In this document: in pieces, positions 1 through 64,000 of the stretch | Numbering within the stretch: the stretch's first letter is position 1 | Layout: every line of letters starts with the position of its first letter | Source of the DNA: a virus | IMG/VR virus record: IMGVR_UViG_3300045988_130225 | Span: 32,001 to 96,000 of that record | Length of the DNA: 64,000 nucleotides | Direction: 5' to 3' (one strand) | Notes under the pieces: model-generated | The model's database searches: none | The model's input: only the letters and a program-made list of their open reading frames with translations | What the model was told of the DNA's origin: nothing | Translations under genes and position numbers: made by a program

Positions 1-1074
1 TTGTGATACAAGTTTCACGAGTGGAAATGTGATGCTCGACGATAAAATCACCACGCCGGATATAATAAATGGTGAAATTTCTAACGCGGCGTAACCATTT
101 TCAGTTGCCGTTCCAGAAATTGATATTAACCCATTTTTTGCAGTAATCGTTACACCCCTATTAGTACCTGACCCGTCTGAGATATACAGCAAGTTTTTTC
201 CCGTCACCTTCACCGTCACACTCCCACCGTCACCTGCACTCACGATAGGCACAGGATTATCAGGGCTGGGTGTTCCGTCCTGCGTACTCTTTCCGTATAC
301 ATTCAGGCCGCACAGTGGGGCAGCAAAAGCGTCATTACAGCTTACCGGGTTGCCTGTCTCGCTTCCAACAAGCACATTCTGGCGCTTCTGCAACGCAGTA
401 GTATCTTCATTTAGCTGATTAGTCTTATCATCTAATTCTGTCTTAATATCATCAGCATATTTCTTAGTTACAACGTCAGTATCGTTTACAGGAGTGCTAA
501 CGCCAGTAATAGTGCTTTTGCCATTAAATTTGACAACGCCTGTAACTGGATTGTCCTCTGTGGTTCCTGTCAAAGGTATATAATTATTACCCAGATAACG
601 TAAATTAACCACATCGGTATCGGACAATGGGTCAGCAACGCCTGTAATTACATATTGTTTACTGGTATCATCAGAGTTAGAAAACTCTATAGCTTCATAA
701 GAAAATGGCTCTCTTGTTTCTGGATTTGTTGTTTCAAGATGTACTAAATTTAATGCTACAGTATATTCACCAGTTTCATCTTTTAAAGTAATAGACTTAG
801 CGTTAAGCAATGAATTACCATTCATGTTAATGTCACCAGTCATAATACCACCTGATAACGGTAAGTAATCATCACTTGGAGCAGTACCACCTCTAGTTAT
901 TGGATACCAAATTTTGTTTTCTTTATCAAAACGGTATTCTTGCATGTTATTATCAACTTCATAAAAAGCACTACCGTTAGGAACATCTTCTGTTGGTTTT
1001 ACATCTGTGGTATTGCCGTAAAATTCTGTAAAAATTGTGCCGTTAGCACCACCAACTTTGTTTACTGTTCTCAT
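1..1074 (-). CDS. tail fibre / receptor-binding protein (C-terminal end lies outside window)
   Basis: Hand translation of the minus strand from ATG 1074-1072 (RBS AAAGGGG 7 nt upstream) stays open to position 1: MRTVNKVGGANGT... It contains an LPLSGGIMTGDI tail-fibre motif, a coiled segment and a YGKSTQDGTPSPDNPVPI module. It is absent from the ORF track because there is no stop in the window. Confidence 0.7.
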   Translation of the reverse strand, partial: MRTVNKVGGANGTIFTEFYGNTTDVKPTEDVPNGSAFYEVDNNMQEYRFDKENKIWYPITRGGTAPSDDYLPLSGGIMTGDINMNGNSLLNAKSITLKDETGEYTVALNLVHLETTNPETREPFSYEAIEFSNSDDTSKQYVITGVADPLSDTDVVNLRYLGNNYIPLTGTTEDNPVTGVVKFNGKSTITGVSTPVNDTDVVTKKYADDIKTELDDKTNQLNEDTTALQKRQNVLVGSETGNPVSCNDAFAAPLCGLNVYGKSTQDGTPSPDNPVPIVSAGDGGSVTVKVTGKNLLYISDGSGTNRGVTITAKNGLISISGTATENGYAALEISPFIISGVVILSSSITFPLVKLVSQ

Positions 1075-1158
1075 TTACGAACCCCTTTCTAATTTATGAT
1101 AACAAAAAGAGAGGAACTATTATTAATTCCTCTCCATTGTAATATATTTATTTAATTA

Positions 1159-1338
1159 TCAATCCTTAACAGGTCTTTGGGTCTGAGGTCTTACACGTTC
1201 ATCTGTTTTACCAGTTGCAGGGCCAGTTGTTACATAGGTTGTATCCTGTGCGCCCTTTGGTCTTTTAGTCTGTGCTAAATCATTTGCCATCTGTTCCTTG
1301 GTTCTATGGTCTGCATGCTTTCCAGTTGCTACTGCCAT
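1159..1338 (-). CDS. small basic hypothetical protein
   Basis: ORF track 1159..1377. The internal ATG at 1338 (MAVATGKHADH...) is preceded by GGAGG 8 nt upstream. Confidence 0.5.
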   Translation of the reverse strand: MAVATGKHADHRTKEQMANDLAQTKRPKGAQDTTYVTTGPATGKTDERVRPQTQRPVKD

Positions 1339-1518
1339 AATAATTACCTCCTTTAAGGTTAATATACAGAAATACATAATTTTTAAAATAGTTTTAGAAC
1401 AATTTTTATAGCACTTTATTTTTCATTTAAAACAGTAAGTCTGTAAACTTTCTATATGAATTGTTCTTTATTTATAATACTACTTGTCACCTTATTTGTC
1501 AAGCGAATTTTAATCACT

Positions 1519-2079
1519 TTATGATAATTTTATCCATTTACTTGTAGTTGGAATTTCATCTTCAACACTTGTCAACATAATTCCATTATCATCATTCTCA
1601 AATGAATTAGTAACAGCCGTTTCCTCACCAATTTCCTCTTTATCCTTAGAATTGGACACATGAGTTACTACAGCCTTGTATAACTCACCGTACTCGTTAG
1701 TAACCCTATCTCCCTCTTTATATTCAACGCCCTCAGTCCATACTGGATAGAGTTCTGGAACTTCTACGGCTTGTTCGTCTGTGAAATTCTGTGCTGATAA
1801 TTTAGCTGTTTTATAAAGGGTCTTATTAATTTGTTGTAAAGTCGCAACTTGCTGTTCTTGTGTTGGAACGTAAGCAATTTCATTATCTTCTAAGTCATAA
1901 AACTTGCCGTTTTTATATTTGCAACCTATAAAACAAGGGTATTGTAAACAGTCTACTGCGATAGCTTCATTGCCGTAAGTACCTCTTGCAATCTGATTAG
2001 CAAGTTCATAATTGTCGCATACAATAATATTCTGTACAGTTTCCTCATGTACAATAGCAAAAACTTGATGTACAATCAT
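1519..2079 (-). CDS. hypothetical protein (tail-fibre region)
   Basis: ORF track, 186 aa, co-oriented in the tail-fibre cluster. No motif recognised. Confidence 0.6.
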   Translation of the reverse strand: MIVHQVFAIVHEETVQNIIVCDNYELANQIARGTYGNEAIAVDCLQYPCFIGCKYKNGKFYDLEDNEIAYVPTQEQQVATLQQINKTLYKTAKLSAQNFTDEQAVEVPELYPVWTEGVEYKEGDRVTNEYGELYKAVVTHVSNSKDKEEIGEETAVTNSFENDDNGIMLTSVEDEIPTTSKWIKLS

Positions 2080-2104
2080 ATCATTTCTATCCTTTCATTC
2101 TATA

Positions 2105-2350
2105 TTAATAAGCGAAAATACTATTCACTGTTAAAGTGCCAGTTTGTTGGGCTTGTGGATTAGTGGTATAAAAAGTTGTACCAGTTAATACTTGATTTAC
2201 ATTGGCGTTACCAGTTAATTCAAGAGTTCCAATTTGTTCATCATCAGAACCTAAACCAAGAAAGATATAACCTTTCATAACTTCTGATTTGGTTGCAGTC
2301 AATTCAGAAGTATCAACGCCACCAGATATAAAATTATTAATTATAGCCAT
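2105..2350 (-). CDS. short paralog of the N-terminal domain of the glycine-rich tail fibre
   Basis: 81 aa. Aligns by eye with residues 1-80 of ORF 2366..3703 (shared KGY.F.G..SDD.Q.GTLELTGNA...G.TFY...TGT). Confidence 0.6.
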   Translation of the reverse strand: MAIINNFISGGVDTSELTATKSEVMKGYIFLGLGSDDEQIGTLELTGNANVNQVLTGTTFYTTNPQAQQTGTLTVNSIFAY

Positions 2351-2365
2351 ATGATACTCCTTTCT

Positions 2366-3703
2366 TTATTTGAAACGGATAAGGATAATTCCAGAACCAC
2401 CAGTACCACCGTCCCTACCACTATAAGCATAGCCACCACCGCCACCACCTGCTCCACCACCAGTATTAGCAGAACCATTGCCGCCCGCACTAGCAAAAAT
2501 GTAATCTGGTTCACTAGAAGAACCTCCACTTCTATAGGTACCATTACCACCATGACCGCCACCTATAGAACCACCAGAGCCACCCCAGTTACCCGGTGTT
2601 AAAGCACCTAATCCTTGTCCACCAGAACCACCACCGCCAGAATAAACAGTACCAGAACTTTCACCAAATGGGCGAGTTGTTGTTCCTTGACCTAATCCTT
2701 GACTATTTGTGACACCAGGACTATTACCACCATTGCCACCATTACTACCGCCATTATTTCCATAAGTATATCCATACGCTGAACCACCTACTCCACCGCC
2801 ACTACCGCCACAACTAGCACGATAATATGGTGAAGTAGTTTCACCGTCACCGCCATATCCACCAGAAGCAGTACATAATGTAGTTCCGCTTCTTGTTACA
2901 GAAGTAGTGCCACCAGTACCCCCATTAGCGCCGCCACCGCCACCAATAGAGCATACTAAAGTTTGTCCAGAAGATACACTAACATTAGAAGCAGTTTTAG
3001 TGTAGCCACCACCGCCACCACCGCCACCATAAGTTGAATTTCTATCTCGACTTTCTCCATGCCCACCACCGCCACCACCACCAACACAAAATATATCAAC
3101 TTGACTATATCCACTTGGTACAGTTACATTTGTACTACTTGTAATCGTCTGTGTATATGTACTACCACTTACAATATTACCTTGTATTGGTGTTCCTATC
3201 AATTCCCCATTACTTGTCACACAATAACTATACACACTTATGTAATACCTAGTTCCAAGATTAGGAAACCCCAAAGTAACACTACTTCTACCACCACTTG
3301 TAGTATTATTTCCAGTACCTTTATAAATCTGAGTACCACCAGTCCCAGGATTTCCACTTGTGCTATATTTAACATATACACCACTATAAGGTCTACCAGT
3401 AGTTTGTATAGGGTTAGACCAAGTAACAGTAATATTTCTACCACTAGAAACAGCTAAGTTTAAATTACTTACATTACCAACTTCCATTGTGCCAGTAACC
3501 TTAATTTTAGCGTCTGTATTATAAAACGTAGCACCTTTGATAACATGACTTTCTATAGCGTTTCCAGTCAGTTCCAATGTGCCAGTTTGTATATCGTCAC
3601 TATCTTTTCCTACGAATGTATATCCTTTTAATACATTATTTGGTTCAGCAGTTGCAATATCAGAACTACCACCACCAGTAGGAAATCTATTCATAATTGA
3701 CAT
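2366..3703 (-). CDS. glycine-rich tail fibre protein
   Basis: 445 aa. N-terminal domain shared with 2105..2350, an FN3-like middle (NITVTWSNP...YVKYS), and a long G-rich C-terminus (GGGGGGG runs) ending GGSGIILIRFK, as in phage glycine-rich fibre domains. Confidence 0.7.
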   Translation of the reverse strand: MSIMNRFPTGGGSSDIATAEPNNVLKGYTFVGKDSDDIQTGTLELTGNAIESHVIKGATFYNTDAKIKVTGTMEVGNVSNLNLAVSSGRNITVTWSNPIQTTGRPYSGVYVKYSTSGNPGTGGTQIYKGTGNNTTSGGRSSVTLGFPNLGTRYYISVYSYCVTSNGELIGTPIQGNIVSGSTYTQTITSSTNVTVPSGYSQVDIFCVGGGGGGGHGESRDRNSTYGGGGGGGGYTKTASNVSVSSGQTLVCSIGGGGGANGGTGGTTSVTRSGTTLCTASGGYGGDGETTSPYYRASCGGSGGGVGGSAYGYTYGNNGGSNGGNGGNSPGVTNSQGLGQGTTTRPFGESSGTVYSGGGGSGGQGLGALTPGNWGGSGGSIGGGHGGNGTYRSGGSSSEPDYIFASAGGNGSANTGGGAGGGGGGYAYSGRDGGTGGSGIILIRFK

Positions 3704-3730
3704 AAAATCACCTCTTTTTGTTAATAAAAC

Positions 3731-4096
3731 TTATCCAATAATCAGCACTTGGATGGGTAAATCTTCCGTTGGCTTATTCTTATAAGCTGTAAGAGTAATC
3801 TGATTTTCTGCTTGTGCTGTACACTGAATGATACATTTCATGGATAGTTTAATTTGGTCTAAGGTTGCATTTGAAGCTAAACCAACCTCAATATTATTCT
3901 CAGCCGTAACACCATTTACTGTTAAAGTTAATGTATATGGTGCATTATCACCTTGCCAATCTGCACTAGGAGCATTTACTTGCACACTTACAGATTTAAA
4001 AGCACCATTTTCTACATTTTTTATTTTAGTCTGAGGATATAATTGGTCATATCCAGTATCAGTTTTTACATTCATTTCTATGTTATAACTTGCCAT
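3731..4096 (-). CDS. hypothetical tail-fibre-associated protein
   Basis: ORF track 3731..4147. Start moved to MASYNIEM (ATG 4096, GGTGA RBS) to avoid overlap with the upstream gene. Confidence 0.55.
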   Translation of the reverse strand: MASYNIEMNVKTDTGYDQLYPQTKIKNVENGAFKSVSVQVNAPSADWQGDNAPYTLTLTVNGVTAENNIEVGLASNATLDQIKLSMKCIIQCTAQAENQITLTAYKNKPTEDLPIQVLIIG

Positions 4097-4116
4097 ATTT
4101 TCACCAACTTTCTTTA

Positions 4117-4806
4117 TTAAACTTCGATAGATAAAATTTTCCACCATTGACCACCAACTTCTAATTGTTCGTCAGTTGGTTCTGTTTCAGATACAATAAC
4201 TCTTGCTTTTGGAAACTTCATAAATACCTGCCATGTGCTAGGTGTGGTATCTGGTTGAACATTTGTATTCGCTTTTAAAGCAATATACATTACATTTTCA
4301 TAAGTAACAACGTCATTAATAGCATAATTTACTGTTTTATCCCAAACATCTTTTAACTGAACGTCAATACTTGTCGCACCAACCTCACCTTTTAAGCCAA
4401 TCAACACCCAGTATTCCATATCAGTAGGCAGATTTCCAGTTGATTGTTTTAAACACATATAAACTTGTTTGTCATAAACAACAAAGTTATACATTTCATA
4501 TTGTATATCAGCTTGATATTCTTTCTTATTTATGTAATTATTAAGCATTGTCTGAAATAATTGTTCATCTTCTGCAAGTTTAACCTCTACTGCATTGTAA
4601 TATAAATTCTGTAAATATTCAAGAGCCGTATGAATCATATTGAAACATATTGGCATAACCGTTTCAGAATCAATGTCATCATTGTTCATAATTAACGCTA
4701 ATGCTTGACTAAAATAACCCTCTCTAAAATATTGAGAAAACTGTTGCATTAAGTTTCTATTACTTAATGATAAGTCTTGCCAACGTCTGACTTCAAAACT
4801 TGCCAT
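4117..4806 (-). CDS. tail protein with C-terminal aromatic carbohydrate-binding-like repeat
   Basis: 229 aa. The C-terminus WDKTVNYAINDVVTYENVMYIALKANTNVQPDTTPSTW resembles the CBM5/12-type W..Y..GD.V.Y.G..Y...W pattern. Confidence 0.5.
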   Translation of the reverse strand: MASFEVRRWQDLSLSNRNLMQQFSQYFREGYFSQALALIMNNDDIDSETVMPICFNMIHTALEYLQNLYYNAVEVKLAEDEQLFQTMLNNYINKKEYQADIQYEMYNFVVYDKQVYMCLKQSTGNLPTDMEYWVLIGLKGEVGATSIDVQLKDVWDKTVNYAINDVVTYENVMYIALKANTNVQPDTTPSTWQVFMKFPKARVIVSETEPTDEQLEVGGQWWKILSIEV

Positions 4807-4820
4807 ATTTTTTTCCTTTC

Positions 4821-5552
4821 TTAGTTCACAATTCTAAACCATAAATCACCAGTTTCTTGTTGACTTGGCGTTCCCCCTTGTACTGGAATTTCTCTAGGTC
4901 TAACAGAACCAATATTAACCCAGTATTGCGAACCCTCAAAAGGTGCTTGGTTATTATTAGCTTCAATACAAGCCCACACATAGTTACCGTATGTTACTAC
5001 GTTCTGTGTGGTGTAATGTACTGTACTATCCCATTCTCCTAAGAAAGACAATCCCTCACCAGAATCACCTTTTTCACCACGAATAGAAAGCACTCGCCAA
5101 TAAGTTGTATTTGTGGGATCTGTTCCCAAAGGTGGATTAGTAACAGCAATATACACATAATTTACACCGTTATAGGTGTATGTTACAAAGTTATTCTTAG
5201 AATAGGTTATAGTAGGGTTATATATTCCCTTATAGCCAAATAAATTGATGATATTCTGCCATTTAATTTGCTTGCCCTCTACATAAGGTTGCACATCAGT
5301 TTTATAAAAATTTTCCAACGCTTCACAAGTATTGATAATCGTATTTAATTTTTGAGCATTGATAATCTTTTGATTACCGTTTGGAATTTGTGCAAATATA
5401 TTTTGTGCGGTTTCATAATCATTAGACTGAATAGCTGTCTGATATTGCTGAATTAATTGTGCGTCAGAAGCCGTAATATCCAAAAAAGTTGTAAATGTTT
5501 GTACTTGATTAGGAAAAGTCGTACTCGGAAATTGAGGGTAACGTTCACTCAT
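4821..5552 (-). CDS. tail protein with two carbohydrate-binding-like repeats
   Basis: 243 aa. Two copies of the Y..N.VTY.....Y.A......P......W pattern. The C-terminal half is paralogous to 4117..4806. Confidence 0.5.
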   Translation of the reverse strand: MSERYPQFPSTTFPNQVQTFTTFLDITASDAQLIQQYQTAIQSNDYETAQNIFAQIPNGNQKIINAQKLNTIINTCEALENFYKTDVQPYVEGKQIKWQNIINLFGYKGIYNPTITYSKNNFVTYTYNGVNYVYIAVTNPPLGTDPTNTTYWRVLSIRGEKGDSGEGLSFLGEWDSTVHYTTQNVVTYGNYVWACIEANNNQAPFEGSQYWVNIGSVRPREIPVQGGTPSQQETGDLWFRIVN

Positions 5553-5611
5553 AAATCACACTTCCTTTCTATGTAATCTAAATATTATTATATATTATTC
5601 TTTATTTTATT

Positions 5612-5650
5612 ACAACAAAAAAGAGTGAATCTATTAAGAAACACTCTTTC
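5612..5650 (-). terminator. rho-independent terminator (minus strand)
   Basis: Stem AAAGAGTG/CACTCTTT followed on the minus strand by TTTTTTGTTG. Confidence 0.55.
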
Positions 5651-5681
5651 TTGCTACCAAAAACGTATTACAGGAGGTTTA

Positions 5682-5810
5682 ATGAAAATAAGAAAAATAT
5701 GCTTAGTTCTTTTTTCCAAGCATTATGTCACCATTCACCTTTTATCTCTCGCACATAAAAGGGTTCAGCTTTTTGTGACTAACTACCTATCTAATCATAG
5801 GTTAGTTTGA
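5682..5810 (+). CDS. possible 42-aa hydrophobic/basic peptide, antisense to the tail operon
   Basis: ATG 5682 is preceded by AGGAGG (5672-5677). The product is MKIRKICLVLFSKHYVTIHLLSLAHKRVQLFV... It is the only plus-strand candidate inside 41 kb of minus-strand genes. Speculative. Confidence 0.2.
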   Translation: MKIRKICLVLFSKHYVTIHLLSLAHKRVQLFVTNYLSNHRLV

Positions 5811-6001
5811 ATTGTCACCATCACAGGCTTTTTTCAACTTTAGCTGAATTAATTTCATTATCACTATGGCAAGTAAATGATAATGAAAATCCAGTTAAGA
5901 AAAGGAACGTTGTGGATTTTTCGCACATGGATACGAACAACAATGTATACAATTTATAAGGAGAACATATATCTTTTATTTCCTTTCCTTAACTTAATTA
6001 T

Positions 6002-6030
6002 ATCTTACCATACTTTACGCCTTGTGTCAA
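6002..6030 (-). promoter_or_regulatory. sigma-A-type promoter (minus strand)
   Basis: Minus strand reads TTGACA (6030-6025), a 17-nt spacer, then TGgTAAGAT (-10 at 6007-6002). Confidence 0.5.
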
Positions 6031-6057
6031 TAGTTATTTTGAAATATTTCCACTTAT

Positions 6058-7470
6058 TTAGAAACTTTCGTATTCTGGATAATAAGCAATCATACTTATA
6101 TTCATTGAACCACTTTCTTGCATATCAGCACTAAAACTTTTTACAAGATACTGTTTTGGAACTGTAGAATCTTTAGGTGTGTATGAAACAACTATATTTA
6201 CGTCAAGCCACCATATAGGGACACATGTCAAACTTACACTGTCATTCATTCTGGTTCGTAAATATAATTCATATTTAGCACGTTGTCTTGCTAAATCATT
6301 AGTATATATATTATCATATTCACCCCCAGACAAAGGAATTGCTATCTCACCTATTGTACCCCCTACATAATAAGGGCTTTGTGGATTATCGTCTTTAGCT
6401 TCACCGTATATCTGTTGATAGCCTAGGTATATAAACTTACCATTCTGGTATCTGGCAACGTAATACTGGTTGTTACGGTCTAGTACCGCCGCTGTTCCGT
6501 CCTCATTAACCAAAGGTAATGCGCTGTTATCATTCACTTTAATATAAGGACTTGCAACTGCTGTAGTAGCCGTCCAACCTACTGTGAAACTTGTATCTGC
6601 ATCAAAAGTTGTTGGATAATCTGCAATAGTAAGAGTATAAGTATTTCCACTCTGAGTTATATTACTTGGATAATATGTTGGGTCGATTGATTTTCCAAAT
6701 ACTCTTACTACATTTTTAACGCTTTCAAAATCAGACGTAATACTTTCTGATGTTACAATATTATCCCATACATCGTCATCCAATAAAGACGGTTCATTAT
6801 GTCCACTTGGAATCTTTTGATACCTAAATACTCCGTTTACATCAAAGAAAATTTCCATAGTTGCATCTACATCTCTTAATTGAGAAAGTAATGAATAAAC
6901 ACTATCACCAACGTCTACTTGTATATCATAAGGTAAAGCATATGGCAATTCTTCAAGGACATATTTAGTTACTCCTACTAACTTTAACACACTAATCATA
7001 GCGTTTCTTACGTTACTACCTTGTGGAATCGTTGTTGGCATATCTGAAATATAACCATTTCTTGTACCATTCAGTCTTGCCATAAGGTCAAGTCCCTCAA
7101 ATGATAATGAATTAGTAGAAGCGTCATAATTCCATGTAGGGGTATTGATAAGATAAATACCTAAATTTACCCATTCCCAGTCTTTTGCAAGTATATCATA
7201 TTCACCTATATAAATCTGAACATATCTATCCAACCATATTCTTCCACCAGATTTTATCTCAAAATCAGCGGTATCTTTCAGTGCTAAAGTAATACTACAT
7301 GAACGCCTTTGGTCATTGTTACTATCACAATTTATATTACCACTGATAACATAACCCTGTATTTCATTTACGGTCTGATACTCATAATTGAGCAGATTTA
7401 TCTTTATTTGACGTTCTCTCATTCGTTGTTTTGCGATATTGTATAAATTTTGCGTTATATTTAATGGCAT
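6058..7470 (-). CDS. baseplate / tail-tip structural protein
   Basis: 470 aa, in the block downstream of the tape measure gene. No catalytic motif seen. Confidence 0.55.
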   Translation of the reverse strand: MPLNITQNLYNIAKQRMRERQIKINLLNYEYQTVNEIQGYVISGNINCDSNNDQRRSCSITLALKDTADFEIKSGGRIWLDRYVQIYIGEYDILAKDWEWVNLGIYLINTPTWNYDASTNSLSFEGLDLMARLNGTRNGYISDMPTTIPQGSNVRNAMISVLKLVGVTKYVLEELPYALPYDIQVDVGDSVYSLLSQLRDVDATMEIFFDVNGVFRYQKIPSGHNEPSLLDDDVWDNIVTSESITSDFESVKNVVRVFGKSIDPTYYPSNITQSGNTYTLTIADYPTTFDADTSFTVGWTATTAVASPYIKVNDNSALPLVNEDGTAAVLDRNNQYYVARYQNGKFIYLGYQQIYGEAKDDNPQSPYYVGGTIGEIAIPLSGGEYDNIYTNDLARQRAKYELYLRTRMNDSVSLTCVPIWWLDVNIVVSYTPKDSTVPKQYLVKSFSADMQESGSMNISMIAYYPEYESF

Positions 7471-7483
7471 AATTTATCCTCCC

Positions 7484-8416
7484 TTACGTTCCAGTAGTAG
7501 AAACTCCACTTACTACTGGTTCTACTAATCCAAATTCCATAAGGTCTTTTTCGTTATTTGCGTCACCAACCTCAACGTAATCAAAGGAAATATCTACCTT
7601 TCCCATACCCCAGTTGTTGTCATATGTAATGTTTGGTTCTGAACTTGGATAAACCAAATGTATCGAGTTATTCCAATCCTTTATGATTTTTGCTTTATTA
7701 TTTGTGATATAATTCAATATTTCTTCTGTTAATTTATTGATTTCGTATCTATTCATTATCCTATTCTTTTCATAATCCAAAGGTAGGACAGTAAAACTGA
7801 TACTATTGCTGTAATAATTCGTCTTAGCATTAGCAACAATTACTGGATATTTACTACCATAAGGCTCAAATACACCTATCTTCTTAACACGTTTACCAGT
7901 ACCATATGCTACCCCAGCGTAGAATTTATATATACTATCCTTTTCACAAATGAATACGCCCTTGAATTGAGAAGTGATACTATTGGTAATATAATCGCCC
8001 TCAGCACCGTTCAATATAGGAACTAAAGCATATTCATAATCTGTATTATTAGCGGCTATATAATCATTAAAAGCAAAGTTTAAATCTTCAAATGCTTTTA
8101 CTGTAACTGTCTTTAAAGTAACCCAGTTAAATGTACCTTTAATTCTACGTTTTACTTTAATAGCGGTCAAATATTGCAGTAAGAAATCTACATTACCGCC
8201 ATTGATATTACCGTCAAAATTAGCAACAATAATATCAAGATAAGCCCATTCAGTATTTTTAATAGGTGAATAATCACTAGTTACATTACTAGTTAAATGA
8301 AAATGGTCAAAGATACCGTTCTGAACTTGAACTGTTGTTACATTATTTACACTGGTAGGTGCAATATCTAGGCTGTTACCGTCTTGTACGAAATTGTACC
8401 CTAAGAAAGAAAACAT
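7484..8416 (-). CDS. tail/baseplate structural protein
   Basis: 310 aa, ORF track. Called by position in the tail module. Confidence 0.55.
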   Translation of the reverse strand: MFSFLGYNFVQDGNSLDIAPTSVNNVTTVQVQNGIFDHFHLTSNVTSDYSPIKNTEWAYLDIIVANFDGNINGGNVDFLLQYLTAIKVKRRIKGTFNWVTLKTVTVKAFEDLNFAFNDYIAANNTDYEYALVPILNGAEGDYITNSITSQFKGVFICEKDSIYKFYAGVAYGTGKRVKKIGVFEPYGSKYPVIVANAKTNYYSNSISFTVLPLDYEKNRIMNRYEINKLTEEILNYITNNKAKIIKDWNNSIHLVYPSSEPNITYDNNWGMGKVDISFDYVEVGDANNEKDLMEFGLVEPVVSGVSTTGT

Positions 8417-8452
8417 ATTATCCTCTCACCTACTTTCTATTTGTTGTTATTA

Positions 8453-9577
8453 TTAATTTGTTGCAGTAGGAATTACGCTACCTAAATTTATCAAAGAAAT
8501 ATTATAAACATTTCCTATTCTTCTCACCCATAAAGTAAGATAATCTGTATTTTGTGGTAATGGAATATATTGAGAATATCTATAATAAACATCTTCTGCA
8601 ATACCACTGTCCACAGTCATATCTACATAGGCTTTAAGTTCTGTTTCGTTTCTATAATATCCGTTCCTATAAGTAAACGTAATCTTTTGACCTTGTGAAT
8701 TAGTAAAAAATGAGATTGGTGTGTCTACGTTCATATCTCTAAACCACCATTGAGCCGTAAAATCTCCGTTTAATTGGAAACCACTTGTCCACTTTGTCCA
8801 GTAACCGTCTGGTCTTAAATCAATTTCTTTACCGTCTACATTAGTAATATATATTGGTTCTTCTGGATTGCTTGAACCCTCAATAATACTAACAATACTT
8901 TCACCAGTGATATAACCATTAGTGCAATCATTAGTCAAACCAAGAATACCAAACACAGTTGGACTGGAATATGTAACAGTGATTAATATTTCACCAGTTG
9001 TTACATAAGTTCCATAAATAGTATAACCCTTGATTTCAATGTAATAAGTTGCTTTATCATCTAATCCAGTCAATAAATAAGTTTGAGTTACTGGTGGTTT
9101 AATACTCTGACCACCATAAATCTCACCACTGTTATTAATTTCAACATGGTTAGAATTATATAGAATCACATTATAATAGTTTAATAATTCACCCTCAATC
9201 TGATTATATGTAAACTCAAATAAAAAACTTGAAGAATTGATAATATTATTTGCGGGTAAATTGGTAAACTCTATTGTAGGTTGAGTATAGCACCAAAACT
9301 GTATAGGGTCACTTGGACTACTTACTTCGCCTTGTGCGTCATAAGTAGTTACATAAGCGTTATAATATGTACCATTAGTTAATGTATTAGGTGGAACAGT
9401 ATGCTCAAACTTAAATGAGTCCACAGACTGTTGGTATACAACTTGGTTTGTGGTGTTGTTACGAATTGTTAATTGGTTCTTTACAACTTGATTACCACCT
9501 GTTGAATAGAATGTAAATGTTGACTTTTGAGAAGCGTCAAATGCATTTATTGAATATAATATCGGTTTAGTTACCAT
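8453..9577 (-). CDS. tail/baseplate structural protein
   Basis: 374 aa, beta-rich and T/N/Y-rich. Called by position in the tail module. Confidence 0.55.
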   Translation of the reverse strand: MVTKPILYSINAFDASQKSTFTFYSTGGNQVVKNQLTIRNNTTNQVVYQQSVDSFKFEHTVPPNTLTNGTYYNAYVTTYDAQGEVSSPSDPIQFWCYTQPTIEFTNLPANNIINSSSFLFEFTYNQIEGELLNYYNVILYNSNHVEINNSGEIYGGQSIKPPVTQTYLLTGLDDKATYYIEIKGYTIYGTYVTTGEILITVTYSSPTVFGILGLTNDCTNGYITGESIVSIIEGSSNPEEPIYITNVDGKEIDLRPDGYWTKWTSGFQLNGDFTAQWWFRDMNVDTPISFFTNSQGQKITFTYRNGYYRNETELKAYVDMTVDSGIAEDVYYRYSQYIPLPQNTDYLTLWVRRIGNVYNISLINLGSVIPTATN

Positions 9578-9597
9578 AAAATTTAATCACCTACTTT

Positions 9598-10452
9598 TTA
9601 AGATGTTCTTTGCCAAATATAACAACAAAGATATGGCTGTACAGTTGAAATAGTTTGTGTTGTTAATGTTACATCTCCGTGTGTATGTCCTTGTTCTCCA
9701 CCTGCACCTAATGTAGTTGTAATAGTACCTTTACTCCAATCATTAAACCAACCACCGTTGTTATGAATTTGAAAACCATTATTAGCCGAAATTGGAGAAA
9801 ACTCATTAGGCGCCGCAGAGTCATGTTTTACTGCTATAATACTTGTATTGCTATCCATACCATGTTGATGGTTTGGAATTTCATTTATTGTTAATACATG
9901 ATTTTGCGTTGTGTGTGCGTGAGTATAATCATTACTATACACACCGCCCAGTTTTCCTGCTTGATTAAAGCTATCTTGATTAGTGTCAACGCCTACTAAA
10001 GTTCTTCCTTGTCCTATTAACAACCAACTTCCACCAAAAAAAGTTGAAGGATTAGTAGCAACCAAAGAAAGATAAATTGAACCAACAGGATAAACATCTA
10101 AAGCACTAATACCACCAGATTTGCTACTTCCACCACCGCTTATATACATATTACTTGCTTGATTTTGTGGGTATGTGACTTTTACAATATCATTTATCTT
10201 AAAGTTTGCGACAGAGTAACTAGGAACTCTGCTATATTCTTTATTATCTATAACAACATTATATGTACCATCAGAATTTAAACTTTTAATCAAACCAGTT
10301 TTAGTAATATCTCTAGGTGCTTTATTAACTTCCTGCTTTGCAATAATTCTCATAGCTTCAAGTATTTCTTTATTTATATCCCATGTTTTAGCATCAAGGC
10401 TACTATTCCCTCGCTTAACATCGGTTCCTTTATTGTTGTATAAATTTTGCAT
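9598..10452 (-). CDS. tail fibre/baseplate protein with collar-like C-terminal knob
   Basis: C-terminus VGSIYLSLVATNPSTFFGGSWLLIGQGRTLVG...LTINEIPNHQH matches the PVGSIY...GG.W...P.H.H pattern common in Firmicute phage fibre proteins. Confidence 0.65.
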   Translation of the reverse strand: MQNLYNNKGTDVKRGNSSLDAKTWDINKEILEAMRIIAKQEVNKAPRDITKTGLIKSLNSDGTYNVVIDNKEYSRVPSYSVANFKINDIVKVTYPQNQASNMYISGGGSSKSGGISALDVYPVGSIYLSLVATNPSTFFGGSWLLIGQGRTLVGVDTNQDSFNQAGKLGGVYSNDYTHAHTTQNHVLTINEIPNHQHGMDSNTSIIAVKHDSAAPNEFSPISANNGFQIHNNGGWFNDWSKGTITTTLGAGGEQGHTHGDVTLTTQTISTVQPYLCCYIWQRTS

Positions 10453-10509
10453 AATTCAATTCACTTCCTTTACCAAAACAAACAAAATCTTTATAGTAAA
10501 AGGAGAGAA

Positions 10510-13500
10510 TTAATCTCTCCTTCCACCCATCTGTAATGCTCTGTTTTTTAAATTCTTTAATTCGTCAATAAATGATTGTGCGTTGGTAACATTTGGTAAT
10601 GTAAGATTTTCAAAAGCGTAGTTATAAATAGGTGCAGACTGTCCACCCATTTTTCCTACAATACTGTTTAACCATTGTGTAGGTGAGAATTTACCAAGTT
10701 GCATAAGATTCTCAGTCAAATGATTAGGAATAATACCGTCACCCTCATTAGACCTTGAACCAAGAACTCTTAATTCTCGACCTTTTTCACCAACCATAGA
10801 TAAACCATAACCTTTTGTTGTACCGTTTGCATAAGCCCCCGGGCCATGTGAAGTATCATCTTCATACCAGTTATCACCACCAGACCCATGAGAATATTCA
10901 GGTTCTTTATCAGTCCAATGTTCTTCTGGGTCAAGTTCGTCACCAAATTCTTCATCATCATCATCATCGTAACTTTTATATCTTGTCTTAAGTGTACTCA
11001 TTATTTCATTATATCTATCTACATAATCTTGAAGATTACCAAGACGTTTCTCCCAGTTTTCACCCTCTAAACTAATGCCTAATACTTGTTCAGCAAGAAG
11101 TTTATTCTGTTCAGTTGTATAATTATCTGTAACATTTCCCCATTCATCTTTATACTTTTGCCAATACTTTATCTGTTCTTCAACTGAATTAATTGTAGCG
11201 TCACGAATATCTTCTAATCGTTTTATCTCTTTCTTGGTGTCTTGCTCTTTCTTATATTGTGTAAGAGCAGTTTTAGCTTCGTCTACAGCAGATTGGTCTG
11301 TTTCGTAAACAAAACCTTGTCCCTCTCTATATATTCTTACTTTCTTTTGTTGTGCTTTTGCTAAAGCATCTAACTTTTCTTGTAGTTCAATTTCGTCATT
11401 TGTTGCATCGTTCTTTTCGTTTATTTTGTCAATCTCAGCATCGTACTGGTCTTGAATAGCTTGTTTTCTTTCGTTAAGTGCATCAATTTCTTTTTGCGCT
11501 AATGAAGCAACATAACTAAACGCTGTTTCCAGATTAGATTGTTGTTCCTCATACCAAGCCTTTTCTTCCTCCCACTCTTCTTTACGTGCTTTCTTACGCT
11601 TTTCTGCTTCTTGCTCTGCTTTTCTTGTATTTTCTTCTTCAAGTTTATTACGTCCAGAATAAATCTCTTCTTCAATTTTCCAACGTTGCTCTGCGTATTT
11701 TTCTTCATTACTATAGAACTCTTTCATTAATTCTTCAAGTTCGTCATAGTATTCCTGTTCAGAAATCATATCCATAGCAAGTTGATGTTTTAAGAGGTTA
11801 TAACGCTCAGTATAAGCCGCATCATGGGCTTTTGTCATACCGTCTAAGGCTTTCTCATGATACTTGTTATATTCATCCTCATACCCCTCTTTATCTTTGT
11901 AGTATTTATTTGTAAGTTCTTCAAGCTGTTCATAATACCATTTATCTGTAGCGGCATTATCTTTCATTGAAGCCTTTTGTTTATCTAAAGTAGCAAGTTC
12001 TTTTTCAAATGCTTCTTTATATGCTTTAGCGTCTGCTTTTGCTTGTTTTTCTGCATCTGAGGTTGAGGATTTCTTAGAACCACCGCCACCTTTACCAGAT
12101 TTGCCACCAGATGTAGACGGTTTAAACTGTAATCCTTTTCTCAATTCCTCTAAAAGTTTTTGATTTTGTTGATTACGGTAAGCTTGAACTTGTGCGTCAA
12201 ATCCTTCTGAGTAAGATTGAACACCAACACCGCTACTGCCTGTTCTAGCTTTTGGTGCGGCACCAGATACAGCATCTAAACTAGAAGCAAATTGTAAAAT
12301 TCCTTGCGCTCCTTGTGCAAATTGGTTACCTGTTGTTATAGCCGTATTACCAATCGTTGTTAAATAAGGATTTGCTTGTGAACTTGCTGTTCCCACTTGT
12401 TGAATAGAAGTTCCTAAATTATCAGAACCTTGTTTCCCTATTTCTGCGTTTGTGCCAACTTTTTGCTCACTTTCACTAAAAGTATCTAATCCTTGTGAAC
12501 TAGAAATAGCAGAAATCCCACTTTCAGTAAAGCTTTGTGCCATTGACATTAAAGAAGCATCGTTAACAACTAATTGACCATTTACCATTTGTAAAGAATT
12601 AAGATATTCTGGGTTTAAAGATAATAAATCAGCCATTGTATCTATTGTAACACTACCAGTTTTATTGTATTCGTCTGCTACTTCATGTAAAGTATCATAA
12701 GCGTCTTGAACACCTTTTAATTCTGATGTAAGACTTTTAATAGCTTCTTCAAATTCTTCTGTTTGAGAAGCGGCTTCACCTGCATCTTCACCATATTGAT
12801 TTACGCCATCAGCGGCTTCTTTTGCTTTATCACCATTATCTTGTAATTCAATTCCTAATGCTTTTGCAAAATCTGGAAATTGCGTAGCAACAACTTCATC
12901 TAATGCTTCTTTAAATAACGGAATCTGCGAATTATTTTTAAGCAACGCATTGTATACACTTTCAAAAGAACTAAGACTATCATATTGAGTATTTATAAAA
13001 GATTGCGTCTTTTTATCAACATCAACCGTTGCATCAGCGGCTTCTCTTGTAAGTGTAGCAGTTTTATTATATTTATCCTCTAATTCAACAAGAGTATTAC
13101 TTAAGAACGCTAAAGTTTGCTGATGTAATTTTGTTTGATTATCTTCTTGTTGCATTGCGGTAATAGTAGTGTTTAAATCCGCTATTAATTCTTTATAACC
13201 ACCTGCCGCTTCATAAACGCCTTCACCCAAACTCTTTGTATATTTATTATAAAACGCCTTAAAAGATTCACTGGATTCAGTATCAGAGGTAAATTTCAAA
13301 GGAATATAAAACGAAGTTCTATTTAACATATCCTGTGTTGCTTTTTGCGCTTTCTGAATTTCAGCTTGATTTCTGTTCAAAAAATCTTGTGATTTTTCAG
13401 CATTTTCTTTACTAAGTAAATCTAAACCTTCTGCTCTTGTTCCGTTCAAATTTGATAGTGCTTCTTCTTCAACACCATAAGCCTTAGCAAGTTTGGAAAT

Positions 13501-15174
13501 TGTAGATTTCAATTTCTGCTTATCTTCATCTTCGTTGCTTGCGGCATCTTTAGCATTAATATATTCAAGTCTTAAATTATAAAGATTTTTTCTTTCATCT
13601 TCAAAACTACTACCTGCTTGTTCTGCGGCTCTTCTTGCGTTTTCTTGTTGAGTATTATAATAACCATAAGCGGCTACAAGTCCAGTAACAACAAGTGATA
13701 CTGCACCTAAACTTGCAGTTAATAAACTACCTGCACCTGCCATAGCCGTAAATCCTTGTGCTAAAGAACCTGTAGCGGCATAAGCATAATCAAATTTAGC
13801 AATCATGTCTAAAACATTTGTAGATATTTTTGCTATCATTTCTGGTACTTTATGTCCATTAAGAGTAATAAAAGCACCTGTAATAGCAGTAAGTACAGTG
13901 GGCATACCGCCTAAATCATTAATAAGTTTTAATACTTGCGTACCAAATTCTACAAGGCGTTTTACACTATCTGAAGAAATACCCTCAGTCCAAAACTTTT
14001 CTAATTCAGATGTGAACTGAGATACTTTACCTTGAATAGAATCAAGATAACGTGCGTTTTCTTTAAGTGCTGAACCTTGGGAGTCTAAAGCTATTTTATA
14101 AGCTTCTGTAGCCGAATTAAGGTTTAGCATAACCGAGTTAAATACAGAAAATTGGTTCTTACCTGCCAACGCCAAACCCAGTGATTGCTTTTCAGCTTGT
14201 GACATATCATCCCAACTGGATTTTAAATCTTGAAAAACTTGATATGTACTTTTCATTTCTCCTGTAGATTTATCAAATAAATCTATGGATTTTGTCACAC
14301 CTTGTACTTTAAAACTTAATTCACCTGCTTCATTAGCGGCTTTTGCTATATTGTTTCCTATTGTAGTTAATCCCCTTGCAACCTGTGCGCTTCTTCCTGT
14401 AAGTATTTCTGTACCTGAGGTGATTAACGCTATAGATTGCTCAAAATCGTTGCCTAATACGGAAAGACCTGCACCTGCTACAGTAAGACCTTTTGCTAAA
14501 TCATTAGTTCCAACAGCCATGTTATTAGCAACCTCATTAGTGACATCTATGATATGTTGAGCATCTTCCGCTGTCATATTAAATGCTTTCATCTGAGAGT
14601 TCACAAAACTTGCACTATCTCCTGCTGAAATTGCAGTATCCGCAATATTCTGGAACATAGTTGCTACTTTTCCTAATTGTAAACTTTCTTGGTCTGAATA
14701 ACCCATTTTCTTGAACTGAGTTCCTGCTTCTATAAATTCAGTAGCACTTTTTCCTACTTCAAGACCCATTTCTCTTGCTGTGCTTACAAAACTTTTCATT
14801 CCCTCGTCTGTTAAATCAGACACTTTCTTATATTCAGTAACAGCCGCATCTAATTCCCTAACAGCATCTACACCTTCCATTAACGATTGTCTTAACTCAT
14901 TAATAACAAGTGTTACACCACCAAACTTAGACACCTTAGTAAATATATCACCAATACTTTGAGAAGTTTTTTCTGCACTTGTAGATGTATCATCAAATCC
15001 AACTTTTAATCCTTTAAGTCCACTTAACGCATCGTTAAGTTTACTTGTATCAACATCAATGCCAACTTTCATAGTTGCATATTTTTGACTTATCTTATCT
15101 AATTGTGCTTGAATATTTTTTGCGTCCAATACTGCGTTTACAAGTATTTGAAAATCTCTACTATTCAATGCCAT
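10510..15174 (-). CDS. tail tape measure protein
   Basis: 1554 aa, the longest ORF. It has a hydrophobic G/A-rich central segment (GSLLTASLGAVSLVVTGLVAAYGYY) and long K/E/Q coiled-coil stretches, and lies upstream of the baseplate genes. Confidence 0.85.
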   Translation of the reverse strand: MALNSRDFQILVNAVLDAKNIQAQLDKISQKYATMKVGIDVDTSKLNDALSGLKGLKVGFDDTSTSAEKTSQSIGDIFTKVSKFGGVTLVINELRQSLMEGVDAVRELDAAVTEYKKVSDLTDEGMKSFVSTAREMGLEVGKSATEFIEAGTQFKKMGYSDQESLQLGKVATMFQNIADTAISAGDSASFVNSQMKAFNMTAEDAQHIIDVTNEVANNMAVGTNDLAKGLTVAGAGLSVLGNDFEQSIALITSGTEILTGRSAQVARGLTTIGNNIAKAANEAGELSFKVQGVTKSIDLFDKSTGEMKSTYQVFQDLKSSWDDMSQAEKQSLGLALAGKNQFSVFNSVMLNLNSATEAYKIALDSQGSALKENARYLDSIQGKVSQFTSELEKFWTEGISSDSVKRLVEFGTQVLKLINDLGGMPTVLTAITGAFITLNGHKVPEMIAKISTNVLDMIAKFDYAYAATGSLAQGFTAMAGAGSLLTASLGAVSLVVTGLVAAYGYYNTQQENARRAAEQAGSSFEDERKNLYNLRLEYINAKDAASNEDEDKQKLKSTISKLAKAYGVEEEALSNLNGTRAEGLDLLSKENAEKSQDFLNRNQAEIQKAQKATQDMLNRTSFYIPLKFTSDTESSESFKAFYNKYTKSLGEGVYEAAGGYKELIADLNTTITAMQQEDNQTKLHQQTLAFLSNTLVELEDKYNKTATLTREAADATVDVDKKTQSFINTQYDSLSSFESVYNALLKNNSQIPLFKEALDEVVATQFPDFAKALGIELQDNGDKAKEAADGVNQYGEDAGEAASQTEEFEEAIKSLTSELKGVQDAYDTLHEVADEYNKTGSVTIDTMADLLSLNPEYLNSLQMVNGQLVVNDASLMSMAQSFTESGISAISSSQGLDTFSESEQKVGTNAEIGKQGSDNLGTSIQQVGTASSQANPYLTTIGNTAITTGNQFAQGAQGILQFASSLDAVSGAAPKARTGSSGVGVQSYSEGFDAQVQAYRNQQNQKLLEELRKGLQFKPSTSGGKSGKGGGGSKKSSTSDAEKQAKADAKAYKEAFEKELATLDKQKASMKDNAATDKWYYEQLEELTNKYYKDKEGYEDEYNKYHEKALDGMTKAHDAAYTERYNLLKHQLAMDMISEQEYYDELEELMKEFYSNEEKYAEQRWKIEEEIYSGRNKLEEENTRKAEQEAEKRKKARKEEWEEEKAWYEEQQSNLETAFSYVASLAQKEIDALNERKQAIQDQYDAEIDKINEKNDATNDEIELQEKLDALAKAQQKKVRIYREGQGFVYETDQSAVDEAKTALTQYKKEQDTKKEIKRLEDIRDATINSVEEQIKYWQKYKDEWGNVTDNYTTEQNKLLAEQVLGISLEGENWEKRLGNLQDYVDRYNEIMSTLKTRYKSYDDDDDEEFGDELDPEEHWTDKEPEYSHGSGGDNWYEDDTSHGPGAYANGTTKGYGLSMVGEKGRELRVLGSRSNEGDGIIPNHLTENLMQLGKFSPTQWLNSIVGKMGGQSAPIYNYAFENLTLPNVTNAQSFIDELKNLKNRALQMGGRRD

Positions 15175-15177
15175 TAT

Positions 15178-15762
15178 TTACATGCACCTACCTTTCTTGG
15201 CGTTTATATTTGGCTTCTTACCAAATCCCTTACTTATTTCAGTAGGTTTAATCTGTGACCATGCTATTCCAATAGCATCTCCAATATCATCATCATTTTT
15301 CACGCTTTTAGGTTTATCTAAATCATAAAACAATTCCAACCCAAAAATATGATTGACTTTTTCTATAGTTTTCCATTTCATTACTGGGCGTTTAGTTCCA
15401 TCTCTAGTACCATCATAAACACCCAAATCACTACGCCATTTACTAGGCATAAGAAATTCTATTTTTACATTATGTACTGCACAAACACCTAATACAATTC
15501 CTTGTAACACTGATAATTGTTTTACTGTTTGTACATTATTACCACATTCACCACTTAAAATTGTATCTTCACAATAAATAAAAAATGGGGAATAAGTGTC
15601 CAATAGCGTGGATAACTCATTCCCCATATATATACAACGTTCTCTCCAAGCTATCTCTTGCTTCTGTTTCCAAACGCCAAATTTAATCAATTTACCATTT
15701 TTAAAAACTGAATATCCAGAACTTTTCGTTGACATATCCAGTCCAATTACAACATTTTCCAT
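15178..15762 (-). CDS. RuvC-like Holliday junction resolvase
   Basis: VIGLDMSTKSSGYSVF (first Asp), YCEDT (Glu) and DDDIGDAIGIAW (C-terminal Asp) follow the RuvC/RNase H-fold resolvase pattern. Confidence 0.6.
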   Translation of the reverse strand: MENVVIGLDMSTKSSGYSVFKNGKLIKFGVWKQKQEIAWRERCIYMGNELSTLLDTYSPFFIYCEDTILSGECGNNVQTVKQLSVLQGIVLGVCAVHNVKIEFLMPSKWRSDLGVYDGTRDGTKRPVMKWKTIEKVNHIFGLELFYDLDKPKSVKNDDDIGDAIGIAWSQIKPTEISKGFGKKPNINAKKGRCM

Positions 15763-15782
15763 ATAATCCTCTTTTCCAAATT

Positions 15783-16292
15783 TTACCAGAAAGAGGATAT
15801 ATTTTTGCCTCTTCCTACACTTCTACACTGTATTCCTTGTTTTTGCATACCCTCAATGAACCATTTCTTTAATTCGCCTTTGTTCAACTGTTCAATTAGT
15901 GGTGTCCAAGCATCTCTTGGTTTGCACCACCAACCGTATCCAAACAAATCACCACCAAGACCTTGATATATAATTCCAGTTAATTCATCTCTTACATCAC
16001 CATAAGTAGTATATAAACTACCATGCTGAAACATTTCTGGATTATAAGACATAAAAGTAGGGTCTTGAGATAAAATCCCAGACCCACCTTTGCTTGTTTT
16101 TTGTGAATTTGTTTGCCAACTTTCCAGAAACTCATATGTTCTTTCATACTCTTCTGGCATATGTGTATATACAATCTGATTGATTAATTCTTTGTATTTT
16201 ATAATCATTTGTTGCATTACATATTCAACAGCTTTAAAAACTGGTTCATTGTACAAGGAATAAAACTCAGCTACATTTTTAGCATAAGCCAT
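15783..16292 (-). CDS. hypothetical protein
   Basis: 169 aa, ORF track, co-oriented. Confidence 0.55.
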   Translation of the reverse strand: MAYAKNVAEFYSLYNEPVFKAVEYVMQQMIIKYKELINQIVYTHMPEEYERTYEFLESWQTNSQKTSKGGSGILSQDPTFMSYNPEMFQHGSLYTTYGDVRDELTGIIYQGLGGDLFGYGWWCKPRDAWTPLIEQLNKGELKKWFIEGMQKQGIQCRSVGRGKNISSFW

Positions 16293-16301
16293 TTTACTTT
16301 A

Positions 16302-16751
16302 TCACTTCTTTCCAAACGCTTCAACCAACTTTTTACTGTCTGCTAACATATCCTCAATCTGCTTATTATTAGGCATTTTCTTAGCATATTTATCTAAAGT
16401 CTTATTCAACTGTTCTAAAAATTTATTTACATTAGTTCTGATTGATAATTCATCTTCTACATAATCGTCAATTTCACTAACGTTAAACACATCAAAATTC
16501 ACAGTTTCAATAATTCCAGATTTAACAAGCATATCATAATCTTTAGCAATTTCCTCTGGAATATCAGTCATTAACTTAACAAGCATTGTATTTTTAATAA
16601 CATTTCTCTCAACAGCATTTGAACACTTTAACATATTATTTCCAATAAGTTCAACCTGTTCTGGTGTTAAATAGTGTTTTACTGTATATTTTTCACCTTT
16701 TTTGTCCTCGGTATAAGGAATTGTTATCACTTTTTCTTCTAAATTAATCAT
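16302..16751 (-). CDS. hypothetical protein (position fits a tail assembly chaperone)
   Basis: ORF track 16302..16814. Start moved to MINLEEK (ATG 16751, AAAGGAA RBS). Acidic, alpha-helical-looking protein. Confidence 0.45.
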   Translation of the reverse strand: MINLEEKVITIPYTEDKKGEKYTVKHYLTPEQVELIGNNMLKCSNAVERNVIKNTMLVKLMTDIPEEIAKDYDMLVKSGIIETVNFDVFNVSEIDDYVEDELSIRTNVNKFLEQLNKTLDKYAKKMPNNKQIEDMLADSKKLVEAFGKK

Positions 16752-16878
16752 TTTATTCCATTCCTTTCGTTTTATTCCATAATCTATGTACAAGGGTGTA
16801 ACGAAACGTGACACCCTTTCAAAAAGTTTACCCTACCAATTTATCATACAATCCATTCAAGCCAATGTCGCCCTATTT

Positions 16879-17148
16879 TTACTTATCAGTAACCACTTTC
16901 TTTGCAACTTGGTCTACCCATGTAGAAGCCATTCCAGACACAATACCAATAGCAACAGCCGTCATAATATCGTCAGCAGGAAAATCAACCATATATCTAT
17001 AACCTAAAACACCTGCAATTCCACCAATCAATCCAACAATCGGCAAAATTTTATTATTATCTAACTTAGTATAATTTTTAACAAACTGTCCTGCAAGATA
17101 AGCAATAACTACAATTACAGGTACACTTACAATTCCGAAATCTGGCAT
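16879..17148 (-). CDS. holin
   Basis: 89 aa with hydrophobic segments (VPVIVVIAYLAGQFV, ILPIVGLIGGIAGVLGY, AVAIGIVSGMAST) and a charged C-terminus, as in phage holins. Confidence 0.6.
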   Translation of the reverse strand: MPDFGIVSVPVIVVIAYLAGQFVKNYTKLDNNKILPIVGLIGGIAGVLGYRYMVDFPADDIMTAVAIGIVSGMASTWVDQVAKKVVTDK

Positions 17149-17163
17149 AATATCAAGTCCTTT

Positions 17164-17544
17164 CTATTTGAATCCGTATTTAGTTGCTAATATATATCCT
17201 ACAAAAGATATTGCAATAATTATTGTGGGAAAATTTTTCTTTATGTATTCCATAATATTAAAATTGGATTCTTCTTTAATTTTATTAAAATCCGTTTTAA
17301 TATCGTTTACTTGAAGTTTAACGTCTGAAACGTCACTTTGTAAAGAAATCATTGTAATTTTAATATCTTGAATAGTTTCATTTAAAGCAGTATTAGTTTT
17401 TACAACTTGTTCTGATAATTGCTGAATAAATTTATGACTTTCTTGAAGTCTGGTAATATCTTGTGTATGTTCATCTACTTTTAACTTAACTTCTCTTAAA
17501 TCCTCTTTAATTTCATGTGCTGTCATATCTTCCACAAATCTCAC
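17164..17544 (-). CDS. XhlA-like coiled-coil membrane protein (lysis accessory)
   Basis: 126 aa. N-terminal coiled coil and a single C-terminal TM (FPTIIIAISFVGYILATKYGF), adjacent to the holin. Start codon is GTG or the internal ATG. Confidence 0.35.
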   Translation of the reverse strand: MRFVEDMTAHEIKEDLREVKLKVDEHTQDITRLQESHKFIQQLSEQVVKTNTALNETIQDIKITMISLQSDVSDVKLQVNDIKTDFNKIKEESNFNIMEYIKKNFPTIIIAISFVGYILATKYGFK

Positions 17545-17602
17545 CTACTTTACCATAAAATACCCTTCTTTCTTTTTTATCCGTCCATTCATTTCATTCC
17601 AA

Positions 17603-17977
17603 TTAATCACCACAAAGGTTAGCAAATACAATACCAGTAATTGCTCTCAAATCAGCCTTATTCAAAGTTCCAATATAGTTCTTAAACCTTGACTTATCCA
17701 CAGCACGAATTTGTTCAGCACAAGCAACGCTATCATCTACAAGAAATTTATTTTTTTCTTTAGATAATGTATAGTGTGTAAGCAAATCTTCTCTTTTAAC
17801 TTTAGAAGTTAAAGGTACTATGATTATGGTAGGGCTATAAAAATTTCCAGTATCATTCTGTAAAATTAATACTGGTCTTACTCCGCCTTGTTCTGAACCT
17901 TGGGTATTCCTTAAATCAGCATAATAAACTTCCCCTCTTTTGAATGTTCTTGCGTTATTGTTTATTGTTGTAAACAT
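17603..17977 (-). CDS. mazF: MazF/PemK-family endoribonuclease toxin
   Basis: 124 aa. RGEVYYADL...GSEQGGVRPVLILQND...IIIVPLTS...CAEQIRAVDKSR is the canonical PemK/MazF pattern. Confidence 0.8.
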   Translation of the reverse strand: MFTTINNNARTFKRGEVYYADLRNTQGSEQGGVRPVLILQNDTGNFYSPTIIIVPLTSKVKREDLLTHYTLSKEKNKFLVDDSVACAEQIRAVDKSRFKNYIGTLNKADLRAITGIVFANLCGD

Positions 17978-18025
17978 ATTCAGTTCTCCTTATGTACTAT
18001 ATTTTTATATAACTTTCATATAATA

Positions 18026-18054
18026 TATATAGCACTTTTTATTTACAAAGTCAA
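18026..18054 (-). promoter_or_regulatory. sigma-A-type promoter for mazF
   Basis: Minus strand reads TTGACT (18054-18049), 17 nt, then TATATA (18031-18026), followed by an AAGGAG RBS. Confidence 0.55.
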
Positions 18055-18059
18055 TACTT

Positions 18060-18407
18060 TTATTTACCATAACCCTTATTTTTATTAATACCATACCCAT
18101 TTTTTGTCTTATATAAAGTAACATATTTAGGTACAAAATTAAAAGGATTTTTCAATGTAATCACCATATTGTTCTCAACTTCAATATACAATTCGCCTTT
18201 CTTTTCAAAACGAACCCTTGAAGCCTTTTCTGGAACAATATATTCACTTTTTAACCTACAAGTATCTTGACTTGGTAATGGTTTCCAACAATCTGATATA
18301 TTGCACCAACGAACAAAAGGACAAATATTACCATTTTGTCTTTTACATAAAACCCTATTTCTATTATCTATTTTGCCAATATATGAATCTGGACACAAAA
18401 TAATCAC
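18060..18407 (-). CDS. Cys-rich hypothetical protein
   Basis: 115 aa with seven Cys in the N-terminal half. No family recognised. Confidence 0.5.
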   Translation of the reverse strand: MIILCPDSYIGKIDNRNRVLCKRQNGNICPFVRWCNISDCWKPLPSQDTCRLKSEYIVPEKASRVRFEKKGELYIEVENNMVITLKNPFNFVPKYVTLYKTKNGYGINKNKGYGK

Positions 18408-18489
18408 TTCCTTTACAGCAAAATTTAAAATATGTAAAATGCGTAGAGCATATCACCCTACGCATATAGATACAAGCCAGTAACAGAGA

Positions 18490-19536
18490 TTAACCGACAG
18501 TTACGTTAGCATAGCCTTCAACTGCTTGATTCTTAGTAAGAACAGCGTGGATAGTGGTTGTACCAGTTGCTACGCCCTCTACCTCACCAGTTGCGTCATC
18601 TACTTTAGCTGTACCAACAGCACCACTTGTAAAAGTAACAGCAGTTGGGTCTACTAACTTAGGCAGAGCATTTCTGATAAGAGCATAAACCTTAATGGTT
18701 TCTTTCTCAGCTACTTGTAAATCAATATCAGCCGGAGTTAAAGCTAATGCGTAAGCATCATTTTCCCACTGAGCAGTGGACAGAATTTCCTTAATAGTAC
18801 CATAAATAGCTTCGTCACTACAACTAGAGGTTTCAGCAGAAGCCAGAGCAGAACCATTAAGAGGTGTGTTAGCCGCACCAGTCATACTCATAGAAATCTC
18901 CTGTGAACCGTTTAACATTAAACGTGGAATATCAATCTGAACCTCACCGACCTTAGTAGTAGAAGCTTCATTTGGATTAGTGCTACTACCTGCAAACAAA
19001 GTACCAGTCATTACAGCATGTACAGTAGCAGGAATAAAGTTAGCACCTACTGTAAGCACTCTCATGGAATCATTGTTTACTATATACTTAACGCAATAAA
19101 CATCACCAGACATAGCACCTGCGACAGTGATAATCTTGTTGTTGAAAGTACCCTTAGTCCATGTAGAATCATTAGGTTTCTTATACCAACCAATAGTACC
19201 AAAATTACCAAATGCTACAGGAATACCTGCTACAGTAATCTGTCCTGCATCTGTTACAGTAACTTCCTCAACAGTTAAAGCACTGCCACCAATCGCAATA
19301 TCAGAACCAATGTTCTTTGCGATAAATTCAAGACGGAACATTACATCAGTAAGAGTTACGTCCATTGTGGAAGAATGTGCGTATTTACCATACAGTTTTG
19401 CACCTTGTCCACCACGAATATCTTCAAGAGATACATCAAAACTAAAAGTAGAATCTGTTAAAGTTTTTGCAGTAGCAAACAGTTCATCACCTACAAAAAG
19501 GTCAACATTTGCTACACCGGCTAAAAAAGCATCCAT
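18490..19536 (-). CDS. major tail protein with C-terminal Ig-like (Big_2-type) domain
   Basis: 348 aa with visibly higher GC and expression-type codon usage. The C-terminus VTFTSGAVGTAKVDDATGEVEGVATGTTTIHAV is Big_2-like. Confidence 0.7.
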   Translation of the reverse strand: MDAFLAGVANVDLFVGDELFATAKTLTDSTFSFDVSLEDIRGGQGAKLYGKYAHSSTMDVTLTDVMFRLEFIAKNIGSDIAIGGSALTVEEVTVTDAGQITVAGIPVAFGNFGTIGWYKKPNDSTWTKGTFNNKIITVAGAMSGDVYCVKYIVNNDSMRVLTVGANFIPATVHAVMTGTLFAGSSTNPNEASTTKVGEVQIDIPRLMLNGSQEISMSMTGAANTPLNGSALASAETSSCSDEAIYGTIKEILSTAQWENDAYALALTPADIDLQVAEKETIKVYALIRNALPKLVDPTAVTFTSGAVGTAKVDDATGEVEGVATGTTTIHAVLTKNQAVEGYANVTVG

Positions 19537-19556
19537 TATATTACTCCTTTCATATT

Positions 19557-20357
19557 TCAGACATTTTTAAATCCTTGTCCAATATTCTTTTTATTTATAA
19601 AAGCATCTGCATATTTACCTTTCTTGTTTTTATACGCAAAATGCTCTATAGGTTTTTTAAACTTTCCACCATTTGCTTCAAAATTCTTGTTTACAATATA
19701 ATCAATTTGTTCAACAACAGCATTAAACAAAGACGTAAAGCTATAAAAAGTCATTTCAAGCAAATCTTTTTTTAACATGCCATTATGTGCTGAAATGATA
19801 GATATTTTTCTTTCTAATGTTATAGGTTCTTTATTCTTATTCACCAAGCTATAATATTCATCAATAGCTTTCTTATAATCTGGGTCTAAATCTCTTTCAT
19901 CTTCATAATCATAAATATTTTGATATTGTATTATCTGTATAATATCCTCAAAATCTTTATAATCTATGATAACTCCATTTATTTCAAGAATAAATTTACC
20001 CTTATCATCAACTTTGATTGTAAGTTGTTCTTCAATTTTATCAAGTCCAAAACACAGTTCTATAATTCTAACAAATTGCCAATATCTTATAGAGTGTTTT
20101 TCAACTTTTCCAAATAATTCTTCGCCTAAAACCATTTGCAAAAGAAATTGTAAATAAGAACTTTGAATAACTTGTATATCATTAATCGCATTTTTATCTA
20201 TTGTTAATACATTGTAACAATTTATAAAATCATTAGCATTTTTTACCGTAACTGGATATAACATTATAACTTGTTTATGTCTTGTAATATAAGGAATAGG
20301 TTCATCCATTTCAATATAACTTTCATAAGGTGCTATATCAAATTTCACTGAACACAC
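19557..20357 (-). CDS. hypothetical protein (head-tail joining region)
   Basis: 266 aa, ORF track, between the capsid and tail tube genes. Confidence 0.55.
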   Translation of the reverse strand: MCSVKFDIAPYESYIEMDEPIPYITRHKQVIMLYPVTVKNANDFINCYNVLTIDKNAINDIQVIQSSYLQFLLQMVLGEELFGKVEKHSIRYWQFVRIIELCFGLDKIEEQLTIKVDDKGKFILEINGVIIDYKDFEDIIQIIQYQNIYDYEDERDLDPDYKKAIDEYYSLVNKNKEPITLERKISIISAHNGMLKKDLLEMTFYSFTSLFNAVVEQIDYIVNKNFEANGGKFKKPIEHFAYKNKKGKYADAFINKKNIGQGFKNV

Positions 20358-20911
20358 CCACTTCCTACATCACCAATCTGAACAGCCATAAATATACTTG
20401 CACCATTGTAGTTTCTTGTATTATTCAAAGCCGCCCTAGACCTACAATATTGTGATAGTTCTGCGTTAAACTGAAATTGTCCAACACCGTCCATAGCATA
20501 AGAACCATTAAGTGTTTTCATAATCTCAGTTTCCATAACATCAGCCCTATTACAAGGAATACCATTATAGTCCACAATAGCAATTTTATCACCAAATAAA
20601 ACATCAAATTCATATACAACAGTACATAAATAAGGATTTATTGGATAACTGTCATACTTAAAACATTTCAATATGGTTGTTGCATCATATTGCATATTTT
20701 CAACCAAAGGATTTAAAAATATCCTATATTTTTGTTGTTGGTCTTTATTTTTATAAATCATTCCCATTTTTTCTTCAAACGTAAGATTAGGTTTGCTTAA
20801 ACAATCATAAGTACCATACTTAAGAAGTTTAAATATATTTTCATTATTTTGAGCCAATGTCATTATAATTTTATAAGGAACATATGGCAAATTTGCAAAA
20901 TTATTAAACAT
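20345..20911 (-). CDS. hypothetical protein (head-tail joining region)
   Basis: 188 aa, ORF track. Overlaps the downstream gene by 13 nt. Confidence 0.55.
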   Translation of the reverse strand: MFNNFANLPYVPYKIIMTLAQNNENIFKLLKYGTYDCLSKPNLTFEEKMGMIYKNKDQQQKYRIFLNPLVENMQYDATTILKCFKYDSYPINPYLCTVVYEFDVLFGDKIAIVDYNGIPCNRADVMETEIMKTLNGSYAMDGVGQFQFNAELSQYCRSRAALNNTRNYNGASIFMAVQIGDVGSGCVQ

Positions 20912-20927
20912 TTACACATACTCCTTT

Positions 20928-22205
20928 CTAAAACGCAGACACTAGCTTGACTTCTTTTTGTAATGTTAAATCTTCAGCTTCTATTGTTAAAACCAATACA
21001 TCAGACGTAGGTTTTATACAAGTTAAAGCATATGTATTATCTGATTTAGACAAAGTATAATATCCTTGTTTAACACCAGCTGCAGTTACAGTAATATCAA
21101 CATTTTGTTTAATGCCATTAATCATCAACATTGGTTCAAAAATTTGAACATTACCTTGACGTACTTGTGTGAAAACAGGTGTTATAACAATCTCTTTTTT
21201 CTCAGCTACAGTTTCTACCACAGTACATATTGCTTCGTCTTGTACTGTCTTGTACTGACTGGTAGCCACATGAAATTCAATTTTAGACCCCAACTCAACA
21301 TCAGCTGAAATCTGATAATTACCGTTTTCATCTATTGTCGCACTTTCAGACGGTACAGCCCACCATTGCAAAGGAATAGACAACTGCTCGTTGTCCCTCA
21401 TTACAATAGCTTGTAACCTACCGCTACCACCTTGTACCACTTCAAATTCACCATCTTGTATCATAATCGAAAAAGTATGTTCGTAACGATTAGCCACATT
21501 ATTTTCAATATCATCAGACGGTTGAATTTCATCAAGATATAAGTCTATATAAAGAATAGTAGTATCTTGGTCTATATAACTATTCTGCATATAATTATTA
21601 TACCCAGTAATCTTAAAAGGTCTACCGTTAAATATAAACCTTTTATTTTGTTTCCATTTAATTGTTTCCTTGTTTCCTTGCACTATCATTACAACATGAT
21701 TATCTGGGGTAACAATATCTTCCATGTACTTAGGTGAAGGTGATGTAGGTGTATAGTCCAAAATACAAGGTATTGATATAATATCACCAGTATTTTCATC
21801 TACATATTTTGCAAGATTATTACAACGTCTGACAACAACAGCCTCGGAAACACTGTTATAGTTGTCTGTAAATGTTGTAATCCAGAAATTATCGTCAAAT
21901 TGATATAATAATCCTCTAGTATTTCTATCAGAAGAACCATTTTCTTGAATAATATCCTTGAAAATTAACTTTCTGAAATCATCACCATTTTTACGTCCGG
22001 TGCTTGTTTCCTCTATGACATGGTTTATATAAACAGCTATAGGATTAAACTCAAAAGAACCTATTTCAGTTTCTTCACTCACATCATATTGCACAGTGGT
22101 ATTATCCCATTGAGAATCAACTGATGCTTGCATATCGTTTCTATACTTACTGTTAGGGGTCATAGCCAGACCCTCTAGGTAAGCACCATAATAAGTTAAT
22201 GCCAT
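20928..22205 (-). CDS. hypothetical structural protein
   Basis: 425 aa with a beta-rich C-terminal half. Confidence 0.55.
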   Translation of the reverse strand: MALTYYGAYLEGLAMTPNSKYRNDMQASVDSQWDNTTVQYDVSEETEIGSFEFNPIAVYINHVIEETSTGRKNGDDFRKLIFKDIIQENGSSDRNTRGLLYQFDDNFWITTFTDNYNSVSEAVVVRRCNNLAKYVDENTGDIISIPCILDYTPTSPSPKYMEDIVTPDNHVVMIVQGNKETIKWKQNKRFIFNGRPFKITGYNNYMQNSYIDQDTTILYIDLYLDEIQPSDDIENNVANRYEHTFSIMIQDGEFEVVQGGSGRLQAIVMRDNEQLSIPLQWWAVPSESATIDENGNYQISADVELGSKIEFHVATSQYKTVQDEAICTVVETVAEKKEIVITPVFTQVRQGNVQIFEPMLMINGIKQNVDITVTAAGVKQGYYTLSKSDNTYALTCIKPTSDVLVLTIEAEDLTLQKEVKLVSAF

Positions 22206-22220
22206 GGCTATGTCCTCCTT

Positions 22221-22457
22221 TTATTTTACTAAATCTATTGCTTGAAAAATAGAAGCCTTTACCATATAATGTGTAGCTTCTGTTCCTAATTTGTTTAAAC
22301 CTCTTATGATAATAATAACTTGTTCGTTTATCTCGTTTTTCTTTACACCGTTTAACCAAACTAATAAGGTTTCTAAATATTTATAATAATCTTCTCTTGA
22401 AGTTTCATAAATACATAAAGCCTTATACAATTTCCCAATAATCAAATTCTTATTCAT
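22221..22457 (-). CDS. hypothetical protein
   Basis: 78 aa, start/stop coupled to neighbours. Confidence 0.5.
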   Translation of the reverse strand: MNKNLIIGKLYKALCIYETSREDYYKYLETLLVWLNGVKKNEINEQVIIIIRGLNKLGTEATHYMVKASIFQAIDLVK

Positions 22458-22903
22458 TAAAACACCAACTGCAAATCTTTTATTTTGTCTATATTATCAT
22501 TCTGATAATCCAAACTATCTTGCTTTATCTTTTCTCTCATTCTATCCAGATATTCAGATTTAGCGTCCAGATTATTTGCTTCTGCATAATGTTTAAAGTC
22601 TGTATTAGTAAGGTGTAAATTAAATTGAGTAACATCATTAACATTGGTTTCAAACCAAGTGTATACAAACCAATCTGCTAAAATACTTTGTTCTTTCAAA
22701 GTTAATTCATTAGCAAATTCTCTAGTTTCCACATCATAATCAAGAGGTTGTAAACATTCAACAAATTTAGGTATAGATTTAATTAACATTCCATCAGTAT
22801 ATTTTTGAAAATCATCAGCACTTTTTTCATAAAGTTTATCCAATTTGTAGTCACGAATAATAATTAATGCTAAGTCTTTTATAGAATCAAAGGAAGTAGC
22901 CAT
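22457..22903 (-). CDS. hypothetical protein (possible head-tail adaptor)
   Basis: 148 aa. Called by position only. Confidence 0.45.
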   Translation of the reverse strand: MATSFDSIKDLALIIIRDYKLDKLYEKSADDFQKYTDGMLIKSIPKFVECLQPLDYDVETREFANELTLKEQSILADWFVYTWFETNVNDVTQFNLHLTNTDFKHYAEANNLDAKSEYLDRMREKIKQDSLDYQNDNIDKIKDLQLVF

Positions 22904-22927
22904 AGTCTTTCACCTCCTTTTCATTAA

Positions 22928-23590
22928 TTATTCAGCTTCGATTCCAACAAAATCAATTCCAGTAAGTTCACCAAGTTTAACCAGAACATTTGCATCTACA
23001 TCAATTCCTTGTAAACGCTTATTCTTAATCATTTCTACAATGGTTTCTTTCTGACCTCTTGGAGCCATATTATAAAGGTCAATGATTTTATTTGCATCAT
23101 TCTTGAAAATATTCTCAATGACATCTGGTGGTAACATCTTATTATATTCAGACGTTTTTCTTAATTTCTTAACAACTTCTTCGTCAGCGATATAGAAATA
23201 TCCCTCATTAGCAAATCTCTGATTGTGCTGTACAATATCTTTCAAATCACCAAATGGAATATCCATAATCTGTCCAAAATCAGTAAAGGTGTAAATATTT
23301 CCTTGACCTCTACCTTGTGTTGCTAAGTTTAATTCGCCTTGACACATACTTACAACTGGTACTTCAACTTCGAGGTAGTTGTAAAACCTATCGTTACCAG
23401 ACGGTACAGACTGGGCAACTCCTTGTGTCTTAACCTTCCCCTCTAAGTCATTAAGTCTGTTCATAAGTGCTTCAAATTGCTCTGTACTAAGTGTTACCGT
23501 ATTAGCAGATTTTTCTTCTACGTTTTCTGTTACAGTTTCCTCAACAATAGGTGCTGTAGCAGTCTTTTTTGCTGTTTTTGCGGTTGCCAT
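22928..23590 (-). CDS. hypothetical head-associated protein
   Basis: 220 aa, directly downstream of the capsid gene terminator. Confidence 0.5.
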   Translation of the reverse strand: MATAKTAKKTATAPIVEETVTENVEEKSANTVTLSTEQFEALMNRLNDLEGKVKTQGVAQSVPSGNDRFYNYLEVEVPVVSMCQGELNLATQGRGQGNIYTFTDFGQIMDIPFGDLKDIVQHNQRFANEGYFYIADEEVVKKLRKTSEYNKMLPPDVIENIFKNDANKIIDLYNMAPRGQKETIVEMIKNKRLQGIDVDANVLVKLGELTGIDFVGIEAE

Positions 23591-23623
23591 ATCGTTTCAT
23601 TCCTTTCATTCATTTTATTCATT

Positions 23624-23668
23624 AAAAAAGAAATGCCAAGAAAGCATAAAACTTCCTTGGCATTTTTA
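23624..23668 (-). terminator. rho-independent terminator after the capsid gene
   Basis: 11-bp stem TGCCAAGGAAG/CTTTCTTGGCA followed on the minus strand by TTTCTTTTTT. There is also a T-run on the plus strand. Confidence 0.7.
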
Positions 23669-23697
23669 TGCTTAAGTCTTAAAAAGACCAATTAAAA

Positions 23698-24807
23698 TTA
23701 GTCAAGTTTAACTAAACCAGCAGTTGAGTTAGTAATAAGTTCACATGCCCAACTCTTATTAATAGTAGTGTTAGATGTAAGATTTGCGTTATCGTAGTAG
23801 TTATTTCCATTGCTGAGTTGAGTACCTTCAATTACCATTTTAACTAACTTATCTGTAGACGGAGATACAACATAAATCTTCTTATCATCAAGTGCCAGAG
23901 AATACTTAGAGTAATCACCAGTAGCGACCTGTGGCAGAACCATAATGTCATAGTCAAAGAAGTTCTTGATAAGCTGAATACTCTGGGAGTTACTATCTGT
24001 TACGATTCTGTAACCATTAGCGGCGTTTGGAATAATCTTAGATAATGCAAGTGCAGTACCTACGATTACAGCCTTATCACCCTGATTATAAGCGGTTACA
24101 GTCTGACACAGACCAAGCAGAGTGTCCTGTGTATAACCAGTCTTAACTAAAGCCGTAGGATAAGTAGCCGCAGTTAAACCTGCGTTCAGTGCATTGTAAG
24201 CGTCCAGAGAGAAAGCAGTTTCCATAGAACGAACAGCGGTTCTTACAAACTCAGCTAAATTCTCCTTGCCTGCTAGAGCCTTATACAGAGAAGCGTAAAC
24301 AGTGATGTTGTGGTTTACTGGATTAAGGGTCTTGTTTGCACTAAACTGTTTCTGACGAATAGTAGTTCTCTGACCATGTGCGCCAGTAGAAACAGTCATT
24401 AACGCTCTTGGCTTAATCTCAAACTGTGCAGAATCACCCCAAGCAACATTACGAACTTCGGTATACACTCCAACAGAACGAATAATGGTTTCTGGTAATA
24501 CTGCCTGAATCAGCATATCAACAACAGCAAAAGCTGCCCACTGCATCATTGGATTAGCAACTAAATGCATAGGCTGAATATCTTCTGGCAGATTACAACC
24601 TGCAAATCTCTGAACTTCACCTAAGAAAGACTTGTTAATCTTATCTTCCTTTTCACTCAGAGAAACAGAATTATCAAAATCACCTAATTCTTTTTTGTTT
24701 ACCTTAGACATGTAATGGAAATAATAATCTCTGAATCTGTCAACAAATTTTAAAGTGTCCTCATTACCGTTAGAGAACTTAATAATGGATAAATCCTTAA
24801 TAGCCAT
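23698..24807 (-). CDS. major capsid protein
   Basis: 369 aa with elevated GC and biased codons, followed by a strong terminator, and lying downstream of the protease/scaffold gene. Confidence 0.7.
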   Translation of the reverse strand: MAIKDLSIIKFSNGNEDTLKFVDRFRDYYFHYMSKVNKKELGDFDNSVSLSEKEDKINKSFLGEVQRFAGCNLPEDIQPMHLVANPMMQWAAFAVVDMLIQAVLPETIIRSVGVYTEVRNVAWGDSAQFEIKPRALMTVSTGAHGQRTTIRQKQFSANKTLNPVNHNITVYASLYKALAGKENLAEFVRTAVRSMETAFSLDAYNALNAGLTAATYPTALVKTGYTQDTLLGLCQTVTAYNQGDKAVIVGTALALSKIIPNAANGYRIVTDSNSQSIQLIKNFFDYDIMVLPQVATGDYSKYSLALDDKKIYVVSPSTDKLVKMVIEGTQLSNGNNYYDNANLTSNTTINKSWACELITNSTAGLVKLD

Positions 24808-24858
24808 AAGTCTAAAATCCCCTTTCTAATATATACTCAATTATATACCCAATCAAAA

Positions 24859-25407
24859 TTACTGAACTCTTTCAAGAATCCAACCTGCTTCGCTATCAGT
24901 ACCAATAGCAAAAGGCATAGCTTTGCGAATAGCAAATCTTAAACCAGTATAAGCACTTGTAGCTTCTGCAATAGCTTTCCAACCAGTACCTGCGGTATAT
25001 TCTACAAACTTAGCTGTAGCACCAATGGTTGCAGGGTCTTGTGCGCTTGCGAAGAATGGTGTAGAAATTTGCACACAGTCACCAATCTGTACAGAAAATA
25101 CATCAAATTCTACATTCTTAACATTGGTGTAATTTCTTGGGTCAACACTAATACCTTTGTACAGTAAAGTACCATCAGCAAGTACGTTTACTTCTGGAGC
25201 GCAAGCCATCCAATACTGAGCGTGTTTACCTGCATCACCTAAAGGGGTAGCTGTCCATACAAATTCCTTACCTGCTGTTTCACTAAAACCATTTTCAAGA
25301 GTAACTACAGTACCGTTCATAACATCTTCACTACAAATAGCACTACGATTATAAGCGTCTACGTTATCAGCCGCAATTCTGGATAAAACTAAAACTGTAT
25401 TAGCCAT
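24859..25407 (-). CDS. head protein (decoration or scaffold-like)
   Basis: 182 aa, between the protease-scaffold and capsid genes. Confidence 0.45.
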   Translation of the reverse strand: MANTVLVLSRIAADNVDAYNRSAICSEDVMNGTVVTLENGFSETAGKEFVWTATPLGDAGKHAQYWMACAPEVNVLADGTLLYKGISVDPRNYTNVKNVEFDVFSVQIGDCVQISTPFFASAQDPATIGATAKFVEYTAGTGWKAIAEATSAYTGLRFAIRKAMPFAIGTDSEAGWILERVQ

Positions 25408-25441
25408 ATTCTAATTACCTCACTTTTCTTATTATTTTTTA

Positions 25442-27208
25442 TTAATCAGCCCATAAACCAGTATTTTTATTTGTTTCAACAGGTGAACCCATACGCCATA
25501 ATCCCTGTCTTGATTTATTAGACTTTTTACTTGCTTCAAAAGCTACACTCTTAACCTTGTTCTTCCAACCGTCTAATTCAGACATCTTACAAAGTTTTCC
25601 CTCACACTCAAACTTTTCAAATTCGTCTTTGTCAACAAAATTTTTAACTTCTTCAAGTGTCTTTGCAACTTCCATTTCTACAGATTTCTTTTCTGTATCT
25701 TCTTTGAACTTTCTCAATTCACCAAGTTCTGTATCTTTCTGCATGATAATATTGTCTTTATCCTCTAAATCTTTTGCTAACTTAGCGTTCTTTTCAGCTT
25801 CTTTTTCAAGCATTTCACAATAAGCAGAAGCATCTACATTAGCATCTGTGGAAAGCTTTTTAATGAAATCTACACATTCAGACATAGTAATTGCCTTGTC
25901 CTGTTTTTCTTCCATTTTAGCTTTTTCTTTATTATCTTCATGTTCATCATCATCTGCTTTTTCTTCCATTTTCTGAACTTTATCTTTCTTTACAGTGTTC
26001 CACTTAATATCAGCAGAAACCTTTTTATCGTCTTTACTAACTTTAACATCAGCTTCAACACGATACCTTTCATCACCTTTAGTATAAATAATATGGTCTT
26101 TTTCTACGGAATCAACATAGACATCTTTACCCTCATGGTCTTGAACCTTAGCAATAATATCACCCCATGCTTTTCTTCCTTCAATTTCAAATTTCTGTTC
26201 TTGCATAGTTTTACTTTCCTTTCCTTTACTCTCTTTATTATCGTCATTATCTTCAATATCAAGACTTTTATAAATCTTTTCAATTTTAGACACAACATCA
26301 GTTTCATTTTCAGCTTTAGCGTAACCTAAAGCAGAACTTAAACCATTACGATTATATACTAAAGTATCACCTTTAAACTGCATAACTGGATATTTCAGCT
26401 TATCAGATGGTGCGTCTTTCCAACCATTTTCTACTTTCATGTATACATCTTTAACGAGAGTATCAGCATTAGAAGCATCAATAATTTTCTTATAAAGTTC
26501 AGTTTTATCTACTTCACCCCATGGTGTATCTACCATAGAATCCTTAGATTTATCTACTTTATATGTTTTCTTTTCCATGTTTACCCTCCTTTCTTTTGCG
26601 AATTTCTTTAATTCAGATAAACTATTACTTTTGCAATTTTCGTAAAATTTATTAGCTTTTTCTTCAAACTTTACCAATTTTGCATTTGCTCCGGGACTAC
26701 TTGGATTTATCCTTTTGCCCAGAACAGTTAAACCTACGATACAAAAATTGGAAATCAAATTATTATCAACTTCACCGTTTTCCAATTCTGTGCCTACGGT
26801 CAACATTTCCACTGATACGCTTCTGCGATTATCGTTATATTTAAACATATTATACACATCTTCTGCATAAATCTTAGAAATAACAAAATCACATATTGCT
26901 AAAAGATAGCCGTCTTTATCATATTCAAAGCGAATATCTTGATTTTCAGGTATTCTTCCAGATATGCACTCGTCAACCGTATGACCTTCACCATCTTTTG
27001 TATAAGGATTTACCTTACACACAAGCCATTTACCCTTTATTGTATCAGCACAATTTCTTAATACTTCTTCTGAAATAATTAACCCATGGGTATTAGGTCT
27101 TGTACTCAGAAAAAGTGTAGTTCCATAGGCAAATTCTGGGTCATCATCATCAACAAATTTTTCAATAACATCTACTGAAAAATTTCGTTTAATCTGTTTT
27201 ATTTCCAA
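25442..27208 (-). CDS. prohead protease fused to acidic scaffold-like domain
   Basis: The N-terminal ~190 aa has NTHG...RRSVSVEM...IVGLTVLGKRINPSSPGANA, resembling HK97-type prohead protease blocks. The C-terminal 350 aa is a K/E/D-rich coiled coil. Confidence 0.5.
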   Translation of the reverse strand: MEIKQIKRNFSVDVIEKFVDDDDPEFAYGTTLFLSTRPNTHGLIISEEVLRNCADTIKGKWLVCKVNPYTKDGEGHTVDECISGRIPENQDIRFEYDKDGYLLAICDFVISKIYAEDVYNMFKYNDNRRSVSVEMLTVGTELENGEVDNNLISNFCIVGLTVLGKRINPSSPGANAKLVKFEEKANKFYENCKSNSLSELKKFAKERRVNMEKKTYKVDKSKDSMVDTPWGEVDKTELYKKIIDASNADTLVKDVYMKVENGWKDAPSDKLKYPVMQFKGDTLVYNRNGLSSALGYAKAENETDVVSKIEKIYKSLDIEDNDDNKESKGKESKTMQEQKFEIEGRKAWGDIIAKVQDHEGKDVYVDSVEKDHIIYTKGDERYRVEADVKVSKDDKKVSADIKWNTVKKDKVQKMEEKADDDEHEDNKEKAKMEEKQDKAITMSECVDFIKKLSTDANVDASAYCEMLEKEAEKNAKLAKDLEDKDNIIMQKDTELGELRKFKEDTEKKSVEMEVAKTLEEVKNFVDKDEFEKFECEGKLCKMSELDGWKNKVKSVAFEASKKSNKSRQGLWRMGSPVETNKNTGLWAD

Positions 27209-27416
27209 TGAACTCCACTCTCCTTTCTTTTAATATTCCATGAGTTTCGCTCAATTTCATATACTTATCTACAAATTTCTTATCAATCTTATAATAAGTT
27301 GCTTCTCTATCCATATACATAGGCATAAGACCATTTTCTTGTAACAACAAATTCTCTTGTGAATTGGTTACTCGCCAATAGTCTGTATCATTTAAAGGTG
27401 TACTACGAAAAATCAT
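27189..27416 (-). CDS. hypothetical protein
   Basis: ORF track 27189..27440. ATG 27416 overlaps the upstream stop (ATGA coupling). Confidence 0.5.
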   Translation of the reverse strand: MIFRSTPLNDTDYWRVTNSQENLLLQENGLMPMYMDREATYYKIDKKFVDKYMKLSETHGILKERRVEFIGNKTD

Positions 27417-27919
27417 AATTTCACCCCTTTGATACCCCATTTGCTAATATTAAAATCGAACTTATCAAAATCTGTAGGCATTTGTTGTGCTTTATCATTT
27501 AATGTATTTACTTGTCCCATAATGATATTGTATTTTCTAAATAATCTATACATATCGGAAGTTACGTTTCTATCCCTATGAGCAATAGCAATGTCTACTA
27601 CTTTATTCATAATTTCATAAACTTCGCTAAACTCTTTTAAGACCGTAGAAAACATATCAGATAAATTAGAATAATTTCTATCATCTTTATGGACTTCTGG
27701 GCGAATAGAAGATAAATTATAATTATCTTTAATTTCACTCACAACATCTGCAAGCAAAGGCATAGTATGACTTATGTTAAGATGTACAATTTCTCCTGCG
27801 TTTGGCATAGAAAAATCGTTTAGCATAACAGAAGCTACTCTATCCAAAGTTGCGTTCAAATCAAAAAACGCTCCATACAGCACGTCTAACGCTTCACTTG
27901 TTTCTTCATGTATCAACAA
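27413..27919 (-). CDS. hypothetical helical protein
   Basis: 168 aa. It has only a TTG start, and its GGTGAG RBS lies in the last bases of the TnpB element right end. Confidence 0.5.
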   Translation of the reverse strand: MLIHEETSEALDVLYGAFFDLNATLDRVASVMLNDFSMPNAGEIVHLNISHTMPLLADVVSEIKDNYNLSSIRPEVHKDDRNYSNLSDMFSTVLKEFSEVYEIMNKVVDIAIAHRDRNVTSDMYRLFRKYNIIMGQVNTLNDKAQQMPTDFDKFDFNISKWGIKGVKL

Positions 27920-28095
27920 ATCAACTCACCGTTACTGAAAACTTATAAAAAGTTATAAACTTTTATGTTTCATTCCTACTTCAACGAGTATGCTTTCATA
28001 ATTATTTCTAATATACTACTCACAAGTTCTTGCACTCTCCATAGGCGTAAATTCCGAACTAACGTATTCGTACATATTTATATCAACCTGAAATG
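27907..28095 (-). ncRNA. putative omega RNA (scaffold plus guide) of TnpB-1
   Basis: ORF-free 3' flank of tnpB up to and just past the inferred right end. Called by analogy with TnpB systems and not folded rigorously. Confidence 0.35.
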
Positions 28096-29410
28096 CTATG
28101 ATACAGATTGATTTAAAACATTTTCTCCATATCTTTTAAGATTTAAAGATGCTTGATAATCTCTGTCAATCATATTACCGCAATCACATTTATAAACACG
28201 GTCTGATAATTTTAAATCTTTTTTAATTTTGCCACAACAACTGCATAATTTAGAACTAGGAAAAAACCTATCAGCAACTATTACAGTAATATTATTCCAT
28301 TTACTTTTATATTTAATTTGCCGTCTAAACTCATAAAATCCTTGCTGTTGTATAGCTTTGGATAAATGTTTATTTTTCATCATACCTTTTACATTCAAAT
28401 CTTCAATACAAATAAAACTTGGTTCTCGCTTTATAATTTCAGAAGTTATTTGATGTAAATAATTCTTGCGAATATTTGTTAGTTTATGATTTACTTTTAA
28501 AAGTTTCTTTTCGCTTTTTACAATGTTACTTGTTTTACAATAACTATCTCCTTTCTTGTTTTTTAAATATTCCCTAGAAACAGAACGCTGTAACCTACGT
28601 TTTTTCTTCTCTAACTGTTTTATCTTTTGTGATTTATTTATATTTTGATATTTATAATTATTAGAACAAATAGCTAAATCTTTAATTCCTAAATCAATAC
28701 CAATTCCTTCTTTATTAGGAATATTTACACTATCTGGATATTCTACACCAACTGTAATCCACCAATTTAATCCGTCAAATTTAATTCTAGGATTATAATA
28801 TTTACAATCTGTCGGTATACGATTACGTTCAGCAAGTCGTATCCAGTTTAATTTCTGCTTATTTTTCTTTTTAGATTTTGTAAATCCTTCAACTTTTACA
28901 TGAGTTTCAGAAAATTGAATTTTTACACTATCTTGGTAAAAGGAGGGTGTAGATTTTTTTCTGTTTTTAAATTTAGGAAAGTTTGTCAAGCCTTTAAAAA
29001 ATTTCTTATAAGCATCACAAGCATCTTTAATAGCTTGTTTTGTGACATTGTTAGAAATATCATTTAACCAGACATATTTCTGTGTATGTTTCATTTTTGT
29101 AAATTCTTTTCGCAAATCCGTATCAGATAGAAATTTACCACCATTTTTATAATTTTCTTGTTCTCTTGCTAATGCCCAGTTATAAGCAAATCGAGCAGTG
29201 TAAGCATACTGAAGCAATTTTGTCTTTTGTTTATTGTTTGGAATTAACATTACTCGAATCGTTTTTAACACATTGTTCGCCACCTTCATCTATAAGTTCT
29301 TTTACAAATTTCTTTGCTTTGTCTTATAAAACTTATAAAAATCAACATTCAATTATAACTTTTTATAAGTTTATAATCATTGTTATTCACCTCTTTCAAC
29401 CAGTGTTACT
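27927..29410 (-). mobile_element. tnpA-less IS200/IS605-type TnpB element 1
   Basis: The left flank AGTAACAGTG (rc of 29411-29420) is repeated as the element end AGTAACGGTG (rc of 27927-27936). A 13-bp perfect subterminal hairpin lies at 29329-29341/29360-29372. The element carries one tnpB ORF. Confidence 0.65.
28096..29289 (-). CDS. tnpB: TnpB RNA-guided nuclease
   Basis: 397 aa. RuvC triad contexts GIDLGIKDL, ICIEDLNVKGM and IDRDYQASLNL, plus zinc finger CSCCGK...CDCGN. Confidence 0.85.
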   Translation of the reverse strand: MKVANNVLKTIRVMLIPNNKQKTKLLQYAYTARFAYNWALAREQENYKNGGKFLSDTDLRKEFTKMKHTQKYVWLNDISNNVTKQAIKDACDAYKKFFKGLTNFPKFKNRKKSTPSFYQDSVKIQFSETHVKVEGFTKSKKKNKQKLNWIRLAERNRIPTDCKYYNPRIKFDGLNWWITVGVEYPDSVNIPNKEGIGIDLGIKDLAICSNNYKYQNINKSQKIKQLEKKKRRLQRSVSREYLKNKKGDSYCKTSNIVKSEKKLLKVNHKLTNIRKNYLHQITSEIIKREPSFICIEDLNVKGMMKNKHLSKAIQQQGFYEFRRQIKYKSKWNNITVIVADRFFPSSKLCSCCGKIKKDLKLSDRVYKCDCGNMIDRDYQASLNLKRYGENVLNQSVS

Positions 29411-29430
29411 CACTGTTACTAATCAGTACC

Positions 29431-31044
29431 CTATTGATTTCGTGACCGTTCAGCAGAATCAGAAATGGCTTCTTCACTTTGAGGTCTACCAACTTGTCCA
29501 CTACCCCCACTCATGGTATGAATAGACAAAAGTTGTGATAAATTGTCTAAGAAATCACTATTATGTGCTTCTTCCAACATTCTCTCAAAATCCATAGGTT
29601 TATATCCAAAAGCAGACGCATAAGCACTTGAATTAAGTACCATACCCACATCTGCTAATTTCATAATAGCATCTTGCTTCTTTTTACGCCAAAATGGTTG
29701 TGTACATCCATCAAACGTAAACTTAAACTTAAATTGTTTAGTTTTCTGATTAGCATAGAACTCTAAGAAATTGTTAAATTGAGTATATAATTTAGCCACA
29801 ATCTCATAATCAGCAGTAATAGCCGCTTGAAGTTCTTCGTTTGACATTCTATCCGTAGCGTAAATTAAACGGCTTGCAGAACTACCATATCCCACTGTAT
29901 CTTTAGCGGCAGTAGTAGCCATATCTGTGTTTTTATCCTCAAACTGTTTAAATTCAACTTCTTCAAGAGGTAAAGCAATAGAACGAACAATTTTATCTTG
30001 TGTCATAGAGTTTTTCAATCCACTAGCGACAAGTTTCATTAATCGTCCTAATGTACTTGGTTTGACTGCAAACCTATCAGCAACCTCACCAGATTTTGCA
30101 GAATCTTGCATTTTCATCTCACCGTAAAGTATACCAAAAGCACTGGCAATATCTTTATTTTTTTGTAACTTTGCAATCTCTGTGTTATTGAAAACATTCT
30201 TTAAATACGGAGCCATAAAAGGAACACTTGCAAAATTACTTGTGTCAAACTTGAAAGCCCAGAAACCATCATTAGGACTTGTCTGGTGATAAAGAGTAAA
30301 AGTACCATCACGATTACTTAAGCCGTTTGACGGAATATAATCTTTAAAATCTTTACCGTCCCATACTTCTCTAAGGTATTTTTTAAACACAGGAGCATAG
30401 CAATCTATATCTACACCTTGCATACCAATAAAGTACATCATGTCGAAGTCGAATAATAAGCCACTTTCAAAATAACCAGTTAAGATACATCTATCTTGTG
30501 GCAATGTTTGTAGAGCATATTTAGGATTGTTTCTATCCATGTTTGTTCTAAAACTTGTATAGTGTACTTCATGTCTTAAAAGCTGTTTTACAACTTTTTT
30601 AAATTCACCTTTGTAATCAAAATTATCAAGGAATTTATAAATTCTTGCTTTATCAGCTTTATAATTATCAGACTTATAATCTTCTTTCTTAGCGTTTTTA
30701 CAAGTAATTTGCAAATCAAAAGAAAGGAGATTTGTGTAGTATTCAATAGTTCTGTTATAAATCATATCGAATACTTCCATAAACTCACTATAAGCCTGTA
30801 AGTTTGTAGCACCAGTTTTATACTCGCTTAAAGCCTTTATAATATCGTCATATTTTGGAATCTTAGCATTGTTGTTAAGATTAACCAAATTCTGATTACT
30901 TAACCATGGACTATATACTCCAAAACTATCCAATCCATATAAACTCTGAGCAAAACTTACTACATCATAAACCTGTTGTTCTGATAACATAACAGGTTCT
31001 TCTACTTTAGGAGTTAATCTTTGACTATTTTTCGTAGTTCTCAT
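29431..31044 (-). CDS. portal protein
   Basis: 537 aa, the next structural gene after the terminase in transcription order. Acidic C-terminus. Called on size and position. Confidence 0.6.
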   Translation of the reverse strand: MRTTKNSQRLTPKVEEPVMLSEQQVYDVVSFAQSLYGLDSFGVYSPWLSNQNLVNLNNNAKIPKYDDIIKALSEYKTGATNLQAYSEFMEVFDMIYNRTIEYYTNLLSFDLQITCKNAKKEDYKSDNYKADKARIYKFLDNFDYKGEFKKVVKQLLRHEVHYTSFRTNMDRNNPKYALQTLPQDRCILTGYFESGLLFDFDMMYFIGMQGVDIDCYAPVFKKYLREVWDGKDFKDYIPSNGLSNRDGTFTLYHQTSPNDGFWAFKFDTSNFASVPFMAPYLKNVFNNTEIAKLQKNKDIASAFGILYGEMKMQDSAKSGEVADRFAVKPSTLGRLMKLVASGLKNSMTQDKIVRSIALPLEEVEFKQFEDKNTDMATTAAKDTVGYGSSASRLIYATDRMSNEELQAAITADYEIVAKLYTQFNNFLEFYANQKTKQFKFKFTFDGCTQPFWRKKKQDAIMKLADVGMVLNSSAYASAFGYKPMDFERMLEEAHNSDFLDNLSQLLSIHTMSGGSGQVGRPQSEEAISDSAERSRNQ

Positions 31045-31114
31045 CTCCTTTCTTCAAATATTTTTATTTAAAGGCAGTCAAATCATAGCAGTTGATAAGA
31101 CCGCCTATATACAC

Positions 31115-32995
31115 TTAGAACACAAGTTGGTCTAACTCATCTAAATTGGTATCTCTTTGTTCATCTACAGCATACTTATCACCTATTAAGGTTGCAATAT
31201 GGTTTCCGTAACTCAAAGCTACAATTTTATCCTTTGTCGCACTATTTCTGTTAGGTTCTGATAATTTCAAAATACCGTTATTCCATGTTTGAGTTAAACT
31301 AATAGCTTCTGACATCATTAATGCAGTTTGAACATATGGCAACTTAATATTAACTTTTTCCTCAGAACTCATAGTAAGATAATTTACATCTTCTTCAAGT
31401 TCTGTTTCAATCGTTAATTCATCTACCAAAAATTCAATCATTTCATTATCTAGGGCTTTCTTTAAATCAAGCCACATTAAACTATTTCGTTCACTTGTAC
31501 CAACAATAGGTATGATACATGGTATAGCTTCTGCATCAACCGTTTTGCCTTTAAGTTCTTGAATTTTAGCGTCTGGAACTATCTGTAAAGCAGATTCATA
31601 ACAAACTGTAAATCCATGTGGATTCCAATTACTTCGTGATGGGTGTTCAAAAGGTTTAGATAACTCTGTATAATAAAGAGTACCACCGCTTCTTTCGTCC
31701 ATTACGATATAATCTGCTTGGTAATCCCAAAAGAACTCTCTAATCTTTTGTTGAAATCCCTCACTATCACTAGCAGGGTGCGTTCCAATATATTCTACTT
31801 TTCGTCTTGTCTTACCATCTTTCATAATGACAGACATACAACCAATAACACTATTATCGTTATCGTTTGTATTGCTGTTTACAAAAGCATAATCAATGAA
31901 AAGTAAACGTTTTTCAAATTCACCTTTAGGTCTGTTACCTAAATCAGTTGACATAAATATATCCATAGGCGTAGGTGGTTTATAGGCTTTTTTTATCACT
32001 TGATTCTTTCTGAAATCTTCAAGTAAGAAGAAAGCACCCTCTGTTTCACCATACATTTCATTCAAATCTTCTGTTACAAAGTCAATATCTGAATCAAATT
32101 CTTTATCATGCCAGTAATCAGCCCATGTTTTAAGGTTAAATAAAATTGCAAGAAAAATATTAGAAGCAAAGAAATTATATGTATGGTCTTTTCGTATCAT
32201 ACTTTGTTGAACAACAAGTTTAAATTCTTGCCAGAAACTTTCACTTCTAAATCTTGCAGATGTAATACTTATAGTTTTACATTGCTCAACCCAACGTGGC
32301 AATGTTTTTCCATTACTATCTTTATATTCGTCCAACAACGAAAATTTAGATTGTCTTGGGTGAGCCATTTTAGAGAATACAGAATCTATTAAACTTTTCT
32401 TCAAAAGTCTACGTTCTTCATATATAAGCATAGTTGCCCTAGAACCTCTACTGCTGTTCAGACAAGGTAAAACCGTTATCATACTGCCATTTATTTTGCT
32501 CAAATCTACTTCTACACAATCATTATTATACCTAAAAACTATATCGCCATTCTCATAATAATATTGTAAAACTGGTGAAAGTTTCTTGCAAAGTTCATCT
32601 TCTATTTTCTTTTTTACTAGCTTTGTAGCCTGTGGAATAGTAGAAGATGTAATAACAACTTCTGCAAACGGGTATAAACATGAGTGTATGACAGCGAGAA
32701 GTCCTGCAATCATTGACTTAGAAGCACCTCTCGAACAAATCGCATACCAATATTGGCTAATTCCTGCTAAATAAACCATAACATGCTGAAACGGATATAA
32801 TTTAATCTTTAATCTTCTTTCAGCATATATATTCCAATTACGTCTATAAAATGTTGTCCATTCCTTAATATTTTTCTTTCTTTGTTCCCACGGTAATCTT
32901 CTGTCAGTCTTTTTCTTTTCTTCTTGTTTTTTCTTTCTTTTTTCCACAAGACTAATAATATCTATATCTTTGTTTTCCTCTAACATAGACATCAC
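31115..32995 (-). CDS. terL: terminase large subunit
   Basis: 626 aa. Walker A-like CSRGASKS, Walker B-like TMLIYEE, and a C-terminal Asp-rich nuclease half (LFIDYAFVNSN...). The best RBS (AGGTGA) favours ATG 32986. Confidence 0.8.
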   Translation of the reverse strand: MMSMLEENKDIDIISLVEKRKKKQEEKKKTDRRLPWEQRKKNIKEWTTFYRRNWNIYAERRLKIKLYPFQHVMVYLAGISQYWYAICSRGASKSMIAGLLAVIHSCLYPFAEVVITSSTIPQATKLVKKKIEDELCKKLSPVLQYYYENGDIVFRYNNDCVEVDLSKINGSMITVLPCLNSSRGSRATMLIYEERRLLKKSLIDSVFSKMAHPRQSKFSLLDEYKDSNGKTLPRWVEQCKTISITSARFRSESFWQEFKLVVQQSMIRKDHTYNFFASNIFLAILFNLKTWADYWHDKEFDSDIDFVTEDLNEMYGETEGAFFLLEDFRKNQVIKKAYKPPTPMDIFMSTDLGNRPKGEFEKRLLFIDYAFVNSNTNDNDNSVIGCMSVIMKDGKTRRKVEYIGTHPASDSEGFQQKIREFFWDYQADYIVMDERSGGTLYYTELSKPFEHPSRSNWNPHGFTVCYESALQIVPDAKIQELKGKTVDAEAIPCIIPIVGTSERNSLMWLDLKKALDNEMIEFLVDELTIETELEEDVNYLTMSSEEKVNIKLPYVQTALMMSEAISLTQTWNNGILKLSEPNRNSATKDKIVALSYGNHIATLIGDKYAVDEQRDTNLDELDQLVF

Positions 32996-33031
32996 CTAAT
33001 CTTTCTTTCGTGGAATTAAAGGATACTCCTT

Positions 33032-33144
33032 TGTGCCTGCTCTGAACCTCCCACGACTAAAGTCGCAGGGTTCTCGGTCAATAACTCTATTGAGTTAAGT
33101 ATCACCAAGCTAACCCCGTAGTTCCTACGGTTTTTATATATCAT
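33032..33144 (-). ncRNA. putative omega RNA of TnpB-2
   Basis: The 3' flank of tnpB has hairpins CCGTAG/CTACGG, AACTC/GAGTT and CGACT/AGTCG. The guide would be GGAGGTTCAGAGCAGGCACA, just past the right end. Confidence 0.4.
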
Positions 33145-34257
33145 TTAAACATTTAAAATTCTTAAACCCTCATTCAAAATATTAATAGAAGCATTATCAT
33201 CTCTATTCAATTTTGAACCGCAGTTAGAACAAATCCAGTATCTAATCTCAACAGGCTTTTTACCACCATTAACACCACAACAATGACAAATTTGTGAAGA
33301 AGGAAAATATCTATTAATTACAGATAATATTTTTCCATACCAAATAGATTTATAAGTCAACATTCTACGAAATTCAGACCAAGAAACATCATTCACATGT
33401 TTATTACGAACACTGGAATCTGTTTCCCTCATAGACTGTACATCTAAATCTTCAATACAAATAATATCATATTGTTTAACAATATTAGTAGTCAATTTCT
33501 GTAAAAAGTCTTTACGTTGATTAGATATATGTTTTTGTAAATTTGCGACTTTAATTCTTGCTTTATTCCAATTAGAACCACCGATTGCTTTTCTCGATAA
33601 TTCTCTTTGTAACTTAGCAAGTTTCTTTTCTGACTTTTCATAAAATCTAGGATTTTTAATCTTAATACCGTCAGATAAGATTGCAAAATCTACAATCCCT
33701 AAATCTATTCCAACATTTTTATTTGTTTTTGGATATTGTGGAAATTCTATATCAGTACAGCATAATGAACAATAGTAATGTCCGTTTGGTTCTTGTGATA
33801 TAGTAGCGTTAAGTATTCTTCCTTGCGGAATTTGCTTATCACGAACTTTTACAAAACCTAATTTTGGAAGCCTGATATGCTTACTTTCAAATCTTATATT
33901 ATTAGTAGTACAACTTGTAGTATAAGATTGATGTCTATTTTTCTTAGATTTAAAATTAGGAAAACCAGTTTGCTTTTTAAAAAGTTTTTGATATGCATTA
34001 TCTAAATTTTTCAAAGTTTTCTGTAAAGCATCTTTATCTGGTTCTTTAAGCCATTCATTTTCTTTCTTTAACTGAGTAAGCATTTTACTTGTGTCGTAAT
34101 AGTTTAAAGTTTTCTTATTTTCTTTATACTCAGTTATTCTTTTGTCTAAGAAATAATTATAAACATATCTACAGCAACCAAAAGTTTTCTGTATTAATTC
34201 TTGCTGTTTCTTATTCGGATAAATTCTATACTTAAAAGCCTTTTCCAACAATATCAC
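33145..34257 (-). CDS. tnpB: TnpB RNA-guided nuclease
   Basis: 370 aa. VGIDLGIVDF, ICIEDLDVQSM and LNRDDNASINI, plus CHCCG...CSNCG zinc finger. Confidence 0.85.
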   Translation of the reverse strand: MILLEKAFKYRIYPNKKQQELIQKTFGCCRYVYNYFLDKRITEYKENKKTLNYYDTSKMLTQLKKENEWLKEPDKDALQKTLKNLDNAYQKLFKKQTGFPNFKSKKNRHQSYTTSCTTNNIRFESKHIRLPKLGFVKVRDKQIPQGRILNATISQEPNGHYYCSLCCTDIEFPQYPKTNKNVGIDLGIVDFAILSDGIKIKNPRFYEKSEKKLAKLQRELSRKAIGGSNWNKARIKVANLQKHISNQRKDFLQKLTTNIVKQYDIICIEDLDVQSMRETDSSVRNKHVNDVSWSEFRRMLTYKSIWYGKILSVINRYFPSSQICHCCGVNGGKKPVEIRYWICSNCGSKLNRDDNASINILNEGLRILNV

Positions 34258-34344
34258 TTCCTTTCATAAATTAACTTATAACATATTTATATATAAATGT
34301 CAAGTTAAATTATGAAAAGAATTACTTTAGTTTAAATAATATAT

Positions 34345-34778
34345 AAAAACCGTAAGTTACTTTAGTTACGTTTTGAGATTGTCGTTCACATAGGTTCGCT
34401 ACTCCTATGCAGTTCTCCAATGAACTTCTTGTACTTTCATACAAGCACAGACTATATCTTATCCCTCACCATTACGTGTTAGGGTCTACCCACTTCCACA
34501 CGCTTGTGTGTACTTCCCTCAAGAGGAATAGTCGTTGAAGTTTTCCTTTCGGACTTACCTGCTAATTGCCTATTTTTCAGTGTTTAGGATTTAACCATGC
34601 ACCATTCATTCAATTTTTTCTACTTTCGTCACATTCACGCTTATACCCTTTAAGGTATTACGTTGTAGTTTGAATGACTTTAAGGTTTCCTAGCAATTCA
34701 AGTAGTATTGGATGCTAAAAGCATCGCTACGTGCAAGTTTCCCTACACGCTAACTATTTCGTAAAACGTTCGCTTACT
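34345..34778 (-). ncRNA. group I intron ribozyme core
   Basis: The minus-strand RNA contains GGUAGACCCUAACACG...GGGAUAAGAUAUAGUCU (34490-34449). AUAAGAUAUAGUC equals the J8/7-P7 string of the Tetrahymena intron as I recall it. It is followed by P9-like hairpins at 34428-34445 and 34389-34409. The region is ORF-free and GC-richer. Confidence 0.6.
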
Positions 34779-34803
34779 CACGACTAAAGTTATGAATATG
34801 CGT

Positions 34804-35658
34804 TCACGATTTAATCAAATTCTTTACAGCAGAAACTACATACTTAAACCAGTCAGCTTCAATATTACAGAAATCCTTATATTTTTCCAAATCTTCACAT
34901 TCACAAGGTTCAGTGTTTTCGATTTCCCAAATCTGATGTTCAAGCATTTGTTCAGTTAAAGTCTTTTCTTTCTTCTGAGTAAAGTTATCAAGTTTTAAAG
35001 TTTTCATTAATTTTAAAACCATATCTTGTTCTTCTTTACCAGAATTACCCATGTCCACTTCTTTTTTATATCTTAATTCAGCAATACAAAGTTTACGATA
35101 CAAACTCTCTTGTGCAGGTGTCAACTTAATATCATCAGTGTAGAATCCCCATCTATACTCAAGATAGGCATAATCTTCATCTGATTGCTCTCCCCAATCC
35201 AGAATTAAATCTTGTATATTTAATTTACGTTGTGTTTCTTCGTCATTGGAAGTCATAGAACTTCTATCTACATCTGTTTGTCCAAAACAATCCCATTTAT
35301 CTGATTTTTTCTTTAAAGCTAAAAAAGTTACATAATACTGTCCCCAGTAGTTATATGTACTAGACAAAGTACCTTCTTCTTTTTCTTTTTCAACTTTTTC
35401 CATCAGACCATCATATACTTTTTGTATAAACGGTATTCCTATCTCAGCACATGTTGACCATAAAGCTAATTTAATATCTCCATATTTACTGTAATAGTTT
35501 TGATAAATCGTTTTACAACAAGTGGTACAATAAGGAACTACTTTATTTGCATGGTTTGGATTGTCAGATTTATAAAATTTCTTAATATCATAAGGTCTGT
35601 TGCAACGAATACAAAATGATTCTGTTATGGGTCTTTCTTTTCTTATAATGGTTGCCAT
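34804..35658 (-). CDS. Zn-finger protein, possible small terminase
   Basis: ORF track 34804..35694. Start is at MATIIRK (GAGGGA RBS). Motif CIRCNRP...CTTCC. Lies upstream of terL. Confidence 0.3.
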   Translation of the reverse strand: MATIIRKERPITESFCIRCNRPYDIKKFYKSDNPNHANKVVPYCTTCCKTIYQNYYSKYGDIKLALWSTCAEIGIPFIQKVYDGLMEKVEKEKEEGTLSSTYNYWGQYYVTFLALKKKSDKWDCFGQTDVDRSSMTSNDEETQRKLNIQDLILDWGEQSDEDYAYLEYRWGFYTDDIKLTPAQESLYRKLCIAELRYKKEVDMGNSGKEEQDMVLKLMKTLKLDNFTQKKEKTLTEQMLEHQIWEIENTEPCECEDLEKYKDFCNIEADWFKYVVSAVKNLIKS

Positions 35659-35700
35659 AACATTCCCTCGTTTCCAACAAAAAAAGAAAGACAATATTAA

Positions 35701-36219
35701 TTATTTGCCTTTCTTTTTCTCTACGAACTCGACATAATCTGGTTCAAGCATTTCAGCTAATCTTTTTTGCTTTCTTACTCTTTTTTGCTTTTCTATCATT
35801 ACTTCTCTTTGAAATTCTGGCTTTACAGCTTCTTTTATTTTAGCCGCAGATTTATTTTTTACTTTTAATGACGGTTCAAGGTTGTTTAAATATCCTTTGA
35901 GATATTCAGAGGTTTTAAATCTAACCATGTACGTCAATGGTATCATAACATTATTTTTCTGTTTCGTCTGAATATTATATACTCTCTTGATTGCACCACC
36001 GCAAGTGGAAATCTTAAAAGTACCAATATTAGGAATATTGAAATAACCGTTATTTTTTATTTCATCTGCCATAATTTCAATAAAAGTTTTCATACATAAC
36101 TTAGCCATTTCAGTTGTGAAACTTGGTTTAGTTTTCTTAACTGAAATGGCTATCAGTTCTGCGAGTTCGTTAGGGCTTAAAGACTTAACAATGACACCAT
36201 CTTTATTAGGTCTTGCCAT
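35701..36219 (-). CDS. HU/IHF-fold DNA-binding protein, long form
   Basis: 172 aa. NELAELIA...TFIEIMADEI...FNIPNIGTFKIS...MVRFKTSEYLK follows the HU-fold pattern, with a basic C-terminal tail. Confidence 0.5.
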   Translation of the reverse strand: MARPNKDGVIVKSLSPNELAELIAISVKKTKPSFTTEMAKLCMKTFIEIMADEIKNNGYFNIPNIGTFKISTCGGAIKRVYNIQTKQKNNVMIPLTYMVRFKTSEYLKGYLNNLEPSLKVKNKSAAKIKEAVKPEFQREVMIEKQKRVRKQKRLAEMLEPDYVEFVEKKKGK

Positions 36220-36239
36220 AACTTGTTACTCCTTTATGA

Positions 36240-36593
36240 TTACTCTACAAAAGGTGCGTCCTGTGTCTTTTCCTTAACGGTTTCTCTTAACTTCTTAGAC
36301 ATCTTAAATACTGGTTTAGTATAATCTGGGGTTGCACTTAACTGTCCAACTTCGCCAGTAGCAGGATTGATAATACCAGTTCTTTCTGGTCTGCCCTTAA
36401 TAGTGGTGAAATCAATCTTTCCAAAACCGTTCATATCAAACTTCTTACCAGAAGCAATGCAAGTAGCGGCAATCTCATAAAATGCAGTCAGAACAGCCTT
36501 TGTGTCCTTCTGAGTAGCCTGTGCCTTGTATGCTACCATCTTTACTAACTCTGCGGTGCTAACCTTAGATACCTTAATTGCTTTCTTTGCCAT
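36240..36593 (-). CDS. HU-like DNA-binding protein
   Basis: 117 aa. STAELVKMVA...AVLTAFYEIAATCIASGKKFDMNGFGKIDFTTIKGRPERTGINPATGE...FKMSKKLRE matches the HU family pattern. Confidence 0.75.
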   Translation of the reverse strand: MAKKAIKVSKVSTAELVKMVAYKAQATQKDTKAVLTAFYEIAATCIASGKKFDMNGFGKIDFTTIKGRPERTGIINPATGEVGQLSATPDYTKPVFKMSKKLRETVKEKTQDAPFVE

Positions 36594-36839
36594 AATAAAT
36601 TACCTCATTTCTTTCTTTTTATTCGTTTTATTCATTTTTATTTCTTAGGGGAATTGGTGAGTGCCTAAAAGGTCACTCCCATACCCCTTTGATTTTTTAT
36701 TTTTGGACGTTCTCTATCCATTAATAGAAAACGATTTTGCTCTTTCAAAAAGTGATTTAATCTTCAATACTTTTTATACAAAATAATTTTATTTTTGAAA
36801 GTGCATATTTTGCACCCTTATTTCACCTTATTGAAAAAA

Positions 36840-37598
36840 TTAGACTGTTTTTGAACATTTTTTACAAACTGCAAATAAAGTGTTGTCAACCTTAATAAGT
36901 TTACCGCATTTTGAACACATTGCATACCCCTCTTTGTAAGTCGCAATTAAAAGGTTTCCCAAATTTTCCATTTCACTGATTCTGAAAACTGGTTCCATTC
37001 CCTCATAATCTTCTAACATTTTTACTTTAATGTTCAAGTTATCGCAAGAGTTTGTAACCTCAACTAAACCTTTGTTTTTCAACTCACCAATCAGTTTCAT
37101 GCGTTCAAAAACGGTACAAGCCACATTTGATAGTTCAAACCAATCACCAATGTCTTTTATGGTTTTAAGGTTCAACCAGCCGTTAGCCGCTTTATAATGA
37201 GCCATAACATATGCAGAAAACATCAACTTACGTTCTCGGTCTGTTTCGCCTTTGAATACTTGTGTCATATCCCATGCATAAACATCTATATACCGTATAT
37301 GACTTAAAGATTTAATAACACCATTTCTTAAATTATCATATACATTCATAATCATTTTACGCCATTTTTCATGCACATATTCTTTTTGATAAATTTTAGT
37401 CATTGCGTTTCTTACCAAATCTTCTACATGATGTAACGCATAATCAAACTCTTTATCGGAATAATATTTAATCAGCCATAAGAGAAATTTAAAAAAACCT
37501 ATATCTGGTTTAACAATTTCTTCTGTTTTATCAGAATAAATATTTATTAAAATATCTCTTACATACTGATTTTCATTAAGAATGATTTTGTTTTTCAT
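36840..37598 (-). CDS. hypothetical protein with C-terminal zinc ribbon
   Basis: 252 aa, ending CSKCGKLIKVDNTLFAVCKKCSK. Confidence 0.55.
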   Translation of the reverse strand: MKNKIILNENQYVRDILINIYSDKTEEIVKPDIGFFKFLLWLIKYYSDKEFDYALHHVEDLVRNAMTKIYQKEYVHEKWRKMIMNVYDNLRNGVIKSLSHIRYIDVYAWDMTQVFKGETDRERKLMFSAYVMAHYKAANGWLNLKTIKDIGDWFELSNVACTVFERMKLIGELKNKGLVEVTNSCDNLNIKVKMLEDYEGMEPVFRISEMENLGNLLIATYKEGYAMCSKCGKLIKVDNTLFAVCKKCSKTV

Positions 37599-37636
37599 AT
37601 CTTACACTCCTATTCTATTACATTTTAATTGTTTTG

Positions 37637-40132
37637 TCAACCATTTTCATGTAATTTCTTTAAATTTTCTATTATTAAATCACCGACAACAGCCCAACAA
37701 AAATATTTATTCTTATTCTGTCCATAACATAAGTCAAGCATAATATTAACAAGTCTATCTTTGTTTGGACAAATTTCTTCTGCTCTTGCTCTAAATTCAT
37801 GCTGTATGCTCATAACTCTTGTATTTGCTTCTTCCGTACTTAAATTTTTCTCAATCACAATTTTCTTAAACTGTTTAATACGTTTAATGTATTCTTTTTC
37901 AAGATTTTCAATATCTTCTCTTGTTTTAGGTGAACTTCTTTGAATAGGAGATTTAAGAAATTCATAATTAAAACCCTTGGATTTAAGTTCTACCACTCTG
38001 CCATCAAATTCACTTTCCACATATCGGCAAATTCGGTTCATAGTAGAACCAGAAATGTTTACTGGCATTTTTATATCGTACCATTCTAAAAACTTTTGCT
38101 GTTCTTCTGTAAGATTTTTCTTTTCTTTTAATTCATTTACTTTACAACCATAAAGCATAACACATTTAAGGTCACAATTTTTTATATAACTATCATAATC
38201 TTTTTTTAAAGAAGAATAATTATAAATAAAATAATAAGGCTTTTTATCTGTTACGATTGCTTTATCTAAAGGTGTGGTACACAGCTTTGAAACGTACCAA
38301 TACTTAGGCATTTCCTTACAAATAACTCCCTTCAGTTTGTCCAGAGTTGACTGTTGATATAACTGTCCACACAAAATACGTTTTGATAATTCTTTATATT
38401 CATTTGTATTTTCATTAAATAAAGCTAATTTATCTATTTGTGCCGATACTCTATTAGTGATTGTTCCAACTTCTGAGCCTAAGCCCATACGGTTACTTTT
38501 TCTAATATCGTTTCTTTTAACAATTCTTTTCTCTCCTTTACGTTGTACACAATCAATAGCATTTGTATATTTATAAGCACTTAAAAGTACGTTATTATTA
38601 GTAGAATATATAGAATCACTATCAAAATCGCTCCCGTTCAATGCCATACATATAGTGTCCCAATCATTTAGCACCATCATTGTATTAGAATATTTATACC
38701 ATTCTTGGCATTTTTTATCGTTATTTACTTTCATTTTCCTAATATTATTATGTGAAGTCATAGGAGAACGAAAACAAACTACCTCATTCACACCTTTATC
38801 TATCCAATATTGTGAATATATTTCGTTAGCTTTAAGTAAACCAGTAACCTCTAATCCATATATACTCTGCATTAAAGCATAAGAATCACCCATAACTATC
38901 TGATAATTCCCTTCAACTTTCAGTTTACCTATCTTAGCTTGATTAATCTTTTTCTTAATCATTTTATTGATTCTGTCAATCACATAAGGGTCATTCATCA
39001 TTCTCTCATCTAAATATAAGGCTTGTGCATAATCTTTGGTTTTAGTTTTTTCACCAACACCCAAAAATTCTTTTGTTTTCTGGTAATCACCACCAAACGC
39101 CATTTTCAGCCAATCAACAGTAGGTTTACATAATTCTACAATCTGTTCATCTGTCAATTCATAACTTTGCAAATACTGATAATTTGTTTCTCTTGTATCT
39201 TCCAACTTTTTAGGTGTTACTTTTGTAGCAGAAAACCTATAACCATTTTCATAATAACATTTGTGGTATTCTTCCCAACTAGAATAATTATCCCATAACT
39301 TAAGACTGGATTCAGTAATAATCATATCCACATCTCGAATATCTCTTTCAGTACCCCAAATATCTTTTACTTTATATCCCTTACCAACTTCCTCAGCAAA
39401 TTTTATAATCTCAAAGACATTCAACATACCTTTCATATAAGCATTTCTTAAACAAATACCACTTGGCAAATAATCAAGACCTAATTTATCAGCAACTCTT
39501 TGCATATATTCTGGTGTACAAAGATTCATGCCGTCACTGCCGTTGTTTTCTAACTCTACACCAAATTTTTCCTCAACGATAGGTTCATCTGTTTCACTAT
39601 CATCAATCCTAACCACATCACCCTTAAATTTAGTGATACAATCTCGTACAACCAATACAGAGCGTGGTTCTGGTATCTCAACGGACGCTGAATAGGTCAG
39701 AGCAATATAAGCCTCTAATTTAGCCGGTATAGCCTTGTAATCTTTCTTCCTACCACAATCAGTCCTTTTAATTAACTCTGGTAAAATATCTTCTCTCACA
39801 AACAATAAAGTATTATTTTTAAGACCACCAGTAGTTCCAACAACCCACAAAAACCTTTTACCATTTAAAATCACACCAGTTTTAGACGTAACTTTGTCAT
39901 AGTCACTCATTGAGGAAATCTCCACAGCAAGCATTAAATCCGTCATATCTTGCTTGTATTGTTTGTTACCTATAATTGTAATTAAATCTATCAGTCGAAA
40001 TGCTTGTGAATCAAATAAGTCAATCAATTCATCTAAACGAACCGCCAACTCTTTGGATAAAGTAATTTGCCAGTTGTTTATTCGGAAACGTTCAGATGAA
40101 ACTTTGAAAATCTTTCTACGTTTATTTTGCAT
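37637..40132 (-). CDS. YonO/RdRP-like single-subunit two-barrel RNA polymerase
   Basis: 831 aa. VVCFRSPMTSHNNIRKMKV...MVLNDWDTICMALNGSDFDSDSIYS matches the R.P..H....(30-40 aa)..G.D.DGD catalytic block of cellular RdRPs, QDE-1 and SPbeta YonO. The size is close to YonO. Confidence 0.55.
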   Translation of the reverse strand: MQNKRRKIFKVSSERFRINNWQITLSKELAVRLDELIDLFDSQAFRLIDLITIIGNKQYKQDMTDLMLAVEISSMSDYDKVTSKTGVILNGKRFLWVVGTTGGLKNNTLLFVREDILPELIKRTDCGRKKDYKAIPAKLEAYIALTYSASVEIPEPRSVLVVRDCITKFKGDVVRIDDSETDEPIVEEKFGVELENNGSDGMNLCTPEYMQRVADKLGLDYLPSGICLRNAYMKGMLNVFEIIKFAEEVGKGYKVKDIWGTERDIRDVDMIITESSLKLWDNYSSWEEYHKCYYENGYRFSATKVTPKKLEDTRETNYQYLQSYELTDEQIVELCKPTVDWLKMAFGGDYQKTKEFLGVGEKTKTKDYAQALYLDERMMNDPYVIDRINKMIKKKINQAKIGKLKVEGNYQIVMGDSYALMQSIYGLEVTGLLKANEIYSQYWIDKGVNEVVCFRSPMTSHNNIRKMKVNNDKKCQEWYKYSNTMMVLNDWDTICMALNGSDFDSDSIYSTNNNVLLSAYKYTNAIDCVQRKGEKRIVKRNDIRKSNRMGLGSEVGTITNRVSAQIDKLALFNENTNEYKELSKRILCGQLYQQSTLDKLKGVICKEMPKYWYVSKLCTTPLDKAIVTDKKPYYFIYNYSSLKKDYDSYIKNCDLKCVMLYGCKVNELKEKKNLTEEQQKFLEWYDIKMPVNISGSTMNRICRYVESEFDGRVVELKSKGFNYEFLKSPIQRSSPKTREDIENLEKEYIKRIKQFKKIVIEKNLSTEEANTRVMSIQHEFRARAEEICPNKDRLVNIMLDLCYGQNKNKYFCWAVVGDLIIENLKKLHENG

Positions 40133-40151
40133 TTGTTGAACTCCTTTATAA

Positions 40152-41078
40152 TTAGTGTTTATAAATATAATCTAAATTAGAAATATCATTAGGATAATCA
40201 TTATTTTTAGCGTGTTCAATCATTTTATCACATTTAATATTCCTACGCTCTAACATACCTACAACTACAGAAGCCACAAAAGGTAATTCGTTTTTATCAA
40301 TATAAGTTGTAATATCACCATGCCCACGTTCTTCAATTCTAGCAAGTAAATCTATACCTTGACGATATAACAATTCTTTTTCAAACAATTCCCAAGTATA
40401 TTCATATTTTTCATTCCAATTTGTAGGGTCTACATTTACACTATAACATTCTTCATCAGTAATTGCATTTTTTAGTCTTTCTATCAGAACAAGTAAAAAT
40501 CTATAAGTACACCATTCGTAACTTTTTAAATTAAGCAATCTTATAATAGTGTAACATTTTTCTATTTCTGTATTAGATTTTTCTAAATCTTTTTCTAATT
40601 TTTTTATTTGATTTTCTTTGTCAATATTTTCTATCTCTTTTTCTTTTAATAATTCATCTTTTTTAATTGGTGATACATCGCCGTTCTCACTACAAATATC
40701 AAGAAAAACTATTCTTTTTTTATTACATAAATCAGTAATACATCTTGCAACTTTTTCATATTTTTCTGTATCATTACTTACATTATAAATAAGACTATCA
40801 TAACTTACAATATTACAATAATTTTCACCTTTTATCTGTTGCATTGTCATAAGGTCAATAGATGTTTTAGATTTAACATAAGGTGCAATAATATTTATCC
40901 AACAATCTTTTCTCATTTTTTTTCTTATGTCACCATTACTCTCTTTATATCCCATATAAACATTTTCGCAATATCTTCTTACCAAAGCATTGATTCTTTT
41001 ATTTCGTGCTTGTCTTGTTGCTTCTTTTATAGTTTTTACTTCAGAATTTTTAGTCTTAACATTTTTCCCAAATCCCAT
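40152..41078 (-). CDS. hypothetical protein
   Basis: ORF track 40152..41141. Start moved to MGFGKNV (ATG 41078, AGGAGG RBS). Confidence 0.55.
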   Translation of the reverse strand: MGFGKNVKTKNSEVKTIKEATRQARNKRINALVRRYCENVYMGYKESNGDIRKKMRKDCWINIIAPYVKSKTSIDLMTMQQIKGENYCNIVSYDSLIYNVSNDTEKYEKVARCITDLCNKKRIVFLDICSENGDVSPIKKDELLKEKEIENIDKENQIKKLEKDLEKSNTEIEKCYTIIRLLNLKSYEWCTYRFLLVLIERLKNAITDEECYSVNVDPTNWNEKYEYTWELFEKELLYRQGIDLLARIEERGHGDITTYIDKNELPFVASVVVGMLERRNIKCDKMIEHAKNNDYPNDISNLDYIYKH

Positions 41079-41131
41079 TATAATATCCTCCTTTATACTT
41101 TTATTTATATTAATTATAATATTATATATAA

Positions 41132-41160
41132 TATATATCATTTTTTATTATAAAAGTCAA
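41132..41160 (-). promoter_or_regulatory. sigma-A-type promoter (leftward)
   Basis: Minus strand reads TTGACT (41160-41155), 17 nt, then TATATA (41137-41132). Confidence 0.5.
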
Positions 41161-41207
41161 TAGTATTTATTTAACTTTTATTAATAATATTTTAATGTAT
41201 AATATAC

Positions 41208-41238
<31 letters not shown>

Positions 41239-41269
41239 GTCTATTATAAAGTAAAGAATTAGCAATCTT

Positions 41270-41500
41270 TGATGCCGTAATTAACAACACACGCTATGGC
41301 TATAATTTGAAAAAAGGCTACCCTCAAGGGTAGACTTTTGAAAATTTGTGCCATGTGTTGTTGATTACGGTATCAAACAAGCGGGGAAGAATGTAGAAAT
41401 AACATGGTGCGAAACCCTTGGGTTGAGCATGCTACCATGTTATTTATATATTCTGGGGTGCAACGCCCAGAGACGGGGTGTGGGTGTCCTCAACCCCACC
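41270..41500. other. GC-rich structured island between divergent promoters (candidate sRNA or origin element)
   Basis: A 16/17-bp long-range stem at 41275-41291/41354-41370 encloses ATGGC/GCCAT and the hairpin CTACCCT/AGGGTAG. Further stems are AACATGGT/ACCATGTT and CTGGG/CCCAG. Flanks are >85% AT. Confidence 0.4.
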
Positions 41501-41562
41501 ATAATAATATTCATTACTAATTTTATATTTATATTAATATTATATAATATATATTATACCCC

Positions 41563-41591
41563 TTGACATATTCTATATTATATGATATAAT
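41563..41591 (+). promoter_or_regulatory. consensus sigma-A-type promoter
   Basis: TTGACA, 17 nt, then TGaTATAAT. Confidence 0.7.
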
Positions 41592-41775
41592 CGGAGTATG
41601 AAGTTGATTAATAGTAATAGAAAGTATAAGAGTTTTTGAATTTTTGTACTATCAAATGTATCTAATAAGGTGTTCTCTATATCTGATACATTTACTAGTA
41701 CAAAAAATTAAAAACTATATAATTTTTATTGAGTTTGCTTACATTTTAAAAAATACCAAAAAAGGAGAAATGATT

Positions 41776-42789
41776 ATGGAATTAGAATTTAACAAACCCT
41801 ATAAATACAAAGATTTATGTAATTTTTTTAATTTAGAGCCAAAAACAGGAACAACTAAAATTTACCAAATTAAAAGATTACAAAAAGAATACGAAATTGA
41901 AAAATTAGGAACAAACTATGTTTTTATTAAAAAATATACAAAAGAAGAAATAGAATTAGCTGAACAAACAGAAAAATTAAAAGGTGTTTATCAATCTTAT
42001 GTAGAATCTATTCTTACTGAATTAATCGCAAGACAGAATAACGGTATTCTTAGAATGTCTACTACAGAATTATTAAGAGAAGTAGGTTTTATAAATGAAG
42101 ATTTTAGCTACTGTAAATATAATAGTTACTTTTCTTCTTTAATTCTTAAAACAGATGAAATAGATTTACATGAATATACAGAAATTGTATATAAACAGTT
42201 ATCTCATTTATTAAGAACCATTATCCAAAATTTACATGATAAGCATTATCTTATTAGTAGACAATGTTTTAGATTATTAAAAGTTGTCAATACTAGAATG
42301 AATGGAACTAAAATTCAATCACAATATGAGGTTCCTATTGAAACAAAAGAAGAACAAGATATTTTAAAGATTTATCTTCGTACGGCACGTTCTTTAGGGT
42401 ATAATGACGTTAAAGAATTATATGTTAAATTTAAAGATGTAGAAAAATTTAAAGATTTAGTAGGTAAAGAAATTAATAAAATTTATCCAGAGTATAATGC
42501 TGTATGCAAAGTATATAGTTTAAGTAGCGATAGAATGACAGCTTTAGATAATAGTACAAAGATTAAGAATGAACTTACTCAAAAGATTAGAAAAAAGATT
42601 GAGGGTTCAAAAGCAACTATCGGCATGGAAGATTTAGCATTATATGTTGAAGCTACAATAGACCCAAAAAGAATCTATCAGATTAAAGAGAAATTTTCTA
42701 AATATGGTCATTTACTTAGAGAAAACCCAGAATTATTAAGACAGACTTTATTTAAAGAAAATGAAGATATTATGTTTTTCCATAATTAA
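41776..42789 (+). CDS. early protein, paralog family A
   Basis: ORF track 41644..42789. Start at MELEFNK (AAGGAG RBS 8 nt upstream). Paralogous to 43602..44537 (Y.YK.LC...; INEDFSYCKYN vs INTDFKYCRYN). Confidence 0.65.
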   Translation: MELEFNKPYKYKDLCNFFNLEPKTGTTKIYQIKRLQKEYEIEKLGTNYVFIKKYTKEEIELAEQTEKLKGVYQSYVESILTELIARQNNGILRMSTTELLREVGFINEDFSYCKYNSYFSSLILKTDEIDLHEYTEIVYKQLSHLLRTIIQNLHDKHYLISRQCFRLLKVVNTRMNGTKIQSQYEVPIETKEEQDILKIYLRTARSLGYNDVKELYVKFKDVEKFKDLVGKEINKIYPEYNAVCKVYSLSSDRMTALDNSTKIKNELTQKIRKKIEGSKATIGMEDLALYVEATIDPKRIYQIKEKFSKYGHLLRENPELLRQTLFKENEDIMFFHN

Positions 42790-42796
42790 AAATTAA

Positions 42797-42822
42797 GAGC
42801 GTCCAAACGGACGTTCTTTTTT
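42797..42822 (+). terminator. rho-independent terminator
   Basis: GAGCGTCC-AAAC-GGACGTTC followed by TTTTTT. Confidence 0.65.
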
Positions 42823-42872
42823 ATTGCTTATTTCCACTAATATATTTATTACAAAATATTTTAAAATTACCC

Positions 42873-42901
42873 TTGACTTATATGTTTTCTTATGCTATTG
42901 T
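42873..42901 (+). promoter_or_regulatory. sigma-A-type promoter
   Basis: TTGACT, 17 nt, then TATTGT. The -10 is weak. Confidence 0.4.
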
Positions 42902-42934
42902 ATAAGTATCACATACAGAAAGGTGGTATAACAA

Positions 42935-43597
42935 ATGGAGAAACCGATAAAGAAAATTATTATTATCAACGGCTCTGGTGGAGTTGGTAAGGACGCTTTT
43001 GCTAAAAGAGTTATTGAAGAAACTCTTAAATTGTCGAAACGTATTGTTCCAGTTGAGAATGAAGATTATTGTGTAGACCCAGAAGTTTTTTACAAAAGAA
43101 ATAATATTTCTACTATTGATTGCGTAAAAAATATTGCCAAAATGTTTAACTGGAATGGTGAGAAATCTGAAAAAGACAGAAAAATGTTAAGTGACCTAAA
43201 AGATTTAATGACGGTCTATAATGATTATCCTTTTAAATGTATTACAATACAAATTAGTAATTGGCTACATTGTGTTGGGTGTATGTATGACCATTCATTT
43301 CTTTTTGTACATTGTAGAGAGCCTAAAGAAATTGAAAGAATAAAAAATCAGTTTCCTAATGACACTTTTACTTTATTAGTACAGAATCCTAAAGTTGCAA
43401 AAGTAACTGGTAATCATGCTGATAGAGAAGTTGAAAATTACAATTATGATTTTACTGTAGTTAACGATTCTGACCTTAGAGCATTAAGAAAAGTTGCTAT
43501 TGACTTTTATAAGAAAATCTTTAACCAAGGTTTTACAAAGTATAAGTTTGTTGCTTCTGATTATGATTTCAACCCAGAGGAGAATGGGATATTTTAA
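42935..43597 (+). CDS. P-loop NTPase, dNMP-kinase-like
   Basis: KIIIINGSGGVGKDAF Walker A at the N-terminus, 220 aa, with the overall layout of phage nucleotide kinases. Confidence 0.45.
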   Translation: MEKPIKKIIIINGSGGVGKDAFAKRVIEETLKLSKRIVPVENEDYCVDPEVFYKRNNISTIDCVKNIAKMFNWNGEKSEKDRKMLSDLKDLMTVYNDYPFKCITIQISNWLHCVGCMYDHSFLFVHCREPKEIERIKNQFPNDTFTLLVQNPKVAKVTGNHADREVENYNYDFTVVNDSDLRALRKVAIDFYKKIFNQGFTKYKFVASDYDFNPEENGIF

Positions 43598-43601
43598 AAA
43601 A

Positions 43602-44537
43602 ATGATAGAAATTGGTAGGACTTATCGTTATAAAGAACTTTGTGAAGCTATAGGAAAAAATAATGTTATAGGGTCTTATAAAACAACCTTACTTAAAAGT
43701 ATTTATAAGAATTATGAGGTAGTTCATAAAAACGGCTTTTATAAAATCATAAGAGAATATTCACAACAAGAAAAAGATGCAAAAGAAATTAAAGGAATGT
43801 ATCAAAAACTGCTTGAAGCTATATTAAGTAATTTTTTATCTCAACAAGACAATTATTCAGTCTGTACCTCAATGATGGAATTACTTTTAGCTTGTGGGAT
43901 TATTAATACAGATTTTAAATACTGTAGGTATAATATTGATTCTTCATCTAAAATACTTAAAAGTGACCCTTATGACTTAGAAGAATATATCACAAAATCT
44001 TATAATCTTCTTAGCCGAATGTTTAAAGATATTCTTGACCAACTTGAAAATAAAGCTTTAATCAAATGTCGAAAAGGTTACAAGCTGTTCAAAGTTAATA
44101 ACATGGGGTTACAAAGTGGTAGCAAGGTGATAACTCTTGGCTCAAAAGAGGAAACGATAATTATTAAGGCTGAGGAAGAAGGACTTAAGGAAATGGGTCT
44201 TACTAAGCTATTTGAAGTATATAGAAATGAAATTAGTATTGAAACATTTAAAAAAATCACAAACAGAAAGATAAAAGAACAGTTTCCAGATTATGACGGT
44301 TATTACAAAGTATATCATATCACTTTAAATCGTACAGGACTTTGGGAGAACAAGAATAATATCTATAAAGAACTTAATAAAAAAATTCAAACCAAGTTAT
44401 TAAAAAATAAAGGTTTATCTGAAATAACGCAATTAAAGAAAATGGTAGACGCTACAATTAATTTGTCCAGACCATTTAAAATACAAGAAAATTTAAAGCT
44501 TATGAAAAAGTTGGAAGGAGAAAATAACAATGAGTGA
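43602..44537 (+). CDS. early protein, paralog family A
   Basis: ORF track 43494..44537. Start at MIEIGRTYRYKELC. Collinear similarity to 41776..42789. Confidence 0.6.
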   Translation: MIEIGRTYRYKELCEAIGKNNVIGSYKTTLLKSIYKNYEVVHKNGFYKIIREYSQQEKDAKEIKGMYQKLLEAILSNFLSQQDNYSVCTSMMELLLACGIINTDFKYCRYNIDSSSKILKSDPYDLEEYITKSYNLLSRMFKDILDQLENKALIKCRKGYKLFKVNNMGLQSGSKVITLGSKEETIIIKAEEEGLKEMGLTKLFEVYRNEISIETFKKITNRKIKEQFPDYDGYYKVYHITLNRTGLWENKNNIYKELNKKIQTKLLKNKGLSEITQLKKMVDATINLSRPFKIQENLKLMKKLEGENNNE

Positions 44538-44787
44538 GATTAAAAAAACAGAAAATGGTGTTACAACTAAGTACAAAGGCGTATGGAACGCTACAATCTG
44601 TGTTGAAGAAAATTTTACAAGTGATGAATTTACAGAAGAAGATTTACATGATTTTATAAACAGATGTGGTAAATATGCTGAGGAAAAATTACAGAAAATT
44701 ATTGAAGAGATTTTATCAAAAGCTTTAGACGGTAAAGTAAGTGTAAGTAATTTCAATTATAATTTTAATGAAATTGAAAATAAATAA
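44530..44787 (+). CDS. hypothetical protein
   Basis: 85 aa. ATG overlaps the upstream stop, with a GGAGAA RBS. Confidence 0.55.
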   Translation: MSEIKKTENGVTTKYKGVWNATICVEENFTSDEFTEEDLHDFINRCGKYAEEKLQKIIEEILSKALDGKVSVSNFNYNFNEIENK

Positions 44788-44854
44788 TAATAAAACGGAA
44801 TATATTAATGAAAATAAATAAAACAATAAAATAAATCAGAAAGGATAAATACAT

Positions 44855-44992
44855 ATGAATTCAAAAGTATTAAAGAAGAAATATGTAGGATATTTAACTA
44901 AATCAGGAAAATATATCTCTACAGGATTAGTTTTCAACATTAACAACTGGATTTATAAAATTACAACAACACCATATGGTGGAGGTGCCTAG
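44855..44992 (+). CDS. possible 45-aa protein
   Basis: Hand-found ORF MNSKVLKKKYVGYL... with an AAAGGA RBS. Below the ORF-track cutoff. Confidence 0.3.
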   Translation: MNSKVLKKKYVGYLTKSGKYISTGLVFNINNWIYKITTTPYGGGA

Positions 44993-45153
44993 TGAAGAAT
45001 ATAATGCTAGATTTCATGATGGGAATAATTTGTATTCTATTAATAATAACAGTAATTGAAATGCTTGCGCTTCCGTGTACGTTAAGTGCTTGGTCAGCAA
45101 TGAGATTAAATGAAAAATGGGAGGAGAAGGAAGAAAATGAAAACGGTTTTTAA
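44992..45153 (+). CDS. possible small membrane protein
   Basis: Hand-found ORF (GTG or downstream ATG start) encoding the hydrophobic GIICILLIITVIEMLALP followed by an acidic tail. Confidence 0.25.
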   Translation: MKNIMLDFMMGIICILLIITVIEMLALPCTLSAWSAMRLNEKWEEKEENENGF

Positions 45154-45808
45154 TTGGATTGGCGATGATTGGAGAAGAGTAAAAAATCATTGCCGTACAA
45201 CAGATAACAAAGATTTTACAGAAAAAGATGCTACAGATATTTTTAAGAAAAAACTGCTTATTTCTGAGCATAGTCCTATTAGGTTGCTTGAATTTGATTG
45301 GACTTGGAAAACAATTAAATACTGGTTAAGTACCGAAATGAGCCGTCATAAGTATGAAAAATTTATATCTACAGCAAGAGATGATAGAGGATTTTCAGAA
45401 AGAAAAACAGAAGAGGGCTATACAGTATGGGACGAAGTTACAAAACAGAATATTGAATACCACCCATTATCCAGAGATGACGCACCACAGAAAAATCCTG
45501 TAAATTTTGATGGTTACGCTAACATGCAGAATTTAATTGACGTTTGGCGTAAGAGATTGTGTTTCTGCTGTACTAAGGACGCAAGAGAATTAGCAGAAGA
45601 TTTTAAATACGTTTTACATGAAACTCACCCTATTGAAGCTGATGTATTACAGAAAAATTGTATATACAGATGTGGTTGTCCAGAGTTTAAATCTTGTGGA
45701 TATTGGGAAAATTTTTGCAAGAAACATAGTAAAGAAGATTTGATAAATATTCAGACAAGATATGATTTGGCTAATAAAGAGTTTTATGAAAATTATAAGG
45801 AGAAATAA
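45137..45808 (+). CDS. divergent ThyX-like (flavin-dependent thymidylate synthase family) protein
   Basis: EHSPIRLLEFDWTWKTIKYWLSTEMSRHKYEKFISTARDDR aligns with the ThyX HETPFEH..F.F......R...RHR.....S.R block. NMQNLIDVWRKRL.....ARELAEDF aligns with N.RSL.NF..LR....AQ.EI. It has RHK instead of RHR and a Cys-rich C-terminus. Confidence 0.4.
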   Translation: MKTVFNWIGDDWRRVKNHCRTTDNKDFTEKDATDIFKKKLLISEHSPIRLLEFDWTWKTIKYWLSTEMSRHKYEKFISTARDDRGFSERKTEEGYTVWDEVTKQNIEYHPLSRDDAPQKNPVNFDGYANMQNLIDVWRKRLCFCCTKDARELAEDFKYVLHETHPIEADVLQKNCIYRCGCPEFKSCGYWENFCKKHSKEDLINIQTRYDLANKEFYENYKEK

Positions 45809-45810
45809 TC

Positions 45811-45984
45811 ATGTTAAAAGCAAAATTTGAAAAATATTTAGGAAAACACATATCAATTAGATTATTTGATGGTAACGTTTATACTGGATATTTATACAAG
45901 TCTGGAAATAAAGAACGCTTTCCAAATGACCCTAACTTATATGTACCAAGAAATTATTATTTTTTAATAGGAGAATGGTTATGA
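45811..45984 (+). CDS. 57-aa hypothetical protein
   Basis: Hand-found ORF MLKAKFEKYLGKHISIRLFDGNVYTGYLYK..., tightly coupled to neighbours. Confidence 0.4.
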   Translation: MLKAKFEKYLGKHISIRLFDGNVYTGYLYKSGNKERFPNDPNLYVPRNYYFLIGEWL

Positions 45985-46259
45985 AAGAATTAAAAGAAAC
46001 AATGGAAATGATGAACAGTGAAAATTATAAAGAAAGATTTAAAGCTGAATATTGGCAGACTTATATTAGATATGAAAAATTAACAAAAATGGTTGAAAAC
46101 TGGGAGAAAGGTGAATTAAATTTTACACCTACTTGTGATAAAAAAATATATAAGATACAGTTACTTCATATGGCTAACTATCTTAGTATTCTTAGAGTAA
46201 GAGCAAAGATTGAAAACGTAGATTTAGGAATTGAGGAAGAAAATGAAAAAGACTGTTAA
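45981..46259 (+). CDS. hypothetical protein
   Basis: ORF track 45975..46259. The second ATG is better spaced from the GGAG RBS. Confidence 0.55.
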   Translation: MKELKETMEMMNSENYKERFKAEYWQTYIRYEKLTKMVENWEKGELNFTPTCDKKIYKIQLLHMANYLSILRVRAKIENVDLGIEEENEKDC

Positions 46260-46530
46260 TAATTCTACAAAGTTAAGTCAAGAAGAATTTGTTTCGTTTA
46301 GTAAAAGAATGATTCAAAGATACTATACAGAATTGTTTGGTGGCAATACAGTATCATCTGATGAAATATTTTTAGTATGGTATTGTAAGACTTTACAGAA
46401 TCATAAGGCGTTACTGGGTGTTATTGGTCGGTATGATGAATATTTTGAAGCTACCTATGACGGTGATAATAATAAAGTTTATCTGGACGTATATAAGAAA
46501 GATAAGAATATTATAGTTGAACCGATATGA
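46243..46530 (+). CDS. hypothetical protein
   Basis: ORF track 46231..46530. Start at MKKTVNN after a GAGGAAG RBS. Confidence 0.55.
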   Translation: MKKTVNNSTKLSQEEFVSFSKRMIQRYYTELFGGNTVSSDEIFLVWYCKTLQNHKALLGVIGRYDEYFEATYDGDNNKVYLDVYKKDKNIIVEPI

Positions 46531-46577
46531 ATTGAATAAAAAAGAATAAAAAGTTTTAAAATTTTTTAAAAAAGTTC

Positions 46578-46606
46578 TTGACGGATTAAGGATTATATAG
46601 TATAGT
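46578..46606 (+). promoter_or_regulatory. sigma-A-type promoter
   Basis: TTGACG, 17 nt, then TATAGT. The upstream A/T tract is homologous to the promoter at 46955. Confidence 0.6.
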
Positions 46607-46653
46607 ATGAAATATAATGAATAAAAAAATAATATTAAAGGAGATTAAAAGAA

Positions 46654-46902
46654 ATGGAGAGTTTAGCAATGAATTTAACAGATGCACAGAAGAGAGCAGT
46701 AGAGTTAAAAGATGAAATTATTAAAATTTGTGAAGAAAAGAAGTTAATTCTGGTTGCTCCTAAAGAGGGAATTGGTTTTTATGATTTAGAGTCAAAGGAA
46801 CTGGTTGCTATTTGGTCTGATAGTAAAGCCAATGAAGAAACAAAACCAGTTGATGAAGATAGCGAAGCACCAGAAGCACCGGAAATTCCAGAACAGGAAT
46901 AA
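46654..46902 (+). CDS. hypothetical acidic protein
   Basis: 82 aa with an AAGGAG RBS. Confidence 0.55.
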   Translation: MESLAMNLTDAQKRAVELKDEIIKICEEKKLILVAPKEGIGFYDLESKELVAIWSDSKANEETKPVDEDSEAPEAPEIPEQE

Positions 46903-46954
46903 ACCATTATGATCAAGGACTTAATAAAAATAATTAAAAATTTTTAAAAAGTCC

Positions 46955-46983
46955 TTGACTTATCTAATAAAATATGTTATAGT
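46955..46983 (+). promoter_or_regulatory. sigma-A-type promoter driving the ncRNA-tRNA unit
   Basis: TTGACT, 17 nt, then TGtTATAGT. Confidence 0.65.
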
Positions 46984-46989
46984 ATATAC

Positions 46990-47719
46990 ATAGCAAACAA
47001 GAGAACAAGTAAATGAGTAAACGTAATTAATTATTTAGTCGAAAGTTTACAGAGTTTGACAGTTGCTAAAATAACTAAATTTATAGGTTTGGCATGAGGA
47101 AGAGTTATTGTGTAACAAGGGCCGTCGAATGTAATTAAAATCTACGGAGAACAAACTCCGGTAAAAGCCCTGCGTATGAAAGTGGTGTATATCTTTTTTG
47201 TTAGGTTCAGCTTTTGCCTAAATCGTGTGTAGACGAAGAAAAGATATATAAAAGCAAAAATAGGTTTTTTCTCTGAATCATGTTAAATCGGCGGTTGGTT
47301 GGTTATTAAGTGTAAGCGCAAACACGTAATAACGCAACATGATGTGTCACTACTCACAACCGCTTTTGGTATGCTATCCACACATACCAAAGCCTCCTAA
47401 TTCGCAATACAAAAGATTAATTTTCTCCTTTTTGACTAGTAACTTTTCTGGTAGATGGACGTGAATAGTCAAAGGTGGCAACTTGTTTTATCGAGGAATA
47501 AGTTGCCACATACATAGTAATTGAAAACTGAATATTTGAGATTACTAAAAAATCCGTTAATAATGAAAATGCTAAGTATTCATAGATACGATAAATATTT
47601 AGCTTAAAATGTTATTAAAAACCTACTCTGTAGAGATATAAACCATGGCAGTGAGAACGTATCTAGTCTGTGATTACAGAATATTATCCTTTGGTAGCGG
47701 TTGAGGGGATATTAATTAA
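46990..47719 (+). ncRNA. large structured non-coding RNA candidate (ROOL/GOLLD-like context)
   Basis: No ORF >=60 aa on either strand, a promoter upstream and a tRNA immediately downstream. At least eight perfect 5-10 bp helices were paired by eye (listed in findings). Confidence 0.5.
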
Positions 47720-47790
47720 AGGGCATTAGCCAAGCGGAAAGGCAAAACACTTTGACTGTTTCATGCGTAGGTCCGAATCCTACATGCCCT
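47720..47790 (+). tRNA. tRNA-Gln (anticodon UUG)
   Basis: Hand-folded cloverleaf: acceptor AGGGCAT/ATGCCCT, D stem GCC/GGC, anticodon stem AAACA/TGTTT with loop CTTTGAC, T stem GTAGG/CCTAC with loop TCCGAAT. CCA is not encoded. Confidence 0.85.
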
Positions 47791-47821
47791 GTTTATAAAA
47801 ATAAATGTTTGGTGATTAAAA

Positions 47822-48570
47822 ATGAATACTAATATTAAATATTATGAACGTAAAGTTCCAATAGTTGATACTTATTCTGTTAAAGAATTAGAAGAAATTG
47901 TGAAAAATTCATATTCTTTTAAAGAAGTAATTTTAAAATTGGGGTATAAAACGCAGAATGGAAGTAATATAAAAACAGTAAGAAACAGATTAGAAAACTT
48001 AAACATTGATTATAGTCATTTTGCTTCTACTATGCAAATAAAAAGAACCTATGAAAATGTATTTTGTAAAAATAGTACAACTACACAGCATGTTTTAAGA
48101 CGGTGGTATAAGAAAATAAGTAATGATAATATTTGTACTATTTGCAGACAGGATAAAATCTGGAATAATAAAGAATTGACTATGATTTTAGACCACATTG
48201 ATGGCAACAATCATAACAATGTAACTTCAAATCTACGGTGGATTTGTCCTAATTGCAACAGTCAGTTGCCTACATTTGCAGGCAGAAATTTAAGATTAGA
48301 AATGTAAAGTTAAAACATACAAGAGAAAAGAAAATTTGTCCTATTTGCAACAAAAATATCCTTTCTAACAGTGATAATAAAATGTGTATTGATTGCTACA
48401 AAAATTATCAATCCAGAAATATTCCTGCTAAAGAAGAGTTAGAAAAATTAATTTATAATACGCCTTTTGTAAAAATTGGTAAAAAATACGGGGTATCAGA
48501 TAACGCTGTAAGAAATTGGTGTAAGAAATACGGCTTACCTTATAAATATAATGATTTACACAAAAGATAA
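47822..48570 (+). pseudogene. HNH homing endonuclease split by a frameshift
   Basis: ORF 47822..48307 carries ILDHIDGNNHNNVTSNLRWICPNCNSQ (HNH). ORF 48253..48570, in another frame, carries the usual C-terminal CPICNK...CIDC zinc finger and the KYGVSDNAVRNWCKKYGLP HTH. The frames switch near 48283-48292. Confidence 0.7.
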
Positions 48571-48675
48571 TTAATTTATTATGTTTAAGTCTTGTTGGAA
48601 AGAATTAGTAGATATTATAGGTAATCTATTAAACAATGCAAGTTCAACTCTTGCACCTAAATTTTTATCATAAAC

Positions 48676-48748
48676 GGAACAATATTTCAACTGGTTAGAA
48701 AGTTCGGCTCATAACCGAAAAGTTATAGGTTCGAGTCCTATTTGTTCC
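48676..48748 (+). tRNA. tRNA-Met/Ile2 type (anticodon CAU), elongator-like
   Basis: Acceptor GGAACAA/TTGTTCC, D stem TTTC/GAAA, anticodon stem TTCGG/CCGAA with loop CTCATAA, T stem ATAGG/CCTAT with loop TTCGAGT. Confidence 0.85.
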
Positions 48749-48854
48749 ATTAGAAGAATAATCAATATTGCACACCATCACCTTATAATTATAATGACGT
48801 TCCCCCTAAAATAACGTTTATTACTGCAATATTAATTGTTCTTCACAATACAAA

Positions 48855-48912
48855 ACAGTAATACAGTATAACAACTCCCACCACCAATGTTTATGCTGTA
48901 TTACTGTTTTTT
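48855..48912 (+). terminator. terminator-like long hairpin
   Basis: 12-bp stem ACAGTAATACAG/CTGTATTACTGT with a 29-nt loop, followed by TTTTTT. Confidence 0.45.
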
Positions 48913-48921
48913 ATAGAACAG

Positions 48922-50169
48922 TAAGCCAAAAACCCCCATTAGCTTTAGCTGATGGGAAGAATAGTGGAGAACAATTAACTGAGAGTGAGGTGATTATAGA
49001 TGTTGGTAGCATACAAATACAGATTGTATCCGAATAAAGAACAACAAGAATATTTTGCTAAATGTTTTGGGTGTGTACGATTTATCTATAATCGTATGCT
49101 TTCAGATAAGATTGACTATTATAAAGAAACAAAGAAAAAGCTGAATAATACACCTGCTCAGTACAAGAAAAAGTTTGAGTGGCTAAAAGAAGTAGATTCA
49201 CTTGCATTAGCAAATGCTCAAATGAATTTGCAGACAGCCTATAACAATTTTTTCAAACGTCCAGAAGTGGGTTTTCCAAAATTCAAAAGCAAGAAGAATA
49301 ATCACTTCTCTTATACTACAAATAATCAGGGAGGAAACATTTATGTGACAGACCGATACATAAAACTCCCTAAGATTGGACTTGTTAGAGTTCGGAAACA
49401 TAGAGATTTTGAAGGATTAATTAAGTCTGTTACTATTTCTAAAAGTCCGTCTGGTAAATACTTTGTTTCAGTATTAGTAGACCAAAAAGATAAAGAAAAA
49501 TTAATTCCAAACAATAACCAAATTGGAATTGATTTAGGTATTAAAGAATTTTGTATTACTTCTGATGAAGAGATGATTCAAAATCCAAAGTTTCTTAGAA
49601 AGTCTGAAAAGAAATTAAGAAAATTACAAAAGGATTTATCTCGTTGTCAAAAAGAAAGTAAAAATAGAGAAAAATGCAGAATTAAAGTCGCAAGACAACA
49701 TGAAAAGATTGCAAATCAACGTAAAGATTTTCTACATAAGTTATCTAGGCGATTTATTGATGAAAACCAAATCATTGCATTAGAAACTTTGAAAATTAAA
49801 AATATGATGAGTAATCATAAATTAGCAAAATCAATAGCAGATGTATCATGGTCTGAATTTGTAAGACAATTAGAGTATAAGGCTCAGTGGTATGGTAGAG
49901 AAATCGTAAGGATTGATACTTGGTATCCATCAAGTCAGATATGCTCTAATTGTGGTCACAAAGACAGAAGAAAGCCATTATCAGTAAGAGAATGGATCTG
50001 TCCTAATTGTGGTACACATCATGAAAGGGATATAAATGCAGCTATAAATATTCTTAAAGAAGGTTTGAGAATTAAAACGGCAGGAACTGTCGAGATAGTC
50101 TAAGTAAACTTGTGCGGTTACGCATATTGATTAGAAAATCCAATGAGTTTTAACTCATGGGTAGTTCAG
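48922..50169 (+). mobile_element. tnpA-less IS200/IS605-type TnpB element 3
   Basis: Matching 22-nt subterminal hairpins at 48935-48956 (CCCATTAGCTTTAGCTGATGGG) and 50140-50161 (CCAATGAGTTTTAACTCATGGG). The left flank TAGAACAG resembles the element end TAGTTCAG. Confidence 0.6.
49000..50103 (+). CDS. tnpB: TnpB RNA-guided nuclease
   Basis: 367 aa. [21 protein letters not shown] and [11 protein letters not shown], plus CSNCGH...CPNCGT. Confidence 0.85.
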
Positions 50170-50190
50170 AGGTAAGTTAATGAGTAGATG
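50104..50190 (+). ncRNA. putative omega RNA 3' part and guide of TnpB-3
   Basis: Right-end hairpin followed by flank AGGTAAGTTAATGAGTAGATG. The scaffold probably extends back into the tnpB 3' end. Confidence 0.35.
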
Positions 50191-50215
50191 TAGAGGTAAG
50201 TTAATGAGTAGATGT
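50168..50215 (+). repeat. perfect 24-bp tandem duplication (2 copies)
   Basis: AGAGGTAAGTTAATGAGTAGATGT occurs at 50168-50191 and again at 50192-50215, directly abutting the TnpB-3 right end. Each copy contains an RBS plus ATG. Confidence 0.95.
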
Positions 50216-50557
50216 AATTGTCAGCATTGTGATGCTTATATCAACATTCCAATAAACTGGTTCACAATGTATTTCTATGAGGACTTAACAAGATGTTGGA
50301 TTTTTTGGCATATGAAAATGAATCATGATTTTCAGAGTACAGAAGATAATTGGTTTACTTTTGTATTAAGATTTATTGGGTTAATGTTAAAATTTGATTT
50401 AGCTTGTGTGTTGATTTCAGTGAAGATTGTGCTGACACCATTTTTAATGTTGGATAAATTTTTATTCTTTGACGCTAGAAGAGATATGGATTTTGAATAT
50501 TTGGATAGTGATGAAGTTGAGGAAGATGAAGATAAAAGTGAGGATAAGGAGAATTAA
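50180..50557 (+). CDS. hypothetical membrane protein with acidic tail
   Basis: 125 aa. The N-terminus MSRCRGKLMSRC reflects the 24-bp duplication, so the alternative start 50204 is equally good. Confidence 0.5.
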   Translation: MSRCRGKLMSRCNCQHCDAYINIPINWFTMYFYEDLTRCWIFWHMKMNHDFQSTEDNWFTFVLRFIGLMLKFDLACVLISVKIVLTPFLMLDKFLFFDARRDMDFEYLDSDEVEEDEDKSEDKEN

Positions 50558-50563
50558 ATAAAA

Positions 50564-52157
50564 ATGAAAAACAGTAAAAGGATTGTATCGAAGATACAGA
50601 AGAATGTTCAAAAAGAAATAGTGTTAGTATCAAAAAATAGAGAGAGGAAATGGCAACTCGTTAATTTTTGTGAATTTGACAAATATGCAACAAAATCATA
50701 CTGTGCCATTCATGGTGTTGATGAATCATTGAATCTTGGTGATATTACAAAGGTTGATGAAACAAAGCTTAAACCATTTAATATGATTTGTGGAGGTAGC
50801 CCGTGTCAAGATTTTTCTATAGCAGGTAAGCAAAAGGGTTCTGTTTGGACTTGCAAAGAATGTGGACATGAATATAATCCATTGACGGTACATTGGCTAA
50901 AAAGAGATAAGTGTCCATGCTGTGGAAGTAACAATATTGAAAAAAACTCGTTCATCTCTTTTAGTAGAGTATTTAAGAGTAATAAGAGCGAACAAACCCA
51001 ATTTTGGTTTGTATGAAAATGTTAAAAATATTGTTGGAAAACAATTTAAAGAAACTACTTTTAAATTATTTACTGATGAATTGAAAGAATATGATTATAA
51101 TGTGTATTGGAAAGTTTTAAATGCAAAAAATTACGGTATTCCGCAGAATAGAGAACGTGTTTATTTAATTTTTATCAAGAAAGACTTGGATAATGGCAAG
51201 TTTAAGTTTCCAGAGCCATTTGATAATGGTGTTCGATTGAAAGATATGCTTGAAGATAAAGTAGATGAAAAGTATTATATTTCAAAAGATAAAATTGAAA
51301 AATTTTTAAAGAATTTTAATTATGATTTTAGTAAAAATCAGTTAGGCAGTATTGAAAATAATAATTCTCAAACCAATAGAGTATATAATATAGATAAAGA
51401 ATCACCAACTTTAAACACTTGTTCTGGTGGTAATCATCAACCAAAAGTTTTATTAGGAGTTGATAAAACTTTTAATAACCCAAAAATTATAGATGAAGCT
51501 AATTGTTTATGTGCAAGATATGATTGTGGTTTTACTAAAAGAGTTTCAGAAGGCACAGCAGTTTTAGAAAGTATTCCAATTTTAGTTTCAAAGAAAGGCG
51601 AAAAGTTTGATAAAAAGATTAATGAAGCAAATACGTTATTAGCCCGTGATTATAAAGGGTTTGGAAATCAAACTATGAACGCAGTTATTCAAATCCCGCA
51701 AGCAACTAAAAAAGGCTATATTGAATGTGAGCAAAATGGTGTTGCAGATTTATCATATCCAACTTCTACTACAAGAAGAGGGCGTGTACAAGAAAACGGA
51801 AATATTTCACCAACTCTTACAGCATCAGAAACAAATATTTGTAAGATAGAATCATTGATTAGAATTAGAAAATTAACACCAAAAGAATGTTTTAGACTTA
51901 TGGGTTTTTCTGATAATGATTTTGAAAAAGCTGAGAAAACGGTAAGTAATTCACAATTATATAAACAAGCAGGTAACTCTATTGTTGTAGATGTGCTTTA
52001 TTATATATTAGTTGAATTATATAAAGCAATGCCATATCTGTTCGATGATTTGAAACTAAGTAGTTTTTTCTCTGGAATTGGAGCGTTTGAGATAGCATTG
52101 GATAGATTATATAAAGGAATAAATTCTGGAAATTTTATAAGTCTACAAGTAGATTAA
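50564..52157 (+). CDS. DNA (cytosine-5) methyltransferase, multi-TRD, interrupted by a +1 frameshift at an A7 tract
   Basis: GGSPCQDFS (motif IV, 50793-50819), ENV (51015-51023), QNRERV, RKLTPKECFRLMGF (IX) and QAGNSIVV (X). Frames switch at A7 50940-50946. Four T.L-type target-recognition loops. FFSGIGAFE (motif I) lies at 52065-52091, after motif X. Confidence 0.75.
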
Positions 52158-52399
52158 GTTCTGCTTGTGGTAAAAATAAATTTATATATTGTTTAAAATA
52201 TCAACGTACTGAATATGGTAAAAAGATTAGAAAAGATTATGAAAATGGCAAAATAAAAGAAAAACGTTGTAATATGAGAAATTATACAATAAGAGAAGAT
52301 GAATGTTGTAATACTTTAACAACAGTACAGAAAGATAATTATATTATAATAAAAAGAGGTGAAGCAAATGAAAGTAAAGAAAGTAAAAGGAATATCTGA
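52115..52399 (+). pseudogene. remnant of a second C5-methyltransferase (TRD fragment, no start codon)
   Basis: An open frame without ATG reads ...YQRTEYGKKIRKDYENGKIKEKRCNMRNYTIREDECCNTLTTVQKDNYIII, typical of phage Dcm target-recognition regions. No motif IX/X follows. Confidence 0.45.
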
Positions 52400-52694
52400 A
52401 ATGGGATTTTTTGAAATGAGTTTTGATTTTAAATTTGGAGATAAAGTAAAACCTGTAAACCTCTGTCAATATACTCTTGCTATCGACAGTGAAGTATATT
52501 TGCAAAGTATAAGCAACATGAAAATAATCAATGCTAAAAGTCTTATCGCACTTAGCCAGTTTCCTTATTTCCCCACTGAAACTGTAAGACTTATTATTAA
52601 AGATAACAAGTCAAGTGAAGCAAACAAGGCTTTAGAATATTTTCTAAGTCAGAACACATTTATTGTCAGAAAGCGAGTTGTTCAACATGATTGA
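52359..52694 (+). CDS. HPr/Crh-like fold protein lacking the catalytic His
   Basis: IINAKSLIALSQF....TVRLIIKDNKSSEANKALEYFL aligns with HPr [13 protein letters not shown]...ITISASGADENDALNALEETM. The GIHARPA site is GISEMGF. Confidence 0.3.
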   Translation: MKQMKVKKVKGISEMGFFEMSFDFKFGDKVKPVNLCQYTLAIDSEVYLQSISNMKIINAKSLIALSQFPYFPTETVRLIIKDNKSSEANKALEYFLSQNTFIVRKRVVQHD

Positions 52695-53118
52695 TAAATT
52701 AAGAGAAGCAAAAAAAGGTAAACTTACCAAAGAAGAAAACGCAATTAAACAGGTTTCAGCATGTATAAAGGCATGGGAAAATAATGAACCTGCGACACTT
52801 AGCACTGAAACAATGAAAACAATCCTTAAAACTTTAAAAGAGATAAAAGATTTTCGTGACGTTGGCAACGTAAAAACTATAAAAGAATTAAAAAAACTCA
52901 GCCTTAAACGTCAACCTAAAAATCTTAATAAAAAATATTGCGACTACAAAGTTGACGATGAAGAAATCCATTCTTTCTATGGCATCTGCCCCAACTGCGA
53001 GCAACCATTAAATTTCTACTGGCATCAGAAATATTGCGGCAACTGTGGACAAGCCCTTATCTGGCGAAACTTAAAGTCAGTAATAAGCAAGAAAGACCTT
53101 GACAAAATCATAAAGTGA
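52687..53118 (+). CDS. zinc-ribbon protein
   Basis: ORF track 52663..53118. ATG 52687 overlaps the upstream stop. Motif CPNCEQP...CGNCGQ. Confidence 0.55.
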   Translation: MIDKLREAKKGKLTKEENAIKQVSACIKAWENNEPATLSTETMKTILKTLKEIKDFRDVGNVKTIKELKKLSLKRQPKNLNKKYCDYKVDDEEIHSFYGICPNCEQPLNFYWHQKYCGNCGQALIWRNLKSVISKKDLDKIIK

Positions 53119-53134
53119 CACGTTCACATTTTTA

Positions 53135-53176
53135 AACCCCTTAGTAACACAAAGTACAAGGGGTTCTTTTTTATTT
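53135..53176 (+). terminator. rho-independent terminator
   Basis: AACCCCTT/AAGGGGTT 8-bp stem followed by CTTTTTTATTTT. Confidence 0.7.
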
Positions 53177-53590
53177 TCAACCAAGTTATCACATTCAGAA
53201 CAAAATTCCCCTATATCTACTTTCTACGGACTGTTACCACCCTAAATCAGAATAAATCCCCCTAACTCAGAGCACGAGATTTCGCCCTATATTGCAAAAC
53301 ACTACATGAAGCCCAAGGGAGTAATTATTTGCAATGTCCTATAAATTGGACACCTAAAACACTAATGAAAATCATTTAAGACTTGAAGCATTGCAATTCG
53401 CCCACTCGAAAACGCCTACGCAAAAACCATTACTTTTCGACTATAGGGGGTCAAGGCACTTTTCGCCAATAGTTCTTTTTAGAACCATTTTTCCGTTATT
53501 CATAAATTTTAATAACGAACAGTGAAATGACAAAACACCTGTCTTTACAACTGACAAGACAACTGACAAGACATTTCTTAATTTTCCACT
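53177..53590 (-). ncRNA. candidate leftward non-coding transcript
   Basis: Lies downstream of a minus-strand copy of the conserved early promoter -10 block. It has no ORF >20 aa by hand scan and runs into the hairpin at 53135-53176. Confidence 0.3.
53547..53573. repeat. tandem 12-nt repeat ACAACTGACAAG x2 (+ACA)
   Basis: Read directly from the sequence. Confidence 0.9.
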
Positions 53591-53598
53591 ATGGTTAT

Positions 53599-53627
53599 GA
53601 TATACCACTCTCCCCTAAATTTAACTA
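53599..53627 (-). promoter_or_regulatory. early-family promoter copy pointing left
   Basis: The minus strand reads GTGGTATATCATAACCATAG, against GTGGTATATTATAACCAT(A/G) at 57999, 60443 and 60812. The -35 is weak (TAGTTA). Confidence 0.45.
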
Positions 53628-53817
53628 CCTGTGGTCACTCTTATATACCGTTACAACTCATTTAAACGCCCCTAGAAACGATTTTAATAGATAAGACGAT
53701 TAAGTTATCATACGCAGACTAAAACGCCCACATTTGCCTTGTACTGTTTCATATAAAAAGTGACACCTTATCATGCTCCTAAAACCTCTACAGAAATAAT
53801 AGTCAAAATTTAAACCA

Positions 53818-53831
53818 GTATACCGGTATAC
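53818..53831. repeat. perfect 14-bp palindrome GTATACCGGTATAC
   Basis: Self-reverse-complementary. Confidence 0.95.
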
Positions 53832-53878
53832 GGCGAATGACCCCCTTGTTCCCCAGTATACAATTACCCCCCTCTATC

Positions 53879-53894
53879 AGATAATATATTATCT
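53879..53894. repeat. perfect 16-bp palindrome AGATAATATATTATCT
   Basis: Self-reverse-complementary. Confidence 0.95.
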
Positions 53895-54120
53895 ATTGTA
53901 AAGAGTAGATGACTAAGAGATAGAACTACAAGAATTATAAGAATAGATAAGAGATAAGAGGATTGAGAACTGGATAATATGTTGGTTATTACATACTCGT
54001 AAATGTTGCAAAATCCCTATTCTGTGTTATCACCTACACCTATAAAACCACTAGGCATAAAGAGCAAAATGATACACACATTTTCGTCATATATATCTTA
54101 AATACTCTTAGACGATTTAC

Positions 54121-54515
54121 TGTGTGCTATTGTTGTGAGAAATGATATGAAAAGTATAGGTGGTTAAGGTGGTGTGAAAATGGTCTGGGATAGGTATGGG
54201 GAATTTGGTTATCGTGCGTGTGCGTTATATATAATTATATATAGTGGGAGTTAATAAGTAGGAAACGGTGAAGTGATGAGAGATGAAAAACTAAGGATTG
54301 ATATGAACATAAGGATTTAGGAATATAGAGGGCAGAAGGATATATAAGGATATATGATATAAGGTGAGAGTGGGCGTGAGTGGGTGCGGAGATAATGATG
54401 ATAGTTGGGATAGAGCAATAGCAATGGGGGATAGGGGGTAACAGGAGCAATAGATAGAGAGATAATTGAAATACTATGAATATTGGGTGAATATTGAGTT
54501 GTGGGAGTGTGCGGT
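54121..54515. other. C-depleted (G/A/T) arm
   Basis: By hand count there are about 18 C in about 395 nt on the plus strand, while G is abundant. GGGATAG/GGATAT motifs recur. Confidence 0.85.
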
Positions 54516-54699
54516 GTATCAGCTATTCCGAGTATGCGAAAATCGTATATACGAATTGTCTGAAAATACCCCGGTTATACGTGACTAACAGAATGAGTGT
54601 TCGACTAGCCCAGAGGAGGGGGCGATATACTCTGCCTGCATAGGTTCGGAACGTCAAAAAACATGGCTATAATAAATCATTATAGACACGTTTTGCATG

Positions 54700-54717
54700 T
54701 TATCAATATATTGATAA
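54700..54717. repeat. perfect 18-bp palindrome TTATCAATATATTGATAA
   Basis: Self-reverse-complementary. It lies in the compositionally balanced core between the two skewed arms. Confidence 0.95.
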
Positions 54718-54861
54718 TACTATACGTTCAAAACTAATGGTTTTTATTGATACTTGAACACTTTTAACGTGATTGATATATTGGAAGTATTATATTATGT
54801 TAAAAAAATGACGTAATAAGAAGGTACTATATATGTGATACCGCATACCATTAGCTAAGTT

Positions 54862-55342
54862 ATCTTCCTTTATGTTTCTTCTTTCCCCTCTTCTCTTCAT
54901 ACGCTCTCAATAGTCCGCATGAAACATTGTATATACTTATTATATCTATATTATTCCATCATCCTCTTTCTCCATCTTCCCATATCCTACTATACCATCT
55001 TCCATTCTTTCACCTATCAACCCACTTTCCATCCGTTCATATATCCCACTTATACCAGATCCATTTCAATTCCATTTCCATTTCCACCTGTCATCATTCC
55101 CCACACTTCCACATCTTACAATTAATCCCATGTCTTATCATATCTCATATCACATCTTCTGTTATCTCATACCACCGCACAACATACCCATACCATCTTA
55201 CATAGTAACAATAACCACATACATAGTATTCAATACTACTTGTAATCTTACTCATATCCCATATCATGTTTTACAATACTATCTCATATCCCTATTAATC
55301 CACTATGTTAATATGTTACCCATAAACCCATTATCCATATAG
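54862..55342. other. G-depleted (C/A/T) arm
   Basis: By hand count there are about 18 G in about 480 nt on the plus strand, while C is abundant. ATATCCC/CCATCTTCC motifs recur. Confidence 0.85.
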
Positions 55343-55423
55343 GTTAATATATAAATCATAAACCCTATAACATACTATGTTATTGAATTATAACATAATT
55401 ATATGAGTTGTTGTTATTGATAT

Positions 55424-55509
55424 CATTTTAGGCAATACTTTTATCGCAACGGCTCAATTTTAGTCAATACTTAAAATTTGTACGAAAACTATTGGCATTT
55501 TAGCAATAA
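55424..55509 (+). repeat. three iteron-like direct repeats ATTTTAG(N)CAATA(C/A)T
   Basis: Copies at 55424-55438, 55456-55470 and 55496-55509. Confidence 0.7.
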
Positions 55510-56196
55510 TGATACATACTAAAACGTTTAATATATATATTATATATGGCACGAAAATGTATGTGTTATTGTTTGAAAAATTGCTACAATTTTCATTATG
55601 TTAGCACAACTCCAATTTTTTGGTTTACATAAGGTGTGAATATTCAGACGCAATTTGAATTTTAGAATAATTTAGCTGTACTTATTAATAAGTGGCGTTT
55701 TTAATAAGTGTATCTAATAATAAATGGCAAGCGATCCAATGCCGGATTTATGTAAATGCCGTTTAAAGCCCTTAGAAGCCGTTTTAAAGCGTTTTAGGGC
55801 TTTCAAAGCATATTTTATCATTAAATGTTTTTCCAATCGAAACTATGTTATGTGGTATTGAAAACTACGTTATTATCTGACAATTTGGCACTCATTAGTG
55901 GTAAGTGCTAATAAGTAAACATATGTGAATTATTGCCATATATGAATAGTAAATAAATGTTTATTAATGGGCTTCTAACATAAAAGCAAAAACACCTATA
56001 TAAGCAATGGGGCTTGTATGTATGCTTACTTATATATATGTATATATGCATGGTGTTTTATATGGGACTTGCATATGCTTTTATATAGTAGTCTGCTTTT
56101 TTTGTAAATCCCTTATATATAGGAAGTAATACAATCGAATAGATGTTTTTATGAAAAATGTATAAAAAAATATATGTTTTTTGGTAGTTTTTACCA

Positions 56197-56225
56197 TTGA
56201 GTATATATATACTTTTTGCTATACT
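56197..56225 (+). promoter_or_regulatory. sigma-A-type promoter
   Basis: TTGAGT, 17 nt, then TATACT. Confidence 0.5.
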
Positions 56226-56345
56226 TGCATTATCAAATGAATCAAATCATTTCCATATCGGAAATATTAAGAATATACGTTCTGTATATTCCAAAAAAAA
56301 TAAAATTAAACATTAAATCATACATATAAAAGGAGAAGAAAAACA

Positions 56346-56639
56346 ATGAAAAAAATATTAAAAGCAAGTACAAAGAGTGGCGCGCGTTGGATCGTATCCG
56401 CAAAAAAAGAAGAAGGCTATAGACTTTCCGATATTTATGAAAGCTATAGCATAGGCAAAGAAAACGCCTATAACGATTGCTTCAACAAATATGTTTCTGC
56501 TGAAACTTCAAAAAATTTCCGTATTTTTTCTCATAATACTTTTGGTTTTTCTGTAGCTTGGGAGGAAACCATAGAAAATGAAGAATATTTACATATTGAA
56601 ACACCACAAAACACATATATTGTGGCTTTAAATCAATAA
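56346..56639 (+). CDS. hypothetical early protein
   Basis: 97 aa with an AAGGAG RBS. Confidence 0.6.
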   Translation: MKKILKASTKSGARWIVSAKKEEGYRLSDIYESYSIGKENAYNDCFNKYVSAETSKNFRIFSHNTFGFSVAWEETIENEEYLHIETPQNTYIVALNQ

Positions 56640-56681
56640 ATAGTTTAATTGTCTGAAAAATAAAACAGGAGGATTTATATT

Positions 56682-56948
56682 ATGAGATTGTCAAAAGAAG
56701 AAAGATTAAATTATCAAGAGAAAGAACCAATTTCCGTTTATGGTATATCAAATTTTGGCGGTATAGCCATTATTGATATAATTCATGATGTGGACGAATA
56801 TATTGTGTGGTATGATTCCCAGATTGAATCTTCTGAAAAGCGTAAAATTCATGTTTCAAAGATTTATTATTCTGAAAATGACTGTTATTTTAAACCATAC
56901 GGAAGCATGTATATCAAGTTGTCGGAATGTTCACGCATTCTGGCATAA
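56682..56948 (+). CDS. hypothetical early protein
   Basis: 88 aa with an AGGAGG RBS. Confidence 0.6.
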   Translation: MRLSKEERLNYQEKEPISVYGISNFGGIAIIDIIHDVDEYIVWYDSQIESSEKRKIHVSKIYYSENDCYFKPYGSMYIKLSECSRILA

Positions 56949-56972
56949 AAATATAAAAAAGGAGAAAACAAA

Positions 56973-57125
56973 ATGAAAGAACTGAAAAATATCATAGAAG
57001 CAATTAATAATTCTGAAAATTGGGCTGATTGCCTAGAAGAATGTGAAAAATTGTGCGAACTTGCTGGACTGTCCGAAGAATGGAACAAGGCAAGCGGAGA
57101 AAGGGAAATTTGCCCCAAAGGGTAA
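56973..57125 (+). CDS. possible 50-aa protein
   Basis: Hand-found ORF MKELKNIIEAINNSENWADCLEECEKL... with an AAGGAG RBS. Confidence 0.4.
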   Translation: MKELKNIIEAINNSENWADCLEECEKLCELAGLSEEWNKASGEREICPKG

Positions 57126-57249
57126 TATCGTTTAATTTGAAAAGTCAATTTGAAAATGAAAAGTTTTTTCTTTTTTATTTTTTCTTTTCCTTTATAATAA
57201 GGAAGTCTTTCATTTCTTTTATTTTTTTAATCTTTTTATATTATATCTA

Positions 57250-57278
57250 TTGATTTTTCTTTTCTTTAATGGTATAGT
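57250..57278 (+). promoter_or_regulatory. early-family promoter
   Basis: TTGATT, 17 nt, then TGgTATAGT, followed by GCAACCATAG. Confidence 0.6.
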
Positions 57279-57336
57279 GCAACCATAGTAACAAAGTAAT
57301 AAACAGTATAAATAAGTAAATAGGAGGATTTTAAAA

Positions 57337-57813
57337 ATGAGATTAAGAGAAGGAAAGCTTATATCAGAATGGGAAGATGAATATGAAAACAAAGCGTTAA
57401 TTGAAGAAGTGGAAATCAAACCACATAAAGAAGCTAAACTGGAAAAGGTATATAGACTTTCTTGTTATGCGGAGTATGATGATAATTTTTGCTATCATAT
57501 TTCAATTTTTGATTCCGCAGAAAGTGCGGAAAATCAGCTTAAAGAGTTTAGTTGCGGTAGTTTTAGAAATATTTTGGAAATCATGGTAGAAAATATTCTT
57601 GCAGGTTTTGACGAAAAATTTAAGAACTCAATTTATGAAAGTCGAAAATCTATGAAAAATTTTTTAAAAAAATACAATCGCACTGATAAAGATGAATGTA
57701 TTGATAGAATTAAAAAAATTGTAAACGATTTAATTAATCGTTATGAAATAAGTTATGAAGAAGCAATGATATTATTTGATTATATTTGCGGAAAAGAAAA
57801 AACAAGATATTAA
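57337..57813 (+). CDS. hypothetical early protein
   Basis: 158 aa with an AGGAGG RBS. Confidence 0.6.
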   Translation: MRLREGKLISEWEDEYENKALIEEVEIKPHKEAKLEKVYRLSCYAEYDDNFCYHISIFDSAESAENQLKEFSCGSFRNILEIMVENILAGFDEKFKNSIYESRKSMKNFLKKYNRTDKDECIDRIKKIVNDLINRYEISYEEAMILFDYICGKEKTRY

Positions 57814-57980
57814 TGATATTAAAAAATTCAAATTGCTTTTTATTTTTTAGACTTTGAAAAAATTAAATGTTGTCCAAAATTCAGAAGTTGGATTATTTAC
57901 ATGGTTTGACTTCTGATTTTTTTGTATTTGATAGAGAAAAAATATAAATCAAAAAAATATAAAAAACATAATGAAAAGTA

Positions 57981-58009
57981 TTGACTTATTTATATATATG
58001 TGGTATATT
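57981..58009 (+). promoter_or_regulatory. early-family promoter
   Basis: TTGACT, 17 nt, then TGgTATATT, followed by ATAACCATG. Confidence 0.7.
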
Positions 58010-58077
58010 ATAACCATGTTAAACATAACATAGTTATATCAAAACCAAAGATAACAAAAAGAAAAGGAGAATGAATT

Positions 58078-58662
58078 ATGGCAAGTTGTTATAATCTGGA
58101 CGGAATCAAGACAAGTTTAAAAATTGAGATTGAGGAAAGAGAAGCAATACTCAAAGCATGGGAAAATGTAACATTCCCAACAAAGAAAAATGGTGAACCA
58201 TTTGCAGTAATGAGCAAAAATATCAATGGTGCGACTTATAAAAAAGCAGATTATGGTTTAAGTGCTAACAATGTTGAATTGAAAGTTGTTGCAAACAATA
58301 ATCATAAATGGACAACTGATAGTATTGATTGCTATACGTTAGTTAGATATTTAAAAGATAAAAGCAAAATTGCAAAAACTGAAAATTATATGCCTAAAGA
58401 ACTTTGTTTGGAACAAGTTTATAAGTTTGATTTAGAGGACATTAAAGAAGCTGTAAATAATAGAATTGAATACCTTAAAGGATATGTGGAATCTTTGAAA
58501 AAGCAATTAGAAATTGCAGATAAAGCATATGCAGGTTTCAGAAAAGTATATGAAGATGCAATGGCAGTTCTGGACAATGTGACGGAAACAAAGAAAGATG
58601 AATACAGCTTTTTAAAATCTAGTATTTTAGATACAATTAAAAATCGTTATCCATATTGCTAA
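58078..58662 (+). CDS. hypothetical early protein
   Basis: 194 aa with an AAGGAG RBS. Confidence 0.6.
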   Translation: MASCYNLDGIKTSLKIEIEEREAILKAWENVTFPTKKNGEPFAVMSKNINGATYKKADYGLSANNVELKVVANNNHKWTTDSIDCYTLVRYLKDKSKIAKTENYMPKELCLEQVYKFDLEDIKEAVNNRIEYLKGYVESLKKQLEIADKAYAGFRKVYEDAMAVLDNVTETKKDEYSFLKSSILDTIKNRYPYC

Positions 58663-58734
58663 AAATCACAGCGCAGAGGAAAAAGAAAAAATTCCTCTGC
58701 CATACATAAAAAAATCAGAAGGGAAAAACAGAAA

Positions 58735-59040
58735 ATGGATTTTAAAAACATAACAGTGAAAAGTTATAATCTTACTAACAATCAGATTGTAACAGAAATT
58801 AAAACGATAGGTGATAAAACATTAGCTTATTTTTTCAGTAGTTACGATTCTACTATTTGTAAGTTGGATATTGTAAATAATGTTATTTATGTCCATAAAA
58901 ACTGGAATTATTCAACAACCACAACAAAATGGTTCAATAAATTTCTTTCTATTGTTCTGGAAGAAGAAGTTAAATTTAAACAGCAAAAAGAAATTAAAGC
59001 AAAAAATAATATTTTTACTGTAATAATGCTTGACAAATAG
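58735..59040 (+). CDS. hypothetical early protein
   Basis: 101 aa. Confidence 0.55.
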   Translation: MDFKNITVKSYNLTNNQIVTEIKTIGDKTLAYFFSSYDSTICKLDIVNNVIYVHKNWNYSTTTTKWFNKFLSIVLEEEVKFKQQKEIKAKNNIFTVIMLDK

Positions 59041-59058
59041 TAGAAAATGTTATACAAT
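59030..59058 (+). promoter_or_regulatory. sigma-A-type promoter
   Basis: TTGACA, 17 nt, then TACAAT. Overlaps the end of the upstream ORF. Confidence 0.6.
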
Positions 59059-59105
59059 CTATTACAGAAACAAAGAAAAACGCATATAGAAAAGGAGAAA
59101 ATATT

Positions 59106-60329
59106 ATGTATACAATCGCAAATGCACAGTGGTCATTCAAAAAAATCGCACAGGAGATTAAAAAAGGAAACATTGACTTTAAATGCGGAGGCGTTCAAAG
59201 AGGGGACGTTTGGGATAATGCAAGACGTTCTTTACTTATCCAGTCTGGATTAAAAGGAGATATTATTCCTTGTCTTTATATCCGCAGAAATGGAGAAAAT
59301 AAAGATAAATACGAAATGCGTGACGGCAGACAGCGTTGCACAACTTTAGCAAAATTCATTAATGATGGTTTTGTAACTTCTGGTATTCCAGAATATGAAG
59401 ATGGGGATAAATTAGATTATCGTATTTGCAGGAATGGTGAAATGGTATCAGCAAACGGTATTAGTTTTGAAAGTCTTTCAGATGATGAAAAAATGGATTT
59501 TCTTACAAGAAATATTACAGTTTATTATATTGACGGTGCAACGGATGCAGAAGCCGATATGATTTTTTTGAAACTTAACAACGGAAAAGCATTGACTACA
59601 GCAGAAAGAAACAGAGCAGAAGCAAAATCAAGAAGTGAAATCATTGATATTGCTAACCATAATATTTTCAAGTTGATGTTTAGTGAAAAAACGTTAGATA
59701 ATAACGCTTTTGATACCGTTGTAAAATCTTATATCATGTTAAATAATGATAATCCGTCATTGCTTAACAAAGACGTTAAACCGTTGATGAAATCTATTGA
59801 TATTACAGAAGAAGACAAAAAACAGCTTACAGCAGTATTTGATTACATTCTGGAAGTTTATAATCTTTTGGAAACAAAGAAAGTTAAGAAAAGAATCATT
59901 GGAAAGACTAGCTTTTTATCTTTAATTCCAGTTGCAGAACAAGCATTAAATGATGGAAAGATAGCAGAAGAGTTTGCAAGCTTTCTGGATAAATTTTTCT
60001 CTGGAAAGACAACAAAGGAACCAACAATCAGTAAGACTTATAACGATAACTTCTTCGATTCTTCCGCAAGTCGTATGAAGATTAGATTACGCCACAATGC
60101 ATTAATGAATGAATATGAAAAAATGTTCAATGGTGAAACTGAAAATATATATAGCGAAAATGCAGAGGATTTACAGGAGGAGATTGACGAAGCGGAAACA
60201 GTAGAGGATTATATTAGTATTGACGAATTAAGCAAGCCAGATACAGATGAAGAAGTAACAGTAACAGAAGATTCTACACCAGAAGAACATATAGAGGAAC
60301 AGCAGACAGAAGATATAGAAGAATTTTAA
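59106..60329 (+). CDS. DUF262 (ParB/GmrSD N-terminal nuclease-like) protein with acidic C-terminal tail
   Basis: MRDGRQRCTTL matches the DGQQR(L/I)T(T/S)L signature of DUF262. The last ~70 aa are E/D-rich. Confidence 0.65.
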   Translation: MYTIANAQWSFKKIAQEIKKGNIDFKCGGVQRGDVWDNARRSLLIQSGLKGDIIPCLYIRRNGENKDKYEMRDGRQRCTTLAKFINDGFVTSGIPEYEDGDKLDYRICRNGEMVSANGISFESLSDDEKMDFLTRNITVYYIDGATDAEADMIFLKLNNGKALTTAERNRAEAKSRSEIIDIANHNIFKLMFSEKTLDNNAFDTVVKSYIMLNNDNPSLLNKDVKPLMKSIDITEEDKKQLTAVFDYILEVYNLLETKKVKKRIIGKTSFLSLIPVAEQALNDGKIAEEFASFLDKFFSGKTTKEPTISKTYNDNFFDSSASRMKIRLRHNALMNEYEKMFNGETENIYSENAEDLQEEIDEAETVEDYISIDELSKPDTDEEVTVTEDSTPEEHIEEQQTEDIEEF

Positions 60330-60422
60330 TAATTTATAATCTATCTGGAAAAGAAAAAGGATATGTATAAAAGCATATCCTTTTTTTTATTGTAAAAAAT
60401 ATAAAAAAGTATAAATAAACCA

Positions 60423-60451
60423 TTGACATTTTAATGTTTATATGGTATATT
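60423..60451 (+). promoter_or_regulatory. early-family promoter
   Basis: TTGACA, 17 nt, then TGgTATATT, followed by ATAACCATAG. Confidence 0.7.
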
Positions 60452-60488
60452 ATAACCATAGAAATTACAACAAAGGAGAATGAAAGAT

Positions 60489-60764
60489 ATGAAAAAGATT
60501 TTATTAACAGTTTTAGGAACAGCGGGATTTATTGGAATGTTTGCTTATTGCTGTACACTTGCAAACAGAACAGAAGTAATGACTTGTATTTCCTGTGAAG
60601 GTAATGATATTGTATCAACCTTTGAGGATGCAGACGGCAACTTGTGGGAATACGATCATTACTATGCTGTAGTTGGTGATGATTACAAGGTTACAATGCA
60701 CGATAATGATACAATCAATATTTATGACGATTTTATTGTTAAAGTTGTACCAGTAGAAGATTAA
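60489..60764 (+). CDS. small secreted/membrane-anchored protein
   Basis: ORF track 60480..60764. N-terminal hydrophobic signal-like segment MKKILLTVLGTAGFIGMFAYCC. Confidence 0.55.
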   Translation: MKKILLTVLGTAGFIGMFAYCCTLANRTEVMTCISCEGNDIVSTFEDADGNLWEYDHYYAVVGDDYKVTMHDNDTINIYDDFIVKVVPVED

Positions 60765-60791
60765 AAAATCAAAAAAAGTTATAATATACCA

Positions 60792-60820
60792 TTGACAAAA
60801 CTATAAATCAGTGGTATATT
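60792..60820 (+). promoter_or_regulatory. early-family promoter
   Basis: TTGACA, 17 nt, then TGgTATATT, followed by ATAACCATAAG. Confidence 0.7.
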
Positions 60821-60874
60821 ATAACCATAAGATTTAAGCCATTAAAGAAAACAATTAAAAAGGAGAAATCAAAA

Positions 60875-61540
60875 ATGAAAAACGAAAAGATTCTGGAAAT
60901 GTTAAATAACGGCGAAATTGAGGAATTGAAGAAAGTAATCTCAGAGGAAATCTATAATAGTTCTCTGGATAAAAACGGTAATGCAAAATCCAGATATAAA
61001 GCAATGAAAGATTTTTATAAATTTCCTAGTGACAAAACAGATACAAGATTTTTAAAACCATGTAAAAAGTCTATAAGAGGGCAACTTTATAATTGTTTTT
61101 TAAGTTCTGATGTTTTGGTATGTACCAAAGAAAGCACTGGAAATATTGAACTGTATAACGAGAAAGAAGAAGCTAGGGAATGGTTTAATGTAGAAAAATT
61201 AATTAATGCTAGTGACTTTGAAATTATTGAAGATATTGATTTTAATGATATTCTTTCAGAAGCTAAAAGCAAAGGATTTAAACCAGTAAAGCAAGAGATT
61301 CAATACGGTAACTGCGCTAAGTATTATTTGCGTTTCAGAGATGCTTATTATAAAATAGGGCATCTAAATAAAGGTTATAGCATTATAGATGGTGGAAAGC
61401 ATCAAGAAGTATTTTATAATGATAAAGTATCACCATTATACATTTATAATTCCTTGGGAATAGTAATGTTATTGCCTGTAAGAATTGATATAGCTTTAAG
61501 AGATAATAAAGATAAAGACTTTGTATACGTTGAAAGATAA
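60875..61540 (+). CDS. hypothetical early protein
   Basis: 221 aa with an AAGGAG RBS. Confidence 0.6.
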   Translation: MKNEKILEMLNNGEIEELKKVISEEIYNSSLDKNGNAKSRYKAMKDFYKFPSDKTDTRFLKPCKKSIRGQLYNCFLSSDVLVCTKESTGNIELYNEKEEAREWFNVEKLINASDFEIIEDIDFNDILSEAKSKGFKPVKQEIQYGNCAKYYLRFRDAYYKIGHLNKGYSIIDGGKHQEVFYNDKVSPLYIYNSLGIVMLLPVRIDIALRDNKDKDFVYVER

Positions 61541-61564
61541 AAAAAAGAAAAGAGGACAAAAACA

Positions 61565-61813
61565 ATGGCAGTATTAAAAAATGATGAACTGGAAGTAATG
61601 AACAGAATCAATAAATTACTTTCACCGAATACGCAAGGATTTTTTGAATTGTATTTTAATCTCACAGAAGAACAGAAAGCAGATATAGTGAAGTTTACCA
61701 GGCTTATAGGAAAGTTGGAAAATGATAGGGATATGCAAAGGATAAGAACAAAATTAGCAAATAGAGAAAAGCGAAAAATCAATAAAGATTATGGGAGAAG
61801 AAAGCAGGCGTAA
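61565..61813 (+). CDS. hypothetical basic protein
   Basis: 82 aa. Confidence 0.55.
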   Translation: MAVLKNDELEVMNRINKLLSPNTQGFFELYFNLTEEQKADIVKFTRLIGKLENDRDMQRIRTKLANREKRKINKDYGRRKQA

Positions 61814-61831
61814 CGCTTGCTTTTCTTTTTT
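61802..61831 (+). terminator. rho-independent terminator
   Basis: AAGCAGGCG-TAA-CGCTTGCTT followed by TTCTTTTTT. Confidence 0.7.
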
Positions 61832-62043
61832 GGTTTAATACCAGCTAAAATAACAGCGTTTAGATTTTAGATGATAAATGTATCATGTAACGTGCTAGAA
61901 CTGCTTGTAGTGGCTTGTAGCGCGTTGTAGCTGTATCCTGATAATTGATTTATGTATTTTATTCCGGATGTTTGTATGTTATCCAATTATTGATAATATT
62001 ATAAAAAGCATAATAAAAATCATTATATTTTTTAAAATAAATA

Positions 62044-62072
62044 TTGACAAAGCATATAAAAAGTATTATAAT
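62044..62072 (+). promoter_or_regulatory. consensus sigma-A-type promoter with no obvious ORF behind it
   Basis: TTGACA, 17 nt, then TATAAT. The next ~130 nt contain only the small hairpins TCCTA/TAGGA and ACAATT/AATTGT. Confidence 0.6.
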
Positions 62073-62211
62073 TAAGATAGTTAAAAAAGAATAGTTGTGG
62101 TGGAGAGTCCTAGCCCGGATATAGGAAAAACATTGAAGATACAATTTTTTAATTGTCTGATAATTTTAATGTTTCCTTATGCTATTCTAAACATTTATTT
62201 ATGATATTCCA

Positions 62212-62240
62212 TTGACTTTTATATATAAATTTGTTATACT
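62212..62240 (+). promoter_or_regulatory. sigma-A-type promoter
   Basis: TTGACT, 17 nt, then TATACT. Confidence 0.6.
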
Positions 62241-62273
62241 TTATATAATTATAAAAAAGAGGGAAGTGAAAAG

Positions 62274-62420
62274 ATGTATTTTACAAAGGACTACAGACAA
62301 CTTGATACTGTAGCATTGTATTTATTGTATAATAAGGATAGAAAACAGTATAAGACAGTATACAGCTTTAAACAGTGGTTAAACAAGTCTTTATTGACCG
62401 GAAGTATTAAAAGGCTGTAA
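62274..62420 (+). CDS. possible 48-aa protein
   Basis: Hand-found ORF MYFTKDYRQLDTVALYLLYNKDRKQYK... with a GAGGGAAG RBS, between a promoter and a terminator. Confidence 0.4.
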   Translation: MYFTKDYRQLDTVALYLLYNKDRKQYKTVYSFKQWLNKSLLTGSIKRL

Positions 62421-62467
62421 CAAGGTTTACAATCGTATATAAAGCCGATATAAAGCGAATAAAGCAT

Positions 62468-62514
62468 AGGCATAAACATAGGAATAAAATTTCTTGTGTT
62501 TATGCCTGTTTTTT
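62468..62514 (+). terminator. rho-independent terminator
   Basis: 11-bp stem AGGCATAAACA/TGTTTATGCCT followed by GTTTTTT. Confidence 0.75.
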
Positions 62515-62884
62515 ATTTCAGAAAAATCAAATACAGAAAAGATCGTAGTTGTCCAGAATAAACCTATTAGAATAGTATGAATTATTACAAGCTAAAACTA
62601 GACGTTTTAACACGTCAATAGTAATTTATTCAAATAAGTATGTAAAACGGCTAGAAACGGCTTGTAGCATGTTATAACATGGTTTAAATAGTTTTTAATC
62701 GGTCTGGAAGGTTGAAAACGGGCAGATTATCCGGTTATAGGTTATCTGGTTTACTGTATGGGAGTTTTTTAGTAAATGAAAAATACTGTTCAATTTTAAA
62801 TGACTTAAGGGAAATTTGAACTGAATTGTCAAATTGTTTGAAACAATTCACAATCGAACAAGTGTTCGGTGATTATCTTTCAGA

Positions 62885-63000
62885 ATTTTCTGAAATTTCC
62901 CAGAGGTAAGAAATTCCCCCAGAATATGCGAGAATAATTTTTCCCCACGAAGTTAGTGGGGATTTTCGTTTTGGTAATAGCGAGATTTAAAAATTCCCCA
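62885..63000 (+). repeat. cluster of AAATTCCCC-type motifs
   Basis: GAAATTTCCCA (62892), GAAATTCCCCCA (62910), AATTTTTCCCCA (62936) and AAAAATTCCCCA (62989), plus the hairpin CCCCAC/GTGGGG at 62942-62960. Confidence 0.7.
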
Positions 63001-63083
63001 CGGAGTTTTTTAATTTATTTTTTTATTTTCTTTTATTTTCTTTATTGTTTAAACATTTTCTTTTATAATTTTTATCTTATCTA

Positions 63084-63112
63084 TTGACAAAATCTAATGT
63101 TTATGTTATTCT
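63084..63112 (+). promoter_or_regulatory. sigma-A-type promoter
   Basis: TTGACA, 17 nt, then TGtTATTCT. Confidence 0.5.
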
Positions 63113-63158
63113 TTTGTATAGAAGTTATTAGTGTATAACGAAAGGAGAAAAATTTTTT

Positions 63159-63644
63159 ATGAAAATGGAAATAGTTTTGACTGAGAAAGAGATTGAAAAT
63201 TTACCATATATAAGTAAGGGTGAGATTATTAATAATTGTGATTTTTGCATTGAAATCAATAAATTTTTAAGACATATAATACCTATTGAAATTAATAAAG
63301 AAAAATATTGTAGGTGTAATGGTTGTAATGAAAATATTAATGTTGCTTTTTATGTAGAAAAAGAACTTAGCAAGAAAGAATATTTCCGTAGATTTATTGA
63401 AGAACCTTTTTATAAAAATATTTGCGATTCTTATGTAAAGATTTTAAACTGTGGTGTTATATTTATTGATGAAACAAGTTCAGACAAAGAAATAAAGTAT
63501 TTTATTAAACAAGCTATCAATCCAGAAGTAATGTTTGAAGGAAATTTCAAAGATTTTAAATTTAACGAGCAACTTGATAAAACTTTAGACCTTACTGAAA
63601 CTGTTGAAAAAAGATGGTTCGTATGTGTTGAAAGCATATTATAG
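63159..63644 (+). CDS. hypothetical Cys-containing protein
   Basis: 161 aa with an AAGGAG RBS. Confidence 0.6.
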   Translation: MKMEIVLTEKEIENLPYISKGEIINNCDFCIEINKFLRHIIPIEINKEKYCRCNGCNENINVAFYVEKELSKKEYFRRFIEEPFYKNICDSYVKILNCGVIFIDETSSDKEIKYFIKQAINPEVMFEGNFKDFKFNEQLDKTLDLTETVEKRWFVCVESIL

Positions 63645-63710
63645 AGTATATAAGACATTAAGAAATCCAAAACGGTTTTTAATATAAAAAGTATGAAAGG
63701 AATATAAAAA

Positions 63711-64000
63711 GTGGAAACTACCCCCTCTATTGATAGAAAGAAACTAGCAGAAGAAAACCACAATCTTATCTATTGGTTTTGTTGGAAAAATCATTTAGAT
63801 ATAGAAGAGTGGTATGATATAATTGCTATTGGATATATGAAAGGTATTAATTCTTATGACGAAACAAAAGGTGTTAAATTAAGCACTTACTTAATTAAAA
63901 TAATGAAAAATGAATATCTGCTAGTATTAAGAAATAAAAAATATGCTAAGTATATTCCAGACGAAGAGATTTTATCTTTGGATTTTGAATATAAATTTGA
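63711..64000 (+). CDS. sigma-70-family sigma factor (N-terminal part, runs off window)
   Basis: Hand translation from GTG 63711: VETTPSIDRKKLAEENHNLIYWFCWKN...DIIAIGYMKGINSYDETKGVKLSTYLIKIMKNEYLLVLRNKK. This matches the region 2 pattern (G..GL.kA...yd...g.kfSTY....I.N.i....R). Confidence 0.55.
   Translation, partial: METTPSIDRKKLAEENHNLIYWFCWKNHLDIEEWYDIIAIGYMKGINSYDETKGVKLSTYLIKIMKNEYLLVLRNKKYAKYIPDEEILSLDFEYKF

Follow-up and report, generated by a model that had tools for sequence, protein, structure and literature searches.

A conserved arm-core-arm unit with C-poor and G-poor flanks as a candidate genome-maturation locus in PMBT24-related siphophages

Introduction

The pac sites of SPP1 (pacL-pacC-pacR) and P1 place recognition DNA on both sides of a central cleavage region. 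They span about 160-270 bp, lie in or beside the terminase genes and consist of discrete boxes or hexamers, the flanks of P1 pac carrying oppositely placed clusters of a short hexamer with Dam methylation sites. ColE1 RNA II, T4 oriF and oriG, the mitochondrial CSB and immunoglobulin switch regions share a G-rich non-template strand, a C-rich template and RNA:DNA hybrids that are more stable than the duplex; at ColE1 and at T4 oriF/oriG, such hybrids prime leading strands. In eukaryotic telomeres, the G-rich strand ends 3'. To our knowledge, hardly any packaging site or origin has been described for the large virulent phages of gut Firmicutes. In ICP1, another large virulent phage, PhageTerm maps the pac termini to a 1.3-kb region that separates gp1 from gp2 and has no ORF (PMC7145576, PMC11417361); this region adjoins the inferred rolling-circle origin and is tied to replication by its authors (PMC7145576).

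Here, we analyze a stretch of 64,000 nucleotides (IMG/VR record IMGVR_UViG_3300045988_130225, positions 32,001 to 96,000; hereafter, the window), which belongs to the ~100-kb genome of a virulent siphophage whose relatives include the Enterocloster bolteae phages PMBT24 and CB457P2 (proposed Kielviridae). Its 3.2-kb non-coding region harbors a unit in which a left arm almost devoid of C and a right arm almost devoid of G enclose a core of ordinary composition. As in SPP1 and P1, a central region is flanked on both sides; unlike theirs, the flanks in this family measure 340-675 bp, contain no discrete box and are defined by the exclusion of one base from one strand. This architecture appears to be undescribed. 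It forms a 1.2-kb landmark that is recognisable from base composition alone, coincides with the only mapped terminus of the family and is kept across sequences that can no longer be aligned.

Results

Two arms of opposite strand composition enclose an ordinary core

A first-pass annotation of the window, made from the letters alone, had described a left arm with about 18 C and a right arm with about 18 G around a compositionally normal core. Counting bears this out, with A133 C17 G135 T110 at 54121-54515, A134 C148 G19 T180 at 54862-55342 and A120 C52 G65 T109 at 54516-54861. Likelihood-ratio segmentation sets the limits given in Table 1, namely a left arm with 17 C in 395 nt of the plus strand (G 34%, A 34%, T 28%), a core of 347 bp and a right arm with 18 G in 473 nt, which is effectively written in A, C and T only and whose longest absolute G-free run is 105 nt (54930-55034). 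The 400-nt window at 54108 has the lowest C count in the 64 kb (18, against a mean of 68) and that at 54930 the lowest G count (12, against a mean of 57). GC skew passes from +0.77 to -0.85 across the arms in 200-nt windows; in 300-nt windows, its absolute value lies well above 0.6 only in the two arms, two coding stretches barely touching 0.62. The gene-coding strand of the window generally has a positive GC skew, and the left arm keeps the sign of the flanking plus-strand genes.

On both sides, the G-rich, C-poor strand reads 5' to 3' toward the core (plus strand on the left, minus strand on the right). This C-free strand contains 29-45% G (genome, about 14-17%), 22-30% T (genome, 35%) and 30-41% A, and the G+C content of the arms is 36-51% compared with a genome mean of about 31%. 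The G-free strands of the two arms provide the three least-structured 200-nt segments of the window on their strands, with minimum free energies (MFE) of -0.004 to -0.035 kcal/mol/nt versus window means of -0.15 and -0.17. RNA read outward from the arms would be C-rich, G-poor and unstructured and, in the outward direction only, would have the character of a rut tract. Rfam 15 covariance models gave no match at E≤1 in 52000-57500 on either strand.

The arms are not an inverted repeat of one another at the level of sequence, as had been noted at first sight; only short imperfect matches connect them, for example, 27 nt at 74%. We found no tandem unit, repeat family or periodicity in the arms, and helical phasing of 10-11 bp or any other period is not consistently present, so that the earlier suggestion of a protein array, taken as a repeated and phased site, is not supported. 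T7-type short-repeat arrays (SRL/SRR) were rejected as a model for the flanks on the same grounds. Canonical G-quadruplex motifs are absent from the window's group, and in three lineages no k-mer stands out strongly against a first-order Markov model. The oppositely oriented GGGATA(G/T) and ATATCCC motifs of the first-pass annotation are present and modestly enriched across 14 independent arms, in which GGGATA has 30 occurrences, compared with expectations of 7.9 (base composition) and 11.6 (first-order Markov model). GGGATA, GATAGG and TAGGGA are 2.6- to 3.8-fold above expectation on the G strand, with opposite orientations on the two sides; GATAGG is found in all 14 of these arms, with no position-specific information around the motif beyond the GATA core. 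The proposed freedom from G/C-bearing palindromic sites turned out not to be distinctive: the arms contain 0 and 4 such 4-mers and the window averages 5.6 per 400 nt, many windows having three or fewer G/C-containing palindromic 4-mers per 400 nt.

Parts of the non-coding region

Table 1. Features of the non-coding region of the window.
Feature	Position	Strand	Sequence or basis
Intrinsic-terminator-like hairpin	53135-53177	+	AACCCCTT, 15-nt loop, AAGGGGTT, T-run; read from sequence
Perfect 14-bp palindrome	53818-53831	.	GTATACCGGTATAC; in non-coding DNA 85-92% conserved within the window's group
Perfect 16-bp palindrome	53879-53894	.	AGATAATATATTATCT; surrounding 53872-53971 100% conserved in L006, L007 and L008
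Left copy, ~58-nt imperfect inverted repeat	54068-54125	+	Ends exactly at start of left arm
Left arm (A/G/T in effect)	54122-54516	+	Composition, segmentation
Core, normal composition	54517-54863	.	311-347 bp in all complete loci
Core block A	54520-54572	+	CAGCTA ... AAATCGTATATACGAATTGTCTGAAAATACCCC; holds near-palindrome TCGTATATACGA
Palindrome	54544-54553	.	CGTATATACG; present in sequence
Core block B, imperfect palindrome/hairpin	54656-54694	.	A-tract, CATGGCTATAAT, loop, ATTATAGACACG, T-tract
Lineage-specific module, four TTGATA hexamers	54700-54780	.	Includes the 18-bp palindrome at 54700-54717
Perfect 18-bp palindrome	54700-54717	.	TTATCAATATATTGATAA; specific to this window
Core block C	54803-54849	.	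Holds position homologous to the PMBT24 pac terminus; alignment
Right arm (A/C/T in effect)	54864-55336	+	Composition, segmentation
Degenerate copy of an 18-bp palindrome	54910-54927	.	ATAGTCCGCATGAAACAT, copy of ATGTTTCACGTGAAACAT; motif comparison across loci
Right copy, ~58-nt inverted repeat	55514-55570	-	Pairs with 54068-54125
Conserved non-coding block	55748-55884	+	Hairpin AAAGCCCT...AGGGCTTT, then TTTTCCAATCGAAACTATG...TTATCTGACAAT

In agreement with the first reading of this region as ORF-free, 53119-56345 contains no credible ORF of at least 40 aa. A protein-coding gene was rejected: the right-arm ORFs of 68-92 aa are artefacts that arise because a G-free strand permits TAA stops only, and close relatives carry indels there that are not multiples of 3. 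A mobile element with terminal inverted repeats was likewise rejected, every relative having the unit in the same long non-coding region; this reading is further weakened by the confinement of the ~58-nt repeat to one lineage. The flanking ORFs encode a zinc-ribbon protein, a C5-methylase and small proteins without an assigned role, and no terminase domain was found among them.

The terminator-like hairpin closes the upstream operon (ORF 52663-53118) and forms the left edge of the non-coding region; the hairpin scan passed over it because its loop exceeds 8 nt. PMBT24 has an analogous terminator about 380 nt ahead of the left arm. The ~58-nt inverted repeat faces inward, encloses the whole arm-core-arm unit and occurs in the window at this locus only; the pair is kept in L004, L006, L007 and L008 and is absent from the CB457P2 and PMBT24 lineages. 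Block A is the most conserved sequence of the element, near-invariant in all lineages and unique in the 64-kb window; together with the block at 55748-55884 (73-82% identity to CB457P2, CB473P2, PMBT24 and CB457P1), it is the only part of the region that BLASTN detects in Enterocloster phages. Block B is also conserved and resembles in shape an intrinsic terminator that works in both directions or a site bound by a dimer. Its consensus fold shows compensatory UA/CG changes in three of seven sequences and, in three lineages, has an MFE of -7.4 to -14 kcal/mol on either strand (z, -2.6 to -4.6).

The hexamer module of the core is specific to lineages. The closest relatives carry four copies of TTGCA(C/T) in place of the four TTGATA hexamers, and 54722-54771 is only 35% conserved compared with about 90-100% for most of the flanking non-coding DNA. 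Both sets of copies sit in an A+T-rich half of the core, and the cores of CB457P2 and PMBT24 lack comparable repeats. An origin of the iteron or theta type would join repeated initiator-binding sites to an A+T-rich unwinding element and, as a rule, an initiator gene, of which the PMBT24 annotation contains none. All four palindromes listed by the first-pass annotation (54700-54717, 54544-54553, 53818-53831 and 53879-53894) are present, but the first of these, 18 bp long, does not stand as a conserved feature. A different palindrome, ATGTTTCACGTGAAACAT, is kept right of the core in almost every lineage as a single copy per locus; perfect copies are seen in L006, L007, L008, L021, L025 and L029 between +57 and +63 nt of the right arm, whereas in the CB457P2 and PMBT24 groups the palindrome is found farther out, between +352 and +370 nt. 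Of the sigma-70-like matches in the region, the best (TTGATA-16-TATAAT, 54706 to 54679 on the minus strand, 11/12) overlaps the hexamer module, and a rightward match in the core, TTGAAC-17-TATATT, is preceded by TG. In a scan for promoters of this type, sigma-70-like matches hardly exceed what shuffled sequence yields, and they are conserved neither among the closest relatives nor between lineages. PhagePromoter predicts no promoter within about 1 kb of the PMBT24 element.

The plan is conserved while arm sequences turn over

Using core block A as probe, we recovered 25 true homologues from isolates, IMG/VR, metagenomes and one MAG. The arm-core-arm plan is present in 25 of 25 wherever the sequence reaches, and both arms are complete in 21 loci, the window included; at the syntenic site, where the first-pass annotation had proposed to look for relatives without arms, there are none within the sequence available. 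With 26 independent assemblies and cultured isolates in agreement, an assembly chimera is excluded. The C-poor arm measures 340-550 bp, the G-poor arm 310-675 bp and the core 311-347 bp; per arm of 310-675 nt, the rare base is counted 9-29 times (C) or 9-36 times (G).

On each side, the arms represent at least six sequence families that cannot be aligned with one another. Within the window's group, the left arm is 96-98% identical, and it cannot be aligned to the arms of L018, L021/L024, CB457P2, PMBT24 or L017. In close relatives, the inner right arm (54872-55221; 53-81% identity) and the adjacent core are hypervariable and the left arm and most of the remaining non-coding region about 90-100% identical; the inner right arm is nonetheless still G-poor. 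CB457P1 and PMBT24 are 85% identical over the core and left arm. Polymorphism follows the alphabet of each arm: in the left arm, A/G exchanges affect 103 of 274 purine sites and C/T exchanges 15 of 123 pyrimidine sites, whereas in the right arm C/T exchanges affect 127 of 323 pyrimidine sites and A/G exchanges 24 of 165 purine sites. Substitutions toward the forbidden base show a depletion of about 3-fold. Both arms are absolutely pure over their inner 150-240 nt in the Enterocloster lineages; in the CB457P2 and PMBT24 lineages, purity peaks beside the core and falls off outward.

Since the plan is kept in every relative found despite arms that cannot be aligned between lineages, and since forbidden bases are depleted, selection is, on the evidence of these comparisons, acting on the composition of the arms and not on their sequence, as the first-pass annotation had surmised in preferring selection over drift. 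Loss of C by deamination alone cannot explain the arms because G is about 2-fold enriched and T is not.

The mapped terminus of PMBT24 lies at the core/G-free-arm boundary

The authors of the PMBT24 genome set the start of the record at the PhageTerm pac site; PhageTerm gave a single significant peak, and the genome was called circularly permuted (PMC11035940). A weak second terminus at the left edge of the core, as in a T7-type junction with two opposed termini, is conceivable. When the end of the record is joined to its start, the terminus reads ...CTCAAAATATG|AGATACATTCACCC, 2 nt ahead of a 215-nt run without G, which is the boundary between core and G-free arm, and 312 bp past the end of the C-poor arm, whose last 218 nt lack C. 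By a rough estimate, a terminus placed at random in 100 kb would come this close, a few nt, to any of four compositional boundaries with a probability of roughly 4e-4. Of the functions first considered for the region, a physical genome end or packaging site is thus the one with empirical backing (PMC11035940).

Alignment of PMBT24 ...AAAATATG|AGATAC... to the window predicts a cut at 54835|54836 (TATATATG|TGATACC), to within about 10 nt, the position being approximate because block C around the cut differs between the two lineages. From this homology, the phage studied here would cut at the same place as PMBT24. The coordinates in Table S3 of the PMBT24 paper relate to those of the PMBT24 record as P = 99953 - R, presumably through the rule by which PhageTerm reorganises a record with a reverse-strand peak. 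Given that offset, the packaged DNA would start at the cut, take in the core and continue into the left arm, that is, leftward and core first.

The locus probably contains a packaging start or a physical end. A unique, conserved sequence of the recognition type, as a pac site requires, is available in core block A, single in the 64-kb window. The usual position of pac in or next to the gene of the small terminase (TerS) is not seen here. Such adjacency is not obligatory because the pac region of ICP1 is also far from a recognised small terminase gene (PMC7145576, PMC11417361).

Discussion

A candidate genome-maturation locus

We give an even chance to the reading of the arm-core-arm unit as a cis-acting genome-maturation locus, that is, a site of packaging initiation and genome-end formation whose strand-polar arms act single-stranded. 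It would serve the ~100-kb virulent Lachnospiraceae siphophages related to PMBT24 and CB457P2. The ~330-bp core would carry the specific recognition elements (block A, hairpin B, the lineage-specific four-hexamer module and block C), and terminase would make its series-initiating cut at the right edge. The arms would be composition-coded, strand-polar flanks and not sequence-specific sites, acting once the DNA beside the break or core turns single-stranded. A single arm strand that lacks G or C would form no G-C hairpins, and 5' to 3' resection from a break in the core would expose a G-rich 3' tail without hairpins on the processed side, be it left or right. This tail would suit loading of a phage RecA and strand invasion in the service of recombination-dependent replication, circularisation or rescue of the unpackaged end of the concatemer. 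A role of the arms through single-stranded DNA ends or recombination is the doubtful part of this scheme.

We count for the maturation locus the PMBT24 terminus, the conserved plan, selection on composition, the purity gradient, the asymmetric evolution, the unstructured single strands, the RecA, RecJ-like exonuclease, exonuclease V-like protein and Gam encoded by the family (PMC11035940) and the ICP1 precedent. Several observations weigh against it. No terminase gene adjoins the locus. The terminus comes from one relative, one method and the peak of one strand. The large terminase of PMBT24 has low identity or no significant similarity to those of related phages (PMC11035940) and CB457P1 nevertheless shares the core and left arm at 85%, which speaks against terminase-specific conserved blocks. 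A headful phage cuts at pac only at the first step of a series, and a role at ends would affect few of the molecules, a minority. If the only cut is at the right edge, the left arm is 312-347 bp away from the end, and the mirror symmetry is not obviously needed. Finally, the arms show no repeated site beyond the modest GGGATA/GATAGG excess and no helical phasing.

Were the core cut, the G-rich, C-free strand would end 3' at the break on both products, as in telomeres; unlike telomeres, the arms have no tandem repeat unit and, in the window's group, no canonical G-quadruplex motifs, and they lie in the interior of a genome that is circularly permuted. We tentatively raise the possibility that the arms represent a new class of cis-element, whose signal would reside in the alphabet of each strand and be kept by selection while the sequence turns over. 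Such an alphabet would programme the single-stranded DNA or RNA made at a phage genome end or origin, the outcome being hairpin-free recombinogenic 3' tails or convergent R-loop primers poorly bound by Rho. If the arms function as composition-coded strands, selection can act on a strand alphabet over hundreds of bases, and a signal coded in this way is invisible to motif- and alignment-based annotation. The unit may serve for orienting and starting genome records in the PMBT24/CB457P2 phage family, as a candidate pac cassette for transduction or engineering vectors in Lachnospiraceae, and as a concrete test system for single-strand structure in end processing, recombination-dependent replication and R-loop priming.

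Other readings of the arms

An alternative that we consider unlikely is an initiator-independent, R-loop-primed replication origin, in which inward G-/purine-rich transcripts would prime leading strands in both directions across the core. The inward RNAs, nearly C-free, would form unusually stable RNA:DNA hybrids, and RNA polymerase would halt at hairpin B; Rho binds C-rich RNA, and these RNAs would be poor substrates for it. The nearby packaging end could then be secondary, as proposed for ICP1, with its rolling-circle origin next to pac. In approximate nearest-neighbour energies, the hybrid-minus-duplex stability of the inward RNA ranks 1-3 among 639 windows on both arms, which makes the arms the extreme of the window in this property of R-loop zones, and RNA transcribed inward would have the sequence of the purine-rich strand. 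Two convergent primers would explain the mirror symmetry naturally. Described R-loop zones are one-sided, with a defined promoter upstream of each, whereas here two zones converge on a core; outside the arms, we found no conserved promoter, sigma-70-like matches staying near shuffle expectation and PhagePromoter making no prediction within about 1 kb of the PMBT24 element. The inward-facing repeat that brackets the arms in the window's group could be a promoter pair, but it is missing from the CB457P2 and PMBT24 lineages, and terminators close the upstream operons before the left arm. Hairpin B, with its A-tract, T-tract and compensatory changes, fits a halt site, and the four-hexamer module of the core, although lineage-specific, resembles iterons; the arms are nonetheless more G+C-rich than the genome, unlike an unwinding element. 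Their G-rich strand differs from that of known zones in being also A-rich and almost absolutely C-free, and the window's group lacks the canonical G-quadruplex motifs that are frequent in R-loop zones. The functions assigned by the PMBT24 authors include DnaB, primase and Pol III alpha but no origin-binding initiator (PMC11035940), as such an origin would predict.

At most equally likely is that the arms are oversized TerS landing pads, giant versions of SPP1 pacL-pacC-pacR or of the P1 pac arms, on which a protein would read a degenerate, oriented GGGATA-like motif or the shape of a purine/pyrimidine duplex, mirrored on both sides of a cleavage core. The tripartite layout with a cut at the core edge is what one would expect, and an oriented double-strand binder would yield exactly a mirror in strand composition; such a binder has, however, no reason to impose near-absolute exclusion of one base over 150-240 nt. 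The GGGATA/GATAGG/TAGGGA excess, with GATAGG in every independent arm and opposite orientations on the two sides, points in the same direction, but the motif carries no positional information past GATA, no k-mer stands far above the Markov expectation in three lineages, and no 10-11 bp or other period recurs. Moreover, 400-675 bp per side far exceeds known TerS footprints.

We regard as improbable a third reading, in which the arms are transcribed outward from promoters in the core to give G-less, C-rich RNAs that serve as strong rut tracts or as a decoy (for example, for Rho), the Rho-loading tracts insulating the flanks from transcription that leaves the core. A rut site is defined by C-rich, G-poor and unstructured RNA, and the outward RNAs are the least-structured segments in the window, but natural rut sites do not require zero G over 200 nt. 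The leftward and rightward core matches described above could drive such transcripts in the window, yet they are conserved neither in the closest relatives nor in other lineages, and the physical terminus at the boundary is left unexplained. Very improbable, finally, is a neutral by-product of cytosine deamination on a strand that is repeatedly single-stranded beside a recurrent break: the polarity fits, the C-free strand being the 3' tail after 5' to 3' resection on both sides, purity declines with distance from the core in two lineages and the inner right arm evolves fast, mostly by transitions, but deamination predicts a T-rich strand with unchanged G, and loss of A if adenine is also deaminated, whereas the C-free strand is rich in G and A with T below the genome value, the arms exceed the genome mean in G+C, the conservation of the left arm in the window's group indicates constraint, and absolute purity over 150-240 nt in several lineages needs selection.

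Strand bias at other packaging ends

G-poor tracts beside ICP1 pac and at the T7 terminal repeat hint that a weaker form of such a strand alphabet may be widespread at phage packaging termini. By our count, nt 1-235 of ICP1 (HQ641347), in the ORF-less pac region, contain 5 G and 67 C and include a 133-nt absolute G-free run. ICP1 differs in having two termini, at 431 on the plus strand and 891 on the minus strand, instead of one. The G-free tract of ICP1 is present on one side only, next to a G-rich stretch of no more than moderate skew (72 G to 35 C), and is placed differently with respect to the cuts. ICP1, a myovirus that infects a proteobacterium, has no sequence or protein kinship to the phages studied here. 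T7 has fixed ends with direct terminal repeats as opposed to headful packaging. A ~180-bp G-poor, C-rich tract next to a physical end, just inside the 160-bp terminal repeat, has 8% G and a computed skew of -0.64; unlike the arms, this tract is an array of the heptamer CCTAAAG and has no mirrored counterpart across the repeat (skew, -0.27 to +0.07). The strand of the T7 tract runs 5' to 3' away from the end, which is the polarity of the PMBT24 core followed by the G-free strand if packaging proceeds in the direction proposed above.

Composition and extent of the element

Base counts bear out the mirrored arms described in the first-pass annotation: the left arm contains 17 C in 395 nt (54121-54515) and the right arm 19 G in 481 nt (54862-55342), with the other three bases abundant in both, and the 346 bp separating them are compositionally ordinary. 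On the sliding-window check proposed there, the 200-nt GC skew climbs to +0.77 and then drops to -0.85, and the lowest C and lowest G content of all 400-nt windows in the 64 kb are found inside the arms. Likelihood-ratio segmentation sets the left arm at 54122-54516 and the right arm at 54864-55336, with a 347-bp core between them. The surrounding desert (53119-56345) harbors no credible ORF, as first reported; the four palindromes listed with it are all found in the window sequence, and the arms, when compared in the window, indeed lack any sequence-level inverted-repeat relation. The right arm contains ORFs of 68 to 92 aa because a G-free strand permits only TAA stops, and we reject a coding reading since close relatives differ here by indels that are not multiples of three. 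The element has no Rfam match.

Elsewhere in the window, a GC skew of about +0.62 (300-nt windows) is reached only at 46456-46828 and 50285-50679, both of which overlap predicted plus-strand ORFs and are far milder in skew than the arms. On the plus strand, the left part of the desert (53100-53880) has a moderate excess of C (skew -0.3 to -0.4), and it is 90 to 98% conserved among the close relatives of the window phage (the window group); the Enterocloster phage PMBT24 has a similar weak C-rich zone 1.2 to 1.8 kb to the left of its cut.

Conservation of the plan across relatives

With BLASTN, the desert matches only the Enterocloster bolteae phages CB457P2, CB473P2, PMBT24, and CB457P1, and only over about 140 nt (55748-55884). 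These are virulent siphophages of about 100 kb, with Kielviridae as the proposed family name (PMC11035940). CB457P2 harbors a syntenic 3-kb gene desert in which the skew reaches +0.93 and then -0.82, and in PMBT24, with the record end joined to the start, the corresponding values are +0.95 and -0.98. Searches with a conserved 21-nt stretch of the core (CGAATTGTCTGAAARTACCCC) and with relaxed forms of this motif recovered six contigs from IMG/VR, 16 true ones from metagenomes, and one phage contig that had been binned in a metagenome-assembled genome (MAG). Two of the 18 metagenome matches are due to chance and lie in coding DNA of about 50% G+C; six matches in genome collections are likewise due to chance, with nonmatching motif flanks and no arms. 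Genome collections yielded no prophage or host copies, the sole true match there being an 85.8-kb contig (L033, CAAGHO010000049.1) from a MAG labelled "Bacilli bacterium," which has the arm-core-arm unit in full and evidently represents a phage genome that ended up in a bacterial bin.

The conservation that the first-pass annotation had asked about is found in every true homologue, as far as its sequence reaches: a C-poor arm of 342 to 553 nt with 9 to 29 C, a core of 311 to 347 bp, and a G-poor arm of 312 to 675 nt with 9 to 36 G. The left arms fall into at least six families that are mutually unalignable by BLASTN, as do the right arms, and with a gap-tolerant global aligner, arm identities between lineages are those of shuffled arms. 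Contig L030 combines a left arm that is 94 to 99% identical to those of most window-group members (91% for L008) with an essentially unrelated right arm. The inner parts of the arms are absolutely pure in the CB457P2, PMBT24, and L017 lineages, where runs of 175 to 238 nt without C stop about 9 nt short of the core and runs of 151 to 213 nt without G begin at the core edge. The element is real, strongly non-random, under selection, and conserved family-wide. A flanking 97-aa ORF failed as an anchor to distant relatives, as the ORFs of the same length in CB457P2 and PMBT24 show no homology to it (18-20% identity); flanking genes therefore differ between lineages.

Anatomy of the core

Coordinates of the core parts, flanking repeats, and selected genes in the window
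Feature	Position	Strand	Description	Conservation
Block A	54520-54572		Near-palindrome containing CGTATATACG of the first-pass annotation, then ATTGTCTGAAAATACCCC	Almost invariant in all lineages
Block B	54656-54694		Imperfect palindrome, A-tract on one side and T-tract on the other	Conserved, with compensatory changes
Variable module	54700-54780		Four TTGATA hexamers	Four TTGCA(C/T) copies in closest relatives
Block C	54803-54849		Closes the core
18-bp palindrome ATGTTTCACGTGAAACAT	54910-54927		Right side of the core; degenerate in the window	Conserved in nearly all lineages
58-nt inverted repeat	54068-54125 and 55514-55570		Brackets the element; left copy ends at left-arm start	Window group only
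TnpB/IS605 OrfB-type gene	28096-29289	-
TnpB/IS605 OrfB-type gene	33145-34257	-
TnpB/IS605 OrfB-type gene	49000-50103	+
GmrSD_N/DUF262-domain ORF	59106-60329	+	Downstream of the element

Block B is predicted to fold at -7.4 to -14 kcal/mol on either strand and resembles a bidirectional terminator or a dimer-binding site in shape. The perfect 18-bp palindrome placed in the core by the first-pass annotation is present in the variable module but is not a conserved feature: it is specific to this window, given the TTGCA(C/T) copies that replace TTGATA in the closest relatives. In most window-group loci, the second 18-bp palindrome, ATGTTTCACGTGAAACAT, lies +57 to +63 nt into the arm, as compared with about +355 nt for the Enterocloster lineages (PMBT24 and CB457P2).

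Forms of a CTGACAA/AATTGTCTGA motif are found repeatedly in the desert: a tandem pair of CAACTGACAAGA at 53540-53575 (~53548), the copy in block A at 54553-54566, and one in inverted orientation, TTATCTGACAATTT, at 55874-55888 (~55875); in the CB457P2 and PMBT24 cores, two copies of this type form an inverted pair about 30 bp apart. The window core (54579-54814) also holds six ACGT tetramers (about one expected) and 16 G/C-containing palindromic 4-mers (9.5 expected), an excess that window-group relatives partly share and that the CB457P2 and PMBT24 cores lack. The ACGT sites and a phage-encoded C5-methylase brought to mind a methylation-regulated, P1-like core, a reading that we reject because the latter two cores lack ACGT.

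Selection on strand composition

Among aligned relatives, C↔T polymorphism affects 127 of 323 pyrimidine sites in the right arm versus 24 of 165 purine sites for A↔G, and the left arm is the mirror image of this (103/274 versus 15/123). This asymmetry indicates that changes creating the forbidden base are depleted about threefold. Judged from these alignments, the strand composition of the arms is under selection. Simple erosion of C by deamination is ruled out, as G is enriched and T is not: the C-free strand is 29 to 45% G, 30 to 41% A, and 22 to 30% T, as compared with about 14 to 17% G and 35% T in the window overall.

A probable physical genome end in the core

The terminus of PMBT24 was mapped with a TruSeq library, which gave a single reverse-strand PhageTerm peak and assignment to the headful (pac) type; the record starts at this site (PMC11035940). 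The junction, ...GCGAACCCTCAAAATATG|AGATACATTCACCCAC..., is located 312 bp beyond the end of the left arm, and a 215-nt G-less stretch begins 2 nt further on; ORF numbering shows the published map to be the GenBank record. Promoter coordinates in Table S3 for this phage obey P = 99953 - R, presumably reflecting the way PhageTerm reorganizes a sequence with a reverse-strand peak at P = 99952. In the same supplement (Tables S3 and S4), terminator coordinates map instead as 99593 - R, a 360-nt internal inconsistency. Such a reorganization would imply that packaged DNA runs leftward from the cut in the window orientation, through the core and then the left arm. The right arm would then be on the unpackaged side of the cut, which is also the hypervariable side.

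When block C is aligned, the point homologous to this cut falls at window position 54835|54836, give or take some 10 nt, since this block varies from lineage to lineage. Within the window group, identity is about 90 to 100% over most of the desert and is lower mainly in the variable module (35%) and in the inner right arm (53-81%). The left arm (54122-54516) shares the high identity of about 90 to 100%, and the inner right arm (54872-55221) is hypervariable even in close relatives, mostly through C↔T changes and small indels. The fast-evolving zone thus starts at the predicted cut and extends rightward.

Taken with the terminus from one relative and one method, these data make it probable that the element is the genome-maturation (pac, physical end) locus of this phage family. 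Against this, no terminase gene is nearby, and CB457P1 retains the core and left arm at 85% identity while the large terminase of PMBT24 is reported to show only low identity or no significant similarity to those of related phages (PMC11035940). Furthermore, a single cut at one core edge does not obviously require mirror symmetry. A second, weak terminus at the other core edge would make the core a short terminal repeat and explain the symmetry. Contig ends are uninformative as physical ends, with four metagenome contigs breaking within about 200 nt of block A and none at the predicted cut.

Possible roles of the arms

On both sides, the G-rich, C-free strand runs 5' to 3' toward the core. Transcription toward the core would therefore yield G-rich, C-free RNA and transcription away from it G-less RNA, and after a break at the core, the G-rich strand would end 3' on both products. 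The G-free strands of the arms are the three least-structured 200-nt segments on each window strand. We propose that the core is a recognition and cleavage module and that the arms are composition-coded, strand-polar flanks acting at the single-strand level, perhaps by giving hairpin-free, G-rich 3' tails for RecA-dependent end processing. This tail function is the role we slightly favor; genes for RecA, a RecJ-like nuclease, an exonuclease V-like protein, and Gam are present in the family (PMC11035940).

An R-loop replication origin is nearly as likely as such tails, although in absolute terms we regard it as rather improbable. For inward RNA, the RNA:DNA hybrid minus duplex energy is the most favorable of the window on both sides, R-loop origins share a G-rich nontemplate strand with the arms, and an origin is compatible with an adjacent pac site, as in Vibrio phage ICP1, discussed below. 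R-loop origins have defined promoters; conserved σ70 promoters are not supported here, with counts near or only modestly above shuffle expectation and the good core promoters of the window not conserved, and PhagePromoter matches in PMBT24 begin about 1 kb from the element.

Other readings fared worse. An array of discrete sites is not supported: in three lineages compared with a first-order Markov model, no k-mer enrichment was both shared and strong; over 14 independent arms, only GGGATA, GATAGG, and TAGGGA are enriched (2.6- to 3.8-fold), with no flanking information content. Canonical G-quadruplex motifs occur in the Enterocloster lineages only and in no window-group arm, so what is conserved is not the capacity to form them. 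Power spectra of eight arms (GG/CC, WW, AA/TT, S, and TA) contain no consistent period indicative of helical phasing or bending. Avoidance of restriction sites, raised in the first-pass annotation, is not distinctive, as G/C-containing palindromes are scarce genome-wide.

Relationship to known systems

The first-pass annotation knew of no phage element of this kind, and our full-text literature searches agree: mirrored three-letter arms have no description in the searchable literature, and the PMBT24 paper is silent on them. The arms may constitute a new class of composition-coded cis-element, although we consider this doubtful. The pac sites of SPP1 and P1 follow a flank-cleavage-flank logic and are box-defined. 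The element shares this logic, but those sites are several-fold smaller.

The closest precedent is phage ICP1 (HQ641347), the pac region of which also holds a three-letter tract, but a one-sided one. Nucleotides 1 to 235 contain 5 G and 67 C, with an absolutely G-free run of 133 nt (99-231); positions 350 to 600 are moderately G-rich (72 G, 35 C), and 641 to 760 are again G-poor. Published pac termini are at 431 (plus strand) and 891 (minus strand), in a 1.3-kb ORF-less region near an inferred rolling-circle origin (PMC7145576), and ICP1 also lacks a recognized small terminase (PMC7145576, PMC11417361). Annotated ICP1 ORF1 (160-267, minus strand) falls inside the G-free tract and may be spurious, and region 1-760 is common to all 82 ICP1-like records at ≥95% identity. 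T7 (NC_001604) harbors a G-poor tract at 160-340 (8% G, skew -0.64) just inside the left terminal repeat; this tract differs in being a CCTAAAG array, and the region before the right terminal repeat (39400-39777) is not mirrored. The ICP1 and T7 tracts are first hints that three-letter runs may occur near mapped phage termini generally.

Gene content of the window

The window is phage genome sequence. Large, mostly unannotated ORFs, one of them 1554 aa long, form a block on one strand and are taken here to be structural genes; the opposite strand carries nucleotide-metabolism, methylase, and small early-type genes along with two tRNAs. Two of the three TnpB-type genes are inside the minus-strand block taken as structural. 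Two have HTH_OrfB_IS605, OrfB_IS605, and Cas12f1-like TNB domains, and the third matches PHROG transposase family 506 only. Two overlapping plus-strand ORFs together make up a C-5 cytosine DNA methylase (PF00145): 50564-51016 covers profile positions 23-83 and has a zinc-ribbon-like tail, and 50922-52157 covers positions 84-251. This split may reflect a frameshift, a programmed shift, or a disrupted gene. GmrSD_N/DUF262 is a family of modification-dependent endonucleases, and a DUF262 gene lies in the equivalent direction from the arms of PMBT24.
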